Source of the DNA: an uncultured Actinomycetes bacterium
GTDB taxonomy: Bacteria > Actinomycetota > Thermoleophilia > UBA2241
Assembly: GCA_963767005.1 (NCBI GenBank)
Contig: CAVYCN010000002.1
Span: forward strand, 14,272 to 78,271
Direction of reading: 5' to 3'
DNA length: 64,000 bases
The notes beneath the pieces were generated by a model. The model worked only from the letters and a program-made list of their open reading frames with translations. It was not told the DNA's origin and ran no database searches. This document shows, piece after piece, positions 1 through 64,000 of the stretch (position 1 is the stretch's first letter; every line of letters begins with the position of its first letter). The translations under genes were made by a program, and so were the position numbers.

Positions 1-80
1 GCCGGGCCGTCGCCTGGATGTCGGCCTCGAGGCCGTCGACGTTCGCAGCGTCGCGCAACGTGTCGTCGCCGGTCGCCATG
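1..80 (-). CDS. 5' end of an unidentified gene running out of the window (N-terminus MATGDDTLRDAANVDGLEADIQATAR...)
   Basis: GGAGGA Shine-Dalgarno 5 nt upstream of ATG at 80-78 on minus strand; open to window edge. Confidence 0.3.
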
Positions 81-222
81 CGGTCCTCCTTCGCCGGAGG
101 GATGGTCGGGGCCGATTCTACCAGCGACCGGGACGGCTCCGGACGGCGCCGCCTGCCGGGCTCCCGCGCCGTACGGTAGACTACCGACGCCGCTCCGCCC
201 CCGCAAAGCGAAAGGTGCCGCC

Positions 223-702
223 GTGGACGATGCCGACCACCCGACTGCCGCGGGCCTCGCCCTGCGCGAGTTCGCGATGGCCGACTACGCGGCCGTCGAC
301 GACCTGTGGCGGCGCTCCGACTTGTGGATGCGGCCCTCCGACCAGCCCGATCGCGTGGCACTCAAGCTGACGCGCGACCCCGACCTGTTCCTCGTGGCCG
401 AGACCGGCGCGCGCCTCGTGGGTGTGGCGCTGGGCGGCTGGGACGGGCGGCGCGCCTACATCTACCATCTGGCGGTCGACCCCGACTGGCGGCGGCGGGG
501 CGTGGCGAGCCGGCTCATGGACGAGCTCGAGGAGCGCTTCCGCGCCAGGGGGGCGCTCAAGGCCAAGCTGCAGATCGTGCAGGGCAACGACGCCTCGACG
601 GCCTTCTTCGGCGCCCGTGGCTACCGGCTCGAGAGCGACTGTCAGCCCTGGGGCCGCGAGCTCGTGCCGGGCGGCGCGCCCGACGACTTCGAGCGCTGCT
701 AG
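223..702 (+). CDS. GNAT family N-acetyltransferase
   Basis: 159 aa; acetyl-CoA binding motif region ...HLAVDPDWRRRGVASRLMDELEE... typical of GNAT fold. Confidence 0.7.
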   Translation: MDDADHPTAAGLALREFAMADYAAVDDLWRRSDLWMRPSDQPDRVALKLTRDPDLFLVAETGARLVGVALGGWDGRRAYIYHLAVDPDWRRRGVASRLMDELEERFRARGALKAKLQIVQGNDASTAFFGARGYRLESDCQPWGRELVPGGAPDDFERC

Positions 703-717
703 GGGAGAGGGGCGACC

Positions 718-1728
718 ATGCATACCGCGATCGTCTACGACCCCCGCTACAGCGAGCACGACACCGGCGAGCACGTCGAGGCGCCCGACCGCGCCGCCGC
801 GATCGTCGCCCACCTCGAGCAGACCGACCTGTGGTCGCGGCTCGAGCTGCTCGCGCCGCGGCCGGCCACGGTCGACGACCTGCTCACGGTGCACACCGCG
901 GCCTACGTCGAGCAGGTGCGCGCCGCCGCCGCCGGCGGCGGCGCCTGGCTCGACCCCGACACCTTCGCCTCGCCGCGCAGCTTCGAGGTGGCGCTGCTCG
1001 CCGCCGGCGGGGCGCTCGAGGTGGCGGCCGCCTGGGAGCGCGGCCTGGTGTCTTTTGCCCTCGTGCGGCCGCCGGGCCATCACGCCATGCCCGACCACGC
1101 CATGGGCTTCTGCCTGTTCGACAACGTCGCGATCCTCGCTCGCCGCCTGCTGGCCGGCGGCCTCGAGCGGGTGCTGATCCTCGACTGGGACGTGCACCAC
1201 GGCAACGGCACGCAGGCCGCCTTCTACGACGACCCCCACGTGCTGTTCGTCTCGCTGCACCAGTGGCCGTTCTTCCCCGGCACCGGCTGGTACTCCGAGA
1301 CGGGCGCGGGCGCCGGCGAGGGTTTCACGGTGAACGTGCCGTTCCCGGCCGGCTCGACCGACGGCGACTACCTGCACGCCTGCGACGCCCTGATCGAGCC
1401 GATCGTCGCGCAGTTCGAGCCGCAGGCCGTGCTGGTGTCGGCCGGCCAGGACATCCACGTCGACGACACGCTCGGCTCGATGCGCGTCACCGAGGCCGGC
1501 TTTGCCGCGCTGGCGGCTCGCGCGGCGGCCATGGCCGCGCCGGCCGACGGGCGCCTCGGCCTGGTGCTCGAGGGCGGCTACAACAAGGTCGCCAGCGCGC
1601 ACGCCGTCGCCGCCGTCCTGCGCGCCCTCGCCGACGGCGCAGCGGAGCCGGTCGGCCCGCCGTCGCCGCACGGCAAGATCGTGGTCGGCAAGGCGATCGA
1701 CACCCAGCGCCGCTACTGGGAGCTGTAG
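718..1728 (+). CDS. histone deacetylase-family (HDAC/AcuC-like) acetyl-lysine or acetoin-utilisation deacetylase
   Basis: 336 aa; PPGHHA..., DWDVHHGNGTQ, GGGY motifs of the arginase/deacetylase fold. Confidence 0.8.
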   Translation: MHTAIVYDPRYSEHDTGEHVEAPDRAAAIVAHLEQTDLWSRLELLAPRPATVDDLLTVHTAAYVEQVRAAAAGGGAWLDPDTFASPRSFEVALLAAGGALEVAAAWERGLVSFALVRPPGHHAMPDHAMGFCLFDNVAILARRLLAGGLERVLILDWDVHHGNGTQAAFYDDPHVLFVSLHQWPFFPGTGWYSETGAGAGEGFTVNVPFPAGSTDGDYLHACDALIEPIVAQFEPQAVLVSAGQDIHVDDTLGSMRVTEAGFAALAARAAAMAAPADGRLGLVLEGGYNKVASAHAVAAVLRALADGAAEPVGPPSPHGKIVVGKAIDTQRRYWEL

Positions 1729-1865
1729 GCGCGTTCTCTGCTCCGACGACGCCGAGCGGCCGCGCAGGGTGTAGCGGGCGGCCGTCGCTGCCGACACACG
1801 AAAGGAAAGGGCCATCGCCCCTAGCCCAGCGCGGGGTCGGTGTGCTACCATGGGCCCACCGGGGG

Positions 1866-1890
1866 GCCGGCTCTGCACGAGCCGGCTTTT
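1866..1890 (+). terminator. intrinsic terminator-like hairpin GCCGGCTC-tgcac-GAGCCGGC followed by TTTT
   Basis: 8-bp perfect stem, 5-nt loop, T4 tract; lies about 10 nt upstream of the AGGAGG RBS of the next ORF. Confidence 0.4.
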
Positions 1891-1911
1891 GTCGTGTAGG
1901 AGGTTGGTAGG

Positions 1912-2265
1912 TTGCCGGTCGAAGAAGCGCTCGAGTGTCATGAGTGCGCTGCCATCTGCGAGAAGGTCGTCTATCCGGCCACCTGTCTCGCGTCGAGCTG
2001 TCGTTATCTGTACGCCTTCAAGGAGCGCGGCCGCACCTACTTCGGCTGCATCGAGAAGGTCTTCCGGCACGAGATCGAGCTCGAGCTGTTCCGTGAGCTC
2101 GAACGCACCAAGGGCGGCTTCGGCGTCGTCAAGATGGCGCGCCAGCCCCTGCAGCAGTGCGCCGTCGCCGTGCAGAGCTGCTACCAGTGCGCCGAAGTGC
2201 CGCTGTGTCGCAACATGTACTTCCGGCGCCGCGACCGTCGCGTCGTCGAGGCGGTCGAAGAGTAG
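1912..2265 (+). CDS. small cysteine-rich hypothetical protein (117 aa, 11 Cys)
   Basis: TTG start 8 nt after AGGAGG; locally lower GC; CxxC-type spacing (CHECAAIC, CAVAVQSCYQC); no family recognised. Confidence 0.5.
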   Translation: MPVEEALECHECAAICEKVVYPATCLASSCRYLYAFKERGRTYFGCIEKVFRHEIELELFRELERTKGGFGVVKMARQPLQQCAVAVQSCYQCAEVPLCRNMYFRRRDRRVVEAVEE

Positions 2266-2449
2266 GCGCGCCGCGCGGTCGCTCGCCGGTCCAGGCGCGC
2301 GACGTAGCCACGCCTGCCTGAGCGGCGACGACGTAGTCGATCGCCGGCACCGGGCGTCCGCTCCCGCCTGTCAGCGACCCGCGCCTGCGGGTATACTTGG
2401 CCATGCGATCCTCCGGGCATCTTCTGCCGGCCGTCGCGTTCCTTTCGTG

Positions 2450-2798
2450 GGGGCGAATCGGTTTCGACATGGAGTGACTCCGGTCGGAGCAGCAAGCCGA
2501 GGTCCGGTGGCCTCGTTAAACTGCCGGAACGAATCACCTGCCGAGAGCAATCTCGCACTGGCTGCCTAAACAGTAGCCACGTCGCCTCTGCCGAGCCTGC
2601 GGGCAGAGATGCGGCGCCGATAGCGGGCTAGGGACCGGCCGGTCCGCTCTGTCCGGCCGCGACCGAAGACGACCAGGGCTGGCGACCCAGATCCGGCCGA
2701 CGCGGAGCTGGCGAGCGAGATGAAATGCGCCGGCTAAGCTTGTAGATACTCCGCCAGGGCCTTCGTGGACGCGGGTTCGAGTCCCGCCGCCTCCACCA
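2450..2798 (+). ncRNA. ssrA: tmRNA (ssrA)
   Basis: 5' GGGGCGAAUCGGUUUCGACAUGGAG... resembles the tmRNA 5' end; 3' end GGACGCGGGUUCGAGUCCCGCCGCCUCCACCA is a T-arm plus CCA; internal tag ORF ...GCC GAG AGC AAU CUC GCA CUG GCU GCC UAA encodes ...AESNLALAA-stop. Confidence 0.85.
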
Positions 2799-2805
2799 CC
2801 TGCCG

Positions 2806-4395
2806 CTACCTCCCGTAGACGGCGAGCGAGTTCGCGATCGCGAGCATCGTCTGCGTGGAGACGTTGCCGCTCACGTGGACGCAGTACCCCCTGCCGAGGC
2901 AGTCGACGAACGAGATGACGTAGAACGGCAGCAGGGTGTGGTCGGAGAACGAGCCTTCGCTGCCGTTCCCGATGGAGGGCTCCTGCAGCACGTAGGCTCG
3001 AAGCCCCTTCATGTGCCCGCCGTGCAGCGCGACGCGGCGCGGCAGCGGCGGCGTGGCGGGAACGGGGAATCCCCCATCCTTGCCGTTCAACTGGCAGACG
3101 TCGAGCTCGAACCACTCGAGGCCGCGGCGATAGAGCTGGTCGACCTCGGGCATGACGGAGAACTGCTGCAGCATCGAGCTGATGCCGGTGCGCGCGTCGG
3201 TCGAGACGCCGCTGAGAACGAATCCGGACGGCACCGACGAGGGCACGAGAGGGGCGAAGCCCGCTGCCGCTACGGCCTGCGGGAGGGTCACCGAGGTGAC
3301 CGTGTTGCCGGGTGCGCTCACGACGCCGGACGGCGCCGGGTTCGGAACGCCGGACGGCAGCGTCGTGAACGTGCTCGCCGGCAGCTCGCCGTCGGTCTTC
3401 AGATCGGTGACGCGCAGACCGATCGTGTATGGGCTCGTCGCGTACGGGAAGCCCTTCACGGCGCTCGCCGGCCCCGGGGACGCATCGAGCACCGTGAGCA
3501 CGATGAGCCCGCTCGCCTGGTCGACGGTGACCGTCTCGCGCAGGACCCTGTAGTAGTCGCTCTTCGGATACCAGAGGCGGCGGAGGTCGATCGTCGCCCG
3601 CCAGGCCGGGCGGCCCTCGTAGCGGCCGGTCTGTACCGTGAGGTCGGCCTGGCCGGCCACAGCGTCCTGCAGGAGCGCCGCCTCCGCCAGGTAGTCGCTG
3701 CAGAAGTACAGCAGGTCGTCTGGCCAGGGCCAGATGGAGTGCACCGGCCAGCGGTGGGCGCTGCCGTGGTCGGTCAGGTGGCCGGCGGCGTCCCAGGCCG
3801 CCCAGCGCGCGGCGAGCGTGCGGGCGTCGTATAGCGAGAGGTAGTGCGTCGGCTGCAGGACCGCCCAGACCCCGTGCGGGCGGTCCGACCGCACGACGGC
3901 CGGGCCCTGCAGGGTTTCGCCGGGCACGATCCCGACCTCGGCCGAGCGCTTGACCAGCGCGATCTCGTAGCGGCTGTCGCCGGCCGCGTCGGCGGCGAAG
4001 CTGCCGCGCCACTCGGCGCTGGCGGGGGCGTGGCCCGGGGCACGGACGGTGACCGTCTCGGCGAAGTCGCCCTGGATACTGGTGATGGCGCGCATGCCGT
4101 AGGCCAGGCGCGCGGCCATGAGCCGGGCGGCGTCGGCGGGCGCCGGCTTCCAGGCGGCTCGGCCGCCGGGCAGACCGACGAGCACGACCGCGACGCAGGC
4201 CGCGACGGCCGCGAGGCCGACCGCGAGCTGGAAGCGGCGGCGCGCCCACAGCGGCGGCCGCCGCAGGGTGGCGAGCGACGGGGCGACCGCGTCGCGCAGA
4301 TGGTCCCAGTAGTCCGCCCCGTGCTCGATCTCCACGGCGTCGAGAAGGCGGCCGATCTGCTCGTCTGAGCGCGGGTCGTCGAGGTGCTCGTTCAT
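2806..4395 (-). CDS. membrane-anchored anti-sigma factor (putative), large extracytoplasmic domain
   Basis: 529 aa; about 60-aa cytoplasmic N-terminus then one TM helix (FQLAVGLAAVAACVAVVLVGL); start overlaps the stop of the ECF sigma gene (4392-4395). Confidence 0.55.
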   Translation of the reverse strand: MNEHLDDPRSDEQIGRLLDAVEIEHGADYWDHLRDAVAPSLATLRRPPLWARRRFQLAVGLAAVAACVAVVLVGLPGGRAAWKPAPADAARLMAARLAYGMRAITSIQGDFAETVTVRAPGHAPASAEWRGSFAADAAGDSRYEIALVKRSAEVGIVPGETLQGPAVVRSDRPHGVWAVLQPTHYLSLYDARTLAARWAAWDAAGHLTDHGSAHRWPVHSIWPWPDDLLYFCSDYLAEAALLQDAVAGQADLTVQTGRYEGRPAWRATIDLRRLWYPKSDYYRVLRETVTVDQASGLIVLTVLDASPGPASAVKGFPYATSPYTIGLRVTDLKTDGELPASTFTTLPSGVPNPAPSGVVSAPGNTVTSVTLPQAVAAAGFAPLVPSSVPSGFVLSGVSTDARTGISSMLQQFSVMPEVDQLYRRGLEWFELDVCQLNGKDGGFPVPATPPLPRRVALHGGHMKGLRAYVLQEPSIGNGSEGSFSDHTLLPFYVISFVDCLGRGYCVHVSGNVSTQTMLAIANSLAVYGR

Positions 4396-5021
4396 GGCCG
4401 CTCCTCGAGTCGGGCTGCCGTGACGGCCCGGCGCAGCGCGGCCCGGCCCTTGAAGAGCCGCGAACCGATCGTGCCGGGGGGGACGCCGATGATCTGGGCG
4501 GCGAGGCGGTAGTCGAGACCCTCCTGGTCGACGAGCACGACTGCGACGCGCTGCTCCGGTGTGAGGCCGGCGAGCAGCCTCTCGACGACGTCGCGCGAGG
4601 CGAGCTCGTCGGCGGGATCGGGAGATGTGGCGACGGTCTCCGGGAGGTCATCGGACGCCACGATCACGAGGTCTCGCCGGCGGCGCAGCAGGTCGACGCA
4701 AGTGTGGTAGGTCGTGCGAGCCAGCCAGGCTCCGAGGGCATCGGGTGCGCGCAGCGTGGGCAGCGCGCGAGCCGCCTTGATCGCGACCTCCTGCAGGGCG
4801 TCGTCCATGAGGTCGCGGTCGCCGAGCAGCGACGAGGCGATCCGCCGCAGGCGGCGGTCGTGACGGCGCAGGATGGTGAGGAAGGCGTCGACGTCGCCGC
4901 GGCGTGCCGCGGCCAGGGTGCGAGGGTCGATCCGCACGCCGCGCCGCAGGTCTTCGGGGTCGTCGGCGTGCACCGCGCCTTCCTCGGCAGGGACATTCGC
5001 AAGCTCGACCCCATCGTGCAC
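4392..5021 (-). CDS. ECF (sigma-70 family, sigma-24-like) RNA polymerase sigma factor
   Basis: region 2 (DALQEVAIKAARAL...) and region 4 HTH (LTPEQRVAVVLVDQEGLDYRLAAQIIGVPPGTIGSRL) motifs. Confidence 0.8.
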   Translation of the reverse strand: MHDGVELANVPAEEGAVHADDPEDLRRGVRIDPRTLAAARRGDVDAFLTILRRHDRRLRRIASSLLGDRDLMDDALQEVAIKAARALPTLRAPDALGAWLARTTYHTCVDLLRRRRDLVIVASDDLPETVATSPDPADELASRDVVERLLAGLTPEQRVAVVLVDQEGLDYRLAAQIIGVPPGTIGSRLFKGRAALRRAVTAARLEERP

Positions 5022-5196
5022 GGCACCCCCCGTATCGTGGTCGTCGGCCGGTCGGCCTCAGGCGGTGCCGGCCTCAGCGGTGCGCATCACAGGAGAAGAC
5101 GCAGGCGGCCCGCCGGTTTCTTCACGCAGGCGCGGCGCGGCCACGGCCGGGAGGGGCAGACGAGCGGACGAGGAGCCGTGGTGCACGACCCTGCGC

Positions 5197-6120
5197 CTAC
5201 GCTCGGGTCGCGCCGCGCCCGCGTGCGCGGGCCATGCGCACGAAGCGGTCGACGAGCTCGTCCATGGGGATGCCGGCGGCGGCCGCTTCTTTGGGGAACA
5301 GGCTCTGATCGGTCATGCCGGGGAACGTGTTCGTCTCCATGAGGTAGAGCTCGCCGGCCGGGTTGAGGATGAAGTCGGCGCGTGAGAGGTCGCGGCAGCC
5401 GCAGAGGCGGTGCGTGAGCACGGCGATATCCTGGGCGGCGCGCTGGCGGTCGGGCGCGATGTGCAGCGGCGGGCAGAGCTCCTGGGTGCGGCCGTTGTAC
5501 TTGTTCTCGTAGTCGAACTCGCCGTCGGGCGGCGGGATGATCTCGATCACCGGCAGGGCTTCGTCGCCGAGCACGCCGACCGTGAGCTCGATGCCGGGGA
5601 TCAGCTCCTCGAGCAGCATCGGCCCGTTGCGGGTGAGGGCGTCGAGCAGCGCCGCCCGATCGACCGCGGCAGGGTCGGTCGCGAGGAAGGTGTCGACCGA
5701 CGAGCCGCCGTCGTTGGGCTTGAGCACGAACGGGGCCTTCGTGAGCCCCGAGCGCCACAGCGTGTCGCCATCGACCATCTCACCTCTGGGCAGCGGCACG
5801 CGGCCGGCCAGGTGCTGCTTGAAGCGCCATTTGTCCATGCAGAGCGCCGACGCGGCCGAGTCGGAGCCGACGAAGGGCACGCCGAGCCGTTCGAGCTCGG
5901 CCTGCAGCGTGCCGTCCTCGCCGCCCTTGCCGTGCAGCGCCGGCACGACGCAGTCGGCGGCACTGATCGCGGCCGCGTGGGGCGCGATGCCGTCGGCGTA
6001 GTCGAACGTCGTGACCTCGTGGCCGCGCCGGCGCAGCGCCCGCTCGATCGCGGCGGCCGAGCGAAAGCAGATCTCGCGCTCGCTCGACGTCCCACCGGTG
6101 AGAACGACGACGTTGCTCAT
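5197..6120 (-). CDS. ddl: D-alanine--D-alanine ligase
   Basis: 307 aa; ATP-grasp motifs (LHGKGGEDGTLQ, ...ELYLMETNTFPGMT); located away from the dcw cluster. Confidence 0.85.
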   Translation of the reverse strand: MSNVVVLTGGTSSEREICFRSAAAIERALRRRGHEVTTFDYADGIAPHAAAISAADCVVPALHGKGGEDGTLQAELERLGVPFVGSDSAASALCMDKWRFKQHLAGRVPLPRGEMVDGDTLWRSGLTKAPFVLKPNDGGSSVDTFLATDPAAVDRAALLDALTRNGPMLLEELIPGIELTVGVLGDEALPVIEIIPPPDGEFDYENKYNGRTQELCPPLHIAPDRQRAAQDIAVLTHRLCGCRDLSRADFILNPAGELYLMETNTFPGMTDQSLFPKEAAAAGIPMDELVDRFVRMARARGRGATRA

Positions 6121-6345
6121 GGCATCACCCTACCTGCCGTCGACAGCGTACGGGCTGAAGTTCTGGATGAGGGGGGCGTCCCCTGCGCAGTGACGGCGCG
6201 GCCGCGTAGCCCTCTCGCCGCCGGGCCGCGACGAGCGCACCGTCGCCTCGATGCCGGGCCATGACGACGCCGTCTCTGGGGCGCCGCCGCTTGCGAATGG
6301 TATCGTTGGCAGATCGTCACGATCCGAGGGGGAGGTCGCACGGGC

Positions 6346-7638
6346 ATGGGCGGGCAGCGTACGGTGGGCATCAACGGCCTTGGCCGCATCGGGAAGCTCG
6401 CGCTCTGGTACGAGCTCGCGCACGACGACGTCGACCGCATCGTGGTGAACGTGGGCCGGCCGGTCGGCACGTCGCTCGACGCCGTCGTGCAGTACATCGC
6501 AAAGGACAGCACCTACGGGCCGCTGCATCGCTACCTGCACGGCCAGTCCGGCGTGCGCGACGTGCGCGTGGTCGACGAGGCGCGCGGCCTGCTCGCCGCC
6601 TACGGCAAGGAGATCGTCGTGCTGCGCGAGGCGCGCGACCCGGCGGCCATCCCGTGGCGCGAGCACGGCGTCGCGCTCGTCGTCGAGTGCACCGGGCGGT
6701 TCCGCGACCCGCAGGCCGAGGCCGACGCCGCCAGGGGCTCGCTGCGCGGCCACCTGACGGCCGGCGCCCGCGCCGTCGTCGTGAGCTCGCCGTTCAAGAA
6801 CAGGCAGGAGGCGCCGCTGCCCGACGATGCCGCCATCCTCATCTCGGGCATCAACGACTGGCAGTTCGACCCGGCCAGGCACCGGCTCGTGTCGGCCGCG
6901 TCGTGCACGACGACCGCCCTCGCCCACATGATGCGCCCCCTGCTCGAGCGCGACCTCACGCGCAACATGCTCACCGCCGGCATGAGCACGGTGCACGCCG
7001 CGACCAACTCGCAGCCGGCGCTCGACGCCGTGCCCGGCGCCGGCGCCAAGGACCTGCGCAAGACGCGCGGCGCCCTGGGCAACGTCGTGCTCACCTCGAC
7101 CAACGCCGCGGCCACGCTCGAGCAGGTCCTGCCCGAGATCGCCCGCGTCGGTTTCATGGCCGACTCGGTGCGCATCCCCACGGCGACCGTGAGCCTCATC
7201 ATCCTGAACGTGACCTTCCAGAACGAGGCCCTGCCCGACGGCGGCGTGGTGGTCGAGCGCGAGGCGATCAATCAGATCTACCGCGAAGCGGCCGCGGGCG
7301 CGGGCCGTGGCCTCGTCGTGTTCAGCGACGAGCAGAACGTGTCGTGCGACATGGTCGGCGAGAACGCCGCCGTGGTGATCGAGGGCGTCGAGACGCACAC
7401 GCGCACCGGCTTCATCGACCTGGTCGTGCCCGAGTGCGAGCCGGTCCAGGAGGGCGTGGCGGTCGCCGGCGGCGGGCCGGCCGCCGGCCGGCCCGCCGCC
7501 GGCGACGATCCCGTGCCGCACCGCACCGTGCGGGTGCCGCTCACTCACGTGAAGATCTTCGGCTGGTACGACAACGAGATGGGCAGCTACACGCAGCGGC
7601 TCGGCGAGCTCACCGCGATGGTCGCCCAGCGCATGTAG
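6346..7638 (+). CDS. glyceraldehyde-3-phosphate dehydrogenase-family protein, atypically long (430 aa)
   Basis: N-terminal INGLGRIGK Rossmann motif, catalytic ASCTTT motif, C-terminal WYDNEMGYS-like motif; about 95 extra residues relative to canonical GAPDH. Confidence 0.65.
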   Translation: MGGQRTVGINGLGRIGKLALWYELAHDDVDRIVVNVGRPVGTSLDAVVQYIAKDSTYGPLHRYLHGQSGVRDVRVVDEARGLLAAYGKEIVVLREARDPAAIPWREHGVALVVECTGRFRDPQAEADAARGSLRGHLTAGARAVVVSSPFKNRQEAPLPDDAAILISGINDWQFDPARHRLVSAASCTTTALAHMMRPLLERDLTRNMLTAGMSTVHAATNSQPALDAVPGAGAKDLRKTRGALGNVVLTSTNAAATLEQVLPEIARVGFMADSVRIPTATVSLIILNVTFQNEALPDGGVVVEREAINQIYREAAAGAGRGLVVFSDEQNVSCDMVGENAAVVIEGVETHTRTGFIDLVVPECEPVQEGVAVAGGGPAAGRPAAGDDPVPHRTVRVPLTHVKIFGWYDNEMGSYTQRLGELTAMVAQRM

Positions 7639-7735
7639 GCGCGCTCGCCCGCGTGGCGCCCGTGCGGGCCGCGCGGGGCTCGGGCTCAGGCAGGGAGTCG
7701 CGGCACGGCGTCAATCGCCCGCGCGGCCGGTATGA

Positions 7736-7764
7736 CGAACGTCACGGCCGATCGATGACGTTCG
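7736..7764 (+). promoter_or_regulatory. perfect 9-bp inverted repeat CGAACGTCA-N11-TGACGTTCG upstream of the ABC transporter operon (candidate operator)
   Basis: seen directly in sequence, about 200 nt upstream of the ATPase start. Confidence 0.3.
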
Positions 7765-7968
7765 GCACTGCCGGCCGCGCCTGGCCGCCGCTACACTGGT
7801 CGGCGAGGCGGATACCACCGCGGTGACAGCCAAGATGCCTCCGCGGGGTGACGACCGTGCGCGGCGTCGCCGGGTATCGTCCTTACTGATCGCACGACAA
7901 TCACCGGGATGCGCCCGCCTTGGGGAGGCGGTGACGCGGCGACCCGGTCATCGAGGGAGGCCAAATCC

Positions 7969-8795
<827 letters not shown>

Positions 8796-8799
<4 letters not shown>

Positions 8800-11348
8800 T
8801 CCGCCTCGCGCTGCGCGACCTGTGGAGCCGCAAGCTGCGTACCGCCCTCACCATGCTGGCGATCGTCCTGGGCGTGGCGATGATCGCCGGCACGTACGTG
8901 ATCACCGACCAGATCAACAACGGCTTCAAGACGATCTTCGAAAAGGCGGCCAAGGGCACCGACGTGAGCATCGCGCGCAAGTCGGCTTTCGGCGGCAACG
9001 ACGTCTTCTCGGCGACCGGCGCGTTGCCGCAGTCGCTGCTCGCTCAGGTGCGGGCCGTGCCCGGCGTGGCGCAGGCCATCGGCACCGTCGGCGCGAGCGG
9101 CGCGGTCGTGATCGACGGCAAGACGGTGACGACCGGCGGCGCGCCGACGCTCGTCTTTTCGACCGAGCCGCCGCCCTTCAGCCAGAGCGTCTACGTGTCA
9201 GGGGCGCGACCGTCGCGCGACGGTACGGTCGGCGTCAACACCAAGCTGGCCGCCGACAAGCACCTGCACGTGGGCGATACGATCGGCCTCGCCACCGAGC
9301 ACGGTGTGCAGCAGGTGACGATCGCCGGCATCTTCAACTTCGGCAACTCGGCCTCGATCGGCGGCGCCACGCTGGTCACGACCACCCAGGCCGACGCCCA
9401 GCGCTGGTACGACCTGACGGGCCGCTTCACCGGCATCGCGGTGGCGGCCGAGCCGGGTGTCACACCCGACACGCTCGCGGCGCGCCTGAAGAAGGCGCTG
9501 CCCGCCTACGCCGACGTCAAGACGTCGGCCCAGGCCGTGGCCGACGACACCAAGGCGATCAGCGACGCCATCGGCACCGTGCTGCGCACCATCCTGCTCG
9601 CCTTCGGCGGCGTCGCCGTGATCGTCGGCGCCTTCATCATCTTCAACGCCTTCTCGATCACCGTGGCCCAGCGCATCCGCGAGTTCGCCATGCTGCGCTC
9701 TCTCGGGGCGACGCGCCGCCAGGTGCTCGCCGGGGTGATCGGCGAGGCCGCGCTGCTCGGCCTCGTCGCCTCGCTCATCGGCATCGGAGCGGGCCTCGGC
9801 ATCGCCAAGGGCATCAACGCCCTCTTCCACGCCGTCGGCGCCGACATCCCCACGTCGGGGATCGCGCTCGCGCCGCGCACCGTCGTCATCTCGCTGGTCG
9901 TCGGCATCGGCGTGGCGCTCGCCGCGGCGCTCGCGCCGGCGCTGCGCGCCACGCGCGTGCCGCCGGTGGCCGCGCTGCACGAGGGCGCGACGCTGCCACC
10001 GTCGCGGGTGAGCCGCTACAGCCCGTTCATCGCGCTCGCGACCGCCCTGCTCGGCGCAGTCGTGCTCGGCGCCGGCATGTTCCTGCACGGACCGGCCACG
10101 AGCCGGCTCGCCGAGATGGGGCTCGGCGCCGTGCTCATCTTCGTGGCCGTCGCCATGGTGGCCAAGTACGTCGTGCGCCCGCTGGCCGCCGTGCTCGGCT
10201 GGCCGGCGGCGAAGCTCGCCGGCAGCGCCGGCCGCCTGGCGCGCGAGAACGCGACACGCAATCCGGCGCGCACGGCCGCCACGGCCGCCGCGCTCATGAT
10301 CGGTCTCGCCGTGGTCGTGTTCGTGGCCGTCTTCGCCCAGGGCTTCAAGACGTCGTTCGTGAGCGCCGTCGACCGCTCGGTCAAGGCCGCCGTCGTGGTC
10401 ACCGATCAGAGCGGCGGTACATTCCCGGCGGCCGCGTTGCCCGCGGTACAGGCCGTGCCGGCGATCGACAAGGCCACGGCCATCACCTCGGCCGAGGTGC
10501 AGGTGAACGGCCACGGCACGGTCGGCATGGTGGGCATCGATCCGGTGACCTTCGCGCCGATGTGGCGTTTTCACTGGCTGAAGGGCGGCTCCGACGAGCT
10601 CGCCGGGCGACTCGCGACCGGCCAGGCGCTGGTCGAGGAACAGTTCGCCACCAAGTACGGCCTCGCGCCCGGCAAGAGCTTCGTCGCGCTCGGCCAGTCG
10701 GGAGCACGGGAGCGCCTCACCGTGGTCGGCGAGTACCGCGATCCGCAGCTGCTCACCGGCTTCACCGTGGCCGAGAGCTCGTACGACCGGCTCGTGCCGG
10801 CGAACCAACGCGATCCGGCCTTCATCATCGCGACGACGAGCGTGGCGCCGGCCATCGCCAAGGCCGCTGTGTCGAGCGCACTGAAGGCGTTCCCGACGGC
10901 CGAGATCCAGACCAAGTCGCAGTACACGGCCTCGCTCAGCAAGCAGGTCGACCAGCTCCTCCTGATGATCTACGCGCTGCTCGCGGTGAGCGTCATCATC
11001 TCGATCTTCGGCATCGTGAACACGCTCGTGCTGTCGGTCTACGAGCGCACCCGCGAGATCGGCATGCTGCGCGCCATCGGCACGACGCGGCGCCAGATGC
11101 GGCGCATCGTGCGCTATGAGAGCGTGATCACCTCGGTGATCGGCGGCATCCTCGGCACCGTGCTGGGCGTGCTCTTCGCCTACGTGGTCACGACCCGGCT
11201 CGCCTCGCAGGGCATCACCTTCTCGGTGCCCTGGGTCCAGCTCGTCGCGTTCCTGATCGTCGCCGCGGTCGTCGGGGTGGTCGCGGCCGTGCTGCCCGCG
11301 TACCGTGCTTCGCGAGTGAGTATCCTCGACGCGATCCACTACGAGTAG
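8796..11348 (+). CDS. ABC transporter permease of the FtsX/MacB family with duplicated FtsX domains (850 aa)
   Basis: ATGA overlap with upstream ATPase; two FtsX-like 4-TM modules each preceded by a large periplasmic domain. Confidence 0.8.
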
Positions 11349-11349
11349 G

Positions 11350-12042
11350 ATGACGCTGCAGACTGCAAGCGGCCGCCGGGGGCGGCCCATGGCTGAACGA
11401 GACGACACACACGAGGGGGGCGACGCCGCGCGCGACCGCGCCGCGGCGCGCGCGGCGCGACTGCGTACGCTCATGCGGGCGACGCGGCCGACGCTGTCGA
11501 CCCCGCAGCCGGATCCGGCGCCGAGCCTGCTCGAGCTGAGCGAACGGCAGCGGCGCAGGACCACGCTCGTGGCCGGCGGCGTGCTCATCGCGGTCGGCGC
11601 CCTGACCTTCGTGCTGCTGCTCGGCGGCGTGTCGGCGTTCAGCCTGGCCATCTTCGTGCCGGGCGTGTTGCTGGTCGCCCTGGCGGTCGGCTGGCGACCG
11701 GTCTACGCCTTCTACCTGGCCGGCCTCGGCCTCGCAGGCTGGGGCGCCGGCGCGATCGTCGACCGGGCGATCGCCTCGCCCATGTTCCTGAGCGCCGTCG
11801 GTCTGGGCTGCGGTCTGGGCTGCGCCTGGCTGATCCGCCGTGTGCAGGCCGGGCGGGCCCACCTGTGGCCGCTGCTCTTCGGCGTCTTCTTCGCCGGCAT
11901 CGGCGTGCTGGCCGGCTTCGATCACCCCCGCGAGGTGATCTGGCACGCCTGGCCGCTGCTGCTCGTCGCGGCGGGCCTCGCCTTCGTGCTGCGCGCCGTG
12001 CTGCCCCCGCGTCGTGGGGTCGGCCGCCCGCCCCGTCTGTAG
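11350..12042 (+). CDS. hypothetical integral membrane protein
   Basis: 230 aa, about 5 hydrophobic helices, starts 2 nt after the permease stop. Confidence 0.5.
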   Translation: MTLQTASGRRGRPMAERDDTHEGGDAARDRAAARAARLRTLMRATRPTLSTPQPDPAPSLLELSERQRRRTTLVAGGVLIAVGALTFVLLLGGVSAFSLAIFVPGVLLVALAVGWRPVYAFYLAGLGLAGWGAGAIVDRAIASPMFLSAVGLGCGLGCAWLIRRVQAGRAHLWPLLFGVFFAGIGVLAGFDHPREVIWHAWPLLLVAAGLAFVLRAVLPPRRGVGRPPRL

Positions 12043-12208
12043 CGCCGTCACGTCGGCCGGGCGTCCCCGCCTGGAGCGTCGTGGGGTCGGCCGGCCCGCG
12101 GCGCGTGGCCGGAGAGCCCCGACCGGAGCCTCGGCCGGAGCGCCTCGGTCTGCATCCTCTTGCAGCGCGAACGCAATTTGGCACGACGGGTTGCACGGGT
12201 CAGAGGCT

Positions 12209-12237
12209 GGAACCGAGCAACGCTCTGGTTCTTTTTG
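12209..12237 (+). terminator. weak intrinsic terminator-like hairpin GGAACCGAG...CTCTGGTTC plus TTTTT
   Basis: T5 tract is rare in this GC context; followed by TTGCGT-N17-TACGAT promoter-like element before the symporter gene. Confidence 0.3.
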
Positions 12238-12301
12238 CGTCGGCGTGGCTGTCCCGATACGATAGCGGCTGCTGGTCCGTCGTCGATCCTCGGGGGAGTC
12301 C

Positions 12302-13861
12302 GTGAGCAAGTACGTCATCCTGGCCGTCTTCGTCGCCGTGCTCGTCGCGGTCGGCGTGTACTCGCGGCGTCGCACCAAGACCGTCGACGACTTCTTCATC
12401 GGCAGTCGCACGGTCGGCCCCTGGCTGTCGGCGTTCGCCTACGGCACGACCTACTTCAGCGCCGTCCTGTTCGTCGGCTACGCCGGCAAGATCGGCTTTG
12501 GCTTCGGGCTCTCGTCGCTCTGGATCGTGGTGGGCAACGCCTTCTTGGGCACGATGGTGGCCTGGTGGCTGCTCGCCGGCCGCACGCGCGTGATGACCGC
12601 CCGCCTGGGCGCCCTCACCATGCCCGAGTTCCTCGGCCGGCGCTACGGGTCGAAGGCCGTGAAGATCGTCGCGGCGCTGCTCATCTTCATCTTCCTCATC
12701 CCGTACTCGGCCTCGGTGTACACCGGCCTGGCCTACCTGTTCGAGAAGGTGTTCGGCATCGACTACACGACGGCGCTCTGGTCGATGGCCGTCCTGACGG
12801 CCGTCTACCTCGTCCTCGGCGGCTACCTCGCCGTGGCGCGCAACGACGCCATCCAGGGGATCGTCATGATCGTCGGCGTGATCGTCATGATCGCCTTCGT
12901 GCTACACGCGAAGGAGGTCGGCGGCCTCGCCCACGGCCTGCGCACCCTGCATCATATGGACCCGGCGCTCACCGCCGTCTGGCCCACCTGGCACATGCAG
13001 GGCAGCGGCTTCACCGCGTTTCTGGGGTCGCCCGGCGTCGAGCTGCTCGGCCTCGTGCTGCTCACCAGCCTCGGGGCCCTGGCGCACCCCAAGATGGTGC
13101 ACAAGTTCTACGCCATGAAGGACGAGGGGGTCGTGCGCCGGGCAATCGTGATCTCGACCTTCTTCGCCTTTCTCATGACCCTGGGCGCCTACTTCACCGG
13201 CTCGCTCAGCCACCTGTTCCCGCAGGTCGCGCCGCTCGCCGCCACGAAGAACTTCGACGCGATCATGCCGACCGTGATCGACGTCGCGCTGCCCTCGACG
13301 CTCGTCGTGATCGTGCTGCTGCTCGTGCTGTCGGCGTCGATGTCGTGTCTCGCGTCGCTCGTCATGGTCTCGGCGTCGGTGATCAGCGTCGACTTCGTGC
13401 GCGACGAGATCAGGCCCGACATGTCGAAGGGCTCGGTCGTCACCCTCATGCGCGTGCTGGTCGTCGTCTTCATCCTGCTGTCGGTGCTCATGGCCCAGGC
13501 GCAGCTCACCATCATCATCACGATGATGGCGATCTCGTGGGGCGTGATCTCGGGGGCGTTCCTGGGGCCTTACATCTGGGGGCTGTTCTGGCGGCGCGTG
13601 GGACTGGCCTCGACCTGGGCCGGCTTCGCGGTCGGCGCCGGCGTCACTCTGCTCGTGGGTTGGCACTACAACTGGAACTCGGCCTACATGCCGGTCATCT
13701 CGAGCATCGCCATGGTGGGCTCGCTGGTCGTCGTGCCGGTGGTCGCGCTCTTCACCAAGCCGGCACCGGCCGAGTGCGTGGCGCGCGCCTTCGGTGACGG
13801 CGAGGCGGCGGTCGTCCTCGACACGCCGGCCGAGCCGGGGCTCGAGCCCGAGGCCGTGTAG
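12302..13861 (+). CDS. sodium:solute symporter family (SSS) transporter
   Basis: 519 aa, about 13 TM helices, SSF-type N-terminus (FFIGSRTVGPWLSAFAYGTTYFSA). Confidence 0.8.
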   Translation: MSKYVILAVFVAVLVAVGVYSRRRTKTVDDFFIGSRTVGPWLSAFAYGTTYFSAVLFVGYAGKIGFGFGLSSLWIVVGNAFLGTMVAWWLLAGRTRVMTARLGALTMPEFLGRRYGSKAVKIVAALLIFIFLIPYSASVYTGLAYLFEKVFGIDYTTALWSMAVLTAVYLVLGGYLAVARNDAIQGIVMIVGVIVMIAFVLHAKEVGGLAHGLRTLHHMDPALTAVWPTWHMQGSGFTAFLGSPGVELLGLVLLTSLGALAHPKMVHKFYAMKDEGVVRRAIVISTFFAFLMTLGAYFTGSLSHLFPQVAPLAATKNFDAIMPTVIDVALPSTLVVIVLLLVLSASMSCLASLVMVSASVISVDFVRDEIRPDMSKGSVVTLMRVLVVVFILLSVLMAQAQLTIIITMMAISWGVISGAFLGPYIWGLFWRRVGLASTWAGFAVGAGVTLLVGWHYNWNSAYMPVISSIAMVGSLVVVPVVALFTKPAPAECVARAFGDGEAAVVLDTPAEPGLEPEAV

Positions 13862-13981
13862 GCCGGTGGCGGTCGCGCCGGTGGTGTCCCCGTCGCGCTT
13901 GCGTCGCGGGGGCGCCGCGGGTCGGGCGGCCACACGCCCGCGGGCGGCGACGCGCGTCGCCCGCTCCGGTACAGTGACGAC

Positions 13982-15106
13982 GTGAGCACGGCGCCGTTCG
14001 AACAGGGTCCGATCCGGCCGCCGAGCGAGGCCTCGAGCCTGCTCGTGCGAGTCGTGCGCAACTGCGGCTGGAACCGCTGCCGGTTCTGCCCCGTGTACAA
14101 GGGCGCGCGGTTCTCGGTGCGGCCGCTCGACGAGGTGCTCGCCGACGTCGCCGCCATGCGGGCCGCGGCCGACGCGCTCGCCGGCGACCCGCTCGCGGCG
14201 CTGCGCGCCGGTGTCGTACCGCCCGAGGCCTGGCAGGTCGCGCTGTTCCTGCGGGCCGGGGCCCGCGCCGTCTTTCTGCAGGACGCCGATCCCTGCGCCG
14301 TGAAGGCCGAGAACCTCGCGCTCGTGATCGAACAGGTCCGCGCGGCGTTCCCGACGGTCGACCGGGTCACGACCTACGGCCGGGCGGCGACGCTCGCGCG
14401 GCGTCGCCCGGCCGACCTCGCCCGGCTCGCGGCCGCGGGCCTCACGCGCGTGCACGTCGGCATGGAGTCGGGCGCCGACGCGGTGCTCGCCCGCGCCGAC
14501 AAGGGCTGCACCGCCGAGCAGCTCGTGACCGCCGGCTGCCAGCTTCTCGACGCCGGCATGGAGCTGTGCTTCTACGTCATGCCGGGTCTCGGCGGCCGCG
14601 ACCTCGCCGGCGAGCACGTCCGCGGCACCGCGGACGTGCTGCGCGCGGTCGCGGCCGCCGCACCGGCGGAGCGCGCGCTGGTCGTGCGCCTGCGCACCAC
14701 CGCGGTCGTGCCCGGCACGCCGCTCGCCTGCGACGAGGCCGAGGGCCGCTTCGCCCTGCCCGACGACGTCGAGGTCGCGGTCGAGCTGCGCGCCCTGCTC
14801 GAGCGGCTCGACGGCGTGCGCCTCGAGCTGCGCTCCGACCACGCGCTCAACCTGATGGCCGGCCTCGAGGGCTCGCTGCCGGCCGATCGTGAGCCTCTGA
14901 TGGGGCTGCTCGACGAGTTCCTCGCGCTGCCGGCTGCTCGGCAGGCCGAGATCGCGCTGGCCGCGCGTCTCGGCGTGGTGGGGCGCCTGCGCGGGTCCGA
15001 CGACCCGAGCCTGGCCGTCGCCGTCGACGAGGGACCGGCGGCAGGCGCCGACGAGGCGCGGGAGCGCCTCGAGGCGGCCAAGCGTCTGCGCTCGCGGTTC
15101 CTCTGA
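13982..15106 (+). CDS. radical SAM-like protein with noncanonical CX4CX2C cluster motif
   Basis: N-terminal IRPPSEASSLLVRVVRNCGWNRCRFCPVYKG; TIM-barrel-like remainder; family not resolved. Confidence 0.5.
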   Translation: MSTAPFEQGPIRPPSEASSLLVRVVRNCGWNRCRFCPVYKGARFSVRPLDEVLADVAAMRAAADALAGDPLAALRAGVVPPEAWQVALFLRAGARAVFLQDADPCAVKAENLALVIEQVRAAFPTVDRVTTYGRAATLARRRPADLARLAAAGLTRVHVGMESGADAVLARADKGCTAEQLVTAGCQLLDAGMELCFYVMPGLGGRDLAGEHVRGTADVLRAVAAAAPAERALVVRLRTTAVVPGTPLACDEAEGRFALPDDVEVAVELRALLERLDGVRLELRSDHALNLMAGLEGSLPADREPLMGLLDEFLALPAARQAEIALAARLGVVGRLRGSDDPSLAVAVDEGPAAGADEARERLEAAKRLRSRFL

Positions 15107-15176
15107 CCGGGGCCGGGGCGTTCGCCCCGACGAGCGCCGGCGCTTCAGCGGCGCCCTCAGACCGCGACCGGCTCGC

Positions 15177-15827
15177 TCAGAAGGCGACCGGGCCGGTCAG
15201 GTATCGCTGGATGGTCGGGCCGACGGCCGCGGCCAGGCTCGCCACATCGGCCGAGGCCAGCGGCTCGACCTTGCCGACGTAGCGCATGAGGGCGAGGCCG
15301 ATGAACTGCGAGCCGACCAGAGTGGCGCGCAGCTCGGCGTCGGGTTGGCCGAGGGCGCGGGCGAGCGGCGCGAAGACCTCTTTGACGAGAAACCGGCGCA
15401 CGAGCTCGGCGGCCTGCTCGTTGCAGACGGCGGAACGCAGCACGGCCAGGAGGACCGGCCGGTTGGTCGGCTCCTCCCAGGCGCCCAGGAAGCGCAGCAC
15501 CACCAGCTCGCCGATGTGCTCGCGGTCGGCGGCAAGGAGCTCGGGCACGAGCGTCGCCGGCGACATCGGCAGCCTGACGGCCGCATCGAAGAGGTGCTCC
15601 TTCGCGCCGAAGTAGTGGTGCACGAGGGCGGGGTCGACGGCGGCGCGCGCGGCGATGGCGCGGATCGTCGCGCCGTCGTAGCCGGCCGCCGCGAACTCGG
15701 CGCGCGCGGCGGCCAGGATCGCGTCACGGGCACCGCTCTCTCCGGGCCGTCGCCCGGTGTGGGCGGGCGCGGCCGGCCGGCTCCCCGCCGGCCGGCTCTT
15801 CGTCGCTTGGTCTTCGCCGTTCACGAC
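15177..15827 (-). CDS. TetR family transcriptional regulator
   Basis: HTH ...RDAILAAARAEFAAAGYDGATIRAIAARAAVDPALVHHYFGAKEHLF; last gene of the efflux operon. Confidence 0.75.
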   Translation of the reverse strand, partial: VVNGEDQATKSRPAGSRPAAPAHTGRRPGESGARDAILAAARAEFAAAGYDGATIRAIAARAAVDPALVHHYFGAKEHLFDAAVRLPMSPATLVPELLAADREHIGELVVLRFLGAWEEPTNRPVLLAVLRSAVCNEQAAELVRRFLVKEVFAPLARALGQPDAELRATLVGSQFIGLALMRYVGKVEPLASADVASLAAAVGPTIQRYLTGPVAF

Positions 15828-17593
15828 GGCTCCTCGCTCGCGGCCTCGGCGCCGTCGTCGAGCTCCCGGCGCTCGGCCCTGCTCAGCTTCTCGTGGCCCT
15901 CGTGCTCGCCGAGCCGGCGGCCCGTGAGCAAGCCGGGCACCGCCGCGAGCAGGGCGGCCAGGGCGGCGACCAGGAAGGGCCACTGGAACGACTTCGCGAT
16001 GTCGTCGCGGTAGATCGCGACGATACCGGCCGTAAGGCGCTGCTGGGCGAGCGCCGCCGGCGAGCCGGCGGGCGCCTGCGGCCCGAGTCCCGCGAGGTTG
16101 CTGCGCAGGGTCGATGCCGCGTCGCCGCCGCCCGACTTCGCGGCCGCGGCGGCGGTCGTCTCGAGCTGGTGGGCGATGCTCGCCCTGGCGGACGCCGGCA
16201 CCTGCTGCTGGGCGTTCACGTAGCGCACGGCGTGGACCGTGGCCGTCTGCGCGTTCAGTGCCACGGTGTGCGAGAAGATCGCGACCAGCACGGCGACGCC
16301 GAGCGTGAAGCCCACCTGGCGCAGCGTGTTGAGCGAGCCCGAGCCGACGCCGCGGACCTGGGGCGGCAGCGAGGCCATCGAGGCGGCCGAGAGGGTGGGC
16401 ATGGCGAAGCCCATGCCGCCGCCGATGAAGGCGATGCGCCACATGATCTGCGGCAGGGTGGAGGTGCCGGTGAGGCGCGACAGCAGGACGAGGCCCACGG
16501 CGAAGAGCGCGGCGCCCAGCACGGCCGGCACGCGCGGCCCGATGCGGTCGACCAGGCGCCCGGCGTTGGGCGCGATCACGAGGGCGATCAGCGGCATGAC
16601 GGTGAGGGCGAGCGCGGCGCGCAGCTCAGAGTAGCCCAGCACGTCGACCATGAAGATCACGACCAGCAGGAACGTGCCGCCCATGGCGACGCCGATGAAC
16701 ATGATGGCGCTGTTGGCCGCCGTGAACGAGCGGATGCGCAGCAGCTCGAGCGGGAACATGGGGTGCTGAGTGCGACGCTCCCACCAGACGAACAGCGGAT
16801 AGCAGGCGACGGCCGCGACGAACAGCGCGATCACGCCCGGCGAGCGCCAGCCCCAGGAGTTGCCCTGTACCAGGGCGAGGGTGAGCAGGAACAGGCCGCC
16901 GGCCGACACGAGGACACCGGGCACATCGATGCCGCCCTCGCTGTGGCCGCGGTGCACCCGGTGCGGGATCACGAGGGCGGCGAAGACTACGGCGGCCACG
17001 CCGATCGGCACGTTCACGAAGAAGATCCACTTCCAGCCGTGCGCGCCGCCGTAGGTCACGAGCAGACCGCCGAGCGTGGGTCCGACCGCCGCGGCGGCCG
17101 TGCCCAGGGCGCCCCACAGGCCGACGGCCATGCCCTGCTGGTGCTTGGGAAACGCGCCCAGCACGATGGCCAGCGACAGCGTGAGCAGGGCGGCGCCGCC
17201 CAGACCCTGTCCGGCGCGGAAGGCGATCAGCCAGCCGATGTTCGGCGAGAGGCCGCAGAGCAGCGAGAACGCGGTGAACGTGACGAGGCCGAAGATGAAG
17301 ACGCGCTTCTGGCCGTAACGGTCGGAGATGCGGCCCATCGACAGGAAGAACGCGGCGAGCACGAGGCTGTAGGCGTTCAGCACCCAGGACACGCTGGTCA
17401 CGTTGGTGCGCAGGTCCTTGATGATGGCCGGGATCGCGATATTGACGATCGTCACGTCGAGCAGCGCCATGAACATGCCGACCGACACGGCGACCAGGAT
17501 CCACCACTTGCGGGGGTGACCGGTGTCGGCGCCCGCGGTCGGCACGGCGAACGCATCGGGGGTGGCGGGGGCAGGTGGTGCGGTCGAGCTCAA
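15821..17593 (-). CDS. MFS transporter, DHA2 (EmrB/QacA) drug-efflux family, 14 TM
   Basis: MFS motifs (GRISDRYGQKRVF...), long C-terminal extension; candidate starts TTG 17593 (4-bp overlap with the upstream stop), GTG 17545 or ATG 17476. Confidence 0.75.
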   Translation of the reverse strand: MSSTAPPAPATPDAFAVPTAGADTGHPRKWWILVAVSVGMFMALLDVTIVNIAIPAIIKDLRTNVTSVSWVLNAYSLVLAAFFLSMGRISDRYGQKRVFIFGLVTFTAFSLLCGLSPNIGWLIAFRAGQGLGGAALLTLSLAIVLGAFPKHQQGMAVGLWGALGTAAAAVGPTLGGLLVTYGGAHGWKWIFFVNVPIGVAAVVFAALVIPHRVHRGHSEGGIDVPGVLVSAGGLFLLTLALVQGNSWGWRSPGVIALFVAAVACYPLFVWWERRTQHPMFPLELLRIRSFTAANSAIMFIGVAMGGTFLLVVIFMVDVLGYSELRAALALTVMPLIALVIAPNAGRLVDRIGPRVPAVLGAALFAVGLVLLSRLTGTSTLPQIMWRIAFIGGGMGFAMPTLSAASMASLPPQVRGVGSGSLNTLRQVGFTLGVAVLVAIFSHTVALNAQTATVHAVRYVNAQQQVPASARASIAHQLETTAAAAAKSGGGDAASTLRSNLAGLGPQAPAGSPAALAQQRLTAGIVAIYRDDIAKSFQWPFLVAALAALLAAVPGLLTGRRLGEHEGHEKLSRAERRELDDGAEAASEEPS

Positions 17594-19596
17594 GCGGTCC
17601 TCCCTGGATCGTCTGTGTGTCGGTCGGTGAGGGGAGTGGCAGGTGATGCCGCGGGTCGGTCCGCGGGCGACGCGGTGACTGCCGCCGTGGAACCGTCGGC
17701 GCTCGCCGGCGCAGCCGCGCTCACGAGCTCCACGAAGGCCTCGTCGAAGCTGGCCGGTACAACCCTCAGATGGGCCGCGACGCGGCGCGCGTCGAGGGCC
17801 GCGGCCACGCGCTCCGCGTCGCCGCCCGCCACGCGAACGCGCCGGCCGGACAAGGCGGTCGGCAGGCCGGCGTCGTCGAGCGCGCGGAAGGCGTCGTCCC
17901 AGCGTTCGGCTTCGACCTCGACGGTGGTGGCGTCGCCGACGATGTCGGCGATCGTGCCGGCGGCGACCACGCGGCCGGCCGCCATGAGGACGAGACGGTC
18001 GCACTGCTCGGCCTCGTCCATGGCGTGCGTCGTGACGAGCACGCCGGCGCCGCCCGCGGCGGCACCCTGGATCGTCTCCCATAGGCGCGCCCGGGCGAGG
18101 GCCGCGACGCCCGACGTGGGTTCGTCGAGCACGAGCAGCTCGGGCCGGTGGGCGAGCGCGGCGGCGAAGGCGAGGCGGCGGCGCAGGCCGAGCGGCAGGT
18201 CGCGCACCAGCGCACCGCCGCGCGCGGCGAGCTCGGCATCGGGTGCGGCGGCGCACTCGTGCGCGGGCGCCGCCGGGTCGGCGAAGGCGCGGCGCGAGAA
18301 GGCCAGGTTCTCGTCGACCGTGAGGTCGTCCCACACGCCCAGGCTCTGGGGGACGTAGCCCAGGCGCAGGCGGCCGGCGCGCGAGGGCGGCGCACCGAAC
18401 AGATCGACCGCGCCCGCGCTGGGCCGCAGCAGGCCGAGCAGGAGGCGGATCAGCGTCGTCTTGCCGGCGCCGTTGGCGCCGAGCAGGCCGACGGTCTCGC
18501 CGGGCCGCACGGTCAGGTCGACGCCGTCGACGGCGACGAAGTCACCGAACCGGCGCGTGACGCCGCGCGTGGCCGCGAGGGCCGTTTCGTCGCCGCGCGT
18601 CGGCAGAGGTGACGTCGGGGCGTGCGGCGCTGCAGCGGCGGTCGCGGCCGCCCCCTCGTTGGACGGTGAGCCGGCGCCGCCGCGCGCCAGAGCGGCGACG
18701 ATGACGGCGTCGGTCAAGTCGGCGGTGACAGGGAGGGCGCCGGCCGGGGCGGCCGGCGCAGTCGCGGCGCGGTCGGGCGCGGCGGGGGGCAGCCAGAGGT
18801 GCAGGTGGCGGCCGCGGGGCCAGGCGGCCCAGCCGCCTGGCCCCGCGGCTGCCACCGTCTCGACGACGCGCCCCGGCAGTCGCGCGACGATCTCGTCGGG
18901 CGTGCCCGCGGCGAGCACGCGACCGTCGTCGAGCACGAGGACGGTCGCGGCTCGTTCGGCCTCGTCGAGGTAGGTGGTCGCCATGACGACGGCGGTGCCC
19001 GCGGCTGCGGCGCCGGCGATCAGCCGCCAGATGTCGGCGCGGCTCACGGGATCGACGCCGGTCGTGGGCTCGTCGAGCACCAGCAGCGCGGGATCGTGCA
19101 CCGCGGCGAGGACGAAGGCGAGCTTCTGGCGCATGCCGCCCGACAGGTGCCCGGCGAGGCGGTCGCGGGCTGCGTCGAGACCGGCGCGGGCGAGCAGCGG
19201 CGCGGCCCGCGTCTCGAGCTGCGCGCCGAGCAGGCCGTAGGCGCCGGCGACGAAGTCGAGGTTCTCGGTCACGGTCAAGTCGTCGTAGGCCCCGGCGCCG
19301 GCCGACACGAAGCCGACGTCGCCGGCCGGCGGCCGCATGACGCGGCCGGCGGCGGGGGCGTGGAGACCGGCGAGCGTGCGCAGCAGGGTCGACTTGCCCG
19401 CGCCGTCGCCGCCGACCACGGCCGTCACCGCGCCGGCCGGAGCGTGCAGCGAGACGCCGGCGAGCGCGACACGGTGGCCGAACCGCACCTCGACGTGGCG
19501 CAGCCCCCAGGCGGGGTCTCCGGCGGTAGCCGGAGCCTCGGCTTGGGGCGCCGCCGGGCCGGCCCCGACCGTATCGATGGTCGGTCCGCCGCTCAC
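17590..19596 (-). CDS. ABC transporter ATP-binding protein with two tandem ATPase domains
   Basis: two Walker A motifs (GGDGAGKST, GANGAGKTT), two signature motifs (LSGGMRQK, LPLGLRRRL); GTGA start/stop overlap with the permease gene. Confidence 0.8.
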   Translation of the reverse strand: MSGGPTIDTVGAGPAAPQAEAPATAGDPAWGLRHVEVRFGHRVALAGVSLHAPAGAVTAVVGGDGAGKSTLLRTLAGLHAPAAGRVMRPPAGDVGFVSAGAGAYDDLTVTENLDFVAGAYGLLGAQLETRAAPLLARAGLDAARDRLAGHLSGGMRQKLAFVLAAVHDPALLVLDEPTTGVDPVSRADIWRLIAGAAAAGTAVVMATTYLDEAERAATVLVLDDGRVLAAGTPDEIVARLPGRVVETVAAAGPGGWAAWPRGRHLHLWLPPAAPDRAATAPAAPAGALPVTADLTDAVIVAALARGGAGSPSNEGAAATAAAAPHAPTSPLPTRGDETALAATRGVTRRFGDFVAVDGVDLTVRPGETVGLLGANGAGKTTLIRLLLGLLRPSAGAVDLFGAPPSRAGRLRLGYVPQSLGVWDDLTVDENLAFSRRAFADPAAPAHECAAAPDAELAARGGALVRDLPLGLRRRLAFAAALAHRPELLVLDEPTSGVAALARARLWETIQGAAAGGAGVLVTTHAMDEAEQCDRLVLMAAGRVVAAGTIADIVGDATTVEVEAERWDDAFRALDDAGLPTALSGRRVRVAGGDAERVAAALDARRVAAHLRVVPASFDEAFVELVSAAAPASADGSTAAVTASPADRPAASPATPLTDRHTDDPGRTA

Positions 19597-20897
19597 GTCG
19601 TCGCGACCCCGCCGCCGGCCGCGGCCGGACCGGCGCCGGCCGGCGGCGCGGGCGGCGCGCCCGGCACGTCGCTGCCGAAGGCCGCGGCGCTCGCCGCCCG
19701 CCCGGCCGGTGCCAGGTCGCGCCGGAAGCGCAGCACCGAGAGGCCGAAGATAGCCAGGCCGAGCACGGCCAGCATGAGCAGCGGGAACCAGAGCGCGCTC
19801 GCCGGTTCGCCGCGCACCATGACGCCGCGGGCGATCTTCACGAAGTAGGTGAGCGGCAGCACGTAGGGGATCCAGCGCACGCCGGCGGCCATCGCGTAGA
19901 TGGGAAAGAAGAGGCCCGACAGCAGGATCTGCGGCAGGAGCGTCATCATGGCGAGCTGGATCGCCTGCCCCTGCGTCTGCGAGATGGTCGAGATCAGCAC
20001 GCCGACCCCGAGGGTGACGAACAGGAAGAGCGCCGCGCCCAGCGCGAAGGTGAGCACCGAGCCGCGGAACGGCACGCCGAACAGCGCCATGCCGACGAGC
20101 ACGATCACGACCATGTCGATGGCCGCGATCACGAGGTAGGGCGCGATCTTGCCGACGAACACCTGCCAGGCCTTGAAGGGCATCACGGCGAGCTGCTCGA
20201 GGGTGCCGGCCTGGCGCTCGCGGACCACGCCGAGGGCGGTCGCGACGGTGCCGACGAAGACGAGGATGATGCCGCAGAGGCCCGGGATCATGATGACCGA
20301 CGTCTTGAGCTCGGGGTTGAAGAGCACCTGGGGTGTCGGGAGCGTCACACCGCCGGCCGTCGTGCCGCTCACCGGCGTGCCGGCGGCCGTGCCTCCCACG
20401 ACGCCGACGATGCCCGTGCTCCCCGACTCCGTGCCGCCGATCTTCGTGGCCTGGCCGCTCAGTGCGGCGGCGCTCGAAGCCTTCAGCTCGGTGAAGGCCG
20501 ACACGGCGGCGCGCGCCGCGAACAGCTCGGTGCCGTCGATCAGGATGGCCGCTCGCCCGGTGGCGGATGCGGGCGTGACGATGGCGACGGTCGCGGTGCC
20601 GTCGCGCAGCGCCGCGCGCGCCTGCGCGAGGCCATCGCCCGGGCGCACCGCCAGCACGTCGAGCTGGCCCGGCAGGTGGGCGGCGACCGGCACGGCCAGC
20701 GGTCCGACGACGACGGTCGGCACGTTCTTCACGTCGAAACTCGCCGCGTAGCCGAACACGACGAGGAACAGGACGGGCAGCATGAACAGCAGGGCGACGG
20801 TGCGGCGGTCGCGGCGTAGCTGGCGGAACTCCTTGACGACGATCGCCCACACGGCCGGCCTCCAATTCCGCCGTCCTGACCGCCGCCGCGGCCGCAC
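19593..20897 (-). CDS. ABC-2 type transporter permease
   Basis: 434 aa; N-terminal TM, large extracytoplasmic loop, then 5 TM ABC-2 module. Confidence 0.75.
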   Translation of the reverse strand: MRPRRRSGRRNWRPAVWAIVVKEFRQLRRDRRTVALLFMLPVLFLVVFGYAASFDVKNVPTVVVGPLAVPVAAHLPGQLDVLAVRPGDGLAQARAALRDGTATVAIVTPASATGRAAILIDGTELFAARAAVSAFTELKASSAAALSGQATKIGGTESGSTGIVGVVGGTAAGTPVSGTTAGGVTLPTPQVLFNPELKTSVIMIPGLCGIILVFVGTVATALGVVRERQAGTLEQLAVMPFKAWQVFVGKIAPYLVIAAIDMVVIVLVGMALFGVPFRGSVLTFALGAALFLFVTLGVGVLISTISQTQGQAIQLAMMTLLPQILLSGLFFPIYAMAAGVRWIPYVLPLTYFVKIARGVMVRGEPASALWFPLLMLAVLGLAIFGLSVLRFRRDLAPAGRAASAAAFGSDVPGAPPAPPAGAGPAAAGGGVATT

Positions 20898-20929
20898 CCG
20901 GGCCCGGTGGCGAAGAACTCAACAGTTGG

Positions 20930-20953
20930 TGAATTCTACGCATGTTGAATTCT
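20930..20953 (+). promoter_or_regulatory. AT-rich divergent promoter region with direct repeat TGAATTCT-N8-TGAATTCT (candidate operator)
   Basis: only AT-rich stretch in the region; lies between the efflux operon start and the GGDEF gene. Confidence 0.3.
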
Positions 20954-21163
20954 CTGTCAACCGTTCGCCACGGGGCTCCGACGCGCCCGCTGGGGGCCGC
21001 GGCGGCGGTGCCGCGGGACATCAAGTTCTGGCCCGCGCTTGTCGACTACCTACATAGGCGCGCGCGGGTGTGTGGGCAGACTGCTCCAGCCGGATGGACG
21101 CTGCGGATCGCGGGGCGATCGGCCGGCACTCGCGCGCGAAACGATCGACGCAGGGATGCCTTC

Positions 21164-24100
21164 ATGGCAGGGAGCAGGCACGACGAGGAGACCGCCGAGC
21201 GGTTCCTCGTCGACGTCGAGCAGGACAAGCTGCGGGCGCAGGCCCTGCTGGCGCTCGTCGATGCCGCCCCCGGGGCCGTCGACGAGCTCGGCGCCGATCG
21301 CGCCCTGCCGCACATCTGCGCCCGCCTGCTGCGCGCCATGGACTGCACGACGGCGGTGCTCTCGCTCGTCGACTTCGGGCACGACACGCTCGAGTCGGTC
21401 GCCGGCTTCGACGTGAGCGGGGTCCGCACCGCGGTGCGCGGCTCGCGCCCGCTGGCCGACGAACCCCTCGCGGCGCGCGTCATCGCCAATCGCGAGCCGC
21501 TCTTCGCCACACCCGACCCCGGCGCCGAGCAGCACCTGCGCAAGGCGCCGGCGGCACCCCTCGAGGGCGGCTGGCTCGCGCTGCCGCTCGTCGTGCACGG
21601 CGAGAGCGTCGGCATGATCGAGCTGCTCGCGGGGCGGCGTGAGCGGCGCTACACGACGGCTGAGCTCGTGCTGGCCCAGGGCGTCTGTGTGACGATCGCC
21701 CAGGCCGTGATCGACTCGCAGCTCTTCGCCGGCTTCCGGCGCGCGCCGGCCGACGCGGCCGTAGCCGGTGGCGTCGTTGCCGGCGAGGCCGGTCCGCGCG
21801 CCGCCGAGCGCACGCTGGCCGACATCGCCCGGCGCCTGGCCGAGGGTCTCGAGGTCGAGCACTGCGACGTGCTGATCCGTCAAGAGACGTCGGGGGCCGT
21901 CAAGGCCGTCGCGCGCTACCGGACCGGCGACGGCGACCGGGACAGGAGCCTCGGCGACGACCAGATCTACGGTCTCGGCGACGTGGGCGCCCGTGCCCGC
22001 GCCGCCGCCGAGCGCCGCATCGCGACGGCCCACGACGACGACCTCGAGCTGCCGGCCGACGAGCGCGCCGAGATGATCGCCCGCGGTCAGCGCGCCGTCC
22101 TGTACGTGCCCATCGTCGCCGACGACGAGGTCGTCGGCTTTCTCTGCGCGATCGAGCGGCGTCACTCGCGGCGCTTCACCAAGGCCGACGAGACCTTCGC
22201 CGCGCGCCTGGCCGACGAGGCCGGCGTCGCGGTGCAGAGCGCCCGCATCATCGACAGCCTCGACTCGCAGAACCGCGAGCAGCGCCTGCTGCTCGAGACC
22301 GGGGCGGCGATCGCGTCGGCCGGCGACCTGCGGGCGACCCTGTCGACGATCACCGAGCGCCTCGTGCAGACCCTCGGCGTGGCCTGGTCGAACGTCTACG
22401 ACTATCACGCCGACACGCAGGAGCTCGAGGTCATCGCCTACTACCAGGTGCCGAACCTGCCGGTCGACCCCGACTGGATCGGGCGGCGCTTCACGAGCAA
22501 GACGTGGCCCGACGGCCTCGCCGCCGTCGCCGCCAAGCGGCTGCAGACCCACTACTACGACTACTCGCGCCTGTCGTTCGAGGACTTCCAGTCGATGGTG
22601 GCCTGGGGCGAGAAGGCGACGCTGTCGGTCCCGCTGATCTACGGCGACGAGGTCTTCGGCGTGCTCGATGTGGCCGAGTCGCGCTACCCGCGACGCTTCA
22701 CGGCCGACGAGGTCCGCCTCGCCGAGGCGATCGGCGCGCAGGCCGCCGTGGCCCTGCACAACGCCCGCGCGATCGACGAGGCCGAGCGGCGCAACGCCGA
22801 CCTGGCGACCCTGCTCGGAGTGGCCGCCACGCTGAGCGCGGCCGACCGTGGGAGTGTGCCGTCGGCCGTCGCGCGCCACCTGCGCGAGGCCCTGGGCACG
22901 GCGACCGCCGAGGTCTACCAGTACGACGCGGCGCGGCGCGCCCTCGATCTGGTCGCCGCCGACGCCGCCGACGCGGCCGCGTCGCTCCTGCCCGAGACGT
23001 GGTCGGACCGCTACCGGCTGGCCGACGACCCCTTGCTCGGGCGCTGCATCGACGAACGTCGAGTGACGGCCGTACAGGCCGACGACCCCGGGTTGCCCGG
23101 GCCGACCGTGGCCGGTCTCGAGCGCCGCTGCGACGCCGGCGAGCTCTGGGTGCCGATGGTCTACCAGGACGAGGTCCTCGGCCTACTCACGGCCACCGAG
23201 ACGTCGGCCGGCCGGTGCTTCACAAGCGACGAGCTGGAGCTCGCCGGGGGCATCGCCGCTCAGGGCGCGGCCGCGTTGCAGAACGTGCGCGCCTACGAAC
23301 GCCTCGAACGCGAGCGCGCCGCCCTCGCCATCCTCAACCAGCGGCTGTCGGCCTTCGTCGAGCTGTCGGGCCAGATGCGCGGCCTGCTGTCTGAGGAGCG
23401 GCTGCTCGACCTGCTCGGCCGCGTGCTGCACGAGACCCTCGGCTTCAATCAGTGGGTGATCTACCTGCACGAGCCCGACCAGGAGCGCTTCGTCGTGGCC
23501 AAGTCGTTCGGCGGCACGCCCGAGATCGACGAGCACTACCAGCAGACGCCGATCCCGGCACGGGTGATCGCGGGTCTGCTCGACGGGGCGCGGACCATCT
23601 CGCAGTCGCACTTCGTCGACCACCTCCTCCACACCTGGACGGCCGAGGAGAACTACTACCTGCCCGGCGAGGAGCTCGTCGGGGAGCGGCCCGAGGGCGA
23701 GTGGAACCAGTTCGACTCGCTCTTCGTGCCGATGCTCGGCCAGAAGGGCCAGGTGATCGGCTACATCGAGGCGTACGACCCGATCGACCGCCAGCGTCCG
23801 ACCGACGAGGTCGTGCGCCTGATCGAGGTGTTCGCCAGCAAGGCGGCCAGCAACATCGAGCTGCAGCGGGCCTACGGCGAGCTCGAGCAGCAGTCGCGCA
23901 CCGACGGTCTCACCGCCCTCTACAACCACCGCTACTTCCAGGAGCGCCTGGCGTCGGAGATCGCCCGCGCGCAGCGCTTCGAGAAGCCGCTCGCCCTGCT
24001 CATGATCGACGTCGACAACTTCAAGGAGTTCAACGACGCCTTCGGCCACCCCCAGGGCGACCGTCTGCTCAAGTCGCTCGCCGACCTGCTCCTCGCCCAG

Positions 24101-24445
24101 ACCCGGGCCCAGGTCGACGTGGTGGCGCGCTACGGCGGCGAGGAGTTCGTCGTGCTGCTGCTCGAGACAGCCCCCGGCGACGCCGCCGCGGCGGCCGAAC
24201 GCCTGCAGGACCTGGTCGAGGGGCGCCGGCCGGCGGTGGCCGTCGCCGAGGCGATCCGCGAGGCGACCCAGGCGCAGATGTTCGACACCGCCGGCGGCAA
24301 GGCGGCCGGCGTCACGGTCAGCGTCGGCGTCGCCACGTTCCCCGATCACGCATCGACCGCCGACCAACTCGTCGCCAACGCCGACAAGGCGCTCTACCTG
24401 GCCAAGCGCCTGGGCAAGAACCGCACCTGCGTGTATCGTCAGTAG
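21164..24445 (+). CDS. multi-GAF domain diguanylate cyclase (GGDEF)
   Basis: about 1090 aa; at least 5 GAF-like repeats then a C-terminal GGDEF domain (RYGGEEF, LYLAKRLGKNR). Confidence 0.8.
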   Translation: MAGSRHDEETAERFLVDVEQDKLRAQALLALVDAAPGAVDELGADRALPHICARLLRAMDCTTAVLSLVDFGHDTLESVAGFDVSGVRTAVRGSRPLADEPLAARVIANREPLFATPDPGAEQHLRKAPAAPLEGGWLALPLVVHGESVGMIELLAGRRERRYTTAELVLAQGVCVTIAQAVIDSQLFAGFRRAPADAAVAGGVVAGEAGPRAAERTLADIARRLAEGLEVEHCDVLIRQETSGAVKAVARYRTGDGDRDRSLGDDQIYGLGDVGARARAAAERRIATAHDDDLELPADERAEMIARGQRAVLYVPIVADDEVVGFLCAIERRHSRRFTKADETFAARLADEAGVAVQSARIIDSLDSQNREQRLLLETGAAIASAGDLRATLSTITERLVQTLGVAWSNVYDYHADTQELEVIAYYQVPNLPVDPDWIGRRFTSKTWPDGLAAVAAKRLQTHYYDYSRLSFEDFQSMVAWGEKATLSVPLIYGDEVFGVLDVAESRYPRRFTADEVRLAEAIGAQAAVALHNARAIDEAERRNADLATLLGVAATLSAADRGSVPSAVARHLREALGTATAEVYQYDAARRALDLVAADAADAAASLLPETWSDRYRLADDPLLGRCIDERRVTAVQADDPGLPGPTVAGLERRCDAGELWVPMVYQDEVLGLLTATETSAGRCFTSDELELAGGIAAQGAAALQNVRAYERLERERAALAILNQRLSAFVELSGQMRGLLSEERLLDLLGRVLHETLGFNQWVIYLHEPDQERFVVAKSFGGTPEIDEHYQQTPIPARVIAGLLDGARTISQSHFVDHLLHTWTAEENYYLPGEELVGERPEGEWNQFDSLFVPMLGQKGQVIGYIEAYDPIDRQRPTDEVVRLIEVFASKAASNIELQRAYGELEQQSRTDGLTALYNHRYFQERLASEIARAQRFEKPLALLMIDVDNFKEFNDAFGHPQGDRLLKSLADLLLAQTRAQVDVVARYGGEEFVVLLLETAPGDAAAAAERLQDLVEGRRPAVAVAEAIREATQAQMFDTAGGKAAGVTVSVGVATFPDHASTADQLVANADKALYLAKRLGKNRTCVYRQ

Positions 24446-24455
24446 CCCGCCGGCC

Positions 24456-25256
24456 GTGGCGACCAGAGGAGCGCACGTGGAGCAGCTTGCCGTCGAGACC
24501 ATCCTCGCCGAGCTTGCCGCGCAGGGTAGCGAAGCCGATCGCGCCGGCATGGCGCGCTACGGCATCCGGGTCGACGCGGCGGTCGGTGTCTCGGTGACCG
24601 TGCTGCGTCGCTTCGCCAAGCGGCTCGGGCGCGATCACGAGCTCGCCCTGGCCCTCTGGCGCTCCGGCGTGCACGAGGCCAGGCTGCTGGCCGCCTTCGT
24701 CGACGAGCCCGCCAGGGTCGACCCGGCGCAGATGGACCGCTGGGCGGCCGAGTTCGACTCGTGGGACGTCTGCGACGAGGTCACGACCGACCTGTTCGAC
24801 CAGACCGCGTACGCCTGGGCCAAGGCGGCCGAGTGGGCGCGACGGCCCGAGGAGTTCGTCAAGCGGGCCGGCTTTGCCATGATGGCCGGCCTTGCCGTGC
24901 ACGACAGGACCGCCGCCGACGACGCCTTCAGCGCGCTCTTCCCGCTCGTCGAGCGCGGCGCGTTCGACGAGCGCAACTTCGTGAAGAAGGCCGTGAGCTG
25001 GGCGCTGCGCAACATCGGCAAGCGCGACGCGGCGCTGCACGCGGCCGCGCTTTCGTGCGCGGAGCGCATCCGCGCCGCCGCCGACGAGCGCGCCGGCGGA
25101 CCGCGCGGCGGCGACGCCGCCGCGCGCGCGGCGCGCTGGGTGGCAAACGACGTGACGCGCGAGCTGCGCTCGCCGAAGGTGCTCGCCCGGCTCGCGGGGA
25201 AGAGGGAGCGGGCGGGCAGGGGCTCGTCAGAGCCGCCGCCGCCCGCCGCCCCTTGA
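24456..25256 (+). CDS. DNA alkylation repair enzyme (AlkD/HEAT-repeat family)
   Basis: 266 aa; ...WDVCDEVTTDLF...FVKKAVSWALRNIGKR pattern of the AlkC/AlkD-like family. Confidence 0.6.
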   Translation: MATRGAHVEQLAVETILAELAAQGSEADRAGMARYGIRVDAAVGVSVTVLRRFAKRLGRDHELALALWRSGVHEARLLAAFVDEPARVDPAQMDRWAAEFDSWDVCDEVTTDLFDQTAYAWAKAAEWARRPEEFVKRAGFAMMAGLAVHDRTAADDAFSALFPLVERGAFDERNFVKKAVSWALRNIGKRDAALHAAALSCAERIRAAADERAGGPRGGDAAARAARWVANDVTRELRSPKVLARLAGKRERAGRGSSEPPPPAAP

Positions 25257-25350
25257 CCGCGGGCGTAAGCTGAGAGCTGCAACGGGAGCGGCCCCGGCTC
25301 GTGGCCGGCGCGCTCCGCGTCCGGCAGCCCCCACTGAGACGGACGGCCGC

Positions 25351-28005
25351 ATGTCCGACCAGACACCCGTGATGGTCCCGATCGAGCCGCGCTACCCGCG
25401 TCTGCTCGGCCTCATGCGCTGGTTCCAGCGCCACGCGGCGCTGACCGTCGCGGCGGCGGCGGCCCTGATGGCCGCCGTCTTCTTCTTCGACATGCACACC
25501 TCGTCGGGCTGGATCGCCGGCGGTTTCTACCTCATCCCGCTGGCGTTCATCGCGCTGACGCTGCGGCGCCGCACGATCGTCGTCGCCGGGATCGTGGCGG
25601 TGGCGCTCAGCATCCTCGTGATGGCGACCCAGCACACGTTCACGAGCCCGCAACACCTGGTCTATCTGTACCTGCTGATCGCCGCGAGCGGCGGTCTCGT
25701 GCTGCTGTCCGACCTGCTCGCCCAGCTCGACGAGGTCTCGAGCCGGGCCATGACGCGCGCCCGCCTGGCGCAGGCCGAGGCCGACGTCGTCAGCCAGTCG
25801 AGCGGGCGCCGCGAGCCGGGCGACCTCGTCGAGGGCGCGCTGCGGCGCATCGCCGCCGAGCTCGAGGCGAGCGTCGGCGTCGCCTTCTTCGTGCGCGACG
25901 GTCACTGGTGCGGCGAGGCCGCCCTGCGCCAGGGTGCGGCGCTTGCTCCGGACGCGCTGCGCTACCCGTACGACTCGCTCATGCTCCTGCGTCACGCTCT
26001 CGAGCAAGACGAGGTGCTCGCCGTGCCCGACGTGACCGCCTGGTTCGCGGAGCGCGGGCTCACGCCGGCGCCGTACGTGCGGACCCTCGAGCTCGCGAAC
26101 GTGTTGATCGTGCCGCTGCGGGCGCTCGGTGTCGCCCTCGGCGCGATGGTCTTCAGCCGGCCGCCGGACACGCCGCCCTACACCGGGGAGCTGGTGCGCT
26201 TCGCCGGCAGCGTCGGCGGCCACGTGGCCGTCGCCGTCGAGAACGCCCGCCTCGTGGCCGAGCTCGACGCCAAGCAGCGCGGCCTGTCGCTCGTCGTCGA
26301 GTCGAGCCTCGACTTCGCCGCGAGCCTCGAGCCCCGCAAGGTGATCGAGTCCGTCGTCGAACGGCTGGTCGCCCTGCTCGAGGTGAGCGCCTGCGACATC
26401 CACGTGCTCGAGGCCGAGCGCGGCGCCGTGCGCACGGTGGTGAGCTACGAGCACGGCCACTTCGAGTTCGGCGACGTGATCGGCCGGCTGTGGTCGCTCG
26501 CCGAGTACCCCGTGACCGGGCGGGTCGTCGCCGAGGGACGCCCGGTGGTGGTGCTGTCGCCCGACGATCCCGGGCTCTCGGACAGCGAGCGCCGGCTGCT
26601 GGCGCGCAACGGCAAGGTCAGCCAGCTCGACGTGCCCCTGAAGGCGCGCGACCGCGTGGTCGGCGTGGTCGAGCTGTTCGACGACAAGCCGCACGACTAC
26701 TCGCCCGAAGAGATCGAGCTCGTCGAGGCCATCTGCCAGTTCGCCGCCCTGGCCCTCGACAACGCCCACCTCTACGACTCCCAGCGCGAGATCGCCGGCC
26801 GCCTCGAGCGCCTCGCGACCCAGCTGCAGACCTTGCAGGCCGTCTCGCTCAGGCTGGCCCGCCTGCGCGACGAGCCCGCCGTGATGCGCGAGGTGCTCGA
26901 GTCGGGGGCCGACCTGCTCGCAGCCGACGTCGCCGCCTACGCGGTGCGCGACGGTGATGTGGTGGCGGTCAGGGCCTTCCACGACCGCGACGGCTTCTCG
27001 GCGCCCGACGCGGCCGCCGCCGAGAAGCTCGTCGCCGTGCTGCGCGAGGTCACGCCCGACCTCGGCGGGCTCGAGATCGGCGACGGCGTGGCCCAGCAGG
27101 CGATGGCCGATCGCGCCTTCGTGCGGGGGCGGGCGTTGATCGTGCCGGTCAGGCGACAGCGGTCCGACGCCCTCGCCGCGCTCGTCTTCGAGCGCTCCCG
27201 GGCGGACTCGTTCAGCGACGACGACGGTCGCCTCGCGACGACCATGGCGGCCCAGCTCGCGCTCACCCTGCGCAACGTGCGCGCCTTCCAGCGCGAGCAC
27301 GAGATCGCCGAGACGTTCCAGCAGGCGTTGCTCGTGCAGCCGCCGCTGCTGGCCGGGGCCGAGATCGGCGTGCGCTACCAGGCGGCGACGCGCGCGGCCC
27401 GCGTCGGCGGCGACTTCTACGACATCCTGCAGCTCGCCCCCGGCCGCGTGCTGATCGCCGTGGGCGACGTCTGCGGCCGCGGGCTGCAGGCCGCGGTCGA
27501 GACCGCCCTGCTGCGCTACACGCTGCGCGCCTACGCTCAGGAGAGCTCCCCGGGCGAGGCCCTGTCGCGGCTGAACGCGGCGCTCATCGCCCAAGACCCT
27601 GAGATGCCCTTCGCCACCATCGTCCTGGCCCTGCTCGACGTGCGCCGTCGCACGCTCGACTACGCCGTCGCCGGCCACCCGCGGCCGCTCGTGCTGGTCG
27701 GCCGCCGCCGGCTCCCCATCCCCCAGACCGGGGGGTTCCCCGTCTGCATGTTCGAGGGCGAGGCCTACCCGACCAACCGCTGCGTGCTGCCCGAGGACGC
27801 GACCCTCGTCTTCTACACCGATGGGTTGACCGAGGCCCGCCGCGCCGGCCGCATGCTCGGCGAACGGGGTCTGCGCGAGACGATACGGCGTCACCTGGGC
27901 GAGCCGGCTCAGCAGCTCGCCGAGTCGCTCCTGGGCAGGGCGGCGCGCTTTGCCGGGGGCAGCGCCGACGACGACATGGCGGTCGTGGTCGTCAAGCTGC
28001 CCTGA
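25351..28005 (+). CDS. membrane-anchored GAF-domain PP2C-type serine phosphatase (SpoIIE/RsbU family)
   Basis: 884 aa; 4 N-terminal TM helices, two or more GAF domains, C-terminal PP2C (GDFYDIL...VGDVCGRG...FYTDGLTEA). Confidence 0.75.
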   Translation: MSDQTPVMVPIEPRYPRLLGLMRWFQRHAALTVAAAAALMAAVFFFDMHTSSGWIAGGFYLIPLAFIALTLRRRTIVVAGIVAVALSILVMATQHTFTSPQHLVYLYLLIAASGGLVLLSDLLAQLDEVSSRAMTRARLAQAEADVVSQSSGRREPGDLVEGALRRIAAELEASVGVAFFVRDGHWCGEAALRQGAALAPDALRYPYDSLMLLRHALEQDEVLAVPDVTAWFAERGLTPAPYVRTLELANVLIVPLRALGVALGAMVFSRPPDTPPYTGELVRFAGSVGGHVAVAVENARLVAELDAKQRGLSLVVESSLDFAASLEPRKVIESVVERLVALLEVSACDIHVLEAERGAVRTVVSYEHGHFEFGDVIGRLWSLAEYPVTGRVVAEGRPVVVLSPDDPGLSDSERRLLARNGKVSQLDVPLKARDRVVGVVELFDDKPHDYSPEEIELVEAICQFAALALDNAHLYDSQREIAGRLERLATQLQTLQAVSLRLARLRDEPAVMREVLESGADLLAADVAAYAVRDGDVVAVRAFHDRDGFSAPDAAAAEKLVAVLREVTPDLGGLEIGDGVAQQAMADRAFVRGRALIVPVRRQRSDALAALVFERSRADSFSDDDGRLATTMAAQLALTLRNVRAFQREHEIAETFQQALLVQPPLLAGAEIGVRYQAATRAARVGGDFYDILQLAPGRVLIAVGDVCGRGLQAAVETALLRYTLRAYAQESSPGEALSRLNAALIAQDPEMPFATIVLALLDVRRRTLDYAVAGHPRPLVLVGRRRLPIPQTGGFPVCMFEGEAYPTNRCVLPEDATLVFYTDGLTEARRAGRMLGERGLRETIRRHLGEPAQQLAESLLGRAARFAGGSADDDMAVVVVKLP

Positions 28006-28008
28006 GGC

Positions 28009-29154
28009 CTACATGCCGACGGCGCCCGGCGCCGGCCGCGCGGCCCGGCCGGTCTGCACGTAGCTCACGATGCCGGTGCGGTCGACGAAGCCGATCAGGC
28101 GGCCGTCCTGGACCACCGCCAGGTAGTCCGCGTCGCTCGTGGCGAGGCGGTGGAAGGCGGCGGCGGCCGGCTCGTCGGGGCCGATCGTCTCCAGACGGGC
28201 GTGGGGTGTCATGGCATCGCGCACCTGGTCGACACCCCACGCGCTCTCGTCGGTGCGCTGCAGGTCCGACAAGCAGATCATGCCGGCCAGGACGCCGGCG
28301 CCGTCGAGCACCGGCAGGCAGCGCGCGTTGAACGGGGCGAAGTACCCGTTGACGGCCTGACGCAGGGTGACATCTTCGGGGATGCCGGTCGGCGGCACGG
28401 TCATCACCCGGCCGACCGGCACGCCGGCCAGGCTACCCTCGGCGCGGCTCTGGCGCACGGCCATCTGCGAGGCCTGCACCACGAACCAGCCGATGAAGGC
28501 CAGCCAGACGACGCTGACGTAGGCGTCGAGGCCGGTGTGGAACCCGACGAGCGAGGCCAGGCCCAGGGCGATCATGCCGTAGCCGACGGCGAGGCCGGCA
28601 CGCGCAGCCCAGCGGGTCGCTTTGACCGTGTCGCGGGTCAACCACCAGAGGCCGGCGTGCAGCACCTTGCTGCCGTCGAGCGGGAAGCCCGGCAGCATGT
28701 TGAAGACGGCGAGCGCCACGTTGATGAAGCCGAGGTACACGAGCATGGCCTCGGCCACGCTCGAGGCCGGCGCCACCCGGGCGCCGAGCACGCAGGCCAC
28801 GCCGATGACGAGACTCGAGAGCGGGCCGACGCCGGCGAGGACCGCCTCGCGTCCAGGACTCGTCGCCTCGGACTCGATGGTCGAGACGCCGCCCAGCAGC
28901 CAGAGCGTGATGCCGCGCACCTCGATGCCCTGGGCGCGGGCCACGAACGAGTGAGCGAGCTCGTGCGCGAGCACCGACGCGAAGAACAGCAGTGAGCTCA
29001 GGACGGCGACCGTCCAGAGGGTCGCCGTCGACCATGGCTCATAGCGGAACGATGTCCCCACCGTCCAGGTCACGAGCACGAAGATCAACAGCCAGCTCGG
29101 CGACACGCTGATGTCGATGCCGAACAGGCGCGCTATCTTGAAGCCGGACCCCAT
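28009..29154 (-). CDS. site-2 protease family (M50) zinc metalloprotease with tandem CBS domains
   Basis: HELAHSF and NMLPGFPLDG motifs, 6 TM, C-terminal CBS pair. Confidence 0.75.
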   Translation of the reverse strand: MGSGFKIARLFGIDISVSPSWLLIFVLVTWTVGTSFRYEPWSTATLWTVAVLSSLLFFASVLAHELAHSFVARAQGIEVRGITLWLLGGVSTIESEATSPGREAVLAGVGPLSSLVIGVACVLGARVAPASSVAEAMLVYLGFINVALAVFNMLPGFPLDGSKVLHAGLWWLTRDTVKATRWAARAGLAVGYGMIALGLASLVGFHTGLDAYVSVVWLAFIGWFVVQASQMAVRQSRAEGSLAGVPVGRVMTVPPTGIPEDVTLRQAVNGYFAPFNARCLPVLDGAGVLAGMICLSDLQRTDESAWGVDQVRDAMTPHARLETIGPDEPAAAAFHRLATSDADYLAVVQDGRLIGFVDRTGIVSYVQTGRAARPAPGAVGM

Positions 29155-29273
29155 GGTCCTCCTTGTTCGGGGCTCACCCCGGTTGTTCCCCCCGCGCCGA
29201 CCGCCCGAACGACGGCCACGGGCAGGGGCCGGGCGGCGGTGCGGGCCGGCGGCGAGCTGCGGCCGCGGGACGC

Positions 29274-30587
29274 TCAGCCGCCGAGCTCGACGACCGTGTC
29301 GATGCCGTCGGCCACGGCCAGCACGCGGGCCCCGGGGCCGCGCACGCGGCGCGCCGCCGCGACGGCCTCGTCGATCGACTCAAAAGCGAGCAGGCCGCAG
29401 CCCTCGACGAGGTCGGGATCGCGCGCGCCGACAACGCCGACCCGGTACGTCGTCATGAGCTTGGCGACCATGTAGGCGCGCTGGCCGCCGGGGCCGAGCG
29501 GCTCGACGCAGCCGCGGGCGACCAGGTCCATCGGCCGCCTGGTCTCGGCCAGGAGCGCGCCGAAGTTGACCTCGCCGGGGCCGTCGCCGACGCCGAGCGG
29601 CAGCTCGGCGCAGAACGCGATCAGGCCGCCCGGCACGAGCACCGGCCGGGCCGACAGGCCGACATAGGTGGCGGCTCGCGAGGCCTGGTAGAGGCTGCGG
29701 TCCTTGGGCTCCGGCACGCCGGCGACCACCAGGTCGAACGGCGCGTCGTGGCGCCTCACCCAGGTGTCCCCGTGGTCGGCAACGAGGCGGCGCTGGGCGG
29801 CGGCGGGGTCGCCGGCGGCCACGCCGGCGACCCCGCCGCCGCCGTCCACGACGACGTTCAGCGCGAAGCGCAGGGCGGTGGCGGCGGCGATCTCGCGCAG
29901 CGCCTCCTGGAACGGGTTGCCGTCGAGCCGGCAGAGACGCACCTCGGGGCGGTCGAGGAACACGGGGTGGTGGGTCCAGGCGATCGTCTCGCGGCCGGCG
30001 CAGCCGACCGCCACCGCCTTCACGCCGCCTGAGAAGCCGGCGTAGAGGTGGGGCTCGACGATGCCGACCGCCACCACGAGGTCGGCGCCCGCGACCGCCT
30101 CTTCGATCACGATGGGGCCGCGGCCGGCGACCTCGCCCAGCGGCACGTTGCGCGGGCTCATGCCCTGGGCGTCGACCACACGCAGGCGCCGGGCGACGCC
30201 GGCGCCGACGAGGGTCTCGCGCTCGGCCGGGGTCGTCGTGCGGTGCAGCCCGCAGCCGATCACGACGCGGATGCGCTCGTCGCTCACCCCGGCCTGCGAG
30301 AGGCGCTCCAGCAGGGGCGGCAGGAGGGCCGCCACGGGGCAGCCACGGCTCGAGTCGGGCACCACGACGGCGACCTCGCGGGCGCCGGCGGCGAGGGCGG
30401 CGAGGGGTGGCGCCTGGATGGGCGCGTCGAGCGCCGCGGCCACCGCCGCCGGCAGGTCGCCGACCGCGGTCAGGAGCGCCGGTGGGTCGAAGGCGCAGGC
30501 CGCCGTCGCCGGCAGGCAGCGCCGGCCGGCCACCACCCAGGGGGCGCCGGCGAGGCCGTCCGCGCCGGGCGGCGGTGCGACGCTCAT
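29274..30587 (-). CDS. LarA-family (lactate racemase / DUF2088-type, nickel-pincer-nucleotide-dependent 2-hydroxyacid racemase-like) protein
   Basis: 438 aa; ...VEPHLYAGFSGGVKAVAVGC... matches the LarA HxxAGFSGGxK cofactor-tethering region as I recall it; ATGA overlap with the upstream mini-ORF. Confidence 0.65.
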   Translation of the reverse strand: MSVAPPPGADGLAGAPWVVAGRRCLPATAACAFDPPALLTAVGDLPAAVAAALDAPIQAPPLAALAAGAREVAVVVPDSSRGCPVAALLPPLLERLSQAGVSDERIRVVIGCGLHRTTTPAERETLVGAGVARRLRVVDAQGMSPRNVPLGEVAGRGPIVIEEAVAGADLVVAVGIVEPHLYAGFSGGVKAVAVGCAGRETIAWTHHPVFLDRPEVRLCRLDGNPFQEALREIAAATALRFALNVVVDGGGGVAGVAAGDPAAAQRRLVADHGDTWVRRHDAPFDLVVAGVPEPKDRSLYQASRAATYVGLSARPVLVPGGLIAFCAELPLGVGDGPGEVNFGALLAETRRPMDLVARGCVEPLGPGGQRAYMVAKLMTTYRVGVVGARDPDLVEGCGLLAFESIDEAVAAARRVRGPGARVLAVADGIDTVVELGG

Positions 30588-30799
30588 GGCTCCGCCCGGC
30601 GCTGGGGCGGGCAGACCCAGAAGGCGACGAGCGCGGCGATCGCGCCCAGGGGCGGGAAGATCACGGCCAGCAGGAAGCCCCAGACGACCCAGGCCAGACG
30701 CGAGCGGCCGGTGCGCCGGGCGGTGCGCTGGCCGACGTAGAGGCAGACCGGGAGCTGGGCGGCGAACAGGAGCTGGGTGGCCATGGTCGAGAGGTGCAT
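30584..30799 (-). CDS. PLDc_N-like small membrane protein (71 aa)
   Basis: ...RLAWVVWGFLLAVIFPPLGAIAALVAFWV... fits the PLDc_N consensus (KxxWLlxIlxxPxlGxixY); start 3 nt after the regulator stop, stop overlaps the LarA-like start. Confidence 0.45.
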   Translation of the reverse strand: MHLSTMATQLLFAAQLPVCLYVGQRTARRTGRSRLAWVVWGFLLAVIFPPLGAIAALVAFWVCPPQRRAEP

Positions 30800-30801
30800 G
30801 G

Positions 30802-33045
30802 CTACGTGTATCGCCGCAGCAGCCGGGCGACGAGGTCGCGCAGCGCGGCGACCGCCGGTTCGGGGGCGAGCGGCACGGCCGCGCCGGCGAAGTGCAGGAG
30901 CTCGTGGGTGAGCCAGCGCTCGTCGACGTAGGGTTGGGTCGCCAGGCAGGCGCCGCCCGGAACGGGTACCGCGGGCCCGCGCTCGGCCACGTAGCGTGCG
31001 ACGTCGGGCGCGTACCAGACGAGCGCGCTGCGCGGCGCGTGGCGGGCTGCGCTGCGCACGCCCTCGCGGCGGTAGAGCTCGACCTCGACCTCGGGGCGCG
31101 GCGCGAAGCGCTCGCCGCGCAGCGCCGCCCGCTTGGTGGTGGCGATCCGGAAGGTGCGCGTGCCTTGCGAGCGCCGGCACCAGGCGACGTAGTACCACTC
31201 GCCCCGGGTGCGCACCAGCAGGTACGGCTCAACCGTCCGCGTCGTGGTCGTGCCGCTGCCCTCCGACCAGTACTCGATGTCGAGCAGACGGTGCTCGCCG
31301 ACGGCCGCGCTCACCGCGTCGAGGATCGGCTCGGCGGTGGGCAGCCGCTCGCCGGCGGCGACCGACGACGGCGCCGCGTGACGGGCGCGGCGCAGCTTCT
31401 GCGCCGCGCTGCGCAGCGCGGCGCCGTGCTCGATCGGGAGCTGCCCGCCGAGCACCTCGACGGCCAGCAGCAGCGTGTCGACCTGTAGCGGCGACAGGCG
31501 GGCCGGCCGCGCGAACGCCGAGCTCGCCACGTCGCAGGTGACGACCAGGTCCGGCCCCTTGACCTCGGCCCACACGAGGGTGCCCTCGCCGCCGAAGTTG
31601 ACGAGGTTGAGGAGCCGCACGTCGGCGCGCAGCTCGGCCGGCGTGGTGTCGAGCCGGGCGCAGAGCTCGGCGACGGGCACGGGCGTCTCGTCGGCGCCGC
31701 CGGCCGCCCGGCAGACGTCGTGCAAATAGGTGAGCAGCGTGGTCAGGCGGGTGAAGCGGTCGGCTTCGACCTGCCAGTCGTCGGCGCCGCCGGCCGGTGC
31801 CGAGTCGGCGCGGGGAGTGGGCGAGCTGGCGGGCTCGTCGAGCCCGGCGGCGGCGAGCAGCGCGGCGGCGCGGCCGGCCTCGAGCGGCGGCCGCTCGAGC
31901 CGCCCGGCCAGGCGGCCGAGCTGGGCGCGCAGCTCGGCGCGCAGCGCCGGCGGCTCGACGAGCTCGGCCGCCGCCCCCATCGAGAGCACCCACTCGATGA
32001 GCTGCTGAGCCGAGTCGTAGGCGGTCGAGAACAGGATGTCGGTCTCGTCGCCGGCGCCGCCCGTGCCCGCATCACCGCCGTCGCCGCCCGCCCCGGAGCC
32101 GTCACTGCCGCCCGTGCCGGCGTCGCGGCCACCCTCGCCGGCGTTCAGGCGCGCGTCGTCGCCGGCCGGCGCGATCGTGCCGCAGCGCGCGAAGTGGGCC
32201 TCGACCCACCAGGCCATGCCGGCCGCCACGCGCACGACGGCGTGGCCGACCGGCTCGCCGAGCTGCCAGGGCGGGCGGTCGAGGTAGCGGTCGATCGAGA
32301 AGTCGAGCGGCGCGCCGAAGTCGTGCGGCGCGCGCGTCGCGAAGGTCACGCGCGAGCGCAGGCGCGACAACCGGAAGGTGCGGATCGCCGTGCGCAAGTG
32401 GCAGAAGCCGACGAGGTACCACTCGTCGCCGACGAGCAGCAGGCCGTACGGGTCGACCGTGCGCTCGCGCTCCTCGTCGCGGCCGATCGAGTAGTAGAGG
32501 AAGGTCACCGTCTTGCCGGCGGCGACTGCCTGTTGCAGCTTGGGCAGGGCGCCGGCGGCGCGGCGCGCCTCGCGCTCGGGTAGCACGCTGATCGGTGTGG
32601 GGGCGGCCGGCGCGAGCAGCTCGGGCCGGCCGTGGGTCAGGCTGAGCAGGGCGAGGCGCAGCGGCTCGCTGTAGGCGAAGCGGTCCTCGAGCACGAACAG
32701 GCAGGCGGCGAGCGCCGAGAGCTCGGCCGGTGTGAGCTCGATGGCCGGCAGGTAGTAGGCCGACGCCGGCAGCGAGTAGAGCTCGGCCTCGCCACCCTCG
32801 CCGCCATCGGCGGCGATCGCGATGCCCAGGGCGGTGAGCTCGGCGCGGTCCTCGTAGAAGCGCCGCTTGAAGGCGTCGTCGCTCATGAGCGCATAGCCTT
32901 CGACGCGACGACGGATCTCGGCCGCGGTGGCGGGCCGCCCCGGGCGCGAGAGCAGGAAGGCGACGAGCGACAGCCGCCGGATCAGCTTGTCGGCGTCCTT
33001 CGAGAAGCCCTCCTCGCGGGGCGCGCCGCCCTGTCCGGGGCTCAC
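30802..33045 (-). CDS. pafBC: fused PafB/PafC-like transcriptional regulator (two HTH-WYL modules in one 747-aa polypeptide)
   Basis: module 1 HTH (DKLIRRLSLVAFLLSRPGRPATAAEIRRRVEGY) plus WYL (WYLVGFCHLRTAIRTFRLSRL); Gly/Asp-rich linker; module 2 (RFTRLTTLLTYLHDV...GGEGTLVWAEV) plus WYL (WYYVAWCRRSQGTRTFRIATT); GTG start overlaps the GNAT stop (GTGA). Confidence 0.7.
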   Translation of the reverse strand: MSPGQGGAPREEGFSKDADKLIRRLSLVAFLLSRPGRPATAAEIRRRVEGYALMSDDAFKRRFYEDRAELTALGIAIAADGGEGGEAELYSLPASAYYLPAIELTPAELSALAACLFVLEDRFAYSEPLRLALLSLTHGRPELLAPAAPTPISVLPEREARRAAGALPKLQQAVAAGKTVTFLYYSIGRDEERERTVDPYGLLLVGDEWYLVGFCHLRTAIRTFRLSRLRSRVTFATRAPHDFGAPLDFSIDRYLDRPPWQLGEPVGHAVVRVAAGMAWWVEAHFARCGTIAPAGDDARLNAGEGGRDAGTGGSDGSGAGGDGGDAGTGGAGDETDILFSTAYDSAQQLIEWVLSMGAAAELVEPPALRAELRAQLGRLAGRLERPPLEAGRAAALLAAAGLDEPASSPTPRADSAPAGGADDWQVEADRFTRLTTLLTYLHDVCRAAGGADETPVPVAELCARLDTTPAELRADVRLLNLVNFGGEGTLVWAEVKGPDLVVTCDVASSAFARPARLSPLQVDTLLLAVEVLGGQLPIEHGAALRSAAQKLRRARHAAPSSVAAGERLPTAEPILDAVSAAVGEHRLLDIEYWSEGSGTTTTRTVEPYLLVRTRGEWYYVAWCRRSQGTRTFRIATTKRAALRGERFAPRPEVEVELYRREGVRSAARHAPRSALVWYAPDVARYVAERGPAVPVPGGACLATQPYVDERWLTHELLHFAGAAVPLAPEPAVAALRDLVARLLRRYT

Positions 33046-33392
33046 GGCGCGGCGCCGAGGTCGAGGGCGAGCAGCGTGCGGTACTCGTCGGCGAAGCCAC
33101 GCCTGGCATAGAAGCCGCTGAGACCGTGGCTGAGCTCGCCGTCGGGCGTGACGGTGACGAGCAGCGCCTGGCAGCCCCGCTGCCGGGACCAGCGGGTCAC
33201 GGCGCCGATGAGGGCGCCGGCGATCCCGTGGCCGCGCGCGGCCGGCACCACATAGAGGTCCTCGAGCTCGGCCGAGCGGGTGTACTCGACCGAGGCGGTC
33301 CAGGCGGCGGTGGCGATGCCGACCGCCCGGCGGGCGCCGCCGTCCTCGCGAAAGGCAAGGACGGCGGCGCAGTGCACCGGGTCGGCCAGCAT
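33042..33392 (-). CDS. GNAT family N-acetyltransferase (annotated from first in-frame ATG; N-terminal region appears frame-disrupted)
   Basis: motif A LEDLYVVPAARGHGIAGALI; a good GNAT N-terminus continues upstream in the same frame without a canonical start, while the RBS-linked ATG at 33514 is in the +1 frame. Confidence 0.5.
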   Translation of the reverse strand: MLADPVHCAAVLAFREDGGARRAVGIATAAWTASVEYTRSAELEDLYVVPAARGHGIAGALIGAVTRWSRQRGCQALLVTVTPDGELSHGLSGFYARRGFADEYRTLLALDLGAAP

Positions 33393-33572
33393 CTCGGCGA
33401 GGCCGCGGCGCTGGGCGTCGGGCGGCGTCGTGAAGCCCTCCTCGCTGAAGAAGCGGCGCAGGAGGTCGACTGCGACCTCGACGGTCGCCTCGCCGACCGG
33501 TTCGATGACGACATCGGTCGTCGTGACCTCCTTCGGCTGTCCGCCGCCGGCCCGCCGGCGCGTCCGGCGTCG

Positions 33573-35030
33573 CTAGACGGCCTGGCGCTCGGCCGCGGCG
33601 ATGATCGCGTCGAACTCGCGGCCGAGGTCGTCGGGAAAGCCGATCGGCTCGGCCGCCAGGATCTCGCGCACCTTGTCCTGCGCCTTTTCGACCGTGCTCT
33701 TGCCGCCGGCCGCCTTCCAGGCCTCGTAGTTGCCCGTCTCGCCGAGCTTGGCCTGCCAGAGCTCGCGCACGTGCTTGCGGGTGTGCCCGTCGAACAGGTA
33801 GTTGCCGTTGAAGCCCATCTTGACGATAAGGTCGCGGGCGATCGTCTCGTCGGTCACCTCGACGCCGCGCAGCATGCGCTTGACCATGCCGAGGATCTCG
33901 TCGTCGACCACCATGTTCTCGAGGCACAGGATGCGCGAGCCGTCGAGCAGGCCGGTGCCGAACGTCACGTCGGCGCCGTTGGCGTAGGCCATGAACATGG
34001 CGAGCGCGTTCTCGTAGGCGCTCTGGATACCGGGCTCCTTGGCCGTGGTCGCACCGGCGCCGTACCAGGCCGGCACGCCGTAGAAGTCGGCCATGTGGCC
34101 CTGCACGGCGCGGATCAGGATGGCTTCGGGCGAGTTGCTCGCGTAGGCCCCGCTCCCCATGTACATCGCGGTCGGGCCGCCGCCGTGGATGACCGGCGCG
34201 CCCGGGCTGGCGAGCTGTACGAGCGTCGCGCCGCTCACGAACTCGGCGTTGTTCACGACGGCCGATCCAGCGATCGTGATGGGGCCGGTCGCGCCGAGGA
34301 TCGGCATGGGGTAGAAGCTGATCGGGATACCGGCGTCGGCGAGGGTGAGGGCGAGGTCCATGCCGAAGCGCTCCTGGTGGAGCGGGCTCACCGTGCAGAT
34401 GATGGCGGTGAAGGTCGGCCGCAGGCGCAGCTCGTCGCGGCCGCCGGCGAGGGCGACGCCCATCTCGATCAGGCTGCGCGCCTCCCAGTCCTCCTTGATA
34501 GAGACGACGATGCTGTGCTTGGCCGAGTTGCGCACGCAGGCGTCGAACTCGTGCAGCACGCGGCTCTGGATGGGGCAGTCCTGGGCCGAGACGACCGCGC
34601 TCGTCGCACTCACATTGTCGAGCGCCTGGACGACGCGGGCGCAGTTCTCGAGGTCTTCCTTGCGCGAGGGCCGTACCACGCCGGTGACCGGGTCGCGGTA
34701 GGACACGCCGCAGCCGTCGGACGAGATGTAGATGTGCTCGCCGTCGAGCGGCAGGTCGTACTCGGGCGTGCGGCCGCCCAGGGTGAACTCGTGCGGCACG
34801 CTGGCGAGCGCCCGCTCGACGACCGCGCCCGGGATCTTCGCGACCGAGGTCTCCCGGTCGACCGTGGCGCCGTGCTCCTCGAGCACGTCGAGCGCCCGCT
34901 GCGAGAAGAACATGACGCCGACGTTCTCGATCACGTCGAGCGTCGCCTCGTGGATCTGACGGATCTCGGCGGCGTCGAGGAGATCGAGCTTGACGCGCTT
35001 GCCGACATAGCAGCCGTCTGCGTAGGTCAT
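33573..35030 (-). CDS. MttB-superfamily methyltransferase (trimethylamine methyltransferase family, non-pyrrolysine type)
   Basis: 485 aa; collinear similarity to MttB/MtgB as I remember it (e.g. PTFTAIICTVSPLHQERFGMDLAL..., ...MGFNGNYLFDGHTRKHV...); no in-frame amber. Confidence 0.8.
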   Translation of the reverse strand: MTYADGCYVGKRVKLDLLDAAEIRQIHEATLDVIENVGVMFFSQRALDVLEEHGATVDRETSVAKIPGAVVERALASVPHEFTLGGRTPEYDLPLDGEHIYISSDGCGVSYRDPVTGVVRPSRKEDLENCARVVQALDNVSATSAVVSAQDCPIQSRVLHEFDACVRNSAKHSIVVSIKEDWEARSLIEMGVALAGGRDELRLRPTFTAIICTVSPLHQERFGMDLALTLADAGIPISFYPMPILGATGPITIAGSAVVNNAEFVSGATLVQLASPGAPVIHGGGPTAMYMGSGAYASNSPEAILIRAVQGHMADFYGVPAWYGAGATTAKEPGIQSAYENALAMFMAYANGADVTFGTGLLDGSRILCLENMVVDDEILGMVKRMLRGVEVTDETIARDLIVKMGFNGNYLFDGHTRKHVRELWQAKLGETGNYEAWKAAGGKSTVEKAQDKVREILAAEPIGFPDDLGREFDAIIAAAERQAV

Positions 35031-35271
35031 GGTGGTCGGTCCTTTCGGCGTGAAGGGGTGCGCGACGGGAGCGCTCGCGGCCGCCAGGCCCGGGCTCCCG
35101 CGCGTCCGACGGGACGGATGGTCCTACGCGGCGGGGTGGTCGCGCGCCGCCGACTTGAGGCGAGTCCGCGTCAAGAGCGCTCCTTCAGCTGGTGCCGGCC
35201 GCCCCGCTCCCTTCGCGGGGAGCGCCAGAAAGGTGTCGCCGACTGCCCAGAGTCTACATCGCCGCGAGCCG

Positions 35272-36717
35272 TCACTGGGCCGCCGCGGCGATGATCGCGT
35301 CGAACTCGCGGCCGAGGCCGGCGGGAAACTCGGGCACCGGTGCGGCGAGCAGCTCCTCGACCCGGGCGTGGGCCACGTCGGCCGTGCCGCGCGCGCCGGC
35401 CGTCTTCCAGGCCTCGTAGGTGCCGGTCTCGCCCAGCCTGGCCTGCCAGAGCTCGCGCACGTGCTTGCGGGTGTGGGAATCGAACAGGTAGTCGCCCTTG
35501 AAGCCCATCCGGGCGATGAGGTCGACGGCCAGGTGCTCGCGGTCGACCGTCACGCCCTGCAGCAGGCGGCTCACCATGCCGAAGACCTCGTCGGCCACGA
35601 CGAGTTCCTCGAGCGACATCTGCGTGACCGAGTCGAGCAGGCCGGCCCCGAACAGAAAATCGGCGCCGGCGAACAGCTCGAGCATGAGCCCGAGTGTGTT
35701 CTCGTAGGCCGCCTGCACGCCGGGCTCCTTGCCCTTCGTGCCGCCCCAGCCCAGGCCGGCGGGCATGCCGTAGAAGGCCGCCATCTGGCCCTGCACGGCG
35801 CGCAGCAGGAGCGCCTCGGGCACGTTGGCGAAGTAGGCTCCGGTGCGCATGAACAGGGCGGTCGGTCCGCCGGCGTGGATGAGCTTGGCGCCGGGGTGCG
35901 CGAGCTGGATCGCGGTGATGGCGCCCAGGATCTCGGCGTTGTTGACGACCGCGGTGCCGGCCGGCGTCACCGGCGCCGTCGCGCCCAGGATCGGCATGGG
36001 GTAGAGCATCATCGGGATGCCGGCCTCGGCGAGGGTGAAGGCGAGGTCCATGCCGAAGCGCTCCTGGTGCAGCGGGCTTACCGTGCACAGGATGACCGAG
36101 AAGGTGGGGCGCTCGTCGAGCTCGCGGGCGCCGCCGGCGACCGCCTCGGCCATGCGGATCAGGCTGCGCGCCTCCCAGTCCTCTTTGAGTGAGACGACGA
36201 TGGTGTGCTTGGCCGACGAGCGCATGCAGGCGTCGAACTCGTGCAGCACGCGCGTCTCGACCGGGCTGTCCTGGGCCGACACGAGGGCCGACGTGGCTGA
36301 GATGTTGTCGAGCCCCTGCACCACGCGGGCCGCCGCCGCGACGTCGGCCTTGGTCGAGGGCCGCACCGAGCCGTCGTGCTCGCGCACGAACGTGGCGCAG
36401 CCGTCGGAGGTGATGTAGGCGTGCTCGCCGTCGAGCGGCAGGTCGTACTCGGGGGTGCGGCCGCCGAGCGTGAAGCGCCGCGGCAGGGTGGCCAGGGCCC
36501 GCTCGACCACCTCGGGCGGCAGCTTGGCGACCGTGGTCTCGTAGTCGACCTCGGCGCCGGCCTCGGCCAGCACGTCGAGGGCGCGCTTCGAGTAGTAGAC
36601 GCAGCCGACCTCGTGCAGGATGTCGAGCGAGGTCTCGTGGATGCGGCGCACCTCGTCTGGCGAGACGATCTGGAGCGGCCGGCGCGAGCCGACGCGGCGG
36701 GTATCGGCGTGGGTCAC
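35272..36717 (-). CDS. MttB-superfamily methyltransferase, tandem paralog (about 70% identity to the upstream copy)
   Basis: 481 aa; AAGGAGA RBS plus GTG start; same conserved blocks as the first copy. Confidence 0.8.
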   Translation of the reverse strand: MTHADTRRVGSRRPLQIVSPDEVRRIHETSLDILHEVGCVYYSKRALDVLAEAGAEVDYETTVAKLPPEVVERALATLPRRFTLGGRTPEYDLPLDGEHAYITSDGCATFVREHDGSVRPSTKADVAAAARVVQGLDNISATSALVSAQDSPVETRVLHEFDACMRSSAKHTIVVSLKEDWEARSLIRMAEAVAGGARELDERPTFSVILCTVSPLHQERFGMDLAFTLAEAGIPMMLYPMPILGATAPVTPAGTAVVNNAEILGAITAIQLAHPGAKLIHAGGPTALFMRTGAYFANVPEALLLRAVQGQMAAFYGMPAGLGWGGTKGKEPGVQAAYENTLGLMLELFAGADFLFGAGLLDSVTQMSLEELVVADEVFGMVSRLLQGVTVDREHLAVDLIARMGFKGDYLFDSHTRKHVRELWQARLGETGTYEAWKTAGARGTADVAHARVEELLAAPVPEFPAGLGREFDAIIAAAAQ

Positions 36718-37829
36718 GGGTTCTCCTTGCGGTCGGGACGGACGACGGCGCCGGCGCTTGCCGGCGTACGGGTGACGAAGCGGCGGGAGACGAACGGCGA
36801 GGTCACGGCGCGCACGAGGGCGTCGTAGTCGACGGCGAAGGCAACGGTGTCGCCCGGGCGCAGCTCGCGCGGCGTGACGAGCACGGCCACGTCGCTCGTC
36901 ATGCCGGCGACCCAGGCCCCGTCGAGCAGCGGCCGCAGGCCACCGGGCTCGCAGTCGCGCCGGCCGAGGGCGATCAGCGTGTACCAGGCGTCGTGGTCGG
37001 GCAGCGCCGTGTCGGGGGTGTGGCCGAACGCGTCGCGGCCGGCGGGGCCGACCGGCGCCGGCGGCTTGCGCGACGACTCGAGCACGGTCGCGGTGAGCAC
37101 GGGGTCGAAGCGTTCGAGGCCGGCGAGCGTCTCGCCCGAGACGAAATCGTAGCCGTAGAGGAGCCCGCCGCCGGCGCGCAGCTCGGTGCGAAACCGCGGC
37201 GTGAAGTCGTCGAGGCAGCTGAGGCAGACGGTCCCGCCGACGGACAGCAGCGGAGCGTCGAGGTCGGCGGCGTCGGCGACCGTGGCCAGGACGTCCTCGG
37301 CCGCGCGCAGCAGCGCGACGCTGGGGAGCTGGCCCGACAGGCAGGCGAAGTTCACGGCGATGCCGCCGAGGGCGGTGCCGGGCAGGCCGGCGAGGCGGCT
37401 CGCCGCCTCGCCGGCCTGCCCGGGCAGCACGCCCTCGCGGCGATCGCCGAGGTCGACGGTGAGCAGCAGCTCGATCGGCAGGCCTGGCGCGTGGCGGCCG
37501 AGCTCCTCGGCCGTGCCCGGGTCGCACAGCAGGATTCGTTCGGCGACCTGGGCCGCCGTCACGACGTCGTGGGGTCCGGGGGCGCGCAGCAGCGTGAGCG
37601 GCACGAGGGCGTGAGCGGCGAGCCGCACCAGCGCGGGCAGGCGCGAGTCGGCGAGGCCGGTGCAGCCGGCCTCGAGCATCGCCTGCCCGACGGCCGGCTC
37701 GCCGTCGACGGCCTTGGTCACGCCGACGAGCTCGATGCCGCGGGCGAGCAGGCGCGCGGCGAGGCTGCCCGTAGCGGCCGCGATGGCGTCGAGGTCGAAG
37801 GTCAGCTCAGGTTCCGTGGCGGTCCTGCG
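36714..37829 (-). CDS. alanine-racemase-fold (fold-type III PLP, YhfX-like) protein; start codon unresolved
   Basis: LTFDLDAIAAATG...ELVGVTKAVDG (candidate PLP lysine) N-terminal barrel; stop overlaps the MttB paralog start; no ATG/GTG/TTG near the expected N-terminus (the nearest GTG at 37928 would add a poly-Arg leader). Confidence 0.5.
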   Translation of the reverse strand, partial: RRTATEPELTFDLDAIAAATGSLAARLLARGIELVGVTKAVDGEPAVGQAMLEAGCTGLADSRLPALVRLAAHALVPLTLLRAPGPHDVVTAAQVAERILLCDPGTAEELGRHAPGLPIELLLTVDLGDRREGVLPGQAGEAASRLAGLPGTALGGIAVNFACLSGQLPSVALLRAAEDVLATVADAADLDAPLLSVGGTVCLSCLDDFTPRFRTELRAGGGLLYGYDFVSGETLAGLERFDPVLTATVLESSRKPPAPVGPAGRDAFGHTPDTALPDHDAWYTLIALGRRDCEPGGLRPLLDGAWVAGMTSDVAVLVTPRELRPGDTVAFAVDYDALVRAVTSPFVSRRFVTRTPASAGAVVRPDRKENP

Positions 37830-37928
37830 GTCGCGGAAACGCCGGCGGCGGCGCCGCCGGCGGGGACAGTATAATCGGACGGCGACGACGCCCCCAAATC
37901 GGGCCCAACGGTCTCGGCCGGACGGCAC

Positions 37929-39437
37929 GTGCGGCACGACACGACGAGGCAGGTGACGAGCGAGATGACCCAGCCCGACGGCGACAGCTCCGCACGAGGT
38001 GCTCACCTCGCGCTCGACGGCGACCTCACCGAGCGGGACGGCCACCTCGTGCTCGACGGGGTCGACCTCGTCGAGCTCGCTCGCACCAACCCGACGCCGT
38101 TCTTCGTGTACTCGCCGCGGCGCATCCGCTGGAACGTGAGCAGCCTCGTGAACGCCTTCACCCGGCGTCACCTCGACACCGAGGTGTTCTTCGCCAGCAA
38201 GGCCTGCTCGAACCTCTGGTTCCTGGGCGAGGTGCGGCGTGCCGGCGTGAACGTCGAGGTGAACTCGGGCGGCGAGCTCTGGAAGGCGCAGCGTGCCGGC
38301 TTTGCCGGCCGCCAGATCGTGTTCAACGGCGTCGCCAAGACCCGCGACGAGATCGCCGCCGCGTTGCGCGCCGGCGTGCGCGGCTTGACCGTCGACTCGC
38401 TGTTCGAGCTCGAACGCATCGCCGAGGTCGCCGCCGAGCTCGGCCTTGCGGCGCCGGTCGACCTGCGCATCGACGTCGACGTGCCGACGCTCACACACCC
38501 CGGCCTCGTGACGGCCCACGGGGGCAAGGCCGGCATCGACTGGGACGACGCGCTCGACGCCTTCGCCTACGCGGCCGGCCACCGGGGGCTCGAGCCGCGC
38601 GGCCTCCACCTGCACATCGGCTCGCAGATCACGGCGGTCGAGCCCTACCGCACGGCGGTCGAGAAGGCGCTCGACCTGATCGACGCGGTCGAGGCGAGCG
38701 GCGTGCGGCTCGAGCGGCTCAACACGGGCGGCGGTTTTGCCGTGCCGTACCGTGACCGGCCGGTCTGCGAGCCGGTCGACTACTTCTGCGCGCCGCTCAC
38801 GATCGACGACTACGCCGAGGCCGTCTGCGAGCCGGTGGAGCGTCGCCGGCCCGGCTTCAAGCTCCTGCTCGAGCCGGGCCGCTTCATCGCCGGCTCCACC
38901 GCGCTGCTCGTGACGACGGTCGAGAGCGCCAAGGTGAAGGGTCGCCGCGATGAGACCGGGCGGCGCGTCGGCGACGAGCGCTGGCTCACGATCGACGCCG
39001 GCTTCAACACGCTGCTCGAGCACACCAACTACCGCTGGTACTATCGCACGAGGGTGGCCAGCAGGGCGGGCGAGCCGGCCGACACGCCGTTCCGCCTGGC
39101 CGGGCCGCTGTGCGACGGTGGCGACGTGTTCGCCGGCGACGACGACACGCCGTACCGGCTCCTACCGGCCGCCACCGCGCCGGGCGACGTCGTCGTCTTC
39201 TTCGACGCGGGCGCCTACACCCTCGAGATGATGAACCCCTACAACGCCCGTCCGCAGGCGGCGGCGTTCGCCGTCGAGCGCGGGGCGGCGCGTCTCATCC
39301 GCCGGGCGGACAGCCTCGAGGACCTCGTCGCCCACGACGTGCCGCTCCGGCGCTCGGGCGCGGTCCGCGGCAAGCCGGGCGCGGCGCGTGGCAAGCGGGG
39401 TGCGAAGGCCTCGCCCCAGGTCGCCGACCCGGCCTGA
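37929..39437 (+). CDS. Orn/DAP/Arg decarboxylase family 2 (LysA/ODC-like fold-type III PLP decarboxylase) with Lys/Arg-rich C-terminal tail
   Basis: FASKAC (PLP lysine), HIGSQI, GGGF, CDGGD motifs; alternative ATG at 37966; TATAAT at 37869-37874 upstream. Confidence 0.75.
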   Translation: MRHDTTRQVTSEMTQPDGDSSARGAHLALDGDLTERDGHLVLDGVDLVELARTNPTPFFVYSPRRIRWNVSSLVNAFTRRHLDTEVFFASKACSNLWFLGEVRRAGVNVEVNSGGELWKAQRAGFAGRQIVFNGVAKTRDEIAAALRAGVRGLTVDSLFELERIAEVAAELGLAAPVDLRIDVDVPTLTHPGLVTAHGGKAGIDWDDALDAFAYAAGHRGLEPRGLHLHIGSQITAVEPYRTAVEKALDLIDAVEASGVRLERLNTGGGFAVPYRDRPVCEPVDYFCAPLTIDDYAEAVCEPVERRRPGFKLLLEPGRFIAGSTALLVTTVESAKVKGRRDETGRRVGDERWLTIDAGFNTLLEHTNYRWYYRTRVASRAGEPADTPFRLAGPLCDGGDVFAGDDDTPYRLLPAATAPGDVVVFFDAGAYTLEMMNPYNARPQAAAFAVERGAARLIRRADSLEDLVAHDVPLRRSGAVRGKPGAARGKRGAKASPQVADPA

Positions 39438-39545
39438 CCCGCCGCGCCGGCGTCGTGTGCCGGGCGCCTGACGAGCGCACCGGCCCGGCCATCTCCTTCA
39501 CGAGGCGACGCTCGGCGACACTTGACTGTGCCGGGCGCGACTCGG

Positions 39546-40718
39546 TCAGACGGGCCGCGCGAGAACGCGCTCGGTGGTCGGTGCGACGGTGATCCGCAGG
39601 GCGACGTCGCAGTAGACCCGGGTGTTGGGCAGCGCGCGACGGTGGAGCTGCGCGGGCTGCGCGAACGTCGCGGCAGGCATGCTCACGTCGGCGCCGGCTC
39701 GCCGCCAGGCCGACACGAGCTCGTCTCGGCGCTCGCGCGAGGGCGCGAGCGCGATCAGGGACCGCCAGTTCGGACACGCGCCGACGCCGTCGGCACCCGC
39801 GCCGAGCACGGTGAGGCCGGCGGCCGTCAGACGCTCAGAGATCGCGGCCGCCAGATCGCGGCGACGGGCGACGACGTCGGCGAGCTCGGTCAGGGCGCGG
39901 GCACCGGCCGCGGCCGCCGCTTCGTCGATGCGATAACCGTTGACCATGCCGTCGGCGCAGTCGTGCGAGAAGCACTCGTCGTCGGTGGCGATCACGGTCG
40001 AGCGGAGCGCGGTCAGGTGACGCTCGAGCTGCTCGGAGGCGGTCGAGACGAGCCCTCCCGAGGAGGGGCCGTCGCCGAAGGCGAACACGGCCAGCGCACC
40101 AGCGCCACCCACCGAGCGACCGTCGACGGTCGCCCCGAGCGCGGCCCGGCAGTCCTCGATGAGCGTGACGCCGCGGTCGTCGGCGACGCGCTGCAGGCCG
40201 TCGGTGAGCGCCGGATAGCCGGCCTCGTGCACGGTGAGGACGGCGCGCGTGTCCGGCCCGACGAGGCGGTTGGCGTCGGCGGCTTCGAGGAACGGGCGGT
40301 CGGGCGCTTCGATGTCGGCGAAGACGGGCCGCCCCCCGGCAAGGATGACCAGGTTGGCGGTCGCCGCCGGCGAGACGGCGGGCAGGATGACCTCGCCGCC
40401 GTCGCTCGCGTCGACTGCGAGCAGGGCCAGGTGCAGGCCGGCCGAGCCGCCGGCGACGGGCACGACGCGACGCCCCAGGAAGGCCTCGGCGGCGTCCTGC
40501 AGCCGCATGGCCGCCTGTCCCTGGGTGAGCCAGCCCGACTTGAGGGCGCCGGCCGCGAGGTCGTCGGCGCCCGACTCGACGTCGTCGCCGGCCCGTCTGC
40601 GTGGGAACCGCACTACCTTGTCGTCGCCGGAGTCCACACTGACCGTCCCCTCGGAATGAGCCTGAAGTCCGCGCACGGACTGCGTACCCGTTCTCGCTGG
40701 AAACAAGGCGTACGACAC
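39546..40718 (-). CDS. DegT/DnrJ/EryC1/StrS-family aminotransferase homolog
   Basis: N-terminal ...LKSGWLTQGQ... and VPVAGGSAGLHLAL motifs; the region expected to hold the Schiff-base lysine reads FAFGDGPSSGG, so the lysine may be missing; alternative GTG start about 35 codons downstream. Confidence 0.7.
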   Translation of the reverse strand: MSYALFPARTGTQSVRGLQAHSEGTVSVDSGDDKVVRFPRRRAGDDVESGADDLAAGALKSGWLTQGQAAMRLQDAAEAFLGRRVVPVAGGSAGLHLALLAVDASDGGEVILPAVSPAATANLVILAGGRPVFADIEAPDRPFLEAADANRLVGPDTRAVLTVHEAGYPALTDGLQRVADDRGVTLIEDCRAALGATVDGRSVGGAGALAVFAFGDGPSSGGLVSTASEQLERHLTALRSTVIATDDECFSHDCADGMVNGYRIDEAAAAAGARALTELADVVARRRDLAAAISERLTAAGLTVLGAGADGVGACPNWRSLIALAPSRERRDELVSAWRRAGADVSMPAATFAQPAQLHRRALPNTRVYCDVALRITVAPTTERVLARPV

Positions 40719-40745
40719 CGTAGCCCTGGCGAGGCGTGATCGGCG

Positions 40746-40781
40746 GACGGCGGGGCCGGCCTTGAGGCCGGCCCCGCCGTC
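40746..40781 (-). terminator. 16-bp perfect stem-loop GACGGCGGGGCCGGCC-ttga-GGCCGGCCCCGCCGTC immediately downstream of the amidase-domain gene (no U-tract)
   Basis: seen in sequence between two minus-strand genes. Confidence 0.3.
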
Positions 40782-40796
40782 CGCACGCGGCGATCT

Positions 40797-42017
40797 TCAG
40801 ATGACGATACTAGCGCGCGTGTGCACGAACCGATAGTGGGTGGATGAGGTGCCGAGCTTCCAGTAGACGTGGTAGTGGTCGGTGGTGTGGGCATCGACCA
40901 CCCTCTGGCCGGCGCTGTTGGTGCCGACGAGCTCGGCGACGTGGTCCCAGGTGCCGTCGCCCGTCCAGTCGTAGTAGATGAAGTCGCCGGCGGAGAGGTC
41001 GGAGACGGTGGACACGACGTCGGTGTAGCGCAGGTTCCAGGCGCCTTGCTGGTTGGCCACCGCGATCCAGGCGTGGCTGTAGGTGTCGTTTCCGGGCGAG
41101 CTCGTGCCGGACTTGTCGTACCACCAGCCCGAGGAGTAGGTGTCGCCGAACTGTGGGTAGCCGCCGGCGTACATGACCTGGGAGCCGAAGTTGGCGCAGT
41201 CGCTGCTGAAGCTCACGTAGGTCGGGTTGTACGAGAGGGCGTAGCGGTCGGCGTAGGCCTTGGCCGCGCCGCGGTCGTAGCTGAGCTTGGCGACGTAGCC
41301 CGGCGCGGCGCCGGCGGGCGCCGCGCCCGCGGACGCGGTCGCCGGGGCCGTGGCGTACGGGGGCATGGCCACGGCGGCCGGCCGGACCGCGGCCGCGGCG
41401 GTCTTCTCGAGGCCGCGAGCGGCGCTGTCGACGACGGAGCGGGGAGCGCCGGCGGCCTGCAGGAGGCGCGGCGTGAGGTCGGAGGTGTAGCGGTCGGCGG
41501 CGACGAGCCAGCGGCCGGCGCGGCGGACGAGGATTACGACGTGATCGATGCCGTCGCCCTCGGTGTCGGTGCGACCGTCGGCCGCGGTCCAGGCGACGAT
41601 CGTCACGGCGCGAGCGGCGACGACGGCCGTGCGGCCGTCGGCCGACAGCCGCACCCGGCCGACGGCGACGCGGCACGACACGCCGGTGACGCGGTGCCCG
41701 AGCTGAGCGGCCAGGCGCCGTCCGCCGCTCGCGAGCAGCAGTTCGCGAGCGGCGACCGGCGCGCCCGGCAGGCAGCGAGCGGCCAGGGCGTGACCGGCGG
41801 CCGGTGCGAGCAGGCAGCGGGCGCGCAGCCGCAGGTAGGCGGTCGCGGCGCCGGCCGGACCGCCGGTCGCGGCGGCGGGCTGCGTCGCCCGCGTCGCACA
41901 GCCGCCGCCTGCCCCGGCGGCAGCCACCGGGGCAGGCCCGGCGGCGACCGGCGCGGCCGCGAGCGGCAGCGCGAGCAGCGCGAGCAGCGCTGCGCGCGGT
42001 CGAGGGAGGTGGAGCAT
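40797..42017 (-). CDS. secreted protein with C-terminal putative amidase (Amidase_6/CHAP-like) domain
   Basis: signal peptide MLHLPRPRAALLALLALPLAAAPVAA; C-terminal ...ANFGSQVMYAGGYPQFG...WDHVAELVG...HYHVYWK. Confidence 0.55.
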   Translation of the reverse strand: MLHLPRPRAALLALLALPLAAAPVAAGPAPVAAAGAGGGCATRATQPAAATGGPAGAATAYLRLRARCLLAPAAGHALAARCLPGAPVAARELLLASGGRRLAAQLGHRVTGVSCRVAVGRVRLSADGRTAVVAARAVTIVAWTAADGRTDTEGDGIDHVVILVRRAGRWLVAADRYTSDLTPRLLQAAGAPRSVVDSAARGLEKTAAAAVRPAAVAMPPYATAPATASAGAAPAGAAPGYVAKLSYDRGAAKAYADRYALSYNPTYVSFSSDCANFGSQVMYAGGYPQFGDTYSSGWWYDKSGTSSPGNDTYSHAWIAVANQQGAWNLRYTDVVSTVSDLSAGDFIYYDWTGDGTWDHVAELVGTNSAGQRVVDAHTTDHYHVYWKLGTSSTHYRFVHTRASIVI

Positions 42018-42040
42018 GGGGGACCCCCTTTCGGGTCGGG

Positions 42041-42589
42041 TTACGGGCTCGTGGTGACGGCTGTGATCAGCCAGTCCCCCGCGCTTCGCACCCTCCCCAG
42101 GGTGAAGAAGAGCGTCGTGCGGCCGCTCGGCAGCGGCGCGCCGCGTCGTGTGAACAGGCGCACGGTCGCGACGATCGTGATGGCGTCGGGGCCGGGCCCT
42201 CCCCGGACCCGAGCCGAGATGAGGTCGATATGGCGGATGCCGGCGAGCTCGCGGCACGGCCGGCAGCGCGGCCGGGCCAGCAGACGCCGGGCGTCGGCGA
42301 AGCGATGACGGTCGACGAAGCGCACCAGACGTGCCACCGTGCAGGCCGCGAGCAGGCGCGCGGCGATGGGCGTCGTGGCCGCCGGCGGGGGCGCCGGCGA
42401 GGCGCTGCCGGCGAGGGGTGACGGGGTCGCGGCCGGCGACCGCGACCCCGCCACCGTGACGCCGCCGGCGGGCGCCGGCGTGACGGGTGCCGTCCGACCG
42501 CAGGCCGCCCAGACCGCGACCACCGCGAGCGCGGCCGCCGCCACGGCGAGCCGGCGGGCGATGCGGGTGCGGTGGGAGCGCGACGTCAT
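42041..42589 (-). CDS. hypothetical secreted/lipoprotein (183 aa)
   Basis: N-terminal hydrophobic segment ending AVWAACG (lipobox-like), Pro/Ala-rich linker. Confidence 0.4.
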   Translation of the reverse strand: MTSRSHRTRIARRLAVAAAALAVVAVWAACGRTAPVTPAPAGGVTVAGSRSPAATPSPLAGSASPAPPPAATTPIAARLLAACTVARLVRFVDRHRFADARRLLARPRCRPCRELAGIRHIDLISARVRGGPGPDAITIVATVRLFTRRGAPLPSGRTTLFFTLGRVRSAGDWLITAVTTSP

Positions 42590-42695
42590 GGCCTGATGCT
42601 GCGCGGCGGCCGCCCCGGCCTCAAGGATGACGACAGCCACTCGGCGGTGACGTTGTCGTCGCGGCCGCCGGGCCGCCTGTGACACAATCGCCGGC

Positions 42696-43184
42696 GTGAC
42701 CGGCGAGCCCCCCGACCTGCCCGATCTGCTCGGCGACCACCCGTCGCTCGGCCTCGTGCTGCGCCGCGACCTGGTGCGTGGCCTGCGCGCCGGCCTGGCG
42801 ACCTTCTGGAGCCTGGCCAAGGCGATGATCCCGGCCTACGCCCTGGCGCTCGTCCTCGAGAAGCTCGGCGCGGTGCGCGCGATCGCCCACGTCGCCCAGC
42901 CGGTGATGTCGCTGGTCGGCCTGCCGGGCTCGGCGGCCGTGCCGCTCGTGCTGGGCTGGGTGCTCAACGTCTATGCCGCCGTCGGCGCCATGACGGCGCT
43001 CCACCTGGACGCGCGCCAGATCACGGTGCTCGCCCTGGCCGTGCTGATCGGCCACAACCTGCTGGTCGAGGGCGCCGTGCTGCGCCGCGCCGGCATGAGC
43101 GGCGTCGGCTTCGGCGTCCTGCGCGCGGTCAGCGGCCTCGCCGCCGCCGGCCTCGCCAACCTGCTCATGAAGGCGCTGTCGTGA
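42696..43184 (+). CDS. nucleoside-recognition (Gate) domain membrane protein, SpmA-like
   Basis: 162 aa, 4 TM; paired with the following gene via ATGA overlap. Confidence 0.55.
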   Translation: MTGEPPDLPDLLGDHPSLGLVLRRDLVRGLRAGLATFWSLAKAMIPAYALALVLEKLGAVRAIAHVAQPVMSLVGLPGSAAVPLVLGWVLNVYAAVGAMTALHLDARQITVLALAVLIGHNLLVEGAVLRRAGMSGVGFGVLRAVSGLAAAGLANLLMKALS

Positions 43185-43672
43185 GTGCGCTGCTGTCGGA
43201 GTTCCTGCGCGGCTCGTTCAGCCTGCTGTGGCGCGTCTTCGTCATCGTCGTGCCGATCATGGTCGTGCTCGAGCTCTTCGAGGGCTCGCGGCCCTTCCGC
43301 GTGGTCGTGCGACTCTGGGCGCGCGTCATGGCGCCGCTCGGCATGACCGACGAGATCGCCACCCCGACGCTGGTCGGCTTTCTGTTCGGCATCGCCTACG
43401 GCGGCGGCGTCATCATCCGCGAGACCGCCCGTCACAGCCTGCCGCGCCGGCAACTGTTCCTCATGAGCGTCTTCCTGAGCGAGGTGCACGCCATCTTCGA
43501 GGACTCGCTCGTGCTCATCGCCGTCGGCGCGTCGGCCGTGTGGGTGGTCGGCTTTCGCCTGGTCTGGGCCGCCGCGCTGACCGCGCTCCTGGGCGCGGGC
43601 GCGGCCGCCGTCGCGCGCCGCCGCGGCGGCGCGCGGCCGGACCGGCGCGAAGGCGAGCCGGGGAGCGAATGA
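43181..43672 (+). CDS. nucleoside-recognition (Gate) domain membrane protein, SpmB-like
   Basis: 163 aa, 4 TM. Confidence 0.55.
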   Translation: MSALLSEFLRGSFSLLWRVFVIVVPIMVVLELFEGSRPFRVVVRLWARVMAPLGMTDEIATPTLVGFLFGIAYGGGVIIRETARHSLPRRQLFLMSVFLSEVHAIFEDSLVLIAVGASAVWVVGFRLVWAAALTALLGAGAAAVARRRGGARPDRREGEPGSE

Positions 43673-43699
43673 AGCGCTTGCGACAGGGGTATTGTTGAC

Positions 43700-43730
43700 A
43701 AGTCTTATCGGTTTCCGCTACCAATCAGAT
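43700..43730 (+). promoter_or_regulatory. sigma70-like promoter TTGACA-N18-TACCAA in an AT-richer island upstream of the Rrf2 gene
   Basis: perfect -35 hexamer; likely also carries the Rrf2 autoregulatory site. Confidence 0.35.
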
Positions 43731-43792
43731 GACTGCGCGCACCGGGTCCGCCCGGGACCGCTGCCGCGGCAGGCGACGACGAGCGAGCGACG

Positions 43793-44236
43793 ATGAACAT
43801 CTCCGCCAAGAGCAAGTACGCGGTGCGCGCGCTGGTCGAGCTGGCCGAGCGTACGCAGGGCCAGCCCGGCCAGCTCGTCCGGCTCACCGACGTGGCCAAG
43901 GCGCGCAGCATCCCGCTGCAGTTCCTCGAGCAGCTCTTCGCCGGGCTGCGCCGGGCCGGCATCGTCAAGAGCCGGCGCGGCGCGAGCGGCGGCTTCGTGT
44001 TCGCGCGTCCGCCCGGCCAGGTCACGGTGCTCGACGTGGTCGAGACCCTCGACGGGCTCGTCTCGCCGGCGATCTGTACGCAGGGCGAGTGCGAGCGCAT
44101 CGAGGAGTGTGGCGCGGCGGCGGTGTGGCTCGAGGCCAAGGAGGCGCTCGAGCAGGTGCTGCGTCAGACGACGATCGCCGACCTCGCCGAGCGCGAGCTC
44201 GCCCGCGCCCCCCACGAAGCCATGTACTACATCTGA
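43793..44236 (+). CDS. Rrf2 family transcriptional regulator (IscR/CymR-like)
   Basis: N-terminal w[21 protein letters not shown]..., GxxGGF motif, 3 Cys ([12 protein letters not shown]). Confidence 0.8.
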
Positions 44237-44255
44237 CAGCCAGCCGGAGGACCGT

Positions 44256-45209
44256 GTGAAGATCGCAGACGACATCACCCAGTTGATCGGCGCTACGCCG
44301 CTCGTGCACCTGCGCGCCCTCTCGGAGCGCAGCGGCGCCACCATCGTCGGCAAGCTCGAGTCGTTCAACCCGGGTGGCAGCGTCAAGGACCGCATCGGCC
44401 TGTCGATGATCGAGGCGGCCGAGCGCGCCGGCATGATCGCGCCGGGTCGCACGACGATCGTCGAGCCGACCAGCGGCAACGCCGGCATCGCCCTGGCCAT
44501 GGTCACCGCCGCGCGCGGGTATCGCCTGATCATCACCATGCCGGAGACCTTCAGCGTCGAACGTCGTACGCTGCTACGCGCGTACGGTGCCAAGCTCGTG
44601 CTCACGCCCGGTCCCGAGGGCATGCGCGGCGCGATCGAGCGCGCCGCCGAGGTCGTCGCCGAGACGCCCGACAGCTTCATGCCGCAGCAGTTCGAGAACC
44701 CGGCCAACCCCGCGATCCACCACGACGCGACCGGCGACGAGATCTGGCGCGACACCGAGGGCGCCGTCGACGTCTTCGTGGCCGGCATCGGCACCGGCGG
44801 CACCATCACCGGCGTGGGTCGGCTCCTCAAGGAGCGCAAGCCCGCGGTCAGGGTCGTAGGGGTCGAACCCATCGAGTCGACCGTCCTGGCCGGAGGGCAG
44901 CCGGGGCCGCACCGCATCCAGGGTATCGGCGCCGGCTTCGTGCCCGCCGTGCTCGACACCGCGGTCTACGACGAGGTGCTCGCCGTGACCGGCGAGCAGG
45001 CGTTCGAGACGGCGCGCGCCCTGGCGGCCGGCGAGGGCCTCCTCGTCGGCATCTCTGCCGGCGCGAACGCGTTCGTCGCCGCCGAGGTCGGTGCCCGACC
45101 GGAGAACGCGGGCAAGCTCATCGTCACCATCCTGTGCGACACCGGCGAGCGCTACCTGTCGACCACCCTGTTCGCCGAGCAGAGCGCCTCGGCGATGATC
45201 GGCGGCTGA
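44256..45209 (+). CDS. cysK: cysteine synthase A (O-acetylserine sulfhydrylase)
   Basis: PLP-binding lysine motif [28 protein letters not shown]; GGAGG RBS plus GTG. Confidence 0.85.
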
Positions 45210-46084
45210 TGGCCGACGCCGTGCACGAAGGCGCCGTGGGCGCCTCGCTGATCGCCGCCGTCGGCGCGCTGCTCGAGCCGCTCGAGCGGGCGCTGCGGCC
45301 GCTCGAGCACGTCTGCGTCGCCTTCTCCGGCGGCGTCGACTCGAGCGTCGTGCTGGCGGTCGCCGTGCGCGTGCTCGGAGCGTCGCGGGTGCTCGCCTTT
45401 ACGGCCGTGTCCGAGACCTACCGCGACGACGAGCTCGTGGCGGCCCGCGCCCTCGCGGACTCGCTCGGCGTGCGTCACCTCACCTGGCAGACCCGCGAGC
45501 TCGACGACCCGCGCTTCGTGGCCAACACGCGCGATCGCTGCTACGCGTGCAAGGCGACGCTGCTCGAGGCCATGGAGCGGGCGGCGGCCGAGGCCGGTGC
45601 GACCGCCCTGGTCGACGGCGCCAACCGCGACGACCTGGGCGACGAGCGCCCCGGCATGCGGGCCGCCGCCGAGCGCGGCGTACGGCACCCGCTGATCGAG
45701 GCCGGGCTCGGCAAGGCGGCCGTGCGCACCCTCGCCCGTGCCCTCGACCTGCCGGTCTGGAGCAAGCCCGCCGAAGCCTGTCTGGCCTCGCGCGTCGCGT
45801 ATGGCGAGGCCGTCACGGCCGACAAGCTGCGTCAGGTGGCGGCGGCCGAGGACGTGCTGCGCGAGCTCGGTCTGGGCCCTGAGCTGCGCGTCCGTCACCA
45901 CGGCGACGTCGCCCGTGTCGAGGTGCCGGCCGAGCAGGTCGAGCGCGCCGCCGGCGCCGAGGTGCGGACGGCCGTCGACCGCCGCCTGCGGGCGCTCGGC
46001 TTCACGTACGTCGCCCTCGACCTGCAGGGCTTTCGCTCGGGCAGCATGAACGAAGCCCCACGACCCGAAAGGAGCGCCCCGTGA
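45208..46084 (+). CDS. LarE-type PP-loop ATP pyrophosphatase (TIGR00268 family sulfur transferase)
   Basis: PP-loop AFSGGVDSS; CxxC (DRCYACKA) plus downstream EACLASRV Cys aligned with the LarE active-site loop; ATGA overlap with cysK stop and GTGA overlap with cysE start. Confidence 0.7.
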
Positions 46085-46884
46085 ACCGCCCGCTCGCCAC
46101 GATGGCCGATGCCGCCGAGGGCGCGTGGTGCGCCGTGCGGGGCGGCCGGCTGCGGCACTTCGTGGCGCGCATGCGCCGCGACGTGCAGGCCGTCAAGGAG
46201 CGCGATCCGGCGGCCACCAGTTCGTTCGAGATCGTCACCTCGTACTCGGGTCTGCACGCCCTCTGGCTGCACCGCGTCGCCCATCCTCTGTACCGCTGCG
46301 GTGTGCCGATCGTGCCGCGCTGGCTCTCGCAGTTCAACCGGTTCCTGACCGGCATCGAGATCCACCCCGGGGCGCAGGTCGGCGAGGGCTTCTTCATCGA
46401 CCACGGCTCGGGTGTCGTGATCGGCGAGACCACCGAGATCGGCGACAACGTCACCCTCTACCAGGGCGTCACCCTCGGCGGCACAGGCAAGGAGCACGGC
46501 AAGCGCCACCCCACGCTCGGCGACAACATCGTGGTGGGCTCGGGAGCGAGCGTGCTCGGCTCGATCAGGATCGGCGACAACGCCAAGATCGGCTCGGGCA
46601 GCGTGGTCGTGCACGACGTGCCGGCCAACGCCACCGTGGTCGGCAACCCGGGTCACCCGGTGGTGGTCGACGGTCAGCGCGTCGGCATCCCCGACATCGA
46701 CTACACCCACCTGCCCGACCCGGTGGCCGAGGCGCTCAAGTGCGTCGTCGATCGCATCATCGCCCTCGAGCAGGAGCTCGACGAGATCGACCCGGCGCGC
46801 AAGGATCGCCGCCGCTCGCGCATTGCCGTCAACCAGGCGACCCTCGACCGCCTGCTGCACTTCAGCGACGGGGCCGGGATCTAG
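46081..46884 (+). CDS. cysE: serine O-acetyltransferase
   Basis: left-handed beta-helix hexapeptide repeats, DHGSGVVIGETTEIGDNV... Confidence 0.85.
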   Translation: MNRPLATMADAAEGAWCAVRGGRLRHFVARMRRDVQAVKERDPAATSSFEIVTSYSGLHALWLHRVAHPLYRCGVPIVPRWLSQFNRFLTGIEIHPGAQVGEGFFIDHGSGVVIGETTEIGDNVTLYQGVTLGGTGKEHGKRHPTLGDNIVVGSGASVLGSIRIGDNAKIGSGSVVVHDVPANATVVGNPGHPVVVDGQRVGIPDIDYTHLPDPVAEALKCVVDRIIALEQELDEIDPARKDRRRSRIAVNQATLDRLLHFSDGAGI

Positions 46885-46971
46885 CCGGCGCACCCGCCGC
46901 GCGCCGGCCGGGGGCCGTGGTGGGTATGCTACTATCGCCGCATCAGCAAGCAGAGGGAGAGTGACCTCGCC

Positions 46972-47280
46972 GTGAGCCACGTCCGACGTCTTGTCCTCGA
47001 CGTCCTCAAACCCCACATGCCGACCATGCTCAACCTGGCCGACAAGCTCGGCGACCTCGAAGGCATCGCCGGCGTCGACATCACGCTCTTCGAGATCGAC
47101 AACAAGGTCGAGAACATCAAGATTACCCTCGAGGGCAGCGACATCGACTACCAGGAGGTCGCCGAGGTCATCCAGGATTCCGGCGGCAGCATCCACTCCA
47201 TCGACAAGGTGTCCACCGGCCGCCAGCTCATCGACGAGGCCGAGACACCTCAGGACGCCGGCGCCCGCTGGATGCGGTGA
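46972..47280 (+). CDS. DUF211 family protein
   Basis: VRRLVLDVLKPH...GVDITLFEID...IKITLEG.DIDY...GGSIHSIDKV. Confidence 0.6.
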   Translation: MSHVRRLVLDVLKPHMPTMLNLADKLGDLEGIAGVDITLFEIDNKVENIKITLEGSDIDYQEVAEVIQDSGGSIHSIDKVSTGRQLIDEAETPQDAGARWMR

Positions 47281-47302
47281 CCGCCGCCTCGTCGCGTAGC
47301 AG

Positions 47303-47923
47303 GTGAGCCCCATGACGGCCTCCGGTCCGGCGGGCTGGCTGCGCCGCACGGTCGCCACCCTGCGCCACTACCACCACCTCGCCGAGGTGGGCGAGATCGC
47401 CCGCCGCTACTTCGCCATGAACGCCTTCGACGGCGTGCTCACGACGCTCGGCGTGCTGGTCGGCAGCTCCATCGCCCACGTGCGCTCGGCCCACCAGGTC
47501 ATCGCCGTCGGGCTGGGCGCAGCCGTGGCGATGGGCGTCTCGGGCTTCTACGGCTCGTACCTGATCGAGCGCGCCGAGCGCGACCGCTCGTTGCGCGAGC
47601 TCGAGGACGTCACCCTCTCGAGCCTAGAGGACTCCGATATCGCGGCGGCCTCGACCTATGCCACCATCGTCATCGCTCTGGTCGACGGCGTGTCGCCCTT
47701 CCTCGCCGCGCTGCTCGTGCTGCTGCCGTTCCTCGGCGGCTTCATGGGCATCCACGCCGCCTACGTGACCGGCGTCGCGATCGCCTTCGTCGAGCTCTTC
47801 CTGCTCGGGCTGTTCCTGGGCCGCGTGTCGCGCCAGCGTCTCGTGTGGTCGGGCGTCAAGCTCGCCGTGGCCGGCGTGCTGTGCATCGCCCTGAGCGCCC
47901 TGCTCGACTACGGCCTGCGGTGA
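47303..47923 (+). CDS. VIT1/CCC1 family (putative Fe/Mn) transporter
   Basis: ...MNAFDGVLTTLGVLVGS... and 4-5 TM helices. Confidence 0.7.
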   Translation: MSPMTASGPAGWLRRTVATLRHYHHLAEVGEIARRYFAMNAFDGVLTTLGVLVGSSIAHVRSAHQVIAVGLGAAVAMGVSGFYGSYLIERAERDRSLRELEDVTLSSLEDSDIAAASTYATIVIALVDGVSPFLAALLVLLPFLGGFMGIHAAYVTGVAIAFVELFLLGLFLGRVSRQRLVWSGVKLAVAGVLCIALSALLDYGLR

Positions 47924-47930
47924 GCCGCCG

Positions 47931-50270
47931 ATGAGCGGCACCGATCGCGAGGCGCGCGCGGCGCGCTCGGCCGTGGCCGAGGCGCTCCTGCGTGGCCTGA
48001 ACGAGCCGCAGCGCGAGGCCGTCGAGCATTTCGAGGGGCCGCTCCTCATCCTGGCCGGCGCCGGCTCGGGCAAGACGCGCGTGCTCGCCCACCGTGTCGC
48101 CTACCTCATCAAGGTGCGCCGCGTGCGTCCCGACGAGGTACTCGCCATCACCTTCACGAACAAGGCGGCGGGCGAGATGCGCGAGCGCATCGGCGCCCTG
48201 GTCGGCCCGATGGTGCGCGTCATGTGGGTGTCGACCTTCCACTCCATGTGCGCCCGCATCCTGCGGCGCGAGGCCGAACGGCTCGGCTACCGGCCGGGCT
48301 TTTCGATCTACGACGCGGACGACGCCAAGCGCCTGGTCAAGCGCTGCCTGGCCGAGCTCGACCTCGACGACAAGCGCTTCACGCCCGACGCCGTGGCCCG
48401 GGTCATCTCCGACGCCAAGAACCGCCTGCAGGACCCGGTCGCCTTCCGCGAGCAGCTCGGCCGCGGCCATTTCAACCGCGCGACGGCCGATGTCTACGAG
48501 CTCTACGAGAAGAAGCTCGTGGAGATGAGCGCCATGGACTTCGACGACCTGCTCATGAAGATGGTGAACCTGCTCGAGATCTGTCCCGACCGCCTCGAAC
48601 ACTATCGCCGCACGTTCCGCTTCATCACGGTCGACGAGTATCAGGACACGAACCACGCTCAGTACCGCATCGCCAACCTTCTGGCCGGCGAGCGCGGCAA
48701 CCTGGCGGTCGTCGGCGACGACGACCAGTCGATCTACTCGTGGCGCGGCGCCGACATCCGCAACATCCTCGAGTTCGAGCGCGACCACCCCGACGCCAAG
48801 GTGATCCGCCTCGAGCAGAACTACCGCTCGACGACGAGCATCCTCGACGTGGCCAACGCCGTGGTGTCGAACAACCGCCGGCGCAAGGGCAAGCGGCTGT
48901 GGACCGCGCGCGGCACCGGCCGGCCGGTGCGCGTGGCCGAGGTCGCCGACGAGCACGCCGAGGCGCGTTTCGTGGCAAGCGAGGTGCGCCGCGTGCTCGA
49001 CGAGGGCGTCGGGGGCGAGGGGCAGGGCGACGCCCTGCCCCTCGCCCCGCGCGACATCGCCGTGCTCTACCGCACGAACGCCCAGTCGCGCGTGCTCGAG
49101 GAGGAGTTCGGGCGCTACGCGATCGCCTACCAGGTCATCGGCGGCACCCGCTTCTACGAGCGCGCCGAGGTGAAGGACGCGCTCGCCTACCTCGCCGTGG
49201 TCGCCAACCCGGCCGACGAGCAGCGGTTGCTGCGCATCGTGAACACGCCGCGCCGCGGCCTGGGCCAGACGACGATGGCGCGCCTGCAGAACGAGGCCCT
49301 GACGACGGGAGAGACCCTGTGGAGCGTGATCGAGCGCGCCGACGACGTGCCGGGGCTGACGGCGGCCGCGCAGGTCTCGCTCGCGTCGCTGCGCGCGCTG
49401 ATCGACACCTGGCGCGCGCTCTCGCCGCAGCTCACCTCGGTGGCCGCCTTCGTGCGCCGCGTGCTCGACGAGAGCGGCTACTCGGCCATGCTCGCGGCTC
49501 AGAACACGCTCGAGGCCGAGGGTCGCGTCGAGAACCTCGAGGAGCTCGTCGGCGTGGCGGCCGAATACGACCAGCGCACCGAGGAGCGCACGCTCGACGG
49601 CTTTCTGCAGGAGATCTCGCTGTACTCCGACGTCGACGCCATGGCCGACACCAGCGAGCTCATCACCTTCATGACGCTGCACAACGCCAAGGGCCTCGAG
49701 TTTCCCGTCGTGTTCATCACCGGCATGGAGGAGGGGGTGTTCCCGCACCAGCGTGCGCTCGACGAGCAGAACCTCGAGGAGGAGCGCCGCCTGGCGTACG
49801 TCGGCATCACCCGCGCCATGGACCGGCTCTACCTGCTCCACGCGCGCGCCCGCACCCTGTGGGGCGGCAGCATGTACGGCCTGCCCTCGCGCTTTCTGAC
49901 CGAGATCCCTGCCGACCTCGTCGAGGTCACTCGCGAGGCCGGGCCCGCCTACGGTGGCGGCTGGTCGGGCGGCGGCGCACGTCGCGGCCGGGAGCGGGGC
50001 GGCTGGAGCGACCGCGACGAGTGGCGTGAGCGCGACGACGAGGGCATCGCCGGTTCGGGACGGCGCATCACGGGCCTGGAGGACAGGTCGGCGGGCGCCG
50101 TGGTCGAGCAGTTCTTCGCGCCCGGCGACCGGGTGCTGCACGCCACGCTCGGCGAGGGCACCGTGACGGCCGCCGAGGAGAGCGGCATCATCGTGGTGCG
50201 CTTCGAGAACGACGGCTCGGAGCGTCGGCTGATGGCGACCATCGCGCCGCTGCGCAAGCTGCGCGCCTGA
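47931..50270 (+). CDS. pcrA: ATP-dependent DNA helicase PcrA/UvrD
   Basis: Walker A AGAGSGKTRVL, helicase motifs II-VI, about 100-aa C-terminal extension. Confidence 0.85.
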   Translation: MSGTDREARAARSAVAEALLRGLNEPQREAVEHFEGPLLILAGAGSGKTRVLAHRVAYLIKVRRVRPDEVLAITFTNKAAGEMRERIGALVGPMVRVMWVSTFHSMCARILRREAERLGYRPGFSIYDADDAKRLVKRCLAELDLDDKRFTPDAVARVISDAKNRLQDPVAFREQLGRGHFNRATADVYELYEKKLVEMSAMDFDDLLMKMVNLLEICPDRLEHYRRTFRFITVDEYQDTNHAQYRIANLLAGERGNLAVVGDDDQSIYSWRGADIRNILEFERDHPDAKVIRLEQNYRSTTSILDVANAVVSNNRRRKGKRLWTARGTGRPVRVAEVADEHAEARFVASEVRRVLDEGVGGEGQGDALPLAPRDIAVLYRTNAQSRVLEEEFGRYAIAYQVIGGTRFYERAEVKDALAYLAVVANPADEQRLLRIVNTPRRGLGQTTMARLQNEALTTGETLWSVIERADDVPGLTAAAQVSLASLRALIDTWRALSPQLTSVAAFVRRVLDESGYSAMLAAQNTLEAEGRVENLEELVGVAAEYDQRTEERTLDGFLQEISLYSDVDAMADTSELITFMTLHNAKGLEFPVVFITGMEEGVFPHQRALDEQNLEEERRLAYVGITRAMDRLYLLHARARTLWGGSMYGLPSRFLTEIPADLVEVTREAGPAYGGGWSGGGARRGRERGGWSDRDEWRERDDEGIAGSGRRITGLEDRSAGAVVEQFFAPGDRVLHATLGEGTVTAAEESGIIVVRFENDGSERRLMATIAPLRKLRA

Positions 50271-50305
50271 CCGAGAGCCGCAGCCGCGCGGCGTTTCGGC
50301 GCGCG

Positions 50306-50932
50306 TCAGGGGCCGCTGCCGGCGTCGTAGACCAGCCAGCGTCCGCCGGCGTGCCGCAGGCACATGAAGACCAGGGTCTCGCCGTCGTTCCAAGCCGACA
50401 CTGAGCTCGGCCGGATGTCGATCGTCATGGTGAACTCGAGCGTGGTGAGCGCCGGCGGCGCGGGGTCGACCTGACGCACGTACGACACGACGCGCGCGCG
50501 CTCGATGCCGAAATAGGCGGCGGCGCGGCCGCCGCGGACGGCGGCGGCGCAGGTGGAGTCGGACGTGACCACCGCGAGCAGCCCGGCGTAGCGGTGCTCG
50601 TCGATCAGCCGCCAGTAGCGCGTCGCCGCGCGCAGCGCACCGGCGGGGACGGGGCCCGACGTGACGACGGCGCCGGGCGCGGGCGCGGTGGCGCCGGCGC
50701 CGGGCGCGCCGGGCGACGTGACGCCCGGCGTGGGGGAGGCGACCACGAGGTTCGCCGGCGAGCCGCAGGCGGCGAGCCACGTGGCGGGGGCGCAGGCTGC
50801 GAGGGCGGCCGCCGCAACGACGGCCGCCGCGAGCGCGACGCTGGCGACGCCGGCGCCGCGTGCGCGGCGCCGGCGCGTAAGCACGGCGCCGCGGCCGCGG
50901 TACGGCGCCGGTGCTGGAGATGCCTTGCTCAT
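50306..50932 (-). CDS. hypothetical lipoprotein
   Basis: GGAGGA RBS plus ATG; signal peptide with LAAC lipobox. Confidence 0.45.
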   Translation of the reverse strand: MSKASPAPAPYRGRGAVLTRRRRARGAGVASVALAAAVVAAAALAACAPATWLAACGSPANLVVASPTPGVTSPGAPGAGATAPAPGAVVTSGPVPAGALRAATRYWRLIDEHRYAGLLAVVTSDSTCAAAVRGGRAAAYFGIERARVVSYVRQVDPAPPALTTLEFTMTIDIRPSSVSAWNDGETLVFMCLRHAGGRWLVYDAGSGP

Positions 50933-51130
50933 GCGGTCCTCCCGGGGACGGTCGGGCGATGCGCCAAACCCCACCACAGCGGCCCCGCGCTGTACAGGAT
51001 GACAATGTCCGGCCCGCGCGCTTGCTGCGCGTCCTGCGCCGCAGAATGTTCGATTGTGTTGGCCGCTGTGAGCGGAAAGCGTGCGGCGCTCGTCGTCGAG
51101 CTGGGAGACAAACGAAAATAAATGCACGAT

Positions 51131-51160
51131 TGACCACACATTCGCGCAGGGCTACAATGT
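51131..51160 (+). promoter_or_regulatory. sigma70-like promoter TTGACC-N17-TACAAT
   Basis: AT-rich block AAACGAAAATAAATG immediately upstream; about 430 nt before the next CDS. Confidence 0.4.
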
Positions 51161-51324
51161 GGGTCGTCGAGCACGCTTGGCTGTCGGCCCCGTCGCGGTG
51201 AGCGCGGGACGATCGAAGCGCGCGAGCGGCGGACGCGAGTGGGATGTACTCGTACGACGCGGTTGCTTGCAGGATCTGTGCGAGCAGGATGTTCACGCGT
51301 CCGCCGAGCGCGATCGTCGCCCGG

Positions 51325-51480
51325 GACCACCCGGGACTGCGGCGCGCCGACGCGAAAGAGTCCGCGGCAAGACTCGTTCTCCCCCCGAACGAGCCGAGCC
51401 CCCCTCGGGCCGCGGATGTCACGAGGGCCGGGGCCGGAGGCGCACCAGCGCCGACCCCCCGGCCCTCGTCTTGTTCCACG
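51325..51480 (+). ncRNA. candidate structured sRNA/leader with two C-rich hairpin loops (6C-RNA-like) ending in a 13-bp terminator-like stem
   Basis: CCCGGG-acca-CCCGGG hairpin; CCGCGG...CCGCGG outer stem enclosing CGTTC-uCCCCCC-GAACG and CCGAG-CCCCC-CTCGG; then ACGAGGGCCGGGG-N22-CCCCGGCCCTCGT plus CUUGUU. Confidence 0.3.
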
Positions 51481-51596
51481 ATCCCAGCGCCGGCGCCCGG
51501 CCCGCGGCGTAGTAGAGTTGCGCTGCGCCCACCCCGGGCCACGCGCGTGGGCCACTCCGTCGCCCGCACGCCGCAAACGACCAGGAGGGTCCGTTC

Positions 51597-52373
51597 ATGG
51601 CAGTCGAGGTCAGTCGCGACGGCGCCGTCGCCGTCGTCACGGTCGCTCGTCCCGAGGTGCTGAACGCGCTGAACTCGGCGACCAACGAGGAGCTGCTGCG
51701 CGTCGCCGGCGACCTCGGCCGCGACCACGAGGTCCGCGCCGTCGTTCTGACCGGCGCCGGCGACAAGGCCTTCGTGGCCGGCGCCGACATCAAGGAGTTC
51801 CGCGGCATGAGCCCCGAGGAGGCGCGCCAGTCGTCGTGGCTCGGGCGCCAGGCGATGGCCGCGATCGGGGCCGCCCCGCAGCCCTGGATCGCCGCCGTCA
51901 ACGGCTTCGCCCTGGGCGGCGGCTGCGAGCTCGCCCTCGCCTGCGACATCCGCTTCGCCGCCGAGAACGCCCGCTTCGGGCAGCCCGAGGTCACCCTCGG
52001 CATCACGCCGGGCTGGGGCGGCACCCAGCGTCTGCCGCGCGAGGTCGGCAACGGCTGGGCCTCGTACCTGTGCCTGAGCGGCCGCCTGATCGACGCGGCT
52101 GAGGCGCTGCGCATCGGCCTCGTGCAGCGCGTGGTCGCGCGCGACGAGCTCATGCCGGCGGCGCTCGAGCTGGCCGCCGAGATCGCCGCGCGGCCGCCGC
52201 TCGCCGTGCGCTACATCAAGTCGCAGATCCACTACGCCCTGAGCGTCGACATCGAGGCCGGTCACGAGATCGAGCGCGACCTCTTCGCCCTGACGTTCGC
52301 CAGCGAGGATCGCGCCGAGGGCATGGACGCCTTCCTCGAGAAGCGCGCGCCGCGCGGGTTCGAAGGCCGTTAG
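51597..52373 (+). CDS. enoyl-CoA hydratase/isomerase (crotonase family)
   Basis: ALNSAT...AVNGFALGGGCELALACDIRFAAENARFGQPEVTLGI. Confidence 0.85.
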   Translation: MAVEVSRDGAVAVVTVARPEVLNALNSATNEELLRVAGDLGRDHEVRAVVLTGAGDKAFVAGADIKEFRGMSPEEARQSSWLGRQAMAAIGAAPQPWIAAVNGFALGGGCELALACDIRFAAENARFGQPEVTLGITPGWGGTQRLPREVGNGWASYLCLSGRLIDAAEALRIGLVQRVVARDELMPAALELAAEIAARPPLAVRYIKSQIHYALSVDIEAGHEIERDLFALTFASEDRAEGMDAFLEKRAPRGFEGR

Positions 52374-52452
52374 GCCGTCGAGCGACTGCGTCGTCGCCGC
52401 TCGGTCAGGCGTCAGGTCGTCGTCGCTCAGTCAAACGTGACGGTGTCGCCGC

Positions 52453-53367
52453 TCAGGCGCCCGTCGCCCGCCGCAGGCGGCGCAGGACCTCGGCGATGCC
52501 GGGCGTCGCGGCGACCCAGACGTCGGCCTCGTCTCTCACCTGGGGCGGCGTCTCGTCGGTGAGGGCGGCGACGGCCAGGCCGCGGCGTCCCTCGCGCGCG
52601 CGCGCCCAGTCGTGCACGGCGCCGAAGCCGTGGCAGTCGGTCAGGTCGTCGCCGAGGAACAGCGCCACGCCGACCGGGCGGCCCGAGCTTTCGGTGCCCG
52701 CCAGGAGCGACAGCACGGCGGTGCCCTTGTCGACGGGCTCGGGCGGGCGCAGCTCCACGAGGCGGTGGCCGGTCGTTACCGCGAGACCGAGCTCGCGCGC
52801 CGGCGCGAGGATCCGCTCCTCGAGGACGGCGAGCGTGGCCGCGGGATCGGACGCGCGGCGATAGTGGAGGTCGAGCACCGGCCCCTTGTTCTCGACGACG
52901 AGGCCGAGGCGCGCGGCGTCGAGCTCGCCCAGGCGGCCGGCCATGAGCTGCACCGCGTCGACGTAGGGCTCGGCCGACGGGTCGCGCGCGATGGTGCCGT
53001 CGGCGGAGAGGACGTCGAAGCCGTGCAGGCCCACGTAGGCGGCCCCGTCGACGTCGACCATGGCGCGCGCCTGGCGTACGTCGCGCCCGGTGACGAAGGC
53101 GAGCAGCGCCAGTCGTGGCACGAGCGCGGCCAGCGTCGCGCGGAACGCCGCCGGCACCACGGCCGCGTAGGGATCGGCGACGATGGGGGAGACGGTGCCG
53201 TCGACGTCGCAGAAGAGGGCCGTCGCGCGTGGCGTGAGGGCGACGGCGTCGAGCGCGGCGGCGAGTGCCTCGCCGCCGCACAGGATCGCGCCGTCGCCCC
53301 CGCGCCGCGCGTCTCGGCCGCGGCGCGGGCCGTCGGCCTGCTGCGCGTCGCCGCCCCGCCCGTCCAT
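52453..53367 (-). CDS. otsB: trehalose-6-phosphate phosphatase-like HAD hydrolase
   Basis: HAD motifs I (FCDVDGTV), III (K), IV (GDDLTD); N-terminal start uncertain. Confidence 0.6.
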   Translation of the reverse strand: MDGRGGDAQQADGPRRGRDARRGGDGAILCGGEALAAALDAVALTPRATALFCDVDGTVSPIVADPYAAVVPAAFRATLAALVPRLALLAFVTGRDVRQARAMVDVDGAAYVGLHGFDVLSADGTIARDPSAEPYVDAVQLMAGRLGELDAARLGLVVENKGPVLDLHYRRASDPAATLAVLEERILAPARELGLAVTTGHRLVELRPPEPVDKGTAVLSLLAGTESSGRPVGVALFLGDDLTDCHGFGAVHDWARAREGRRGLAVAALTDETPPQVRDEADVWVAATPGIAEVLRRLRRATGA

Positions 53368-53485
53368 GCATCCAGCCTACCCGAACCGGCGGCGCTCGTC
53401 GCGGGCGCCGCCCGTCACCGGGGTTTGTCTTGCCTTTCGGGCATGGAGTAAGGTTCTCGCGTTGGCGGCGATAGCCGGGGGAGGC

Positions 53486-54208
53486 ATGGCGGACACGACA
53501 GGTTCGGACGCAAGCGGGTCGACGGCGCCGCGTGGCGCCGGGTCGGCCGACAACCTGCGGCAGGGCCAGGGGGCCGACCCCTATCTCAAGTCCATGCTCC
53601 TCGGCCTGATCGAGGACAGCTACCTGCACACCGGCAGCTTCACGCAGTTCGCCGCCGAGATCCTCCAGGTGATCGCCTACGCGGCGACCGTGCCGGTGGC
53701 CTTCACCGAGGGCTTCCTGCGGGCCTACCTGTCGATCGACCGCATCGAGGAGACCTCCGAGGGCCGCATCAAGATCGTCCCCAAGGCGGGCGCGAGCGAA
53801 GAGGACTGGATCAGGGACGTCGACGAGATCACCGCCCAGGTCGATCCGAGCGCCGTGTTCAACCCGGTCGTGCGGTCCAAGCTGACCGCGGTGCACGAGG
53901 CCTCGAGCAAGGTCATGAAGTACGACCTGAACACGCTGACGAGCATGGACGACGACCAGCTCATGGACGTGCTGCGCCAGATGCAGCACGAATCCGAGGA
54001 GCTCGAAAAGCAGGAGCCCGAGGCGGCCACGACCGACTCGTCGCGCGACTACATCAGGGCGCGGCTCGACACCATCCGTAGGAACGTCCGCGCCTTCCAG
54101 GCGCAGCAGCGCGCCAAGTCGGGCGCGGGCGACGGGCCCGGCGAGCCCGGCCCGGCGGACGCAGGCAAGGTCGGCGACGGGCCGGGCGCCGACGGCACAC
54201 CCTCGTAG
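53486..54208 (+). CDS. hypothetical acidic protein (240 aa), locally lower GC
   Basis: GGGGGAGG RBS plus ATG; no family recognised; Gly/Pro/Asp-rich termini. Confidence 0.45.
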   Translation: MADTTGSDASGSTAPRGAGSADNLRQGQGADPYLKSMLLGLIEDSYLHTGSFTQFAAEILQVIAYAATVPVAFTEGFLRAYLSIDRIEETSEGRIKIVPKAGASEEDWIRDVDEITAQVDPSAVFNPVVRSKLTAVHEASSKVMKYDLNTLTSMDDDQLMDVLRQMQHESEELEKQEPEAATTDSSRDYIRARLDTIRRNVRAFQAQQRAKSGAGDGPGEPGPADAGKVGDGPGADGTPS

Positions 54209-54267
54209 CGGTCGGGGCCGACGGGAGGGCACGCGCGCCCTCCGCCGCGGCCGACCGGGACAGGCGG

Positions 54268-55188
54268 GTGAGAGTGGAGAGGTTCTCCGACAGGCTGGCC
54301 GCGAGCATCCTGCGCCGGCGTAGCGTGGTCTGCGTCGGCATCGACCCCGACCTCGCGCGGCTGCCCGACGACCTGCGTGCCGCCTGGGCGGCCCGCGTCG
54401 GCGAGCTCGGCGAGGCGGGCGCGGCGGCGGCCTGCTGCGCCGACTTCGCGACCGGCCTGATCGACGCGGTCGCCGAGCTGGCCGCCTGCGTCAAGCCGCA
54501 GGCCGCTTTCTTCGAACAGTACGGGGCGCCCGGCTGGGAGGCCCTGCGCCGCGTCGTGGCCTGCGCCCACGAGCACGACCTGCCGGTCATCCTGGACGTG
54601 AAGCGCGCCGACATCGGCTCGACCTCGACCGCCTACGCGGCCGCCTGCTTCGGCGGGGCGCCGTCGCTGGCCGGCGCGCCGCTGCCCGGCCTCGACGCCG
54701 ACGCCGTAACCGTCAATCCGTACCTCGGGGCCGACGGCCTCACGCCGTTCGTCGAGCGCTGTGACGAGGGTCGCGGAGTGTTCGTGCTGACGCGCACGAG
54801 CAACCCCGGCGGCGTCGAGCTGCAGGAGCGCGACTGCGAGGGGCGGCCGCTCTACCTGCGGGTGGCCGACATGATCGCCCGTCTCGGCGCCGCGCGGCTC
54901 GGCGCGCACGGGTACAGCGACGTCGGCGCGGTGGCCGGCGCCACCGCGCCGGAGCCGCTTGCCGCCGTGCGCGCGGCTTTGCCGCACGCCTTTCTGCTCG
55001 TCCCCGGGTTCGGGGCACAGGGCGCCGGGCCCGAAGCGCTGGCCGGCCTCGCGTCGGGCGAGGCGGCCGGTTTCGTGGTGAATGCGTCACGGTCGATCAT
55101 CTACGCGTGGCGGGAGCGCGGCGGCGACTATCGCAGCGCCGCCGCCGCGGCGGCGGCCGAGATGCGTGACGCGATCGGGGGGCTCTGA
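54268..55188 (+). CDS. pyrF: orotidine-5'-phosphate decarboxylase (type 2, long form)
   Basis: ILDVKRADIGST motif; about 300 aa form typical of actinobacteria. Confidence 0.8.
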   Translation: MRVERFSDRLAASILRRRSVVCVGIDPDLARLPDDLRAAWAARVGELGEAGAAAACCADFATGLIDAVAELAACVKPQAAFFEQYGAPGWEALRRVVACAHEHDLPVILDVKRADIGSTSTAYAAACFGGAPSLAGAPLPGLDADAVTVNPYLGADGLTPFVERCDEGRGVFVLTRTSNPGGVELQERDCEGRPLYLRVADMIARLGAARLGAHGYSDVGAVAGATAPEPLAAVRAALPHAFLLVPGFGAQGAGPEALAGLASGEAAGFVVNASRSIIYAWRERGGDYRSAAAAAAAEMRDAIGGL

Positions 55189-55829
55189 TGAACGACGAGA
55201 CGAACGGACGGGACCGGCACGACCCCGAGGCGACGGGCCCGCTCTGGCCGCTGCCCGACGATCCCGCGGCCGACGACGACCGCACACGGCGGGCGCGCGG
55301 CGTTCCGTCCGCGGAGGAACTCACGGCGGTCGGCGCCGCTCGCGGTCGGGCGCCCGACGGCGCCGAGACGGTCGTGCTGTCGCAGCAATCGACTCGCCGC
55401 GCGACCGCCGAGCCCACGCGCGTGGCCGCCGACGGCGCTCGCGACTGGCTCGACGAGACTCGGATCGATGCGCCGCCGCCGGTGGCGCCCAGGCGGCGCG
55501 CCGGGCGCCCGCGGGCGCCGCGCCGCGGTCCGGCCTGGCCGCGCATCCTGGCGCCGGTCGTGCTCCTGGTCGCCGTGCTCGCCGTCGTCACGATCGGCGT
55601 GCACACCGGCATGCTCGGTCACAAGCCGGCGAGCAGCCCTTCGCCGACCACCGTCGCCACCCACAAGGCCGCGTCGAAGTACGTCTACTACCACGTGCGC
55701 AAGGGCGACACGGTCTCGACGATCGCCGCCAAGTACGGCATCTCCGTCGAGCGGCTCATGACCCTCAATCCCAAGGCCTCGACCACGATCGTCGTGGGCC
55801 AACGGCTGAAGGTGCCCAGGCTGCAGTGA
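55188..55829 (+). CDS. LysM domain membrane protein
   Basis: single TM (ILAPVVLLVAVLAVVTI) and C-terminal LysM (YVYYHVRKGDTVSTIAAKYGISVERLMTLNP). Confidence 0.7.
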   Translation: MNDETNGRDRHDPEATGPLWPLPDDPAADDDRTRRARGVPSAEELTAVGAARGRAPDGAETVVLSQQSTRRATAEPTRVAADGARDWLDETRIDAPPPVAPRRRAGRPRAPRRGPAWPRILAPVVLLVAVLAVVTIGVHTGMLGHKPASSPSPTTVATHKAASKYVYYHVRKGDTVSTIAAKYGISVERLMTLNPKASTTIVVGQRLKVPRLQ

Positions 55830-56059
55830 CCGGCTGACGGCGCGCCTCGCGCCGCGGTCTCACCCGTTTGAGCGGCCGCGCGCCCGCGGCCTTCACCCGC
55901 CCGAGCACGGCACGCACGGCCGGCACTGGCCGCGCGTCACGCCGTCACGCGACGCCTGCTCATCGGCGTCCCCGACGACCTCGTTTCCATCCGTTGCCGA
56001 CCCGCCGCTGCGCGTGCATCGCGGCGGATCGACGTCGCGGTGGGGCTGGGGGCTCAAGA

Positions 56060-56115
56060 GTGGGGAGTAATGGCCGATAAGTATTGCAAAGTGGGGAATG
56101 GTGGGTTAGAGTGGC
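56060..56115 (+). promoter_or_regulatory. Pmra promoter TTGCAA-N17-TAGAGT embedded in GTGGG direct repeats (MraZ-box-like)
   Basis: GTGGG at 56060, 56091, 56101 (10-bp phasing for the last two), GTGGC at 56111; -35 at 56084-56089, -10 at 56107-56112. Confidence 0.4.
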
Positions 56116-56119
56116 GGCC

Positions 56120-56560
56120 ATGCAGCGCTCGGTGCTTCTGGGGGAGTTCGATTTCACGCTCGACGCGAAGAACCGCGTCGCCATCCCCGCACGCCTGCGG
56201 CCCGTCTTTGCCGAGGGCGTCTTTCTCACCCGTGGCTTCGATCGCTGTCTCGCCGCCTTTCCGCCCGAGGAGTGGGACCGTTTCGTCGCCGATCAGACAG
56301 GGGACCTGCCGGCGATGAGCGAGAAGGGCAGAGAGGTCCGGCGCTTCCTCTTCGCCGCCGCCACCTTCGACGAGCTCGACCGTCAGGGGCGCATCACCGT
56401 GCCGGGGAACCTGCTGGGGTTCGCCGGGATCTCGAAGGACGTGACGATCATCGGCATGCACGACCACCTTGAGATCTGGGAGCGCGGGGCGTGGGCGAAG
56501 TACCGCAAGCAGATGGAGGAGGGGGCCGATGCTGCCGCAGACCAACTTGCACGTCAGTGA
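56120..56560 (+). CDS. mraZ: transcriptional regulator MraZ
   Basis: duplicated DxxxR/MraZ fold motifs (LDAKNRVAIP, LDRQGRITVP). Confidence 0.85.
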   Translation: MQRSVLLGEFDFTLDAKNRVAIPARLRPVFAEGVFLTRGFDRCLAAFPPEEWDRFVADQTGDLPAMSEKGREVRRFLFAAATFDELDRQGRITVPGNLLGFAGISKDVTIIGMHDHLEIWERGAWAKYRKQMEEGADAAADQLARQ

Positions 56561-57500
56561 GTATGAGATGGCGCTGGCTCACATACCGGTCCTGCTCGAT
56601 GAGCTCGTGGACCTGCTCGAGCCGGCGCCCGGCGAGACCGCGATCGACGCCACCTTCGGCGCCGGCGGCCACGCTGCCGCCGTGGCGGCTCGCCTTGGCG
56701 CGGACGGCCTGCTGATCGCCTGCGACCGCGACCCGTCGGTCGCCGACTACGTCCGCGACGTCGCCGCCGAGGCTCCTTGCCGCACCGAGTTCTACCACGG
56801 CGACTTCGCCGACGTGCTGGCCGCGCGGCCCGACGCCTCGGCCGACATCGTGTATCTCGACCTCGGCGTGTCGTCGATGCAGCTCGACCGCCGCGAGCGC
56901 GGCTTCTCGTACGCCTGGGACGCGCCGCTCGACATGCGCATGGACCCCTCGCAGGGCGTGACCGCGCGCGACCTCGTGAACGAGCTCACCGTCCAGGAGC
57001 TCACCGACGTCTTCCGCCGCTACGGCGAGGAGCGCTACGCGGTCGAGATCGCGCGCCGCATCGACCGGCAGCGGGCCCTGCAGCCGTTCGAGAGCACCGG
57101 CCAGCTCGTCGACGCGATCAAGTGCGCGATCCCGACGCCGGCCCGCTTCGGCGCCGGCAACCCGGCGCGCCGCGTCTTCCAGGCGCTGCGCATCAAGGTC
57201 AACAACGAGCTCGAGTCGCTGGCGCGCGGCCTGGAAGAGGCCTATCGGGTGCTGCGCCCGGGCGGCCGCCTCGCCGCGATCTCGTTCCACTCGCTCGAGG
57301 ACCGCACGGTCAAGGAGTTCTTCAAGGGACACGCCGCCGGCTGCATCTGCCCGCCGGGCCTGCCGGTGTGCGTCTGCGGTCACGAGCCGACGATGCGCGT
57401 CCTCACGCGCCGGCCGGTCACGCCGCGCGCACGCGAGATCGACACCAACCCGCGCGCGAAGGCGGCCAAGCTGCGCGCGGCGGTCAAGCTAGGGGCCTGA
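56527..57500 (+). CDS. rsmH: 16S rRNA (cytosine1402-N4)-methyltransferase
   Basis: SAM-binding IDATFGAGGHA, DLGVSSMQLD, RRVFQALRI motifs. Confidence 0.85.
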
Positions 57501-57501
57501 G

Positions 57502-57921
57502 ATGGCGCCCGCCGGTGCGTCGGCGCGCGCCCTGCCGGCGCCCGACAGGCGTGAGATCGAGCGCCCCCCGGCGCGCCCGCAGCGCCGCCCGGAGCGGGCG
57601 CCGTCGCGCGCCACCCGCCTCAGCCATCGCTCGCTCACCACGCGGCTCATCGTCTTCGGCGTGCTCGTCGCCGCACTCGGCGCCGGTCGCGTCGCGCTCA
57701 GCTTCGCGGTGGTGCAGAAGAACCTGGCGACCGACACGGTCGCCGGTCAGGTGCGGGTGGTGCAGGCCCGCAACCAGCAGCTCTCCGAGGAAGCGGCCAC
57801 CCTGTCGTCGGCCCTCACCGTGCGCAACCTGGCTCAGAAGAAGTACCACCTGATCGTCGCTCCCGACGTGCAGTTCATCATGCTGCACGCGCACCACCCG
57901 GCGACCCACACGAGGCCCTAG
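57502..57921 (+). CDS. ftsL: cell division protein FtsL-like
   Basis: 139 aa, single TM then coiled-coil, in the canonical dcw position. Confidence 0.6.
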   Translation: MAPAGASARALPAPDRREIERPPARPQRRPERAPSRATRLSHRSLTTRLIVFGVLVAALGAGRVALSFAVVQKNLATDTVAGQVRVVQARNQQLSEEAATLSSALTVRNLAQKKYHLIVAPDVQFIMLHAHHPATHTRP

Positions 57922-59673
57922 GTGCCGGCCGGCGAGCGGCGCGGCGGCGGGCCGGGCAGCGGCGCCCGCGGCGGCGCGCGCCGACCGGCCCGTCGCCGCG
58001 CCGCTCGCGATGCCGCGAGCGTGCGCCGCACCCTCGACGGCCGCGTGCGGCTGCTGCGCATCGGTTTCGTCGTCGCCTTCCTTCTGATCGGAGGCAAGGC
58101 CGTCGCCCTCACCGTGAGCGACGGCCACCTCGCCGCGATCGCCCGCGAGCAGCAGGTGCGCACCATCGCCCTGCCGGCCCACCGCGGCGCCATCGTCGAC
58201 CGCAACGGCGTCGACCTGGCCGTCGCGCGTACGGCCAAGACGGTCTACGCCACGCCGTACATGCTGGCCGACCCGCTCACTGCCGCCAGGGAGCTCGCGG
58301 CGGCCCTCAAGCTCAAGTGGCGCCCCATCTACCGGGCCATCGACCACCCCAGGAGCGGCTTCGCCTACGTCGCTCGGCAGGCCGACCCCGCGCTCGCCGA
58401 CAGGGCCACGGCGCTTGCCCTGCCGGGTGTCGGCAGCTACGTCGAGGAGAAGCGGGTCTACCCGCTGGACTCGGCGGCCGCGCAGGTGGTCGGCTACGCC
58501 GGGACCGACGGACACGGCCTCGCCGGCATGGAGTACCGCTACGACCGCGAGCTGGCCGGCAAAGCGGGCCGGCAGGTCGTGATCGAGGACCCCGCCGGCC
58601 AGGCGCTGCGCACCATCCAGTCGGTGTCGCCGGTGTCGGGGAAGGACGTGCGCCTGACGATCGACAGCGGCATCCAGCTCGTCGCCGACAGCGTCCTCGC
58701 CACCACCGTGCGCCAGTTTCACGCCAAGGGCGGCACGGCGATCGTCGAGAACCCGAAGACCGGCGAGATCTACGCCCTCTCCAACGTGCCGCTGCTCAAC
58801 GCCAATCACTTCGGCAGCGCGCCCCGCGACCAGGGTAACCAGGCGGTGATCTACACCTATGAGCCCGGCTCGACCTTCAAGATGGTGACGGTCGCCGGCG
58901 CCCTGTCGGACGGCGTCGTCGCGCCCGGCACCTCGTTCCTGCTGCCGCCGGCGCTCAAGGTCGGCGACCGCGTCATCCACGACGCCGAGACGCGCGGCAC
59001 CGAGCGCATGACGGTACGCAAGATCCTCGAGGTGTCGAGCAACATCGGCGCCGTCACGATCGGCGAGCAGCTCGGCAAGGACCGCCTGCTCGACTGGATC
59101 GACCGCTTCGGCTTCGGCCGGCTCACCGGCATCGACTTCCCGGGCGAGGTGCCCGGCTTCGTCCTGCCCGCCGACAAATGGTGGTCCTCGACGATCGGCA
59201 ACGTGCCGATGGGACAGGGGATCTCGGTCACGCCCATCCAGATGGTCGCCGCCTACGGCGCGATCGCCAACGGCGGCGTCATGATGACGCCGCACCTGAC
59301 CGCCCAGGTCGGCACGCATGTGATCAGGCCCGCGACGGGGCGCCGCGTGGTGTCGGCCGCGGTGGCGGCCGAGCTGCGCGCGATGCTCTCCGACGTCGTC
59401 GCCGACGGCACCGGCGTCAAGGCGCAGATCCCCGGCTACAAGGTGGCCGGCAAGACGGGCACCGCCCAGAAGGCGCTGGCGAACGGGCTCGGCTACTCCA
59501 AGGTGAACTACGTCGCTTCGTTCATCGGCATGGTGCCGGCCCGCGACCCGCAGCTCGTCGTGGCCGTGGTGGTCGACGAGCCGCGGCCCGACTACTGGGG
59601 CGGCGACGTGGCGGCGCCGGCCTTTCGCCAGATCGCAAGCTATGCCCTGCAGCGCCTCGAGATCGCGCCGTGA
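57922..59673 (+). CDS. ftsI: penicillin-binding protein (FtsI-type transpeptidase)
   Basis: PBP dimerisation domain plus transpeptidase motifs STFK, SSN, KTGT. Confidence 0.85.
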   Translation: MPAGERRGGGPGSGARGGARRPARRRAARDAASVRRTLDGRVRLLRIGFVVAFLLIGGKAVALTVSDGHLAAIAREQQVRTIALPAHRGAIVDRNGVDLAVARTAKTVYATPYMLADPLTAARELAAALKLKWRPIYRAIDHPRSGFAYVARQADPALADRATALALPGVGSYVEEKRVYPLDSAAAQVVGYAGTDGHGLAGMEYRYDRELAGKAGRQVVIEDPAGQALRTIQSVSPVSGKDVRLTIDSGIQLVADSVLATTVRQFHAKGGTAIVENPKTGEIYALSNVPLLNANHFGSAPRDQGNQAVIYTYEPGSTFKMVTVAGALSDGVVAPGTSFLLPPALKVGDRVIHDAETRGTERMTVRKILEVSSNIGAVTIGEQLGKDRLLDWIDRFGFGRLTGIDFPGEVPGFVLPADKWWSSTIGNVPMGQGISVTPIQMVAAYGAIANGGVMMTPHLTAQVGTHVIRPATGRRVVSAAVAAELRAMLSDVVADGTGVKAQIPGYKVAGKTGTAQKALANGLGYSKVNYVASFIGMVPARDPQLVVAVVVDEPRPDYWGGDVAAPAFRQIASYALQRLEIAP

Positions 59674-59697
59674 GCACGGCCGGCCGGTCTGATACCA

Positions 59698-61242
59698 TTG
59701 GCCGGCATGGACCTCGCCGCTCTCGTCGCCGTTCTTGACCAGTCCCGCGTCAACGGCGACCCCCACGTCGAGATCGGATCGCTCTCGAGCGACACGCGCG
59801 ACGTCGCACCCGGGTCGCTCTTCTTCTGCGTCCCCGGACTCAAGGCCGACGGCCACGACTACGCGCCGCAGGCGGTGACCGCCGGAGCCGTCGCGCTCGT
59901 CTGCGAGCGGCCGCTCGCGCTGCCGGTGCCCCAGATCGTGGTGGCGAGCGCGCGCCGCGCCATGGCGCTCATGGCGGCGCGGTTCTGCGGCGACCCCACG
60001 CGCGCGCTGCGCGTGGCCGGCATCACCGGCACCAACGGCAAGACGACCACGGCCCATCTGCTGGCCGGCGTCTTCGCCGCCGCCGGCCTGCGGCCGGCGC
60101 TGCTCGGCACCGTCGCCAACCGCATCGCCGGCGTCGAACGCCCGGCCCGGCTCACCACGCCCGACTCGCTCGAGCTGCAGCGCCTGTTCGGCGAGATGGT
60201 CGACGGTGGCGACCGGTCGTGCGTCATGGAGGTCTCGTCGCATGCCCTCGCCCTCGACCGCACGACCGGCATCAGCTTCGCCGCCGTCGTGTTCACCAAC
60301 CTCTCGCGCGACCATCTCGACTTCCACCCGTCGCTCGACGCCTACTTTGCCGCCAAGCGCACGCTCTTCCTGCCCGACGAGCGCCGTCGCGAGGGCGCCG
60401 TCGCCGTGGTGAACGCCGGCGACGAGCACGGCCGGCGTCTGATCGCCGACTGCCGGCCGCTCTACGGCGACGACCTCTGGACATATGCGCTCGAGGATGA
60501 CGGCGGCGCCGAGGGAGAGGTCGACTGCGCGGCAGCCGACCTCGCCCTCGGCGCCGCCGGCTCGACCTTCAGGCTGCGCGCGCCTCGCCTCGGACTCGAC
60601 GAGGTGTTCACCATCGCGCTGCCGGCGCGCTTCAACGTAGCCAACGCCCTGACCGCCGCGACCGCCGCCCTCGCCATGGGCCTGCCCCTCACGGCGGTGC
60701 GCGAGGGGCTGAGCGGCGCCCGCGTCGTGCCGGGGCGCGTCGAGCCCGTCGATGCCGGTCAGCCCTTCAGCGTGCTCGTCGACTACTCGCACACTCCCGA
60801 CTCGCTTGAGAACGTGCTGCGGGCCGTGCGAGCCGTCACCGGCGGCCGCCTGCTCACCGTGTTCGGCTGCGGCGGCGACCGCGACCGCGGCAAGCGGCCG
60901 CTCATGGGCGCGGTCGCCGCCGGCCTCGCCGACCTCGCCGTGCTCACCTCCGACAACCCGCGCGGCGAAGACCCCCTGGCGATCATCGCCGAGGTCATGA
61001 CCGGCGTGCCGGCCGCGGCCGCCGGCCGGGTGCTGATCGAGCCCGACCGGCGCGCGGCGATCCGCCGCGCCCTCGCCGCGGCGCGCGCCGGCGACGCCGT
61101 CGTGATCGCCGGCAAGGGGCACGAGACCTACCAGATACTGGGGCCGCGCACGATCCACTTCGACGACCGCGAGGTGGCCACCGAGGAGCTCACCGCGCTC
61201 GGCTACGGCGCCGGCGCCGCGGCCGCGGAGGGTCGATCGTGA
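59698..61242 (+). CDS. murE: UDP-N-acetylmuramoyl-L-alanyl-D-glutamate--2,6-diaminopimelate ligase
   Basis: GITGTNGKTTT P-loop, DNPR motif (meso-DAP specificity). Confidence 0.85.
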   Translation: MAGMDLAALVAVLDQSRVNGDPHVEIGSLSSDTRDVAPGSLFFCVPGLKADGHDYAPQAVTAGAVALVCERPLALPVPQIVVASARRAMALMAARFCGDPTRALRVAGITGTNGKTTTAHLLAGVFAAAGLRPALLGTVANRIAGVERPARLTTPDSLELQRLFGEMVDGGDRSCVMEVSSHALALDRTTGISFAAVVFTNLSRDHLDFHPSLDAYFAAKRTLFLPDERRREGAVAVVNAGDEHGRRLIADCRPLYGDDLWTYALEDDGGAEGEVDCAAADLALGAAGSTFRLRAPRLGLDEVFTIALPARFNVANALTAATAALAMGLPLTAVREGLSGARVVPGRVEPVDAGQPFSVLVDYSHTPDSLENVLRAVRAVTGGRLLTVFGCGGDRDRGKRPLMGAVAAGLADLAVLTSDNPRGEDPLAIIAEVMTGVPAAAAGRVLIEPDRRAAIRRALAAARAGDAVVIAGKGHETYQILGPRTIHFDDREVATEELTALGYGAGAAAAEGRS

Positions 61243-62639
61243 TCGGCCTGACGCTCGACGAGGTCGCGGCCGCCTGCGGCGGCCGCCTCGAGACGCGCGA
61301 CTCCCTGGCCGTGGCCACCGGCGTGGCGATCGACAGCCGCGAGGTGAAGCCCGGCGACCTGTTCGTCGGGCTGCCCGGCGAGAACTGCGACGGCGGCGAC
61401 TTCGCCGCCGTCGCCCTGGCCGCCGGCGCCGTCGCCGCGGTCGTCACTCCGCGTGCCGCCGGCGCGCTGCGGGCCGGCACGTCGCGCGTCGTGGTCGACG
61501 ACACGGGCCGCGCGCTGCGTGCCCTGGCCGCCGCGGTGCGGCGCCGTTCGGGGGCCGCGGTCGTGGCCATCACCGGCAGCGTCGGCAAGACCTCGACCAA
61601 GGACATCCTCGCCGCACTGCTCGCACCGGTGGGGCGCGTGGTGGCCACGAGCGGCAACCACAACAACGAGATCGGCGTGCCGCTCACCGTCTTCGAGCTC
61701 GACCGCAGCACCGAGGTGCTCGTCTGCGAGCTCGCCATGCGCGGCCGTGGCCAGATCGCCGAGCTCGCCGCCATCGTCAGGCCCGACGTCGGCGTGATCA
61801 CCAACATCGCCCCGGTCCACCTCGAGCTCATGGGCACCATCGAGGAGGTCGCCGCCGCCAAGGCCGAGCTCATCGCCGAGGTGGGCAAGGGCGCGCTCGT
61901 GGTGCCGTCCGACGAGGCCCTGCTCGAGCCCCATCTGCGCTACCACACGGGGCGGCTCGTCACCTTCGGCGGCGAGAGCGGCAACGTGACCGTCGCCGAA
62001 GCCGAGGTCCGCGGCCACGGCACCCACGCCCTGATCGACGCATTCGGGCGGCGCGCCGCCTTCGACTTCAACTTCAGCGGCGGCCACTACCTGCAGGACG
62101 CCCTCGCGGCGATCGGCGCCTTCATCGCCCTCGGCTACAACCTCGAGGACGCCAAGAAGGGCGCCGCTGCGGTCGAGTTCTCGGCGCTGCGCGGCCGTGT
62201 GACCGAGCTGCCCGGCGGCGGCTTGCTGCTGAACGACGCCTACAACGCCAGCCCGCTGTCGATGAAGGCCGCGATCGACCATCTCTGCGCGCTGGCCGGC
62301 GAGCGGCCGCTCGTGGCCGTGCTGGGCGACATGTTCGAGCTCGGCTCCGGGGCGGTCGCCTTTCACCGCGACATCGGCCGGTACGCCGCCGAGCACGGCG
62401 TCCGTGTGATCGCCGTCGGCGAGCTCGCCCGCGCCTATGTCGCCGACGCCGCGACCGGCGACTGGTACGGCACGGTCGAAGAGCTGCTGGCGGCGCTGCC
62501 GGGGGCGGTCGCCTCCGGCAGCGCCGTCCTCGTCAAAGCCTCGCGTGCCGCCCGCCTCGAGCGCGTCGCCGACGCCATCCAGGCTCCGCCCGCGGCCCCC
62601 GCGACGCCCGCGGCCCCCGCCGCTCCCGAGGCGTCCTGA
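61239..62639 (+). CDS. murF: UDP-N-acetylmuramoyl-tripeptide--D-alanyl-D-alanine ligase
   Basis: ITGSVGKTSTKD P-loop; GTGA overlap with murE. Confidence 0.85.
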   Translation: MIGLTLDEVAAACGGRLETRDSLAVATGVAIDSREVKPGDLFVGLPGENCDGGDFAAVALAAGAVAAVVTPRAAGALRAGTSRVVVDDTGRALRALAAAVRRRSGAAVVAITGSVGKTSTKDILAALLAPVGRVVATSGNHNNEIGVPLTVFELDRSTEVLVCELAMRGRGQIAELAAIVRPDVGVITNIAPVHLELMGTIEEVAAAKAELIAEVGKGALVVPSDEALLEPHLRYHTGRLVTFGGESGNVTVAEAEVRGHGTHALIDAFGRRAAFDFNFSGGHYLQDALAAIGAFIALGYNLEDAKKGAAAVEFSALRGRVTELPGGGLLLNDAYNASPLSMKAAIDHLCALAGERPLVAVLGDMFELGSGAVAFHRDIGRYAAEHGVRVIAVGELARAYVADAATGDWYGTVEELLAALPGAVASGSAVLVKASRAARLERVADAIQAPPAAPATPAAPAAPEAS

Positions 62640-63625
62640 TGTTCACCGCCCTCGCCGCCGGCATCACGTCGATGGTCGTCATCCTGGTCGTCGGGCCCTG
62701 GTTCATCGAGTGGCTGCGCCGCAACGAGTTCGGCCAGACGATCCGCGAGGAGGGGCCCGAGGGGCACAAGACCAAGGAGGGCACGCCGACCATGGGCGGC
62801 GTGCTCATCTGGCTCGCGGTGCTCGTGCCGTTCTTCATCTTCAGCCAGCTCTCGGTCGCCTCGTTCTCGGTGCTCGTCATCGCCCTCGGCTGCGCCTTGA
62901 TCGGCTTCGCCGACGACTGGATGAAGATCATCAAGGGGCGCTCGCTGGGGCTCTCGGCGCGCTGGAAGCTGCTGCTGCAGCTCGCCCTCGGTCTGCTCGC
63001 CGGCTTCATCGCCCTGCACTTCGCCGGACTCACGACGAGCGTCACCATCCCCTTCTCGCACGCCCAGTGGCACCTCGGCACGGTCGGCTTCTACGCGCTC
63101 GTCTTCCTCGTGATCGCCTCGGCCAGCAACACGGTCAACCTGACCGACGGCCTCGACGGCCTGGCCGCCGGCAGCGCGGCCATCGTGCTGCTCGCCTACG
63201 CCGGCATCGCCTTCATCATCGGTCGCCACGAGCCCGACCCCGGCATCCTCGACCTCTCCGTGCTGTCGACCTGCATCGTCGGCGCCTGTCTGGGCTTTCT
63301 GTGGTTCAACACCTTCCCCGCCGACGTCTTCATGGGCGACACCGGCTCGCTCGGCCTGGGCGGCGCGATCGCCGGCCTCGCGATCCTCACGCGCACCGAG
63401 CTCCTGCTCATCGCCGTCGGGGGCATCTTCGTGATCGAGGGTCTGTCGGTGATCCTCCAGGTCGCGTCGTTCAAGCTCACCGGCCGGCGCATCTTCCTGA
63501 TGGCGCCGCTCCACCACCACTTCGAGCTGCTGAACTGGTCGGAGACCAAGGTGATCGTGCGCTTCTGGATCGTCACGGCGATCCTCGCCGGCCTCGGTTT
63601 CGCGATCTACTACGCGACGTTCTGA
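62639..63625 (+). CDS. mraY: phospho-N-acetylmuramoyl-pentapeptide transferase
   Basis: 10 TM; NLTDGLDGLA and HHHFE motifs; ATGA overlap with murF. Confidence 0.9.
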   Translation: MFTALAAGITSMVVILVVGPWFIEWLRRNEFGQTIREEGPEGHKTKEGTPTMGGVLIWLAVLVPFFIFSQLSVASFSVLVIALGCALIGFADDWMKIIKGRSLGLSARWKLLLQLALGLLAGFIALHFAGLTTSVTIPFSHAQWHLGTVGFYALVFLVIASASNTVNLTDGLDGLAAGSAAIVLLAYAGIAFIIGRHEPDPGILDLSVLSTCIVGACLGFLWFNTFPADVFMGDTGSLGLGGAIAGLAILTRTELLLIAVGGIFVIEGLSVILQVASFKLTGRRIFLMAPLHHHFELLNWSETKVIVRFWIVTAILAGLGFAIYYATF

Positions 63626-63886
63626 CGGCGGGCTCCGCCGCGATGCCTCAAGCACGACTCGACCCCGCCGCCGCGCGCCTTCGCGGCGGCGCCCGGCTCG
63701 ACTGGACCGCCGTCGTGCCTGACCTCGAGGAAGGGTCGAGGGGGACCCTCAAGTGACACGAGAGACTGTCTCGACCACAGGTCGAGGCCGGCGCTGCAGG
63801 GTTCGGCCCCGCGGGCCCGGAACAGCGAAGAAGAGGTCCGGACGACGCGGTCACGCGCGGCGTCCGGCCGACGGGAAGGAAGGACA

Positions 63887-64000
63887 GTGACCGGCAGCGC
63901 CATCGACGCTCGCGCCATCGCCGTGATCGGGCTGGGCCGATCGGGCCTCGCCGCCGCGCTGCTCGCGCGGCGCGAGCTGCCCGGCGCGACGCTCACCGTG
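63887..64000 (+). CDS. murD: UDP-N-acetylmuramoylalanine--D-glutamate ligase, 5' end only
   Basis: GGAAGG RBS plus GTG; N-terminal Rossmann IAVIGLGRSGLAAALL. Confidence 0.7.
   Translation, partial: MTGSAIDARAIAVIGLGRSGLAAALLARRELPGATLTV

What the first reader, a model, noticed from the sequence alone, without database searches (positions are those of the whole stretch)
51131..51480. Promoter plus structured RNA with two C-rich loops upstream of an enoyl-CoA hydratase
A clean TTGACC-N17-TACAAT promoter preceded by an AT-rich UP-like block sits about 430 nt before the next CDS. The intervening transcript would contain: CCCGGG-acca-CCCGGG; a CCGCGG/CCGCGG-closed domain with two hairpins whose loops are uCCCCCC and CCCCC, reminiscent of the actinobacterial 6C sRNA; and then a 13-bp perfect stem (ACGAGGGCCGGGG...CCCCGGCCCTCGT) followed by CUUGUU. 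The six-frame ORF here (51244-51663) has no coding character. This could be an independent sRNA or a cis-regulatory leader (attenuator) for the crotonase gene.
Basis: seen in the sequence. Interest (0 to 1): 0.55.

Follow-up and report, generated by a model that had tools for sequence, protein, structure and literature searches.

The report
Clade-specific small RNA with 6C-like loops
This is a conserved gene for a structured, non-coding RNA of about 310 nt in uncultured soil and peat Thermoleophilia; it has its own strong promoter and ends in a long hairpin, and it displays two C-rich loops like the actinobacterial 6C regulatory RNA, but it is not a recognised member of that family and is not a leader of the neighbouring enoyl-CoA hydratase gene.

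Summary
Window 51130-51158 holds TTGACC-17-TACAAT, one of only two such sites in 64 kb (0 expected). A transcript of about 310 nt (~51165-51475) would follow.

The stretch from promoter to hairpin is conserved at 72-89% identity in 28 loci (20 distinct sequences). These come from one clade of uncultured Thermoleophilia-like genomes and from peat and soil metagenomes. It always lies between a small divergent gene and the crotonase gene, and the flanking intergenic DNA does not align.

The parts are:
- a 5' hairpin;
- a near-invariant three-way-junction domain with no Rfam match;
- a variable linker;
- a 9-bp clamp holding two hairpins with UCCCCCC and CCCCC loops;
- a long GC hairpin.

Five of the 7 pairs in the first C-loop hairpin show compensatory changes. 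G-U wobble changes fix the + strand as the RNA strand.

The crotonase gene keeps its own TGCGgTAGAGT promoter in all 47 related loci, with or without the RNA. One relative nested inside the clade has lost the RNA. So this is an independent small RNA, not an attenuator.

Rfam 6C scores only 17 bits against a threshold of 47, and the 6C gene neighbourhood is absent.

Best reading: a 6C-type base-pairing small RNA carrying an extra 5' domain. That mechanism is inferred, not shown.

The parts
51109..51158 (+). Promoter: an A-rich UP-like block (51109-51123), the -35 TTGACC (51130-51135), a 17-nt spacer and the -10 TACAAT (51153-51158).
   Evidence: The pattern occurs twice in 64 kb against 0 expected. 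GCACGATTGACCACAC and TACAATG are invariant and the spacer differs at only a few positions in 20 distinct sequences. Typical promoters of this lineage are -10-only, of the form TGCGG-TAnAnT, so this one is unusually close to the full consensus.
51165..51475 (+). Predicted primary transcript of about 310 nt. The ends are inferred: the start from the -10 position, the end from the terminal hairpin plus CUUGUU.
   Evidence: Fold z-score -3.77. nhmmer finds the full-length RNA in 26 loci and truncated copies at contig ends in 2 more, with E-values from 1e-39 to 1e-104. There is no conserved ORF.
51174..51220 (+). 5' hairpin H1, with a conserved base and a variable apical stem.
   Evidence: In the lower helix, 91% of cells are paired. 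In the apical helix, 6 of 7 pairs have changes on both sides, but that part of the alignment is poor (64% paired).
51221..51312 (+). Domain H2: the closing stem CGCG(G)/(C)CGCG, the 9-bp stem GCGGACGCG/CGCGUCCGC, and a three-way junction carrying the hairpins GAGUGGGAUGUACUCG and GYUYGC...GCGAGC. The junction bases are near-invariant.
   Evidence: Cells are 97-100% paired in helices 4-7. The only changes are one-sided G-U wobbles (A-U to G-U in 6 sequences, C-G to U-G in 2-3, G-C to G-U in 2), which are tolerated only in a + strand RNA. No Rfam match at E<=10.
51320..51335 (+). Variable linker hairpin (CCCGGG-ACCA-CCCGGG in the window).
   Evidence: Its sequence differs between relatives, and it is deleted in L082, L083 and L090. 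It is probably dispensable.
51360..51417 (+). 6C-like module. A 9-bp clamp (51360-51368 with 51409-51417) encloses hairpin 1 (51373-51393, loop UCCCCCC) and hairpin 2 (51394-51408, loop CCCCC).
   Evidence: Model R1 scores 70-99 bits in all 28 loci and finds no other copy in 975 kb. In hairpin 1, 5 of 7 pairs have compensatory changes on both sides; the clamp and hairpin 2 are invariant. Overall 96.7% of cells are paired, against 27-51% when partners are slid. The C runs are predicted to be mostly unpaired in the full-length ensemble.
51421..51475 (+). Terminal GC-rich hairpin (13-bp perfect lower stem 51421-51433 with 51457-51469) plus the weak U-containing tail CUUGUU. It is the presumed intrinsic terminator and 3'-end protector.
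   Evidence: -30 to -47 kcal/mol in every member. The apical stem covaries: G-C changes to C-G in 6 sequences and A-U to G-C in 2. The strict terminator scan finds nothing because there is no U run. One subgroup has no U tail at all.
51513..51518 (+). Not part of the RNA. This is the -10 element (TAGAGT) of the crotonase gene's own promoter, and it marks the downstream boundary of the RNA gene.
   Evidence: TAGAGT, usually in the form TGCG(G/A)TAGAGT, lies 35-84 nt upstream of the crotonase ATG in all 47 related loci, with or without the RNA. The tmRNA promoter has the same style.

Best explanation
This is an independent gene for a non-coding RNA of about 310 nt.

**Transcription (inferred from sequence)**
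- A housekeeping-sigma promoter (TTGACC-17-TACAAT plus an A-rich upstream block), unusually strong for this lineage, drives transcription from about 51165.
- The RNA ends at a long GC hairpin at about 51475.

**Fold (shown by conservation and covariation)**
- The RNA folds into separate modules: a 5' hairpin, a highly conserved three-way-junction domain, a dispensable linker hairpin, and a 9-bp clamp that presents two short hairpins.
- The loops of those two hairpins are runs of unpaired C's.

**Mechanism (inferred by analogy with 6C, RsaE/RoxS and sX13, not shown here)**
- The RNA most likely acts in trans.
- The two C-rich loops would serve as seeds that pair with G-rich, Shine-Dalgarno-like stretches in mRNA leaders. 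This would block translation or change mRNA stability without a chaperone.
- The 5' domain would be an accessory module for stability, processing or partner binding. A processed 3' product of about 115 nt (51355-51475) is possible.

The crotonase gene next door is only a neighbour.
For: **Shown**
- The promoter is real and rare and near-invariant across 20 distinct sequences.
- Conservation starts at the promoter and stops at the hairpin, and the flanks do not align.
- 28 loci share the same architecture.
- Covariation supports C-loop hairpin 1 (5 of 7 pairs), the terminal hairpin apex and H1. Wobble-only changes in H2 fix the strand.
- There is no coding potential.
- The crotonase gene has its own conserved promoter in all 47 loci.
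- Relatives with the same gene order lack the RNA.
- The RNA-bearing loci form one clade, with one nested loss.
- The C runs are unpaired in the predicted ensemble: about 0.9 for loop 1 and about 0.8 for loop 2.

**From the literature**
- The C-rich loops of 6C pair with G-rich ribosome-binding sites without a chaperone (PMC6486639).
- 6C is driven by a strong SigA promoter with good -35 and -10 elements (PMC5014011).
- The 6C motif is two hairpins, each with a run of at least 6 C's in its loop (PMC1950547).
Against: - There are no expression data, so neither end of the transcript is mapped.
- No target was found. The best in-window match is the G6 stretch before the LysM gene (9 bp, -23 kcal/mol). 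It lies in the last codons of the upstream gene and does not track the presence of the RNA.
- The clamp and hairpin 2 never vary, so covariation says nothing about them.
- The Rfam 6C model does not recognise the module (about 17 bits against 47).
- Half of the conserved RNA, the 5' domain, has no role in this mechanism. Its near-invariant junction bases suggest that it binds something specific.
- The terminal hairpin has little or no U tail, so some read-through into the crotonase gene is possible.
Confidence: 0.55

Rival explanations
1. It is a protein-binding or sequestering RNA. Examples would be an Ms1- or 6S-like RNA that binds RNA polymerase, or a decoy for a protein that binds C-rich RNA. 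In this reading the conserved three-way-junction domain is the functional core and the C loops are protein contacts.
For: - The length (about 310 nt) and the very strong housekeeping promoter resemble Ms1, which is about 300 nt (PMC9130861).
- The junction bases of the 5' domain are near-invariant, which is typical of specific ligand or protein sites.
- No mRNA target was identified.
- A protein partner was also raised as a possibility for C. glutamicum 6C (PMC5014011, discussion).
Against: - The consensus fold is modular, not a long rod with a central bubble.
- No Rfam 6S or other family matches.
- The Ms1 hallmark neighbour, a HAD-IB hydrolase, is absent. The only HAD gene nearby belongs to the trehalose-phosphatase family and lies beyond the crotonase gene on the other strand.
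- Unpaired C runs displayed on short hairpins are the known seed design of base-pairing small RNAs.
Confidence: 0.2
2. It is a cis-acting leader or attenuator. Transcription from 51165 would read through into the crotonase gene, and the terminal hairpin would act as a regulated terminator, possibly controlled by the 5' domain as a sensor.
For: - The RNA is on the same strand as the crotonase gene and is always immediately upstream of it in all 28 loci.
- The terminal hairpin has a weak U tail or none.
- The 5' arm of that hairpin (CGAGGG) could alternatively pair with CCCUCG of hairpin 2. This comes from reading the sequence only.
Against: - A conserved TAGAGT -10 element (usually TGCGgTAGAGT) lies between the hairpin and the crotonase ATG in every locus. 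The same element serves the gene in about 20 relatives that lack the RNA.
- L079 lost the RNA but kept the crotonase gene and its promoter.
- In L006, L009 and L021 the crotonase gene starts about 100 nt after the end of pcrA.
- No riboswitch or leader family matches.
- The distance from the hairpin to the ATG varies from about 100 to 200 nt and that spacer is not conserved.
Confidence: 0.08
3. It is a true but strongly diverged orthologue of 6C RNA that has moved in the genome and gained a 5' extension. This rival concerns ancestry; the mechanism would be the same as in the best explanation.
For: - The module fits the verbal definition of 6C (PMC1950547).
- The host is an Actinomycetota lineage.
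- RF01066 is the only biologically sensible weak hit.
- S. coelicolor 6C also gives several transcripts with different start and stop sites (PMC5014011).
Against: - The score is 17 bits against 47. The window alignment pairs the model's second hairpin with this RNA's first.
- An enclosing clamp is absent from the Rfam consensus shown.
- The gene neighbourhood is not shared.
- The RNA is restricted to one shallow clade, and outgroups with the same gene order lack it. That pattern suggests a recent origin or a relocation.
- C-rich seed loops have arisen independently several times (RsaE/RoxS, sX13; from my own knowledge).
Confidence: 0.15

Closest known systems
6C RNA (Rfam RF01066; M. tuberculosis B11/ncRv13660c, C. 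glutamicum cgb_03605)
   Same: - Two adjacent short hairpins whose loops are runs of about six unpaired C's.
- An actinobacterial host.
- A strong housekeeping-type promoter with good -35 and -10 elements.
- A GC-rich 3' hairpin.
- The expected mode of action: C loops pairing with G-rich mRNA leaders without a chaperone.
   Different: - It fails the covariance model (about 17 bits against 47).
- The hairpins are much shorter (7 and 5 bp) and are enclosed by a 9-bp clamp not seen in the Rfam consensus.
- The module is the 3' third of a roughly 310-nt RNA with a conserved 150-nt 5' domain.
- It is not next to the chromosome-partitioning or pilus genes, or the phosphatase gene, reported beside 6C.
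- It is confined to one clade of uncultured Thermoleophilia-like bacteria.
RsaE/RoxS (Firmicutes) and sX13 (Xanthomonas): small RNAs with C-rich loops (from my own knowledge)
   Same: Several C-rich loops are displayed on stable hairpins as seeds against G-rich, Shine-Dalgarno-like motifs.
   Different: There is no sequence or model similarity: sX13 scores only 10 bits on L095, which is noise. The size, host phylum and domain layout all differ.
Ms1 RNA (MTS2823), the actinobacterial RNA that binds the RNA polymerase core
   Same: It is about 300 nt long, is presumably abundant because of its strong promoter, and comes from an actinobacterial host.
   Different: It has no rod-with-bubble fold and no HAD-IB hydrolase neighbour. 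Sequence comparison with Ms1 could not be done, and binding to RNA polymerase is untested.

Membership tests
6C RNA (RF01066) | Score at or above the Rfam gathering threshold (47 bits) for the 6C covariance model | tested here: not met
   No hit at the gathering threshold in the whole window. Scores are 17.7 bits (E 2.1) on window 51351-51404 with the hairpins out of register, 17.1 bits on L083, and no 6C hit on L095.
6C RNA (RF01066) | Two hairpins, each with a run of at least 6 C's in its loop (PMC1950547) | tested here: met
   Hairpin 1 has the loop UCCCCCC, with 6 unpaired C's in all members except L095, which has 5. Hairpin 2 has a run of 6 C's, of which 5 are in the loop and 1 closes the stem; the run is 5 in L016 and 7-9 in L007, L029 and L095. 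So the feature is met for hairpin 1 and borderline for hairpin 2.
6C RNA (RF01066) | Covariation in the stems | tested here: inconclusive
   In hairpin 1, 5 of 7 pairs have changes on both sides. Hairpin 2 and the clamp never vary.
6C RNA (RF01066) | A gene neighbourhood near chromosome-partitioning or pilus-assembly genes (PMC1950547) | tested here: not met
   The neighbours are pcrA, a small protein with no Pfam match, an enoyl-CoA hydratase, a trehalose-phosphatase-family gene and an OMP decarboxylase-family gene. No partitioning or pilus-assembly domain appeared among the 40 window proteins scanned.
6C RNA (RF01066) | A stand-alone transcript of about 80-100 nt | not testable with these tools
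   The predicted primary transcript is about 310 nt. Processing to about 115 nt is possible but there are no expression data.
6C RNA (RF01066) | C-rich loops pair with G-rich mRNA leaders (PMC6486639) | not testable with these tools
   The loops are predicted to be unpaired. The only in-window candidate target was rejected.
Ms1 RNA | Neighbourhood with a HAD-IB hydrolase gene (also annotated 'inhibition of morphological differentiation' or phosphoserine phosphatase) (PMC9130861) | tested here: not met
   The nearest HAD gene matches Pfam PF02358 (Trehalose_PPase). It is separated from the RNA by the crotonase gene and lies on the opposite strand.
Ms1 RNA | A 6S-like rod with a central bubble plus terminal hairpins, about 300 nt long | tested here: not met
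   The length fits. However, the consensus and individual folds give independent modules with no conserved pairing between the 5' and 3' ends.
Ms1 RNA | Binds the RNA polymerase core | not testable with these tools
   This needs an experiment.
6S RNA | A match to an Rfam 6S model | tested here: not met
   No 6S hit at the gathering threshold or at E<=10.
Transcription attenuator or riboswitch leader of the crotonase gene | It is the only promoter-proximal element of the regulated gene and is retained wherever the gene is | tested here: not met
   A separate conserved TAGAGT -10 element lies between the hairpin and the ATG in all 47 loci. The RNA is absent from about 20 relatives with the same gene order and from L079, which is nested inside the clade.

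The most novel reading that the evidence does not exclude
This is a composite regulatory RNA of a kind not yet described. An unknown, near-invariant three-way-junction domain that binds a protein, a ligand or RNA polymerase is fused to a 6C-type double C-loop effector. The 5' domain would then control, deliver or be regulated by the seed module. Such an RNA would either be the first view of how 6C-type RNAs look in deep-branching Actinomycetota, or an independent invention of the C-loop design.
Probability: 0.2. Interest if true: 0.6.

Novelty: new variant of a known kind. Interest (0 to 1): 0.42.

Why it matters
Small-RNA biology in Actinomycetota rests on a handful of RNAs (6C, Ms1, MrsI, Mcr7) from cultured Actinomycetes. 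To my knowledge no small RNA has been described in Thermoleophilia, which are abundant in soils and peat.

This locus gives a well-defined new RNA family: 20 distinct sequences, two covariance models, and exact boundaries for its promoter and terminal hairpin. It reuses the double C-loop design of 6C in a different scaffold.

If the design is convergent, it strengthens the idea that G-C-rich loop-to-leader pairing is the general solution for small RNAs in high-GC bacteria that lack Hfq. If the family is homologous to 6C, it pushes 6C back to a deep actinobacterial branch and shows a long form.

The conserved 5' domain is a separate unknown that is worth probing. The family could be submitted to Rfam as it stands.

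Tried and rejected
1. **Rfam membership.** I ran the gathering scan on the window, E<=10 scans of 50900-51650, 51335-51485 and 51160-51360, and scans of two relatives. They gave only noise plus about 17 bits for 6C.
2. **Extra copies or more distant homologues.** nhmmer and two covariance models were run over the window and 98 loci (975 kb). They found only the 28 copies in the same gene neighbourhood. The weak hits of 12-26 bits fall inside coding sequences.
3. **A simple scan for paired C-run hairpins** in all loci found nothing convincing elsewhere.
4. **Target guess.** The loop-2 complement GGGGGGCUC lies just before the LysM gene start (55177-55185; -23 kcal/mol). I rejected it because the G run encodes the C-terminus of the upstream gene. 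It is also absent from the RNA-bearing loci L085 and L087 and present in the RNA-less locus L006.
5. **Coding reading of ORF 51244-51663.** Rejected because the start codon is lost in relatives and the alignment has frame-breaking indels.
6. **Ms1 by neighbourhood.** Rejected.
7. **Mobile-element origin.** There is no meaningful match in the plasmid or phage collections.
8. **PcrA tree by straight translation.** It was unusable because several MAG loci have frameshifts, so I used a crotonase tree instead.
9. **LexA or SOS box in the promoter region.** Reading the sequence by eye, I saw none.

Full report
**1. The observation**

TTGACC is at 51130-51135 (one base earlier than stated), followed by a 17-nt spacer and TACAAT at 51153-51158. 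An A-rich block, CAAACGAAAATAAAT, sits at 51109-51123.

- This is the only sigma-70-like site in 50300-52400, against 0.0 expected.
- The looser pattern TTGAC-N17-19-TANAAT occurs only twice in the 64-kb window and never in 100 shuffles.
- Downstream lie CCCGGG-ACCA-CCCGGG (51320-51335) and a 9-bp clamp (51360-51368 with 51409-51417).
- The clamp encloses hairpin 1 (51373-51393, loop UCCCCCC) and hairpin 2 (51394-51408, loop CCCCC).
- A 13-bp perfect stem follows (51421-51433 with 51457-51469), then CUUGUU.
- The 316-nt RNA folds with a z-score of -3.77.

**2. Host and neighbourhood**

The window is part of a 223-kb metagenome contig, ENA ERZ25039473. It has 73% G+C. Its closest relatives are uncultured MAGs labelled Thermoleophilia, Actinomycetes or Actinomycetota, from bog, palsa, fen and Danish soil samples.

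The gene order is as follows:
- a VIT-family gene
- pcrA (47931-50270)
- a small gene with no Pfam match on the minus strand (50306-50935)
- the RNA region
- an enoyl-CoA hydratase gene (51597-52373)
- a trehalose-phosphatase-family gene on the minus strand
- a gene of unknown function
- an OMP decarboxylase-family gene
- a LysM gene
- mraW

This order is shared widely in the lineage. The public gene call leaves 50936-51596 empty.

**3. Conservation**

blastn and nhmmer find the segment from the promoter to the terminal hairpin in nine other species-level genomes, at 72-89% identity. The intergenic DNA on either side does not align.

A metagenome scan with the clamp sequences (AGTCCGCGGCA-N25-45-CGGGCCGCGGATGT) returned 18 more contigs. 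Every one carries the RNA between the small gene and the crotonase gene; 16 hold it in full and two are cut by a contig end. In all there are 28 loci and 20 distinct sequences.

The promoter is near-invariant, including most of its spacer and the A-rich block. Ordinary promoters in this lineage look different. They are -10-only, of the form TGCGG-TAnAnT, as seen upstream of the crotonase gene and the tmRNA gene. The RNA promoter is therefore exceptional and probably very strong.

**4. Structure**

Individual and consensus folds give a modular RNA:
- **H1**, a 5' hairpin (51174-51220).
- **H2** (51221-51312). It has a closing stem, a 9-bp GCGGACGCG/CGCGUCCGC stem and a three-way junction with two small hairpins. 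Its junction bases are near-invariant.
- **A variable linker hairpin**, which is deleted in three members.
- **The clamp with the two C-loop hairpins.**
- **A long GC hairpin**, at -30 to -47 kcal/mol in every member.

On alignments refitted to my covariance models, the counts were:

| Module | Cells paired | Paired when partners slid | Pairs with changes on both sides |
|---|---|---|---|
| C-loop module | 96.7% | 27-51% | 5, all in hairpin 1 (7 pairs) |
| 5' domain | 90.8% | 27-46% | 8 |

- The clamp and hairpin 2 never vary, so covariation says nothing about them.
- The long H2 stems change only by G-U wobbles, which fixes the + strand as the functional RNA strand.
- The apex of the terminal hairpin covaries: G-C changes to C-G in six sequences.
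- In full-length ensembles the C runs stay unpaired, at about 0.9 for loop 1 and about 0.8 for loop 2.
- The ORF at 51244-51663 is not conserved. Its ATG becomes AAG, TTG or ATA, and the alignment has 1- and 2-nt indels.

**5. Independent gene or leader?**

Three results settle this in favour of an independent gene.

- **The crotonase gene has its own promoter.** A TAGAGT element, usually TGCG(G/A)TAGAGT, lies 35-84 nt upstream of the crotonase ATG in all 47 related loci. In RNA-bearing loci it sits downstream of the terminal hairpin. It is also present in every RNA-less relative.
- **Relatives with the same gene order lack the RNA.** In L006, L009 and L021 the crotonase gene starts about 100 nt after pcrA. 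In L008 and others a short spacer holds only the promoter.
- **One nested relative has lost it.** In a crotonase NJ tree the RNA-bearing loci form one clade. L079, which has a 170-nt spacer without the RNA, is nested inside it, which suggests a secondary loss. This is a single-gene tree without support values.

The RNA gene is thus a separable unit with its own promoter and 3' hairpin. The hairpin has little or no U tail, so some read-through cannot be excluded.

**6. Comparison with known families**

- **Rfam release 15.** The only hit at the gathering threshold in the window is tmRNA. There is nothing for the 5' domain even at E<=10.
- **6C (RF01066).** It scores 17.7 bits for the window and 17.1 for L083, and gives no hit for L095, against a threshold of 47. 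The window alignment matches the model's second hairpin to this RNA's first.
- **Verbal definition of 6C.** The module does fit it: two hairpins with loops holding runs of at least 6 C's (PMC1950547). It also shares the strong SigA-type promoter reported for C. glutamicum 6C (PMC5014011).
- **6C neighbourhood.** The usual partitioning or pilus genes are absent.
- **Ms1.** It is about 300 nt and binds the RNA polymerase core, so it matches only in length. Its HAD-IB hydrolase neighbour and its rod-with-bubble fold are not found here.

I therefore file this RNA as 6C-like in design, but not as a member of the 6C family.

**7. Likely mechanism**

In M. tuberculosis the C-rich loops of 6C pair directly with G-rich ribosome-binding regions and repress translation without a chaperone (PMC6486639). 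RsaE/RoxS and sX13 use the same design (from my own knowledge).

Here, two invariant and unpaired C runs are held on a rigid clamp and expressed from a strong promoter. The most likely function is therefore a trans-acting, base-pairing small RNA that targets G-rich, Shine-Dalgarno-like sites.

- **Shown:** the gene, its boundaries, its structure and the loop display.
- **Inferred:** the pairing, the targets and the role of the 5' domain.

My only in-window target candidate failed a comparative check. The near-invariant 5' junction suggests a specific partner, which keeps a protein-binding role alive as the main rival.

**8. Verdict**

This is a real, previously uncatalogued, clade-restricted small-RNA family, and a new variant of the C-rich-loop small-RNA design.
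- I put the chance that it is an independent structured RNA gene at about 0.9.
- I put the chance that it works by 6C-type loop pairing at about 0.55.

It is moderately interesting. It is solid and new for an unstudied class, but not surprising in principle.

Noticed in passing
window 50990-51006: The 17-nt motif CTGTACAGGATGACAAT lies between the small minus-strand gene and the RNA promoter. RNA-less relatives keep it too: L079 has it unchanged, and L008 has the variant CTGTACAGGGTGACGAT. It may be an operator or promoter element for the divergent small gene.
   Followed up: partly
window 51050-51059: A conserved box, GCG(A/T)TT(C/G)TGT (TCGATTGTGT in the window), lies about 70-80 nt upstream of the RNA's -35 element in nearly all RNA-bearing loci; L007 and the L029/L095 pair diverge. 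Its function is unknown.
   Followed up: no
window 51513-51553: The crotonase gene's own promoter (TAGAGT, usually TGCGgTAGAGT) is conserved in 47 loci. Right after it, most RNA-bearing relatives have a small conserved hairpin at the start of the 5' UTR (UGGGCCGAUCGCGGCCCA; GGCCACGCGCGUGGGCC in the window). It may stabilise the mRNA 5' end.
   Followed up: partly
window 2386-2397 and 2449-2798: A tmRNA gene scores 146.7 bits against RF00023. It is preceded by a -10-only promoter, TGCGGGTATACT, in the same style as the crotonase promoter. This suggests that TGCGG-TAnAnT is the usual promoter form of this lineage.
   Followed up: partly
window 20933-20960 (- strand): This is the only other near-consensus promoter in the window: TTGACA-N16-TAGAAT. 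It lies just upstream of the ABC-2 permease gene (19593-20897, minus strand) and overlaps the start of the GAF-GGDEF gene (20942-24445).
   Followed up: no
L079 8000-8065: L079 has no RNA gene. In its place it keeps a long GC hairpin (GGGGGCGGGCGGGGTGGCCGTCGCGACGGCCACCCAGCCCGCCCCC) between the CTGTACAGG motif and the crotonase promoter. It may be a remnant of the lost gene's terminator or a terminator that works in both directions.
   Followed up: no
L015, L026, L029 and L079, pcrA region 5001-7320: Straight translation of pcrA gives 1-12 in-frame stops in these MAG loci. These are probably assembly indels, and they distorted a PcrA tree.
   Followed up: partly
window 55177-55190: The OMP decarboxylase-family gene ends with ...GGGGGGCTCTGATG, which overlaps the LysM gene start (an ATGA overlap). 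The G6 run is perfectly complementary to loop 2 of the RNA, but it does not track the presence of the RNA in relatives.
   Followed up: yes
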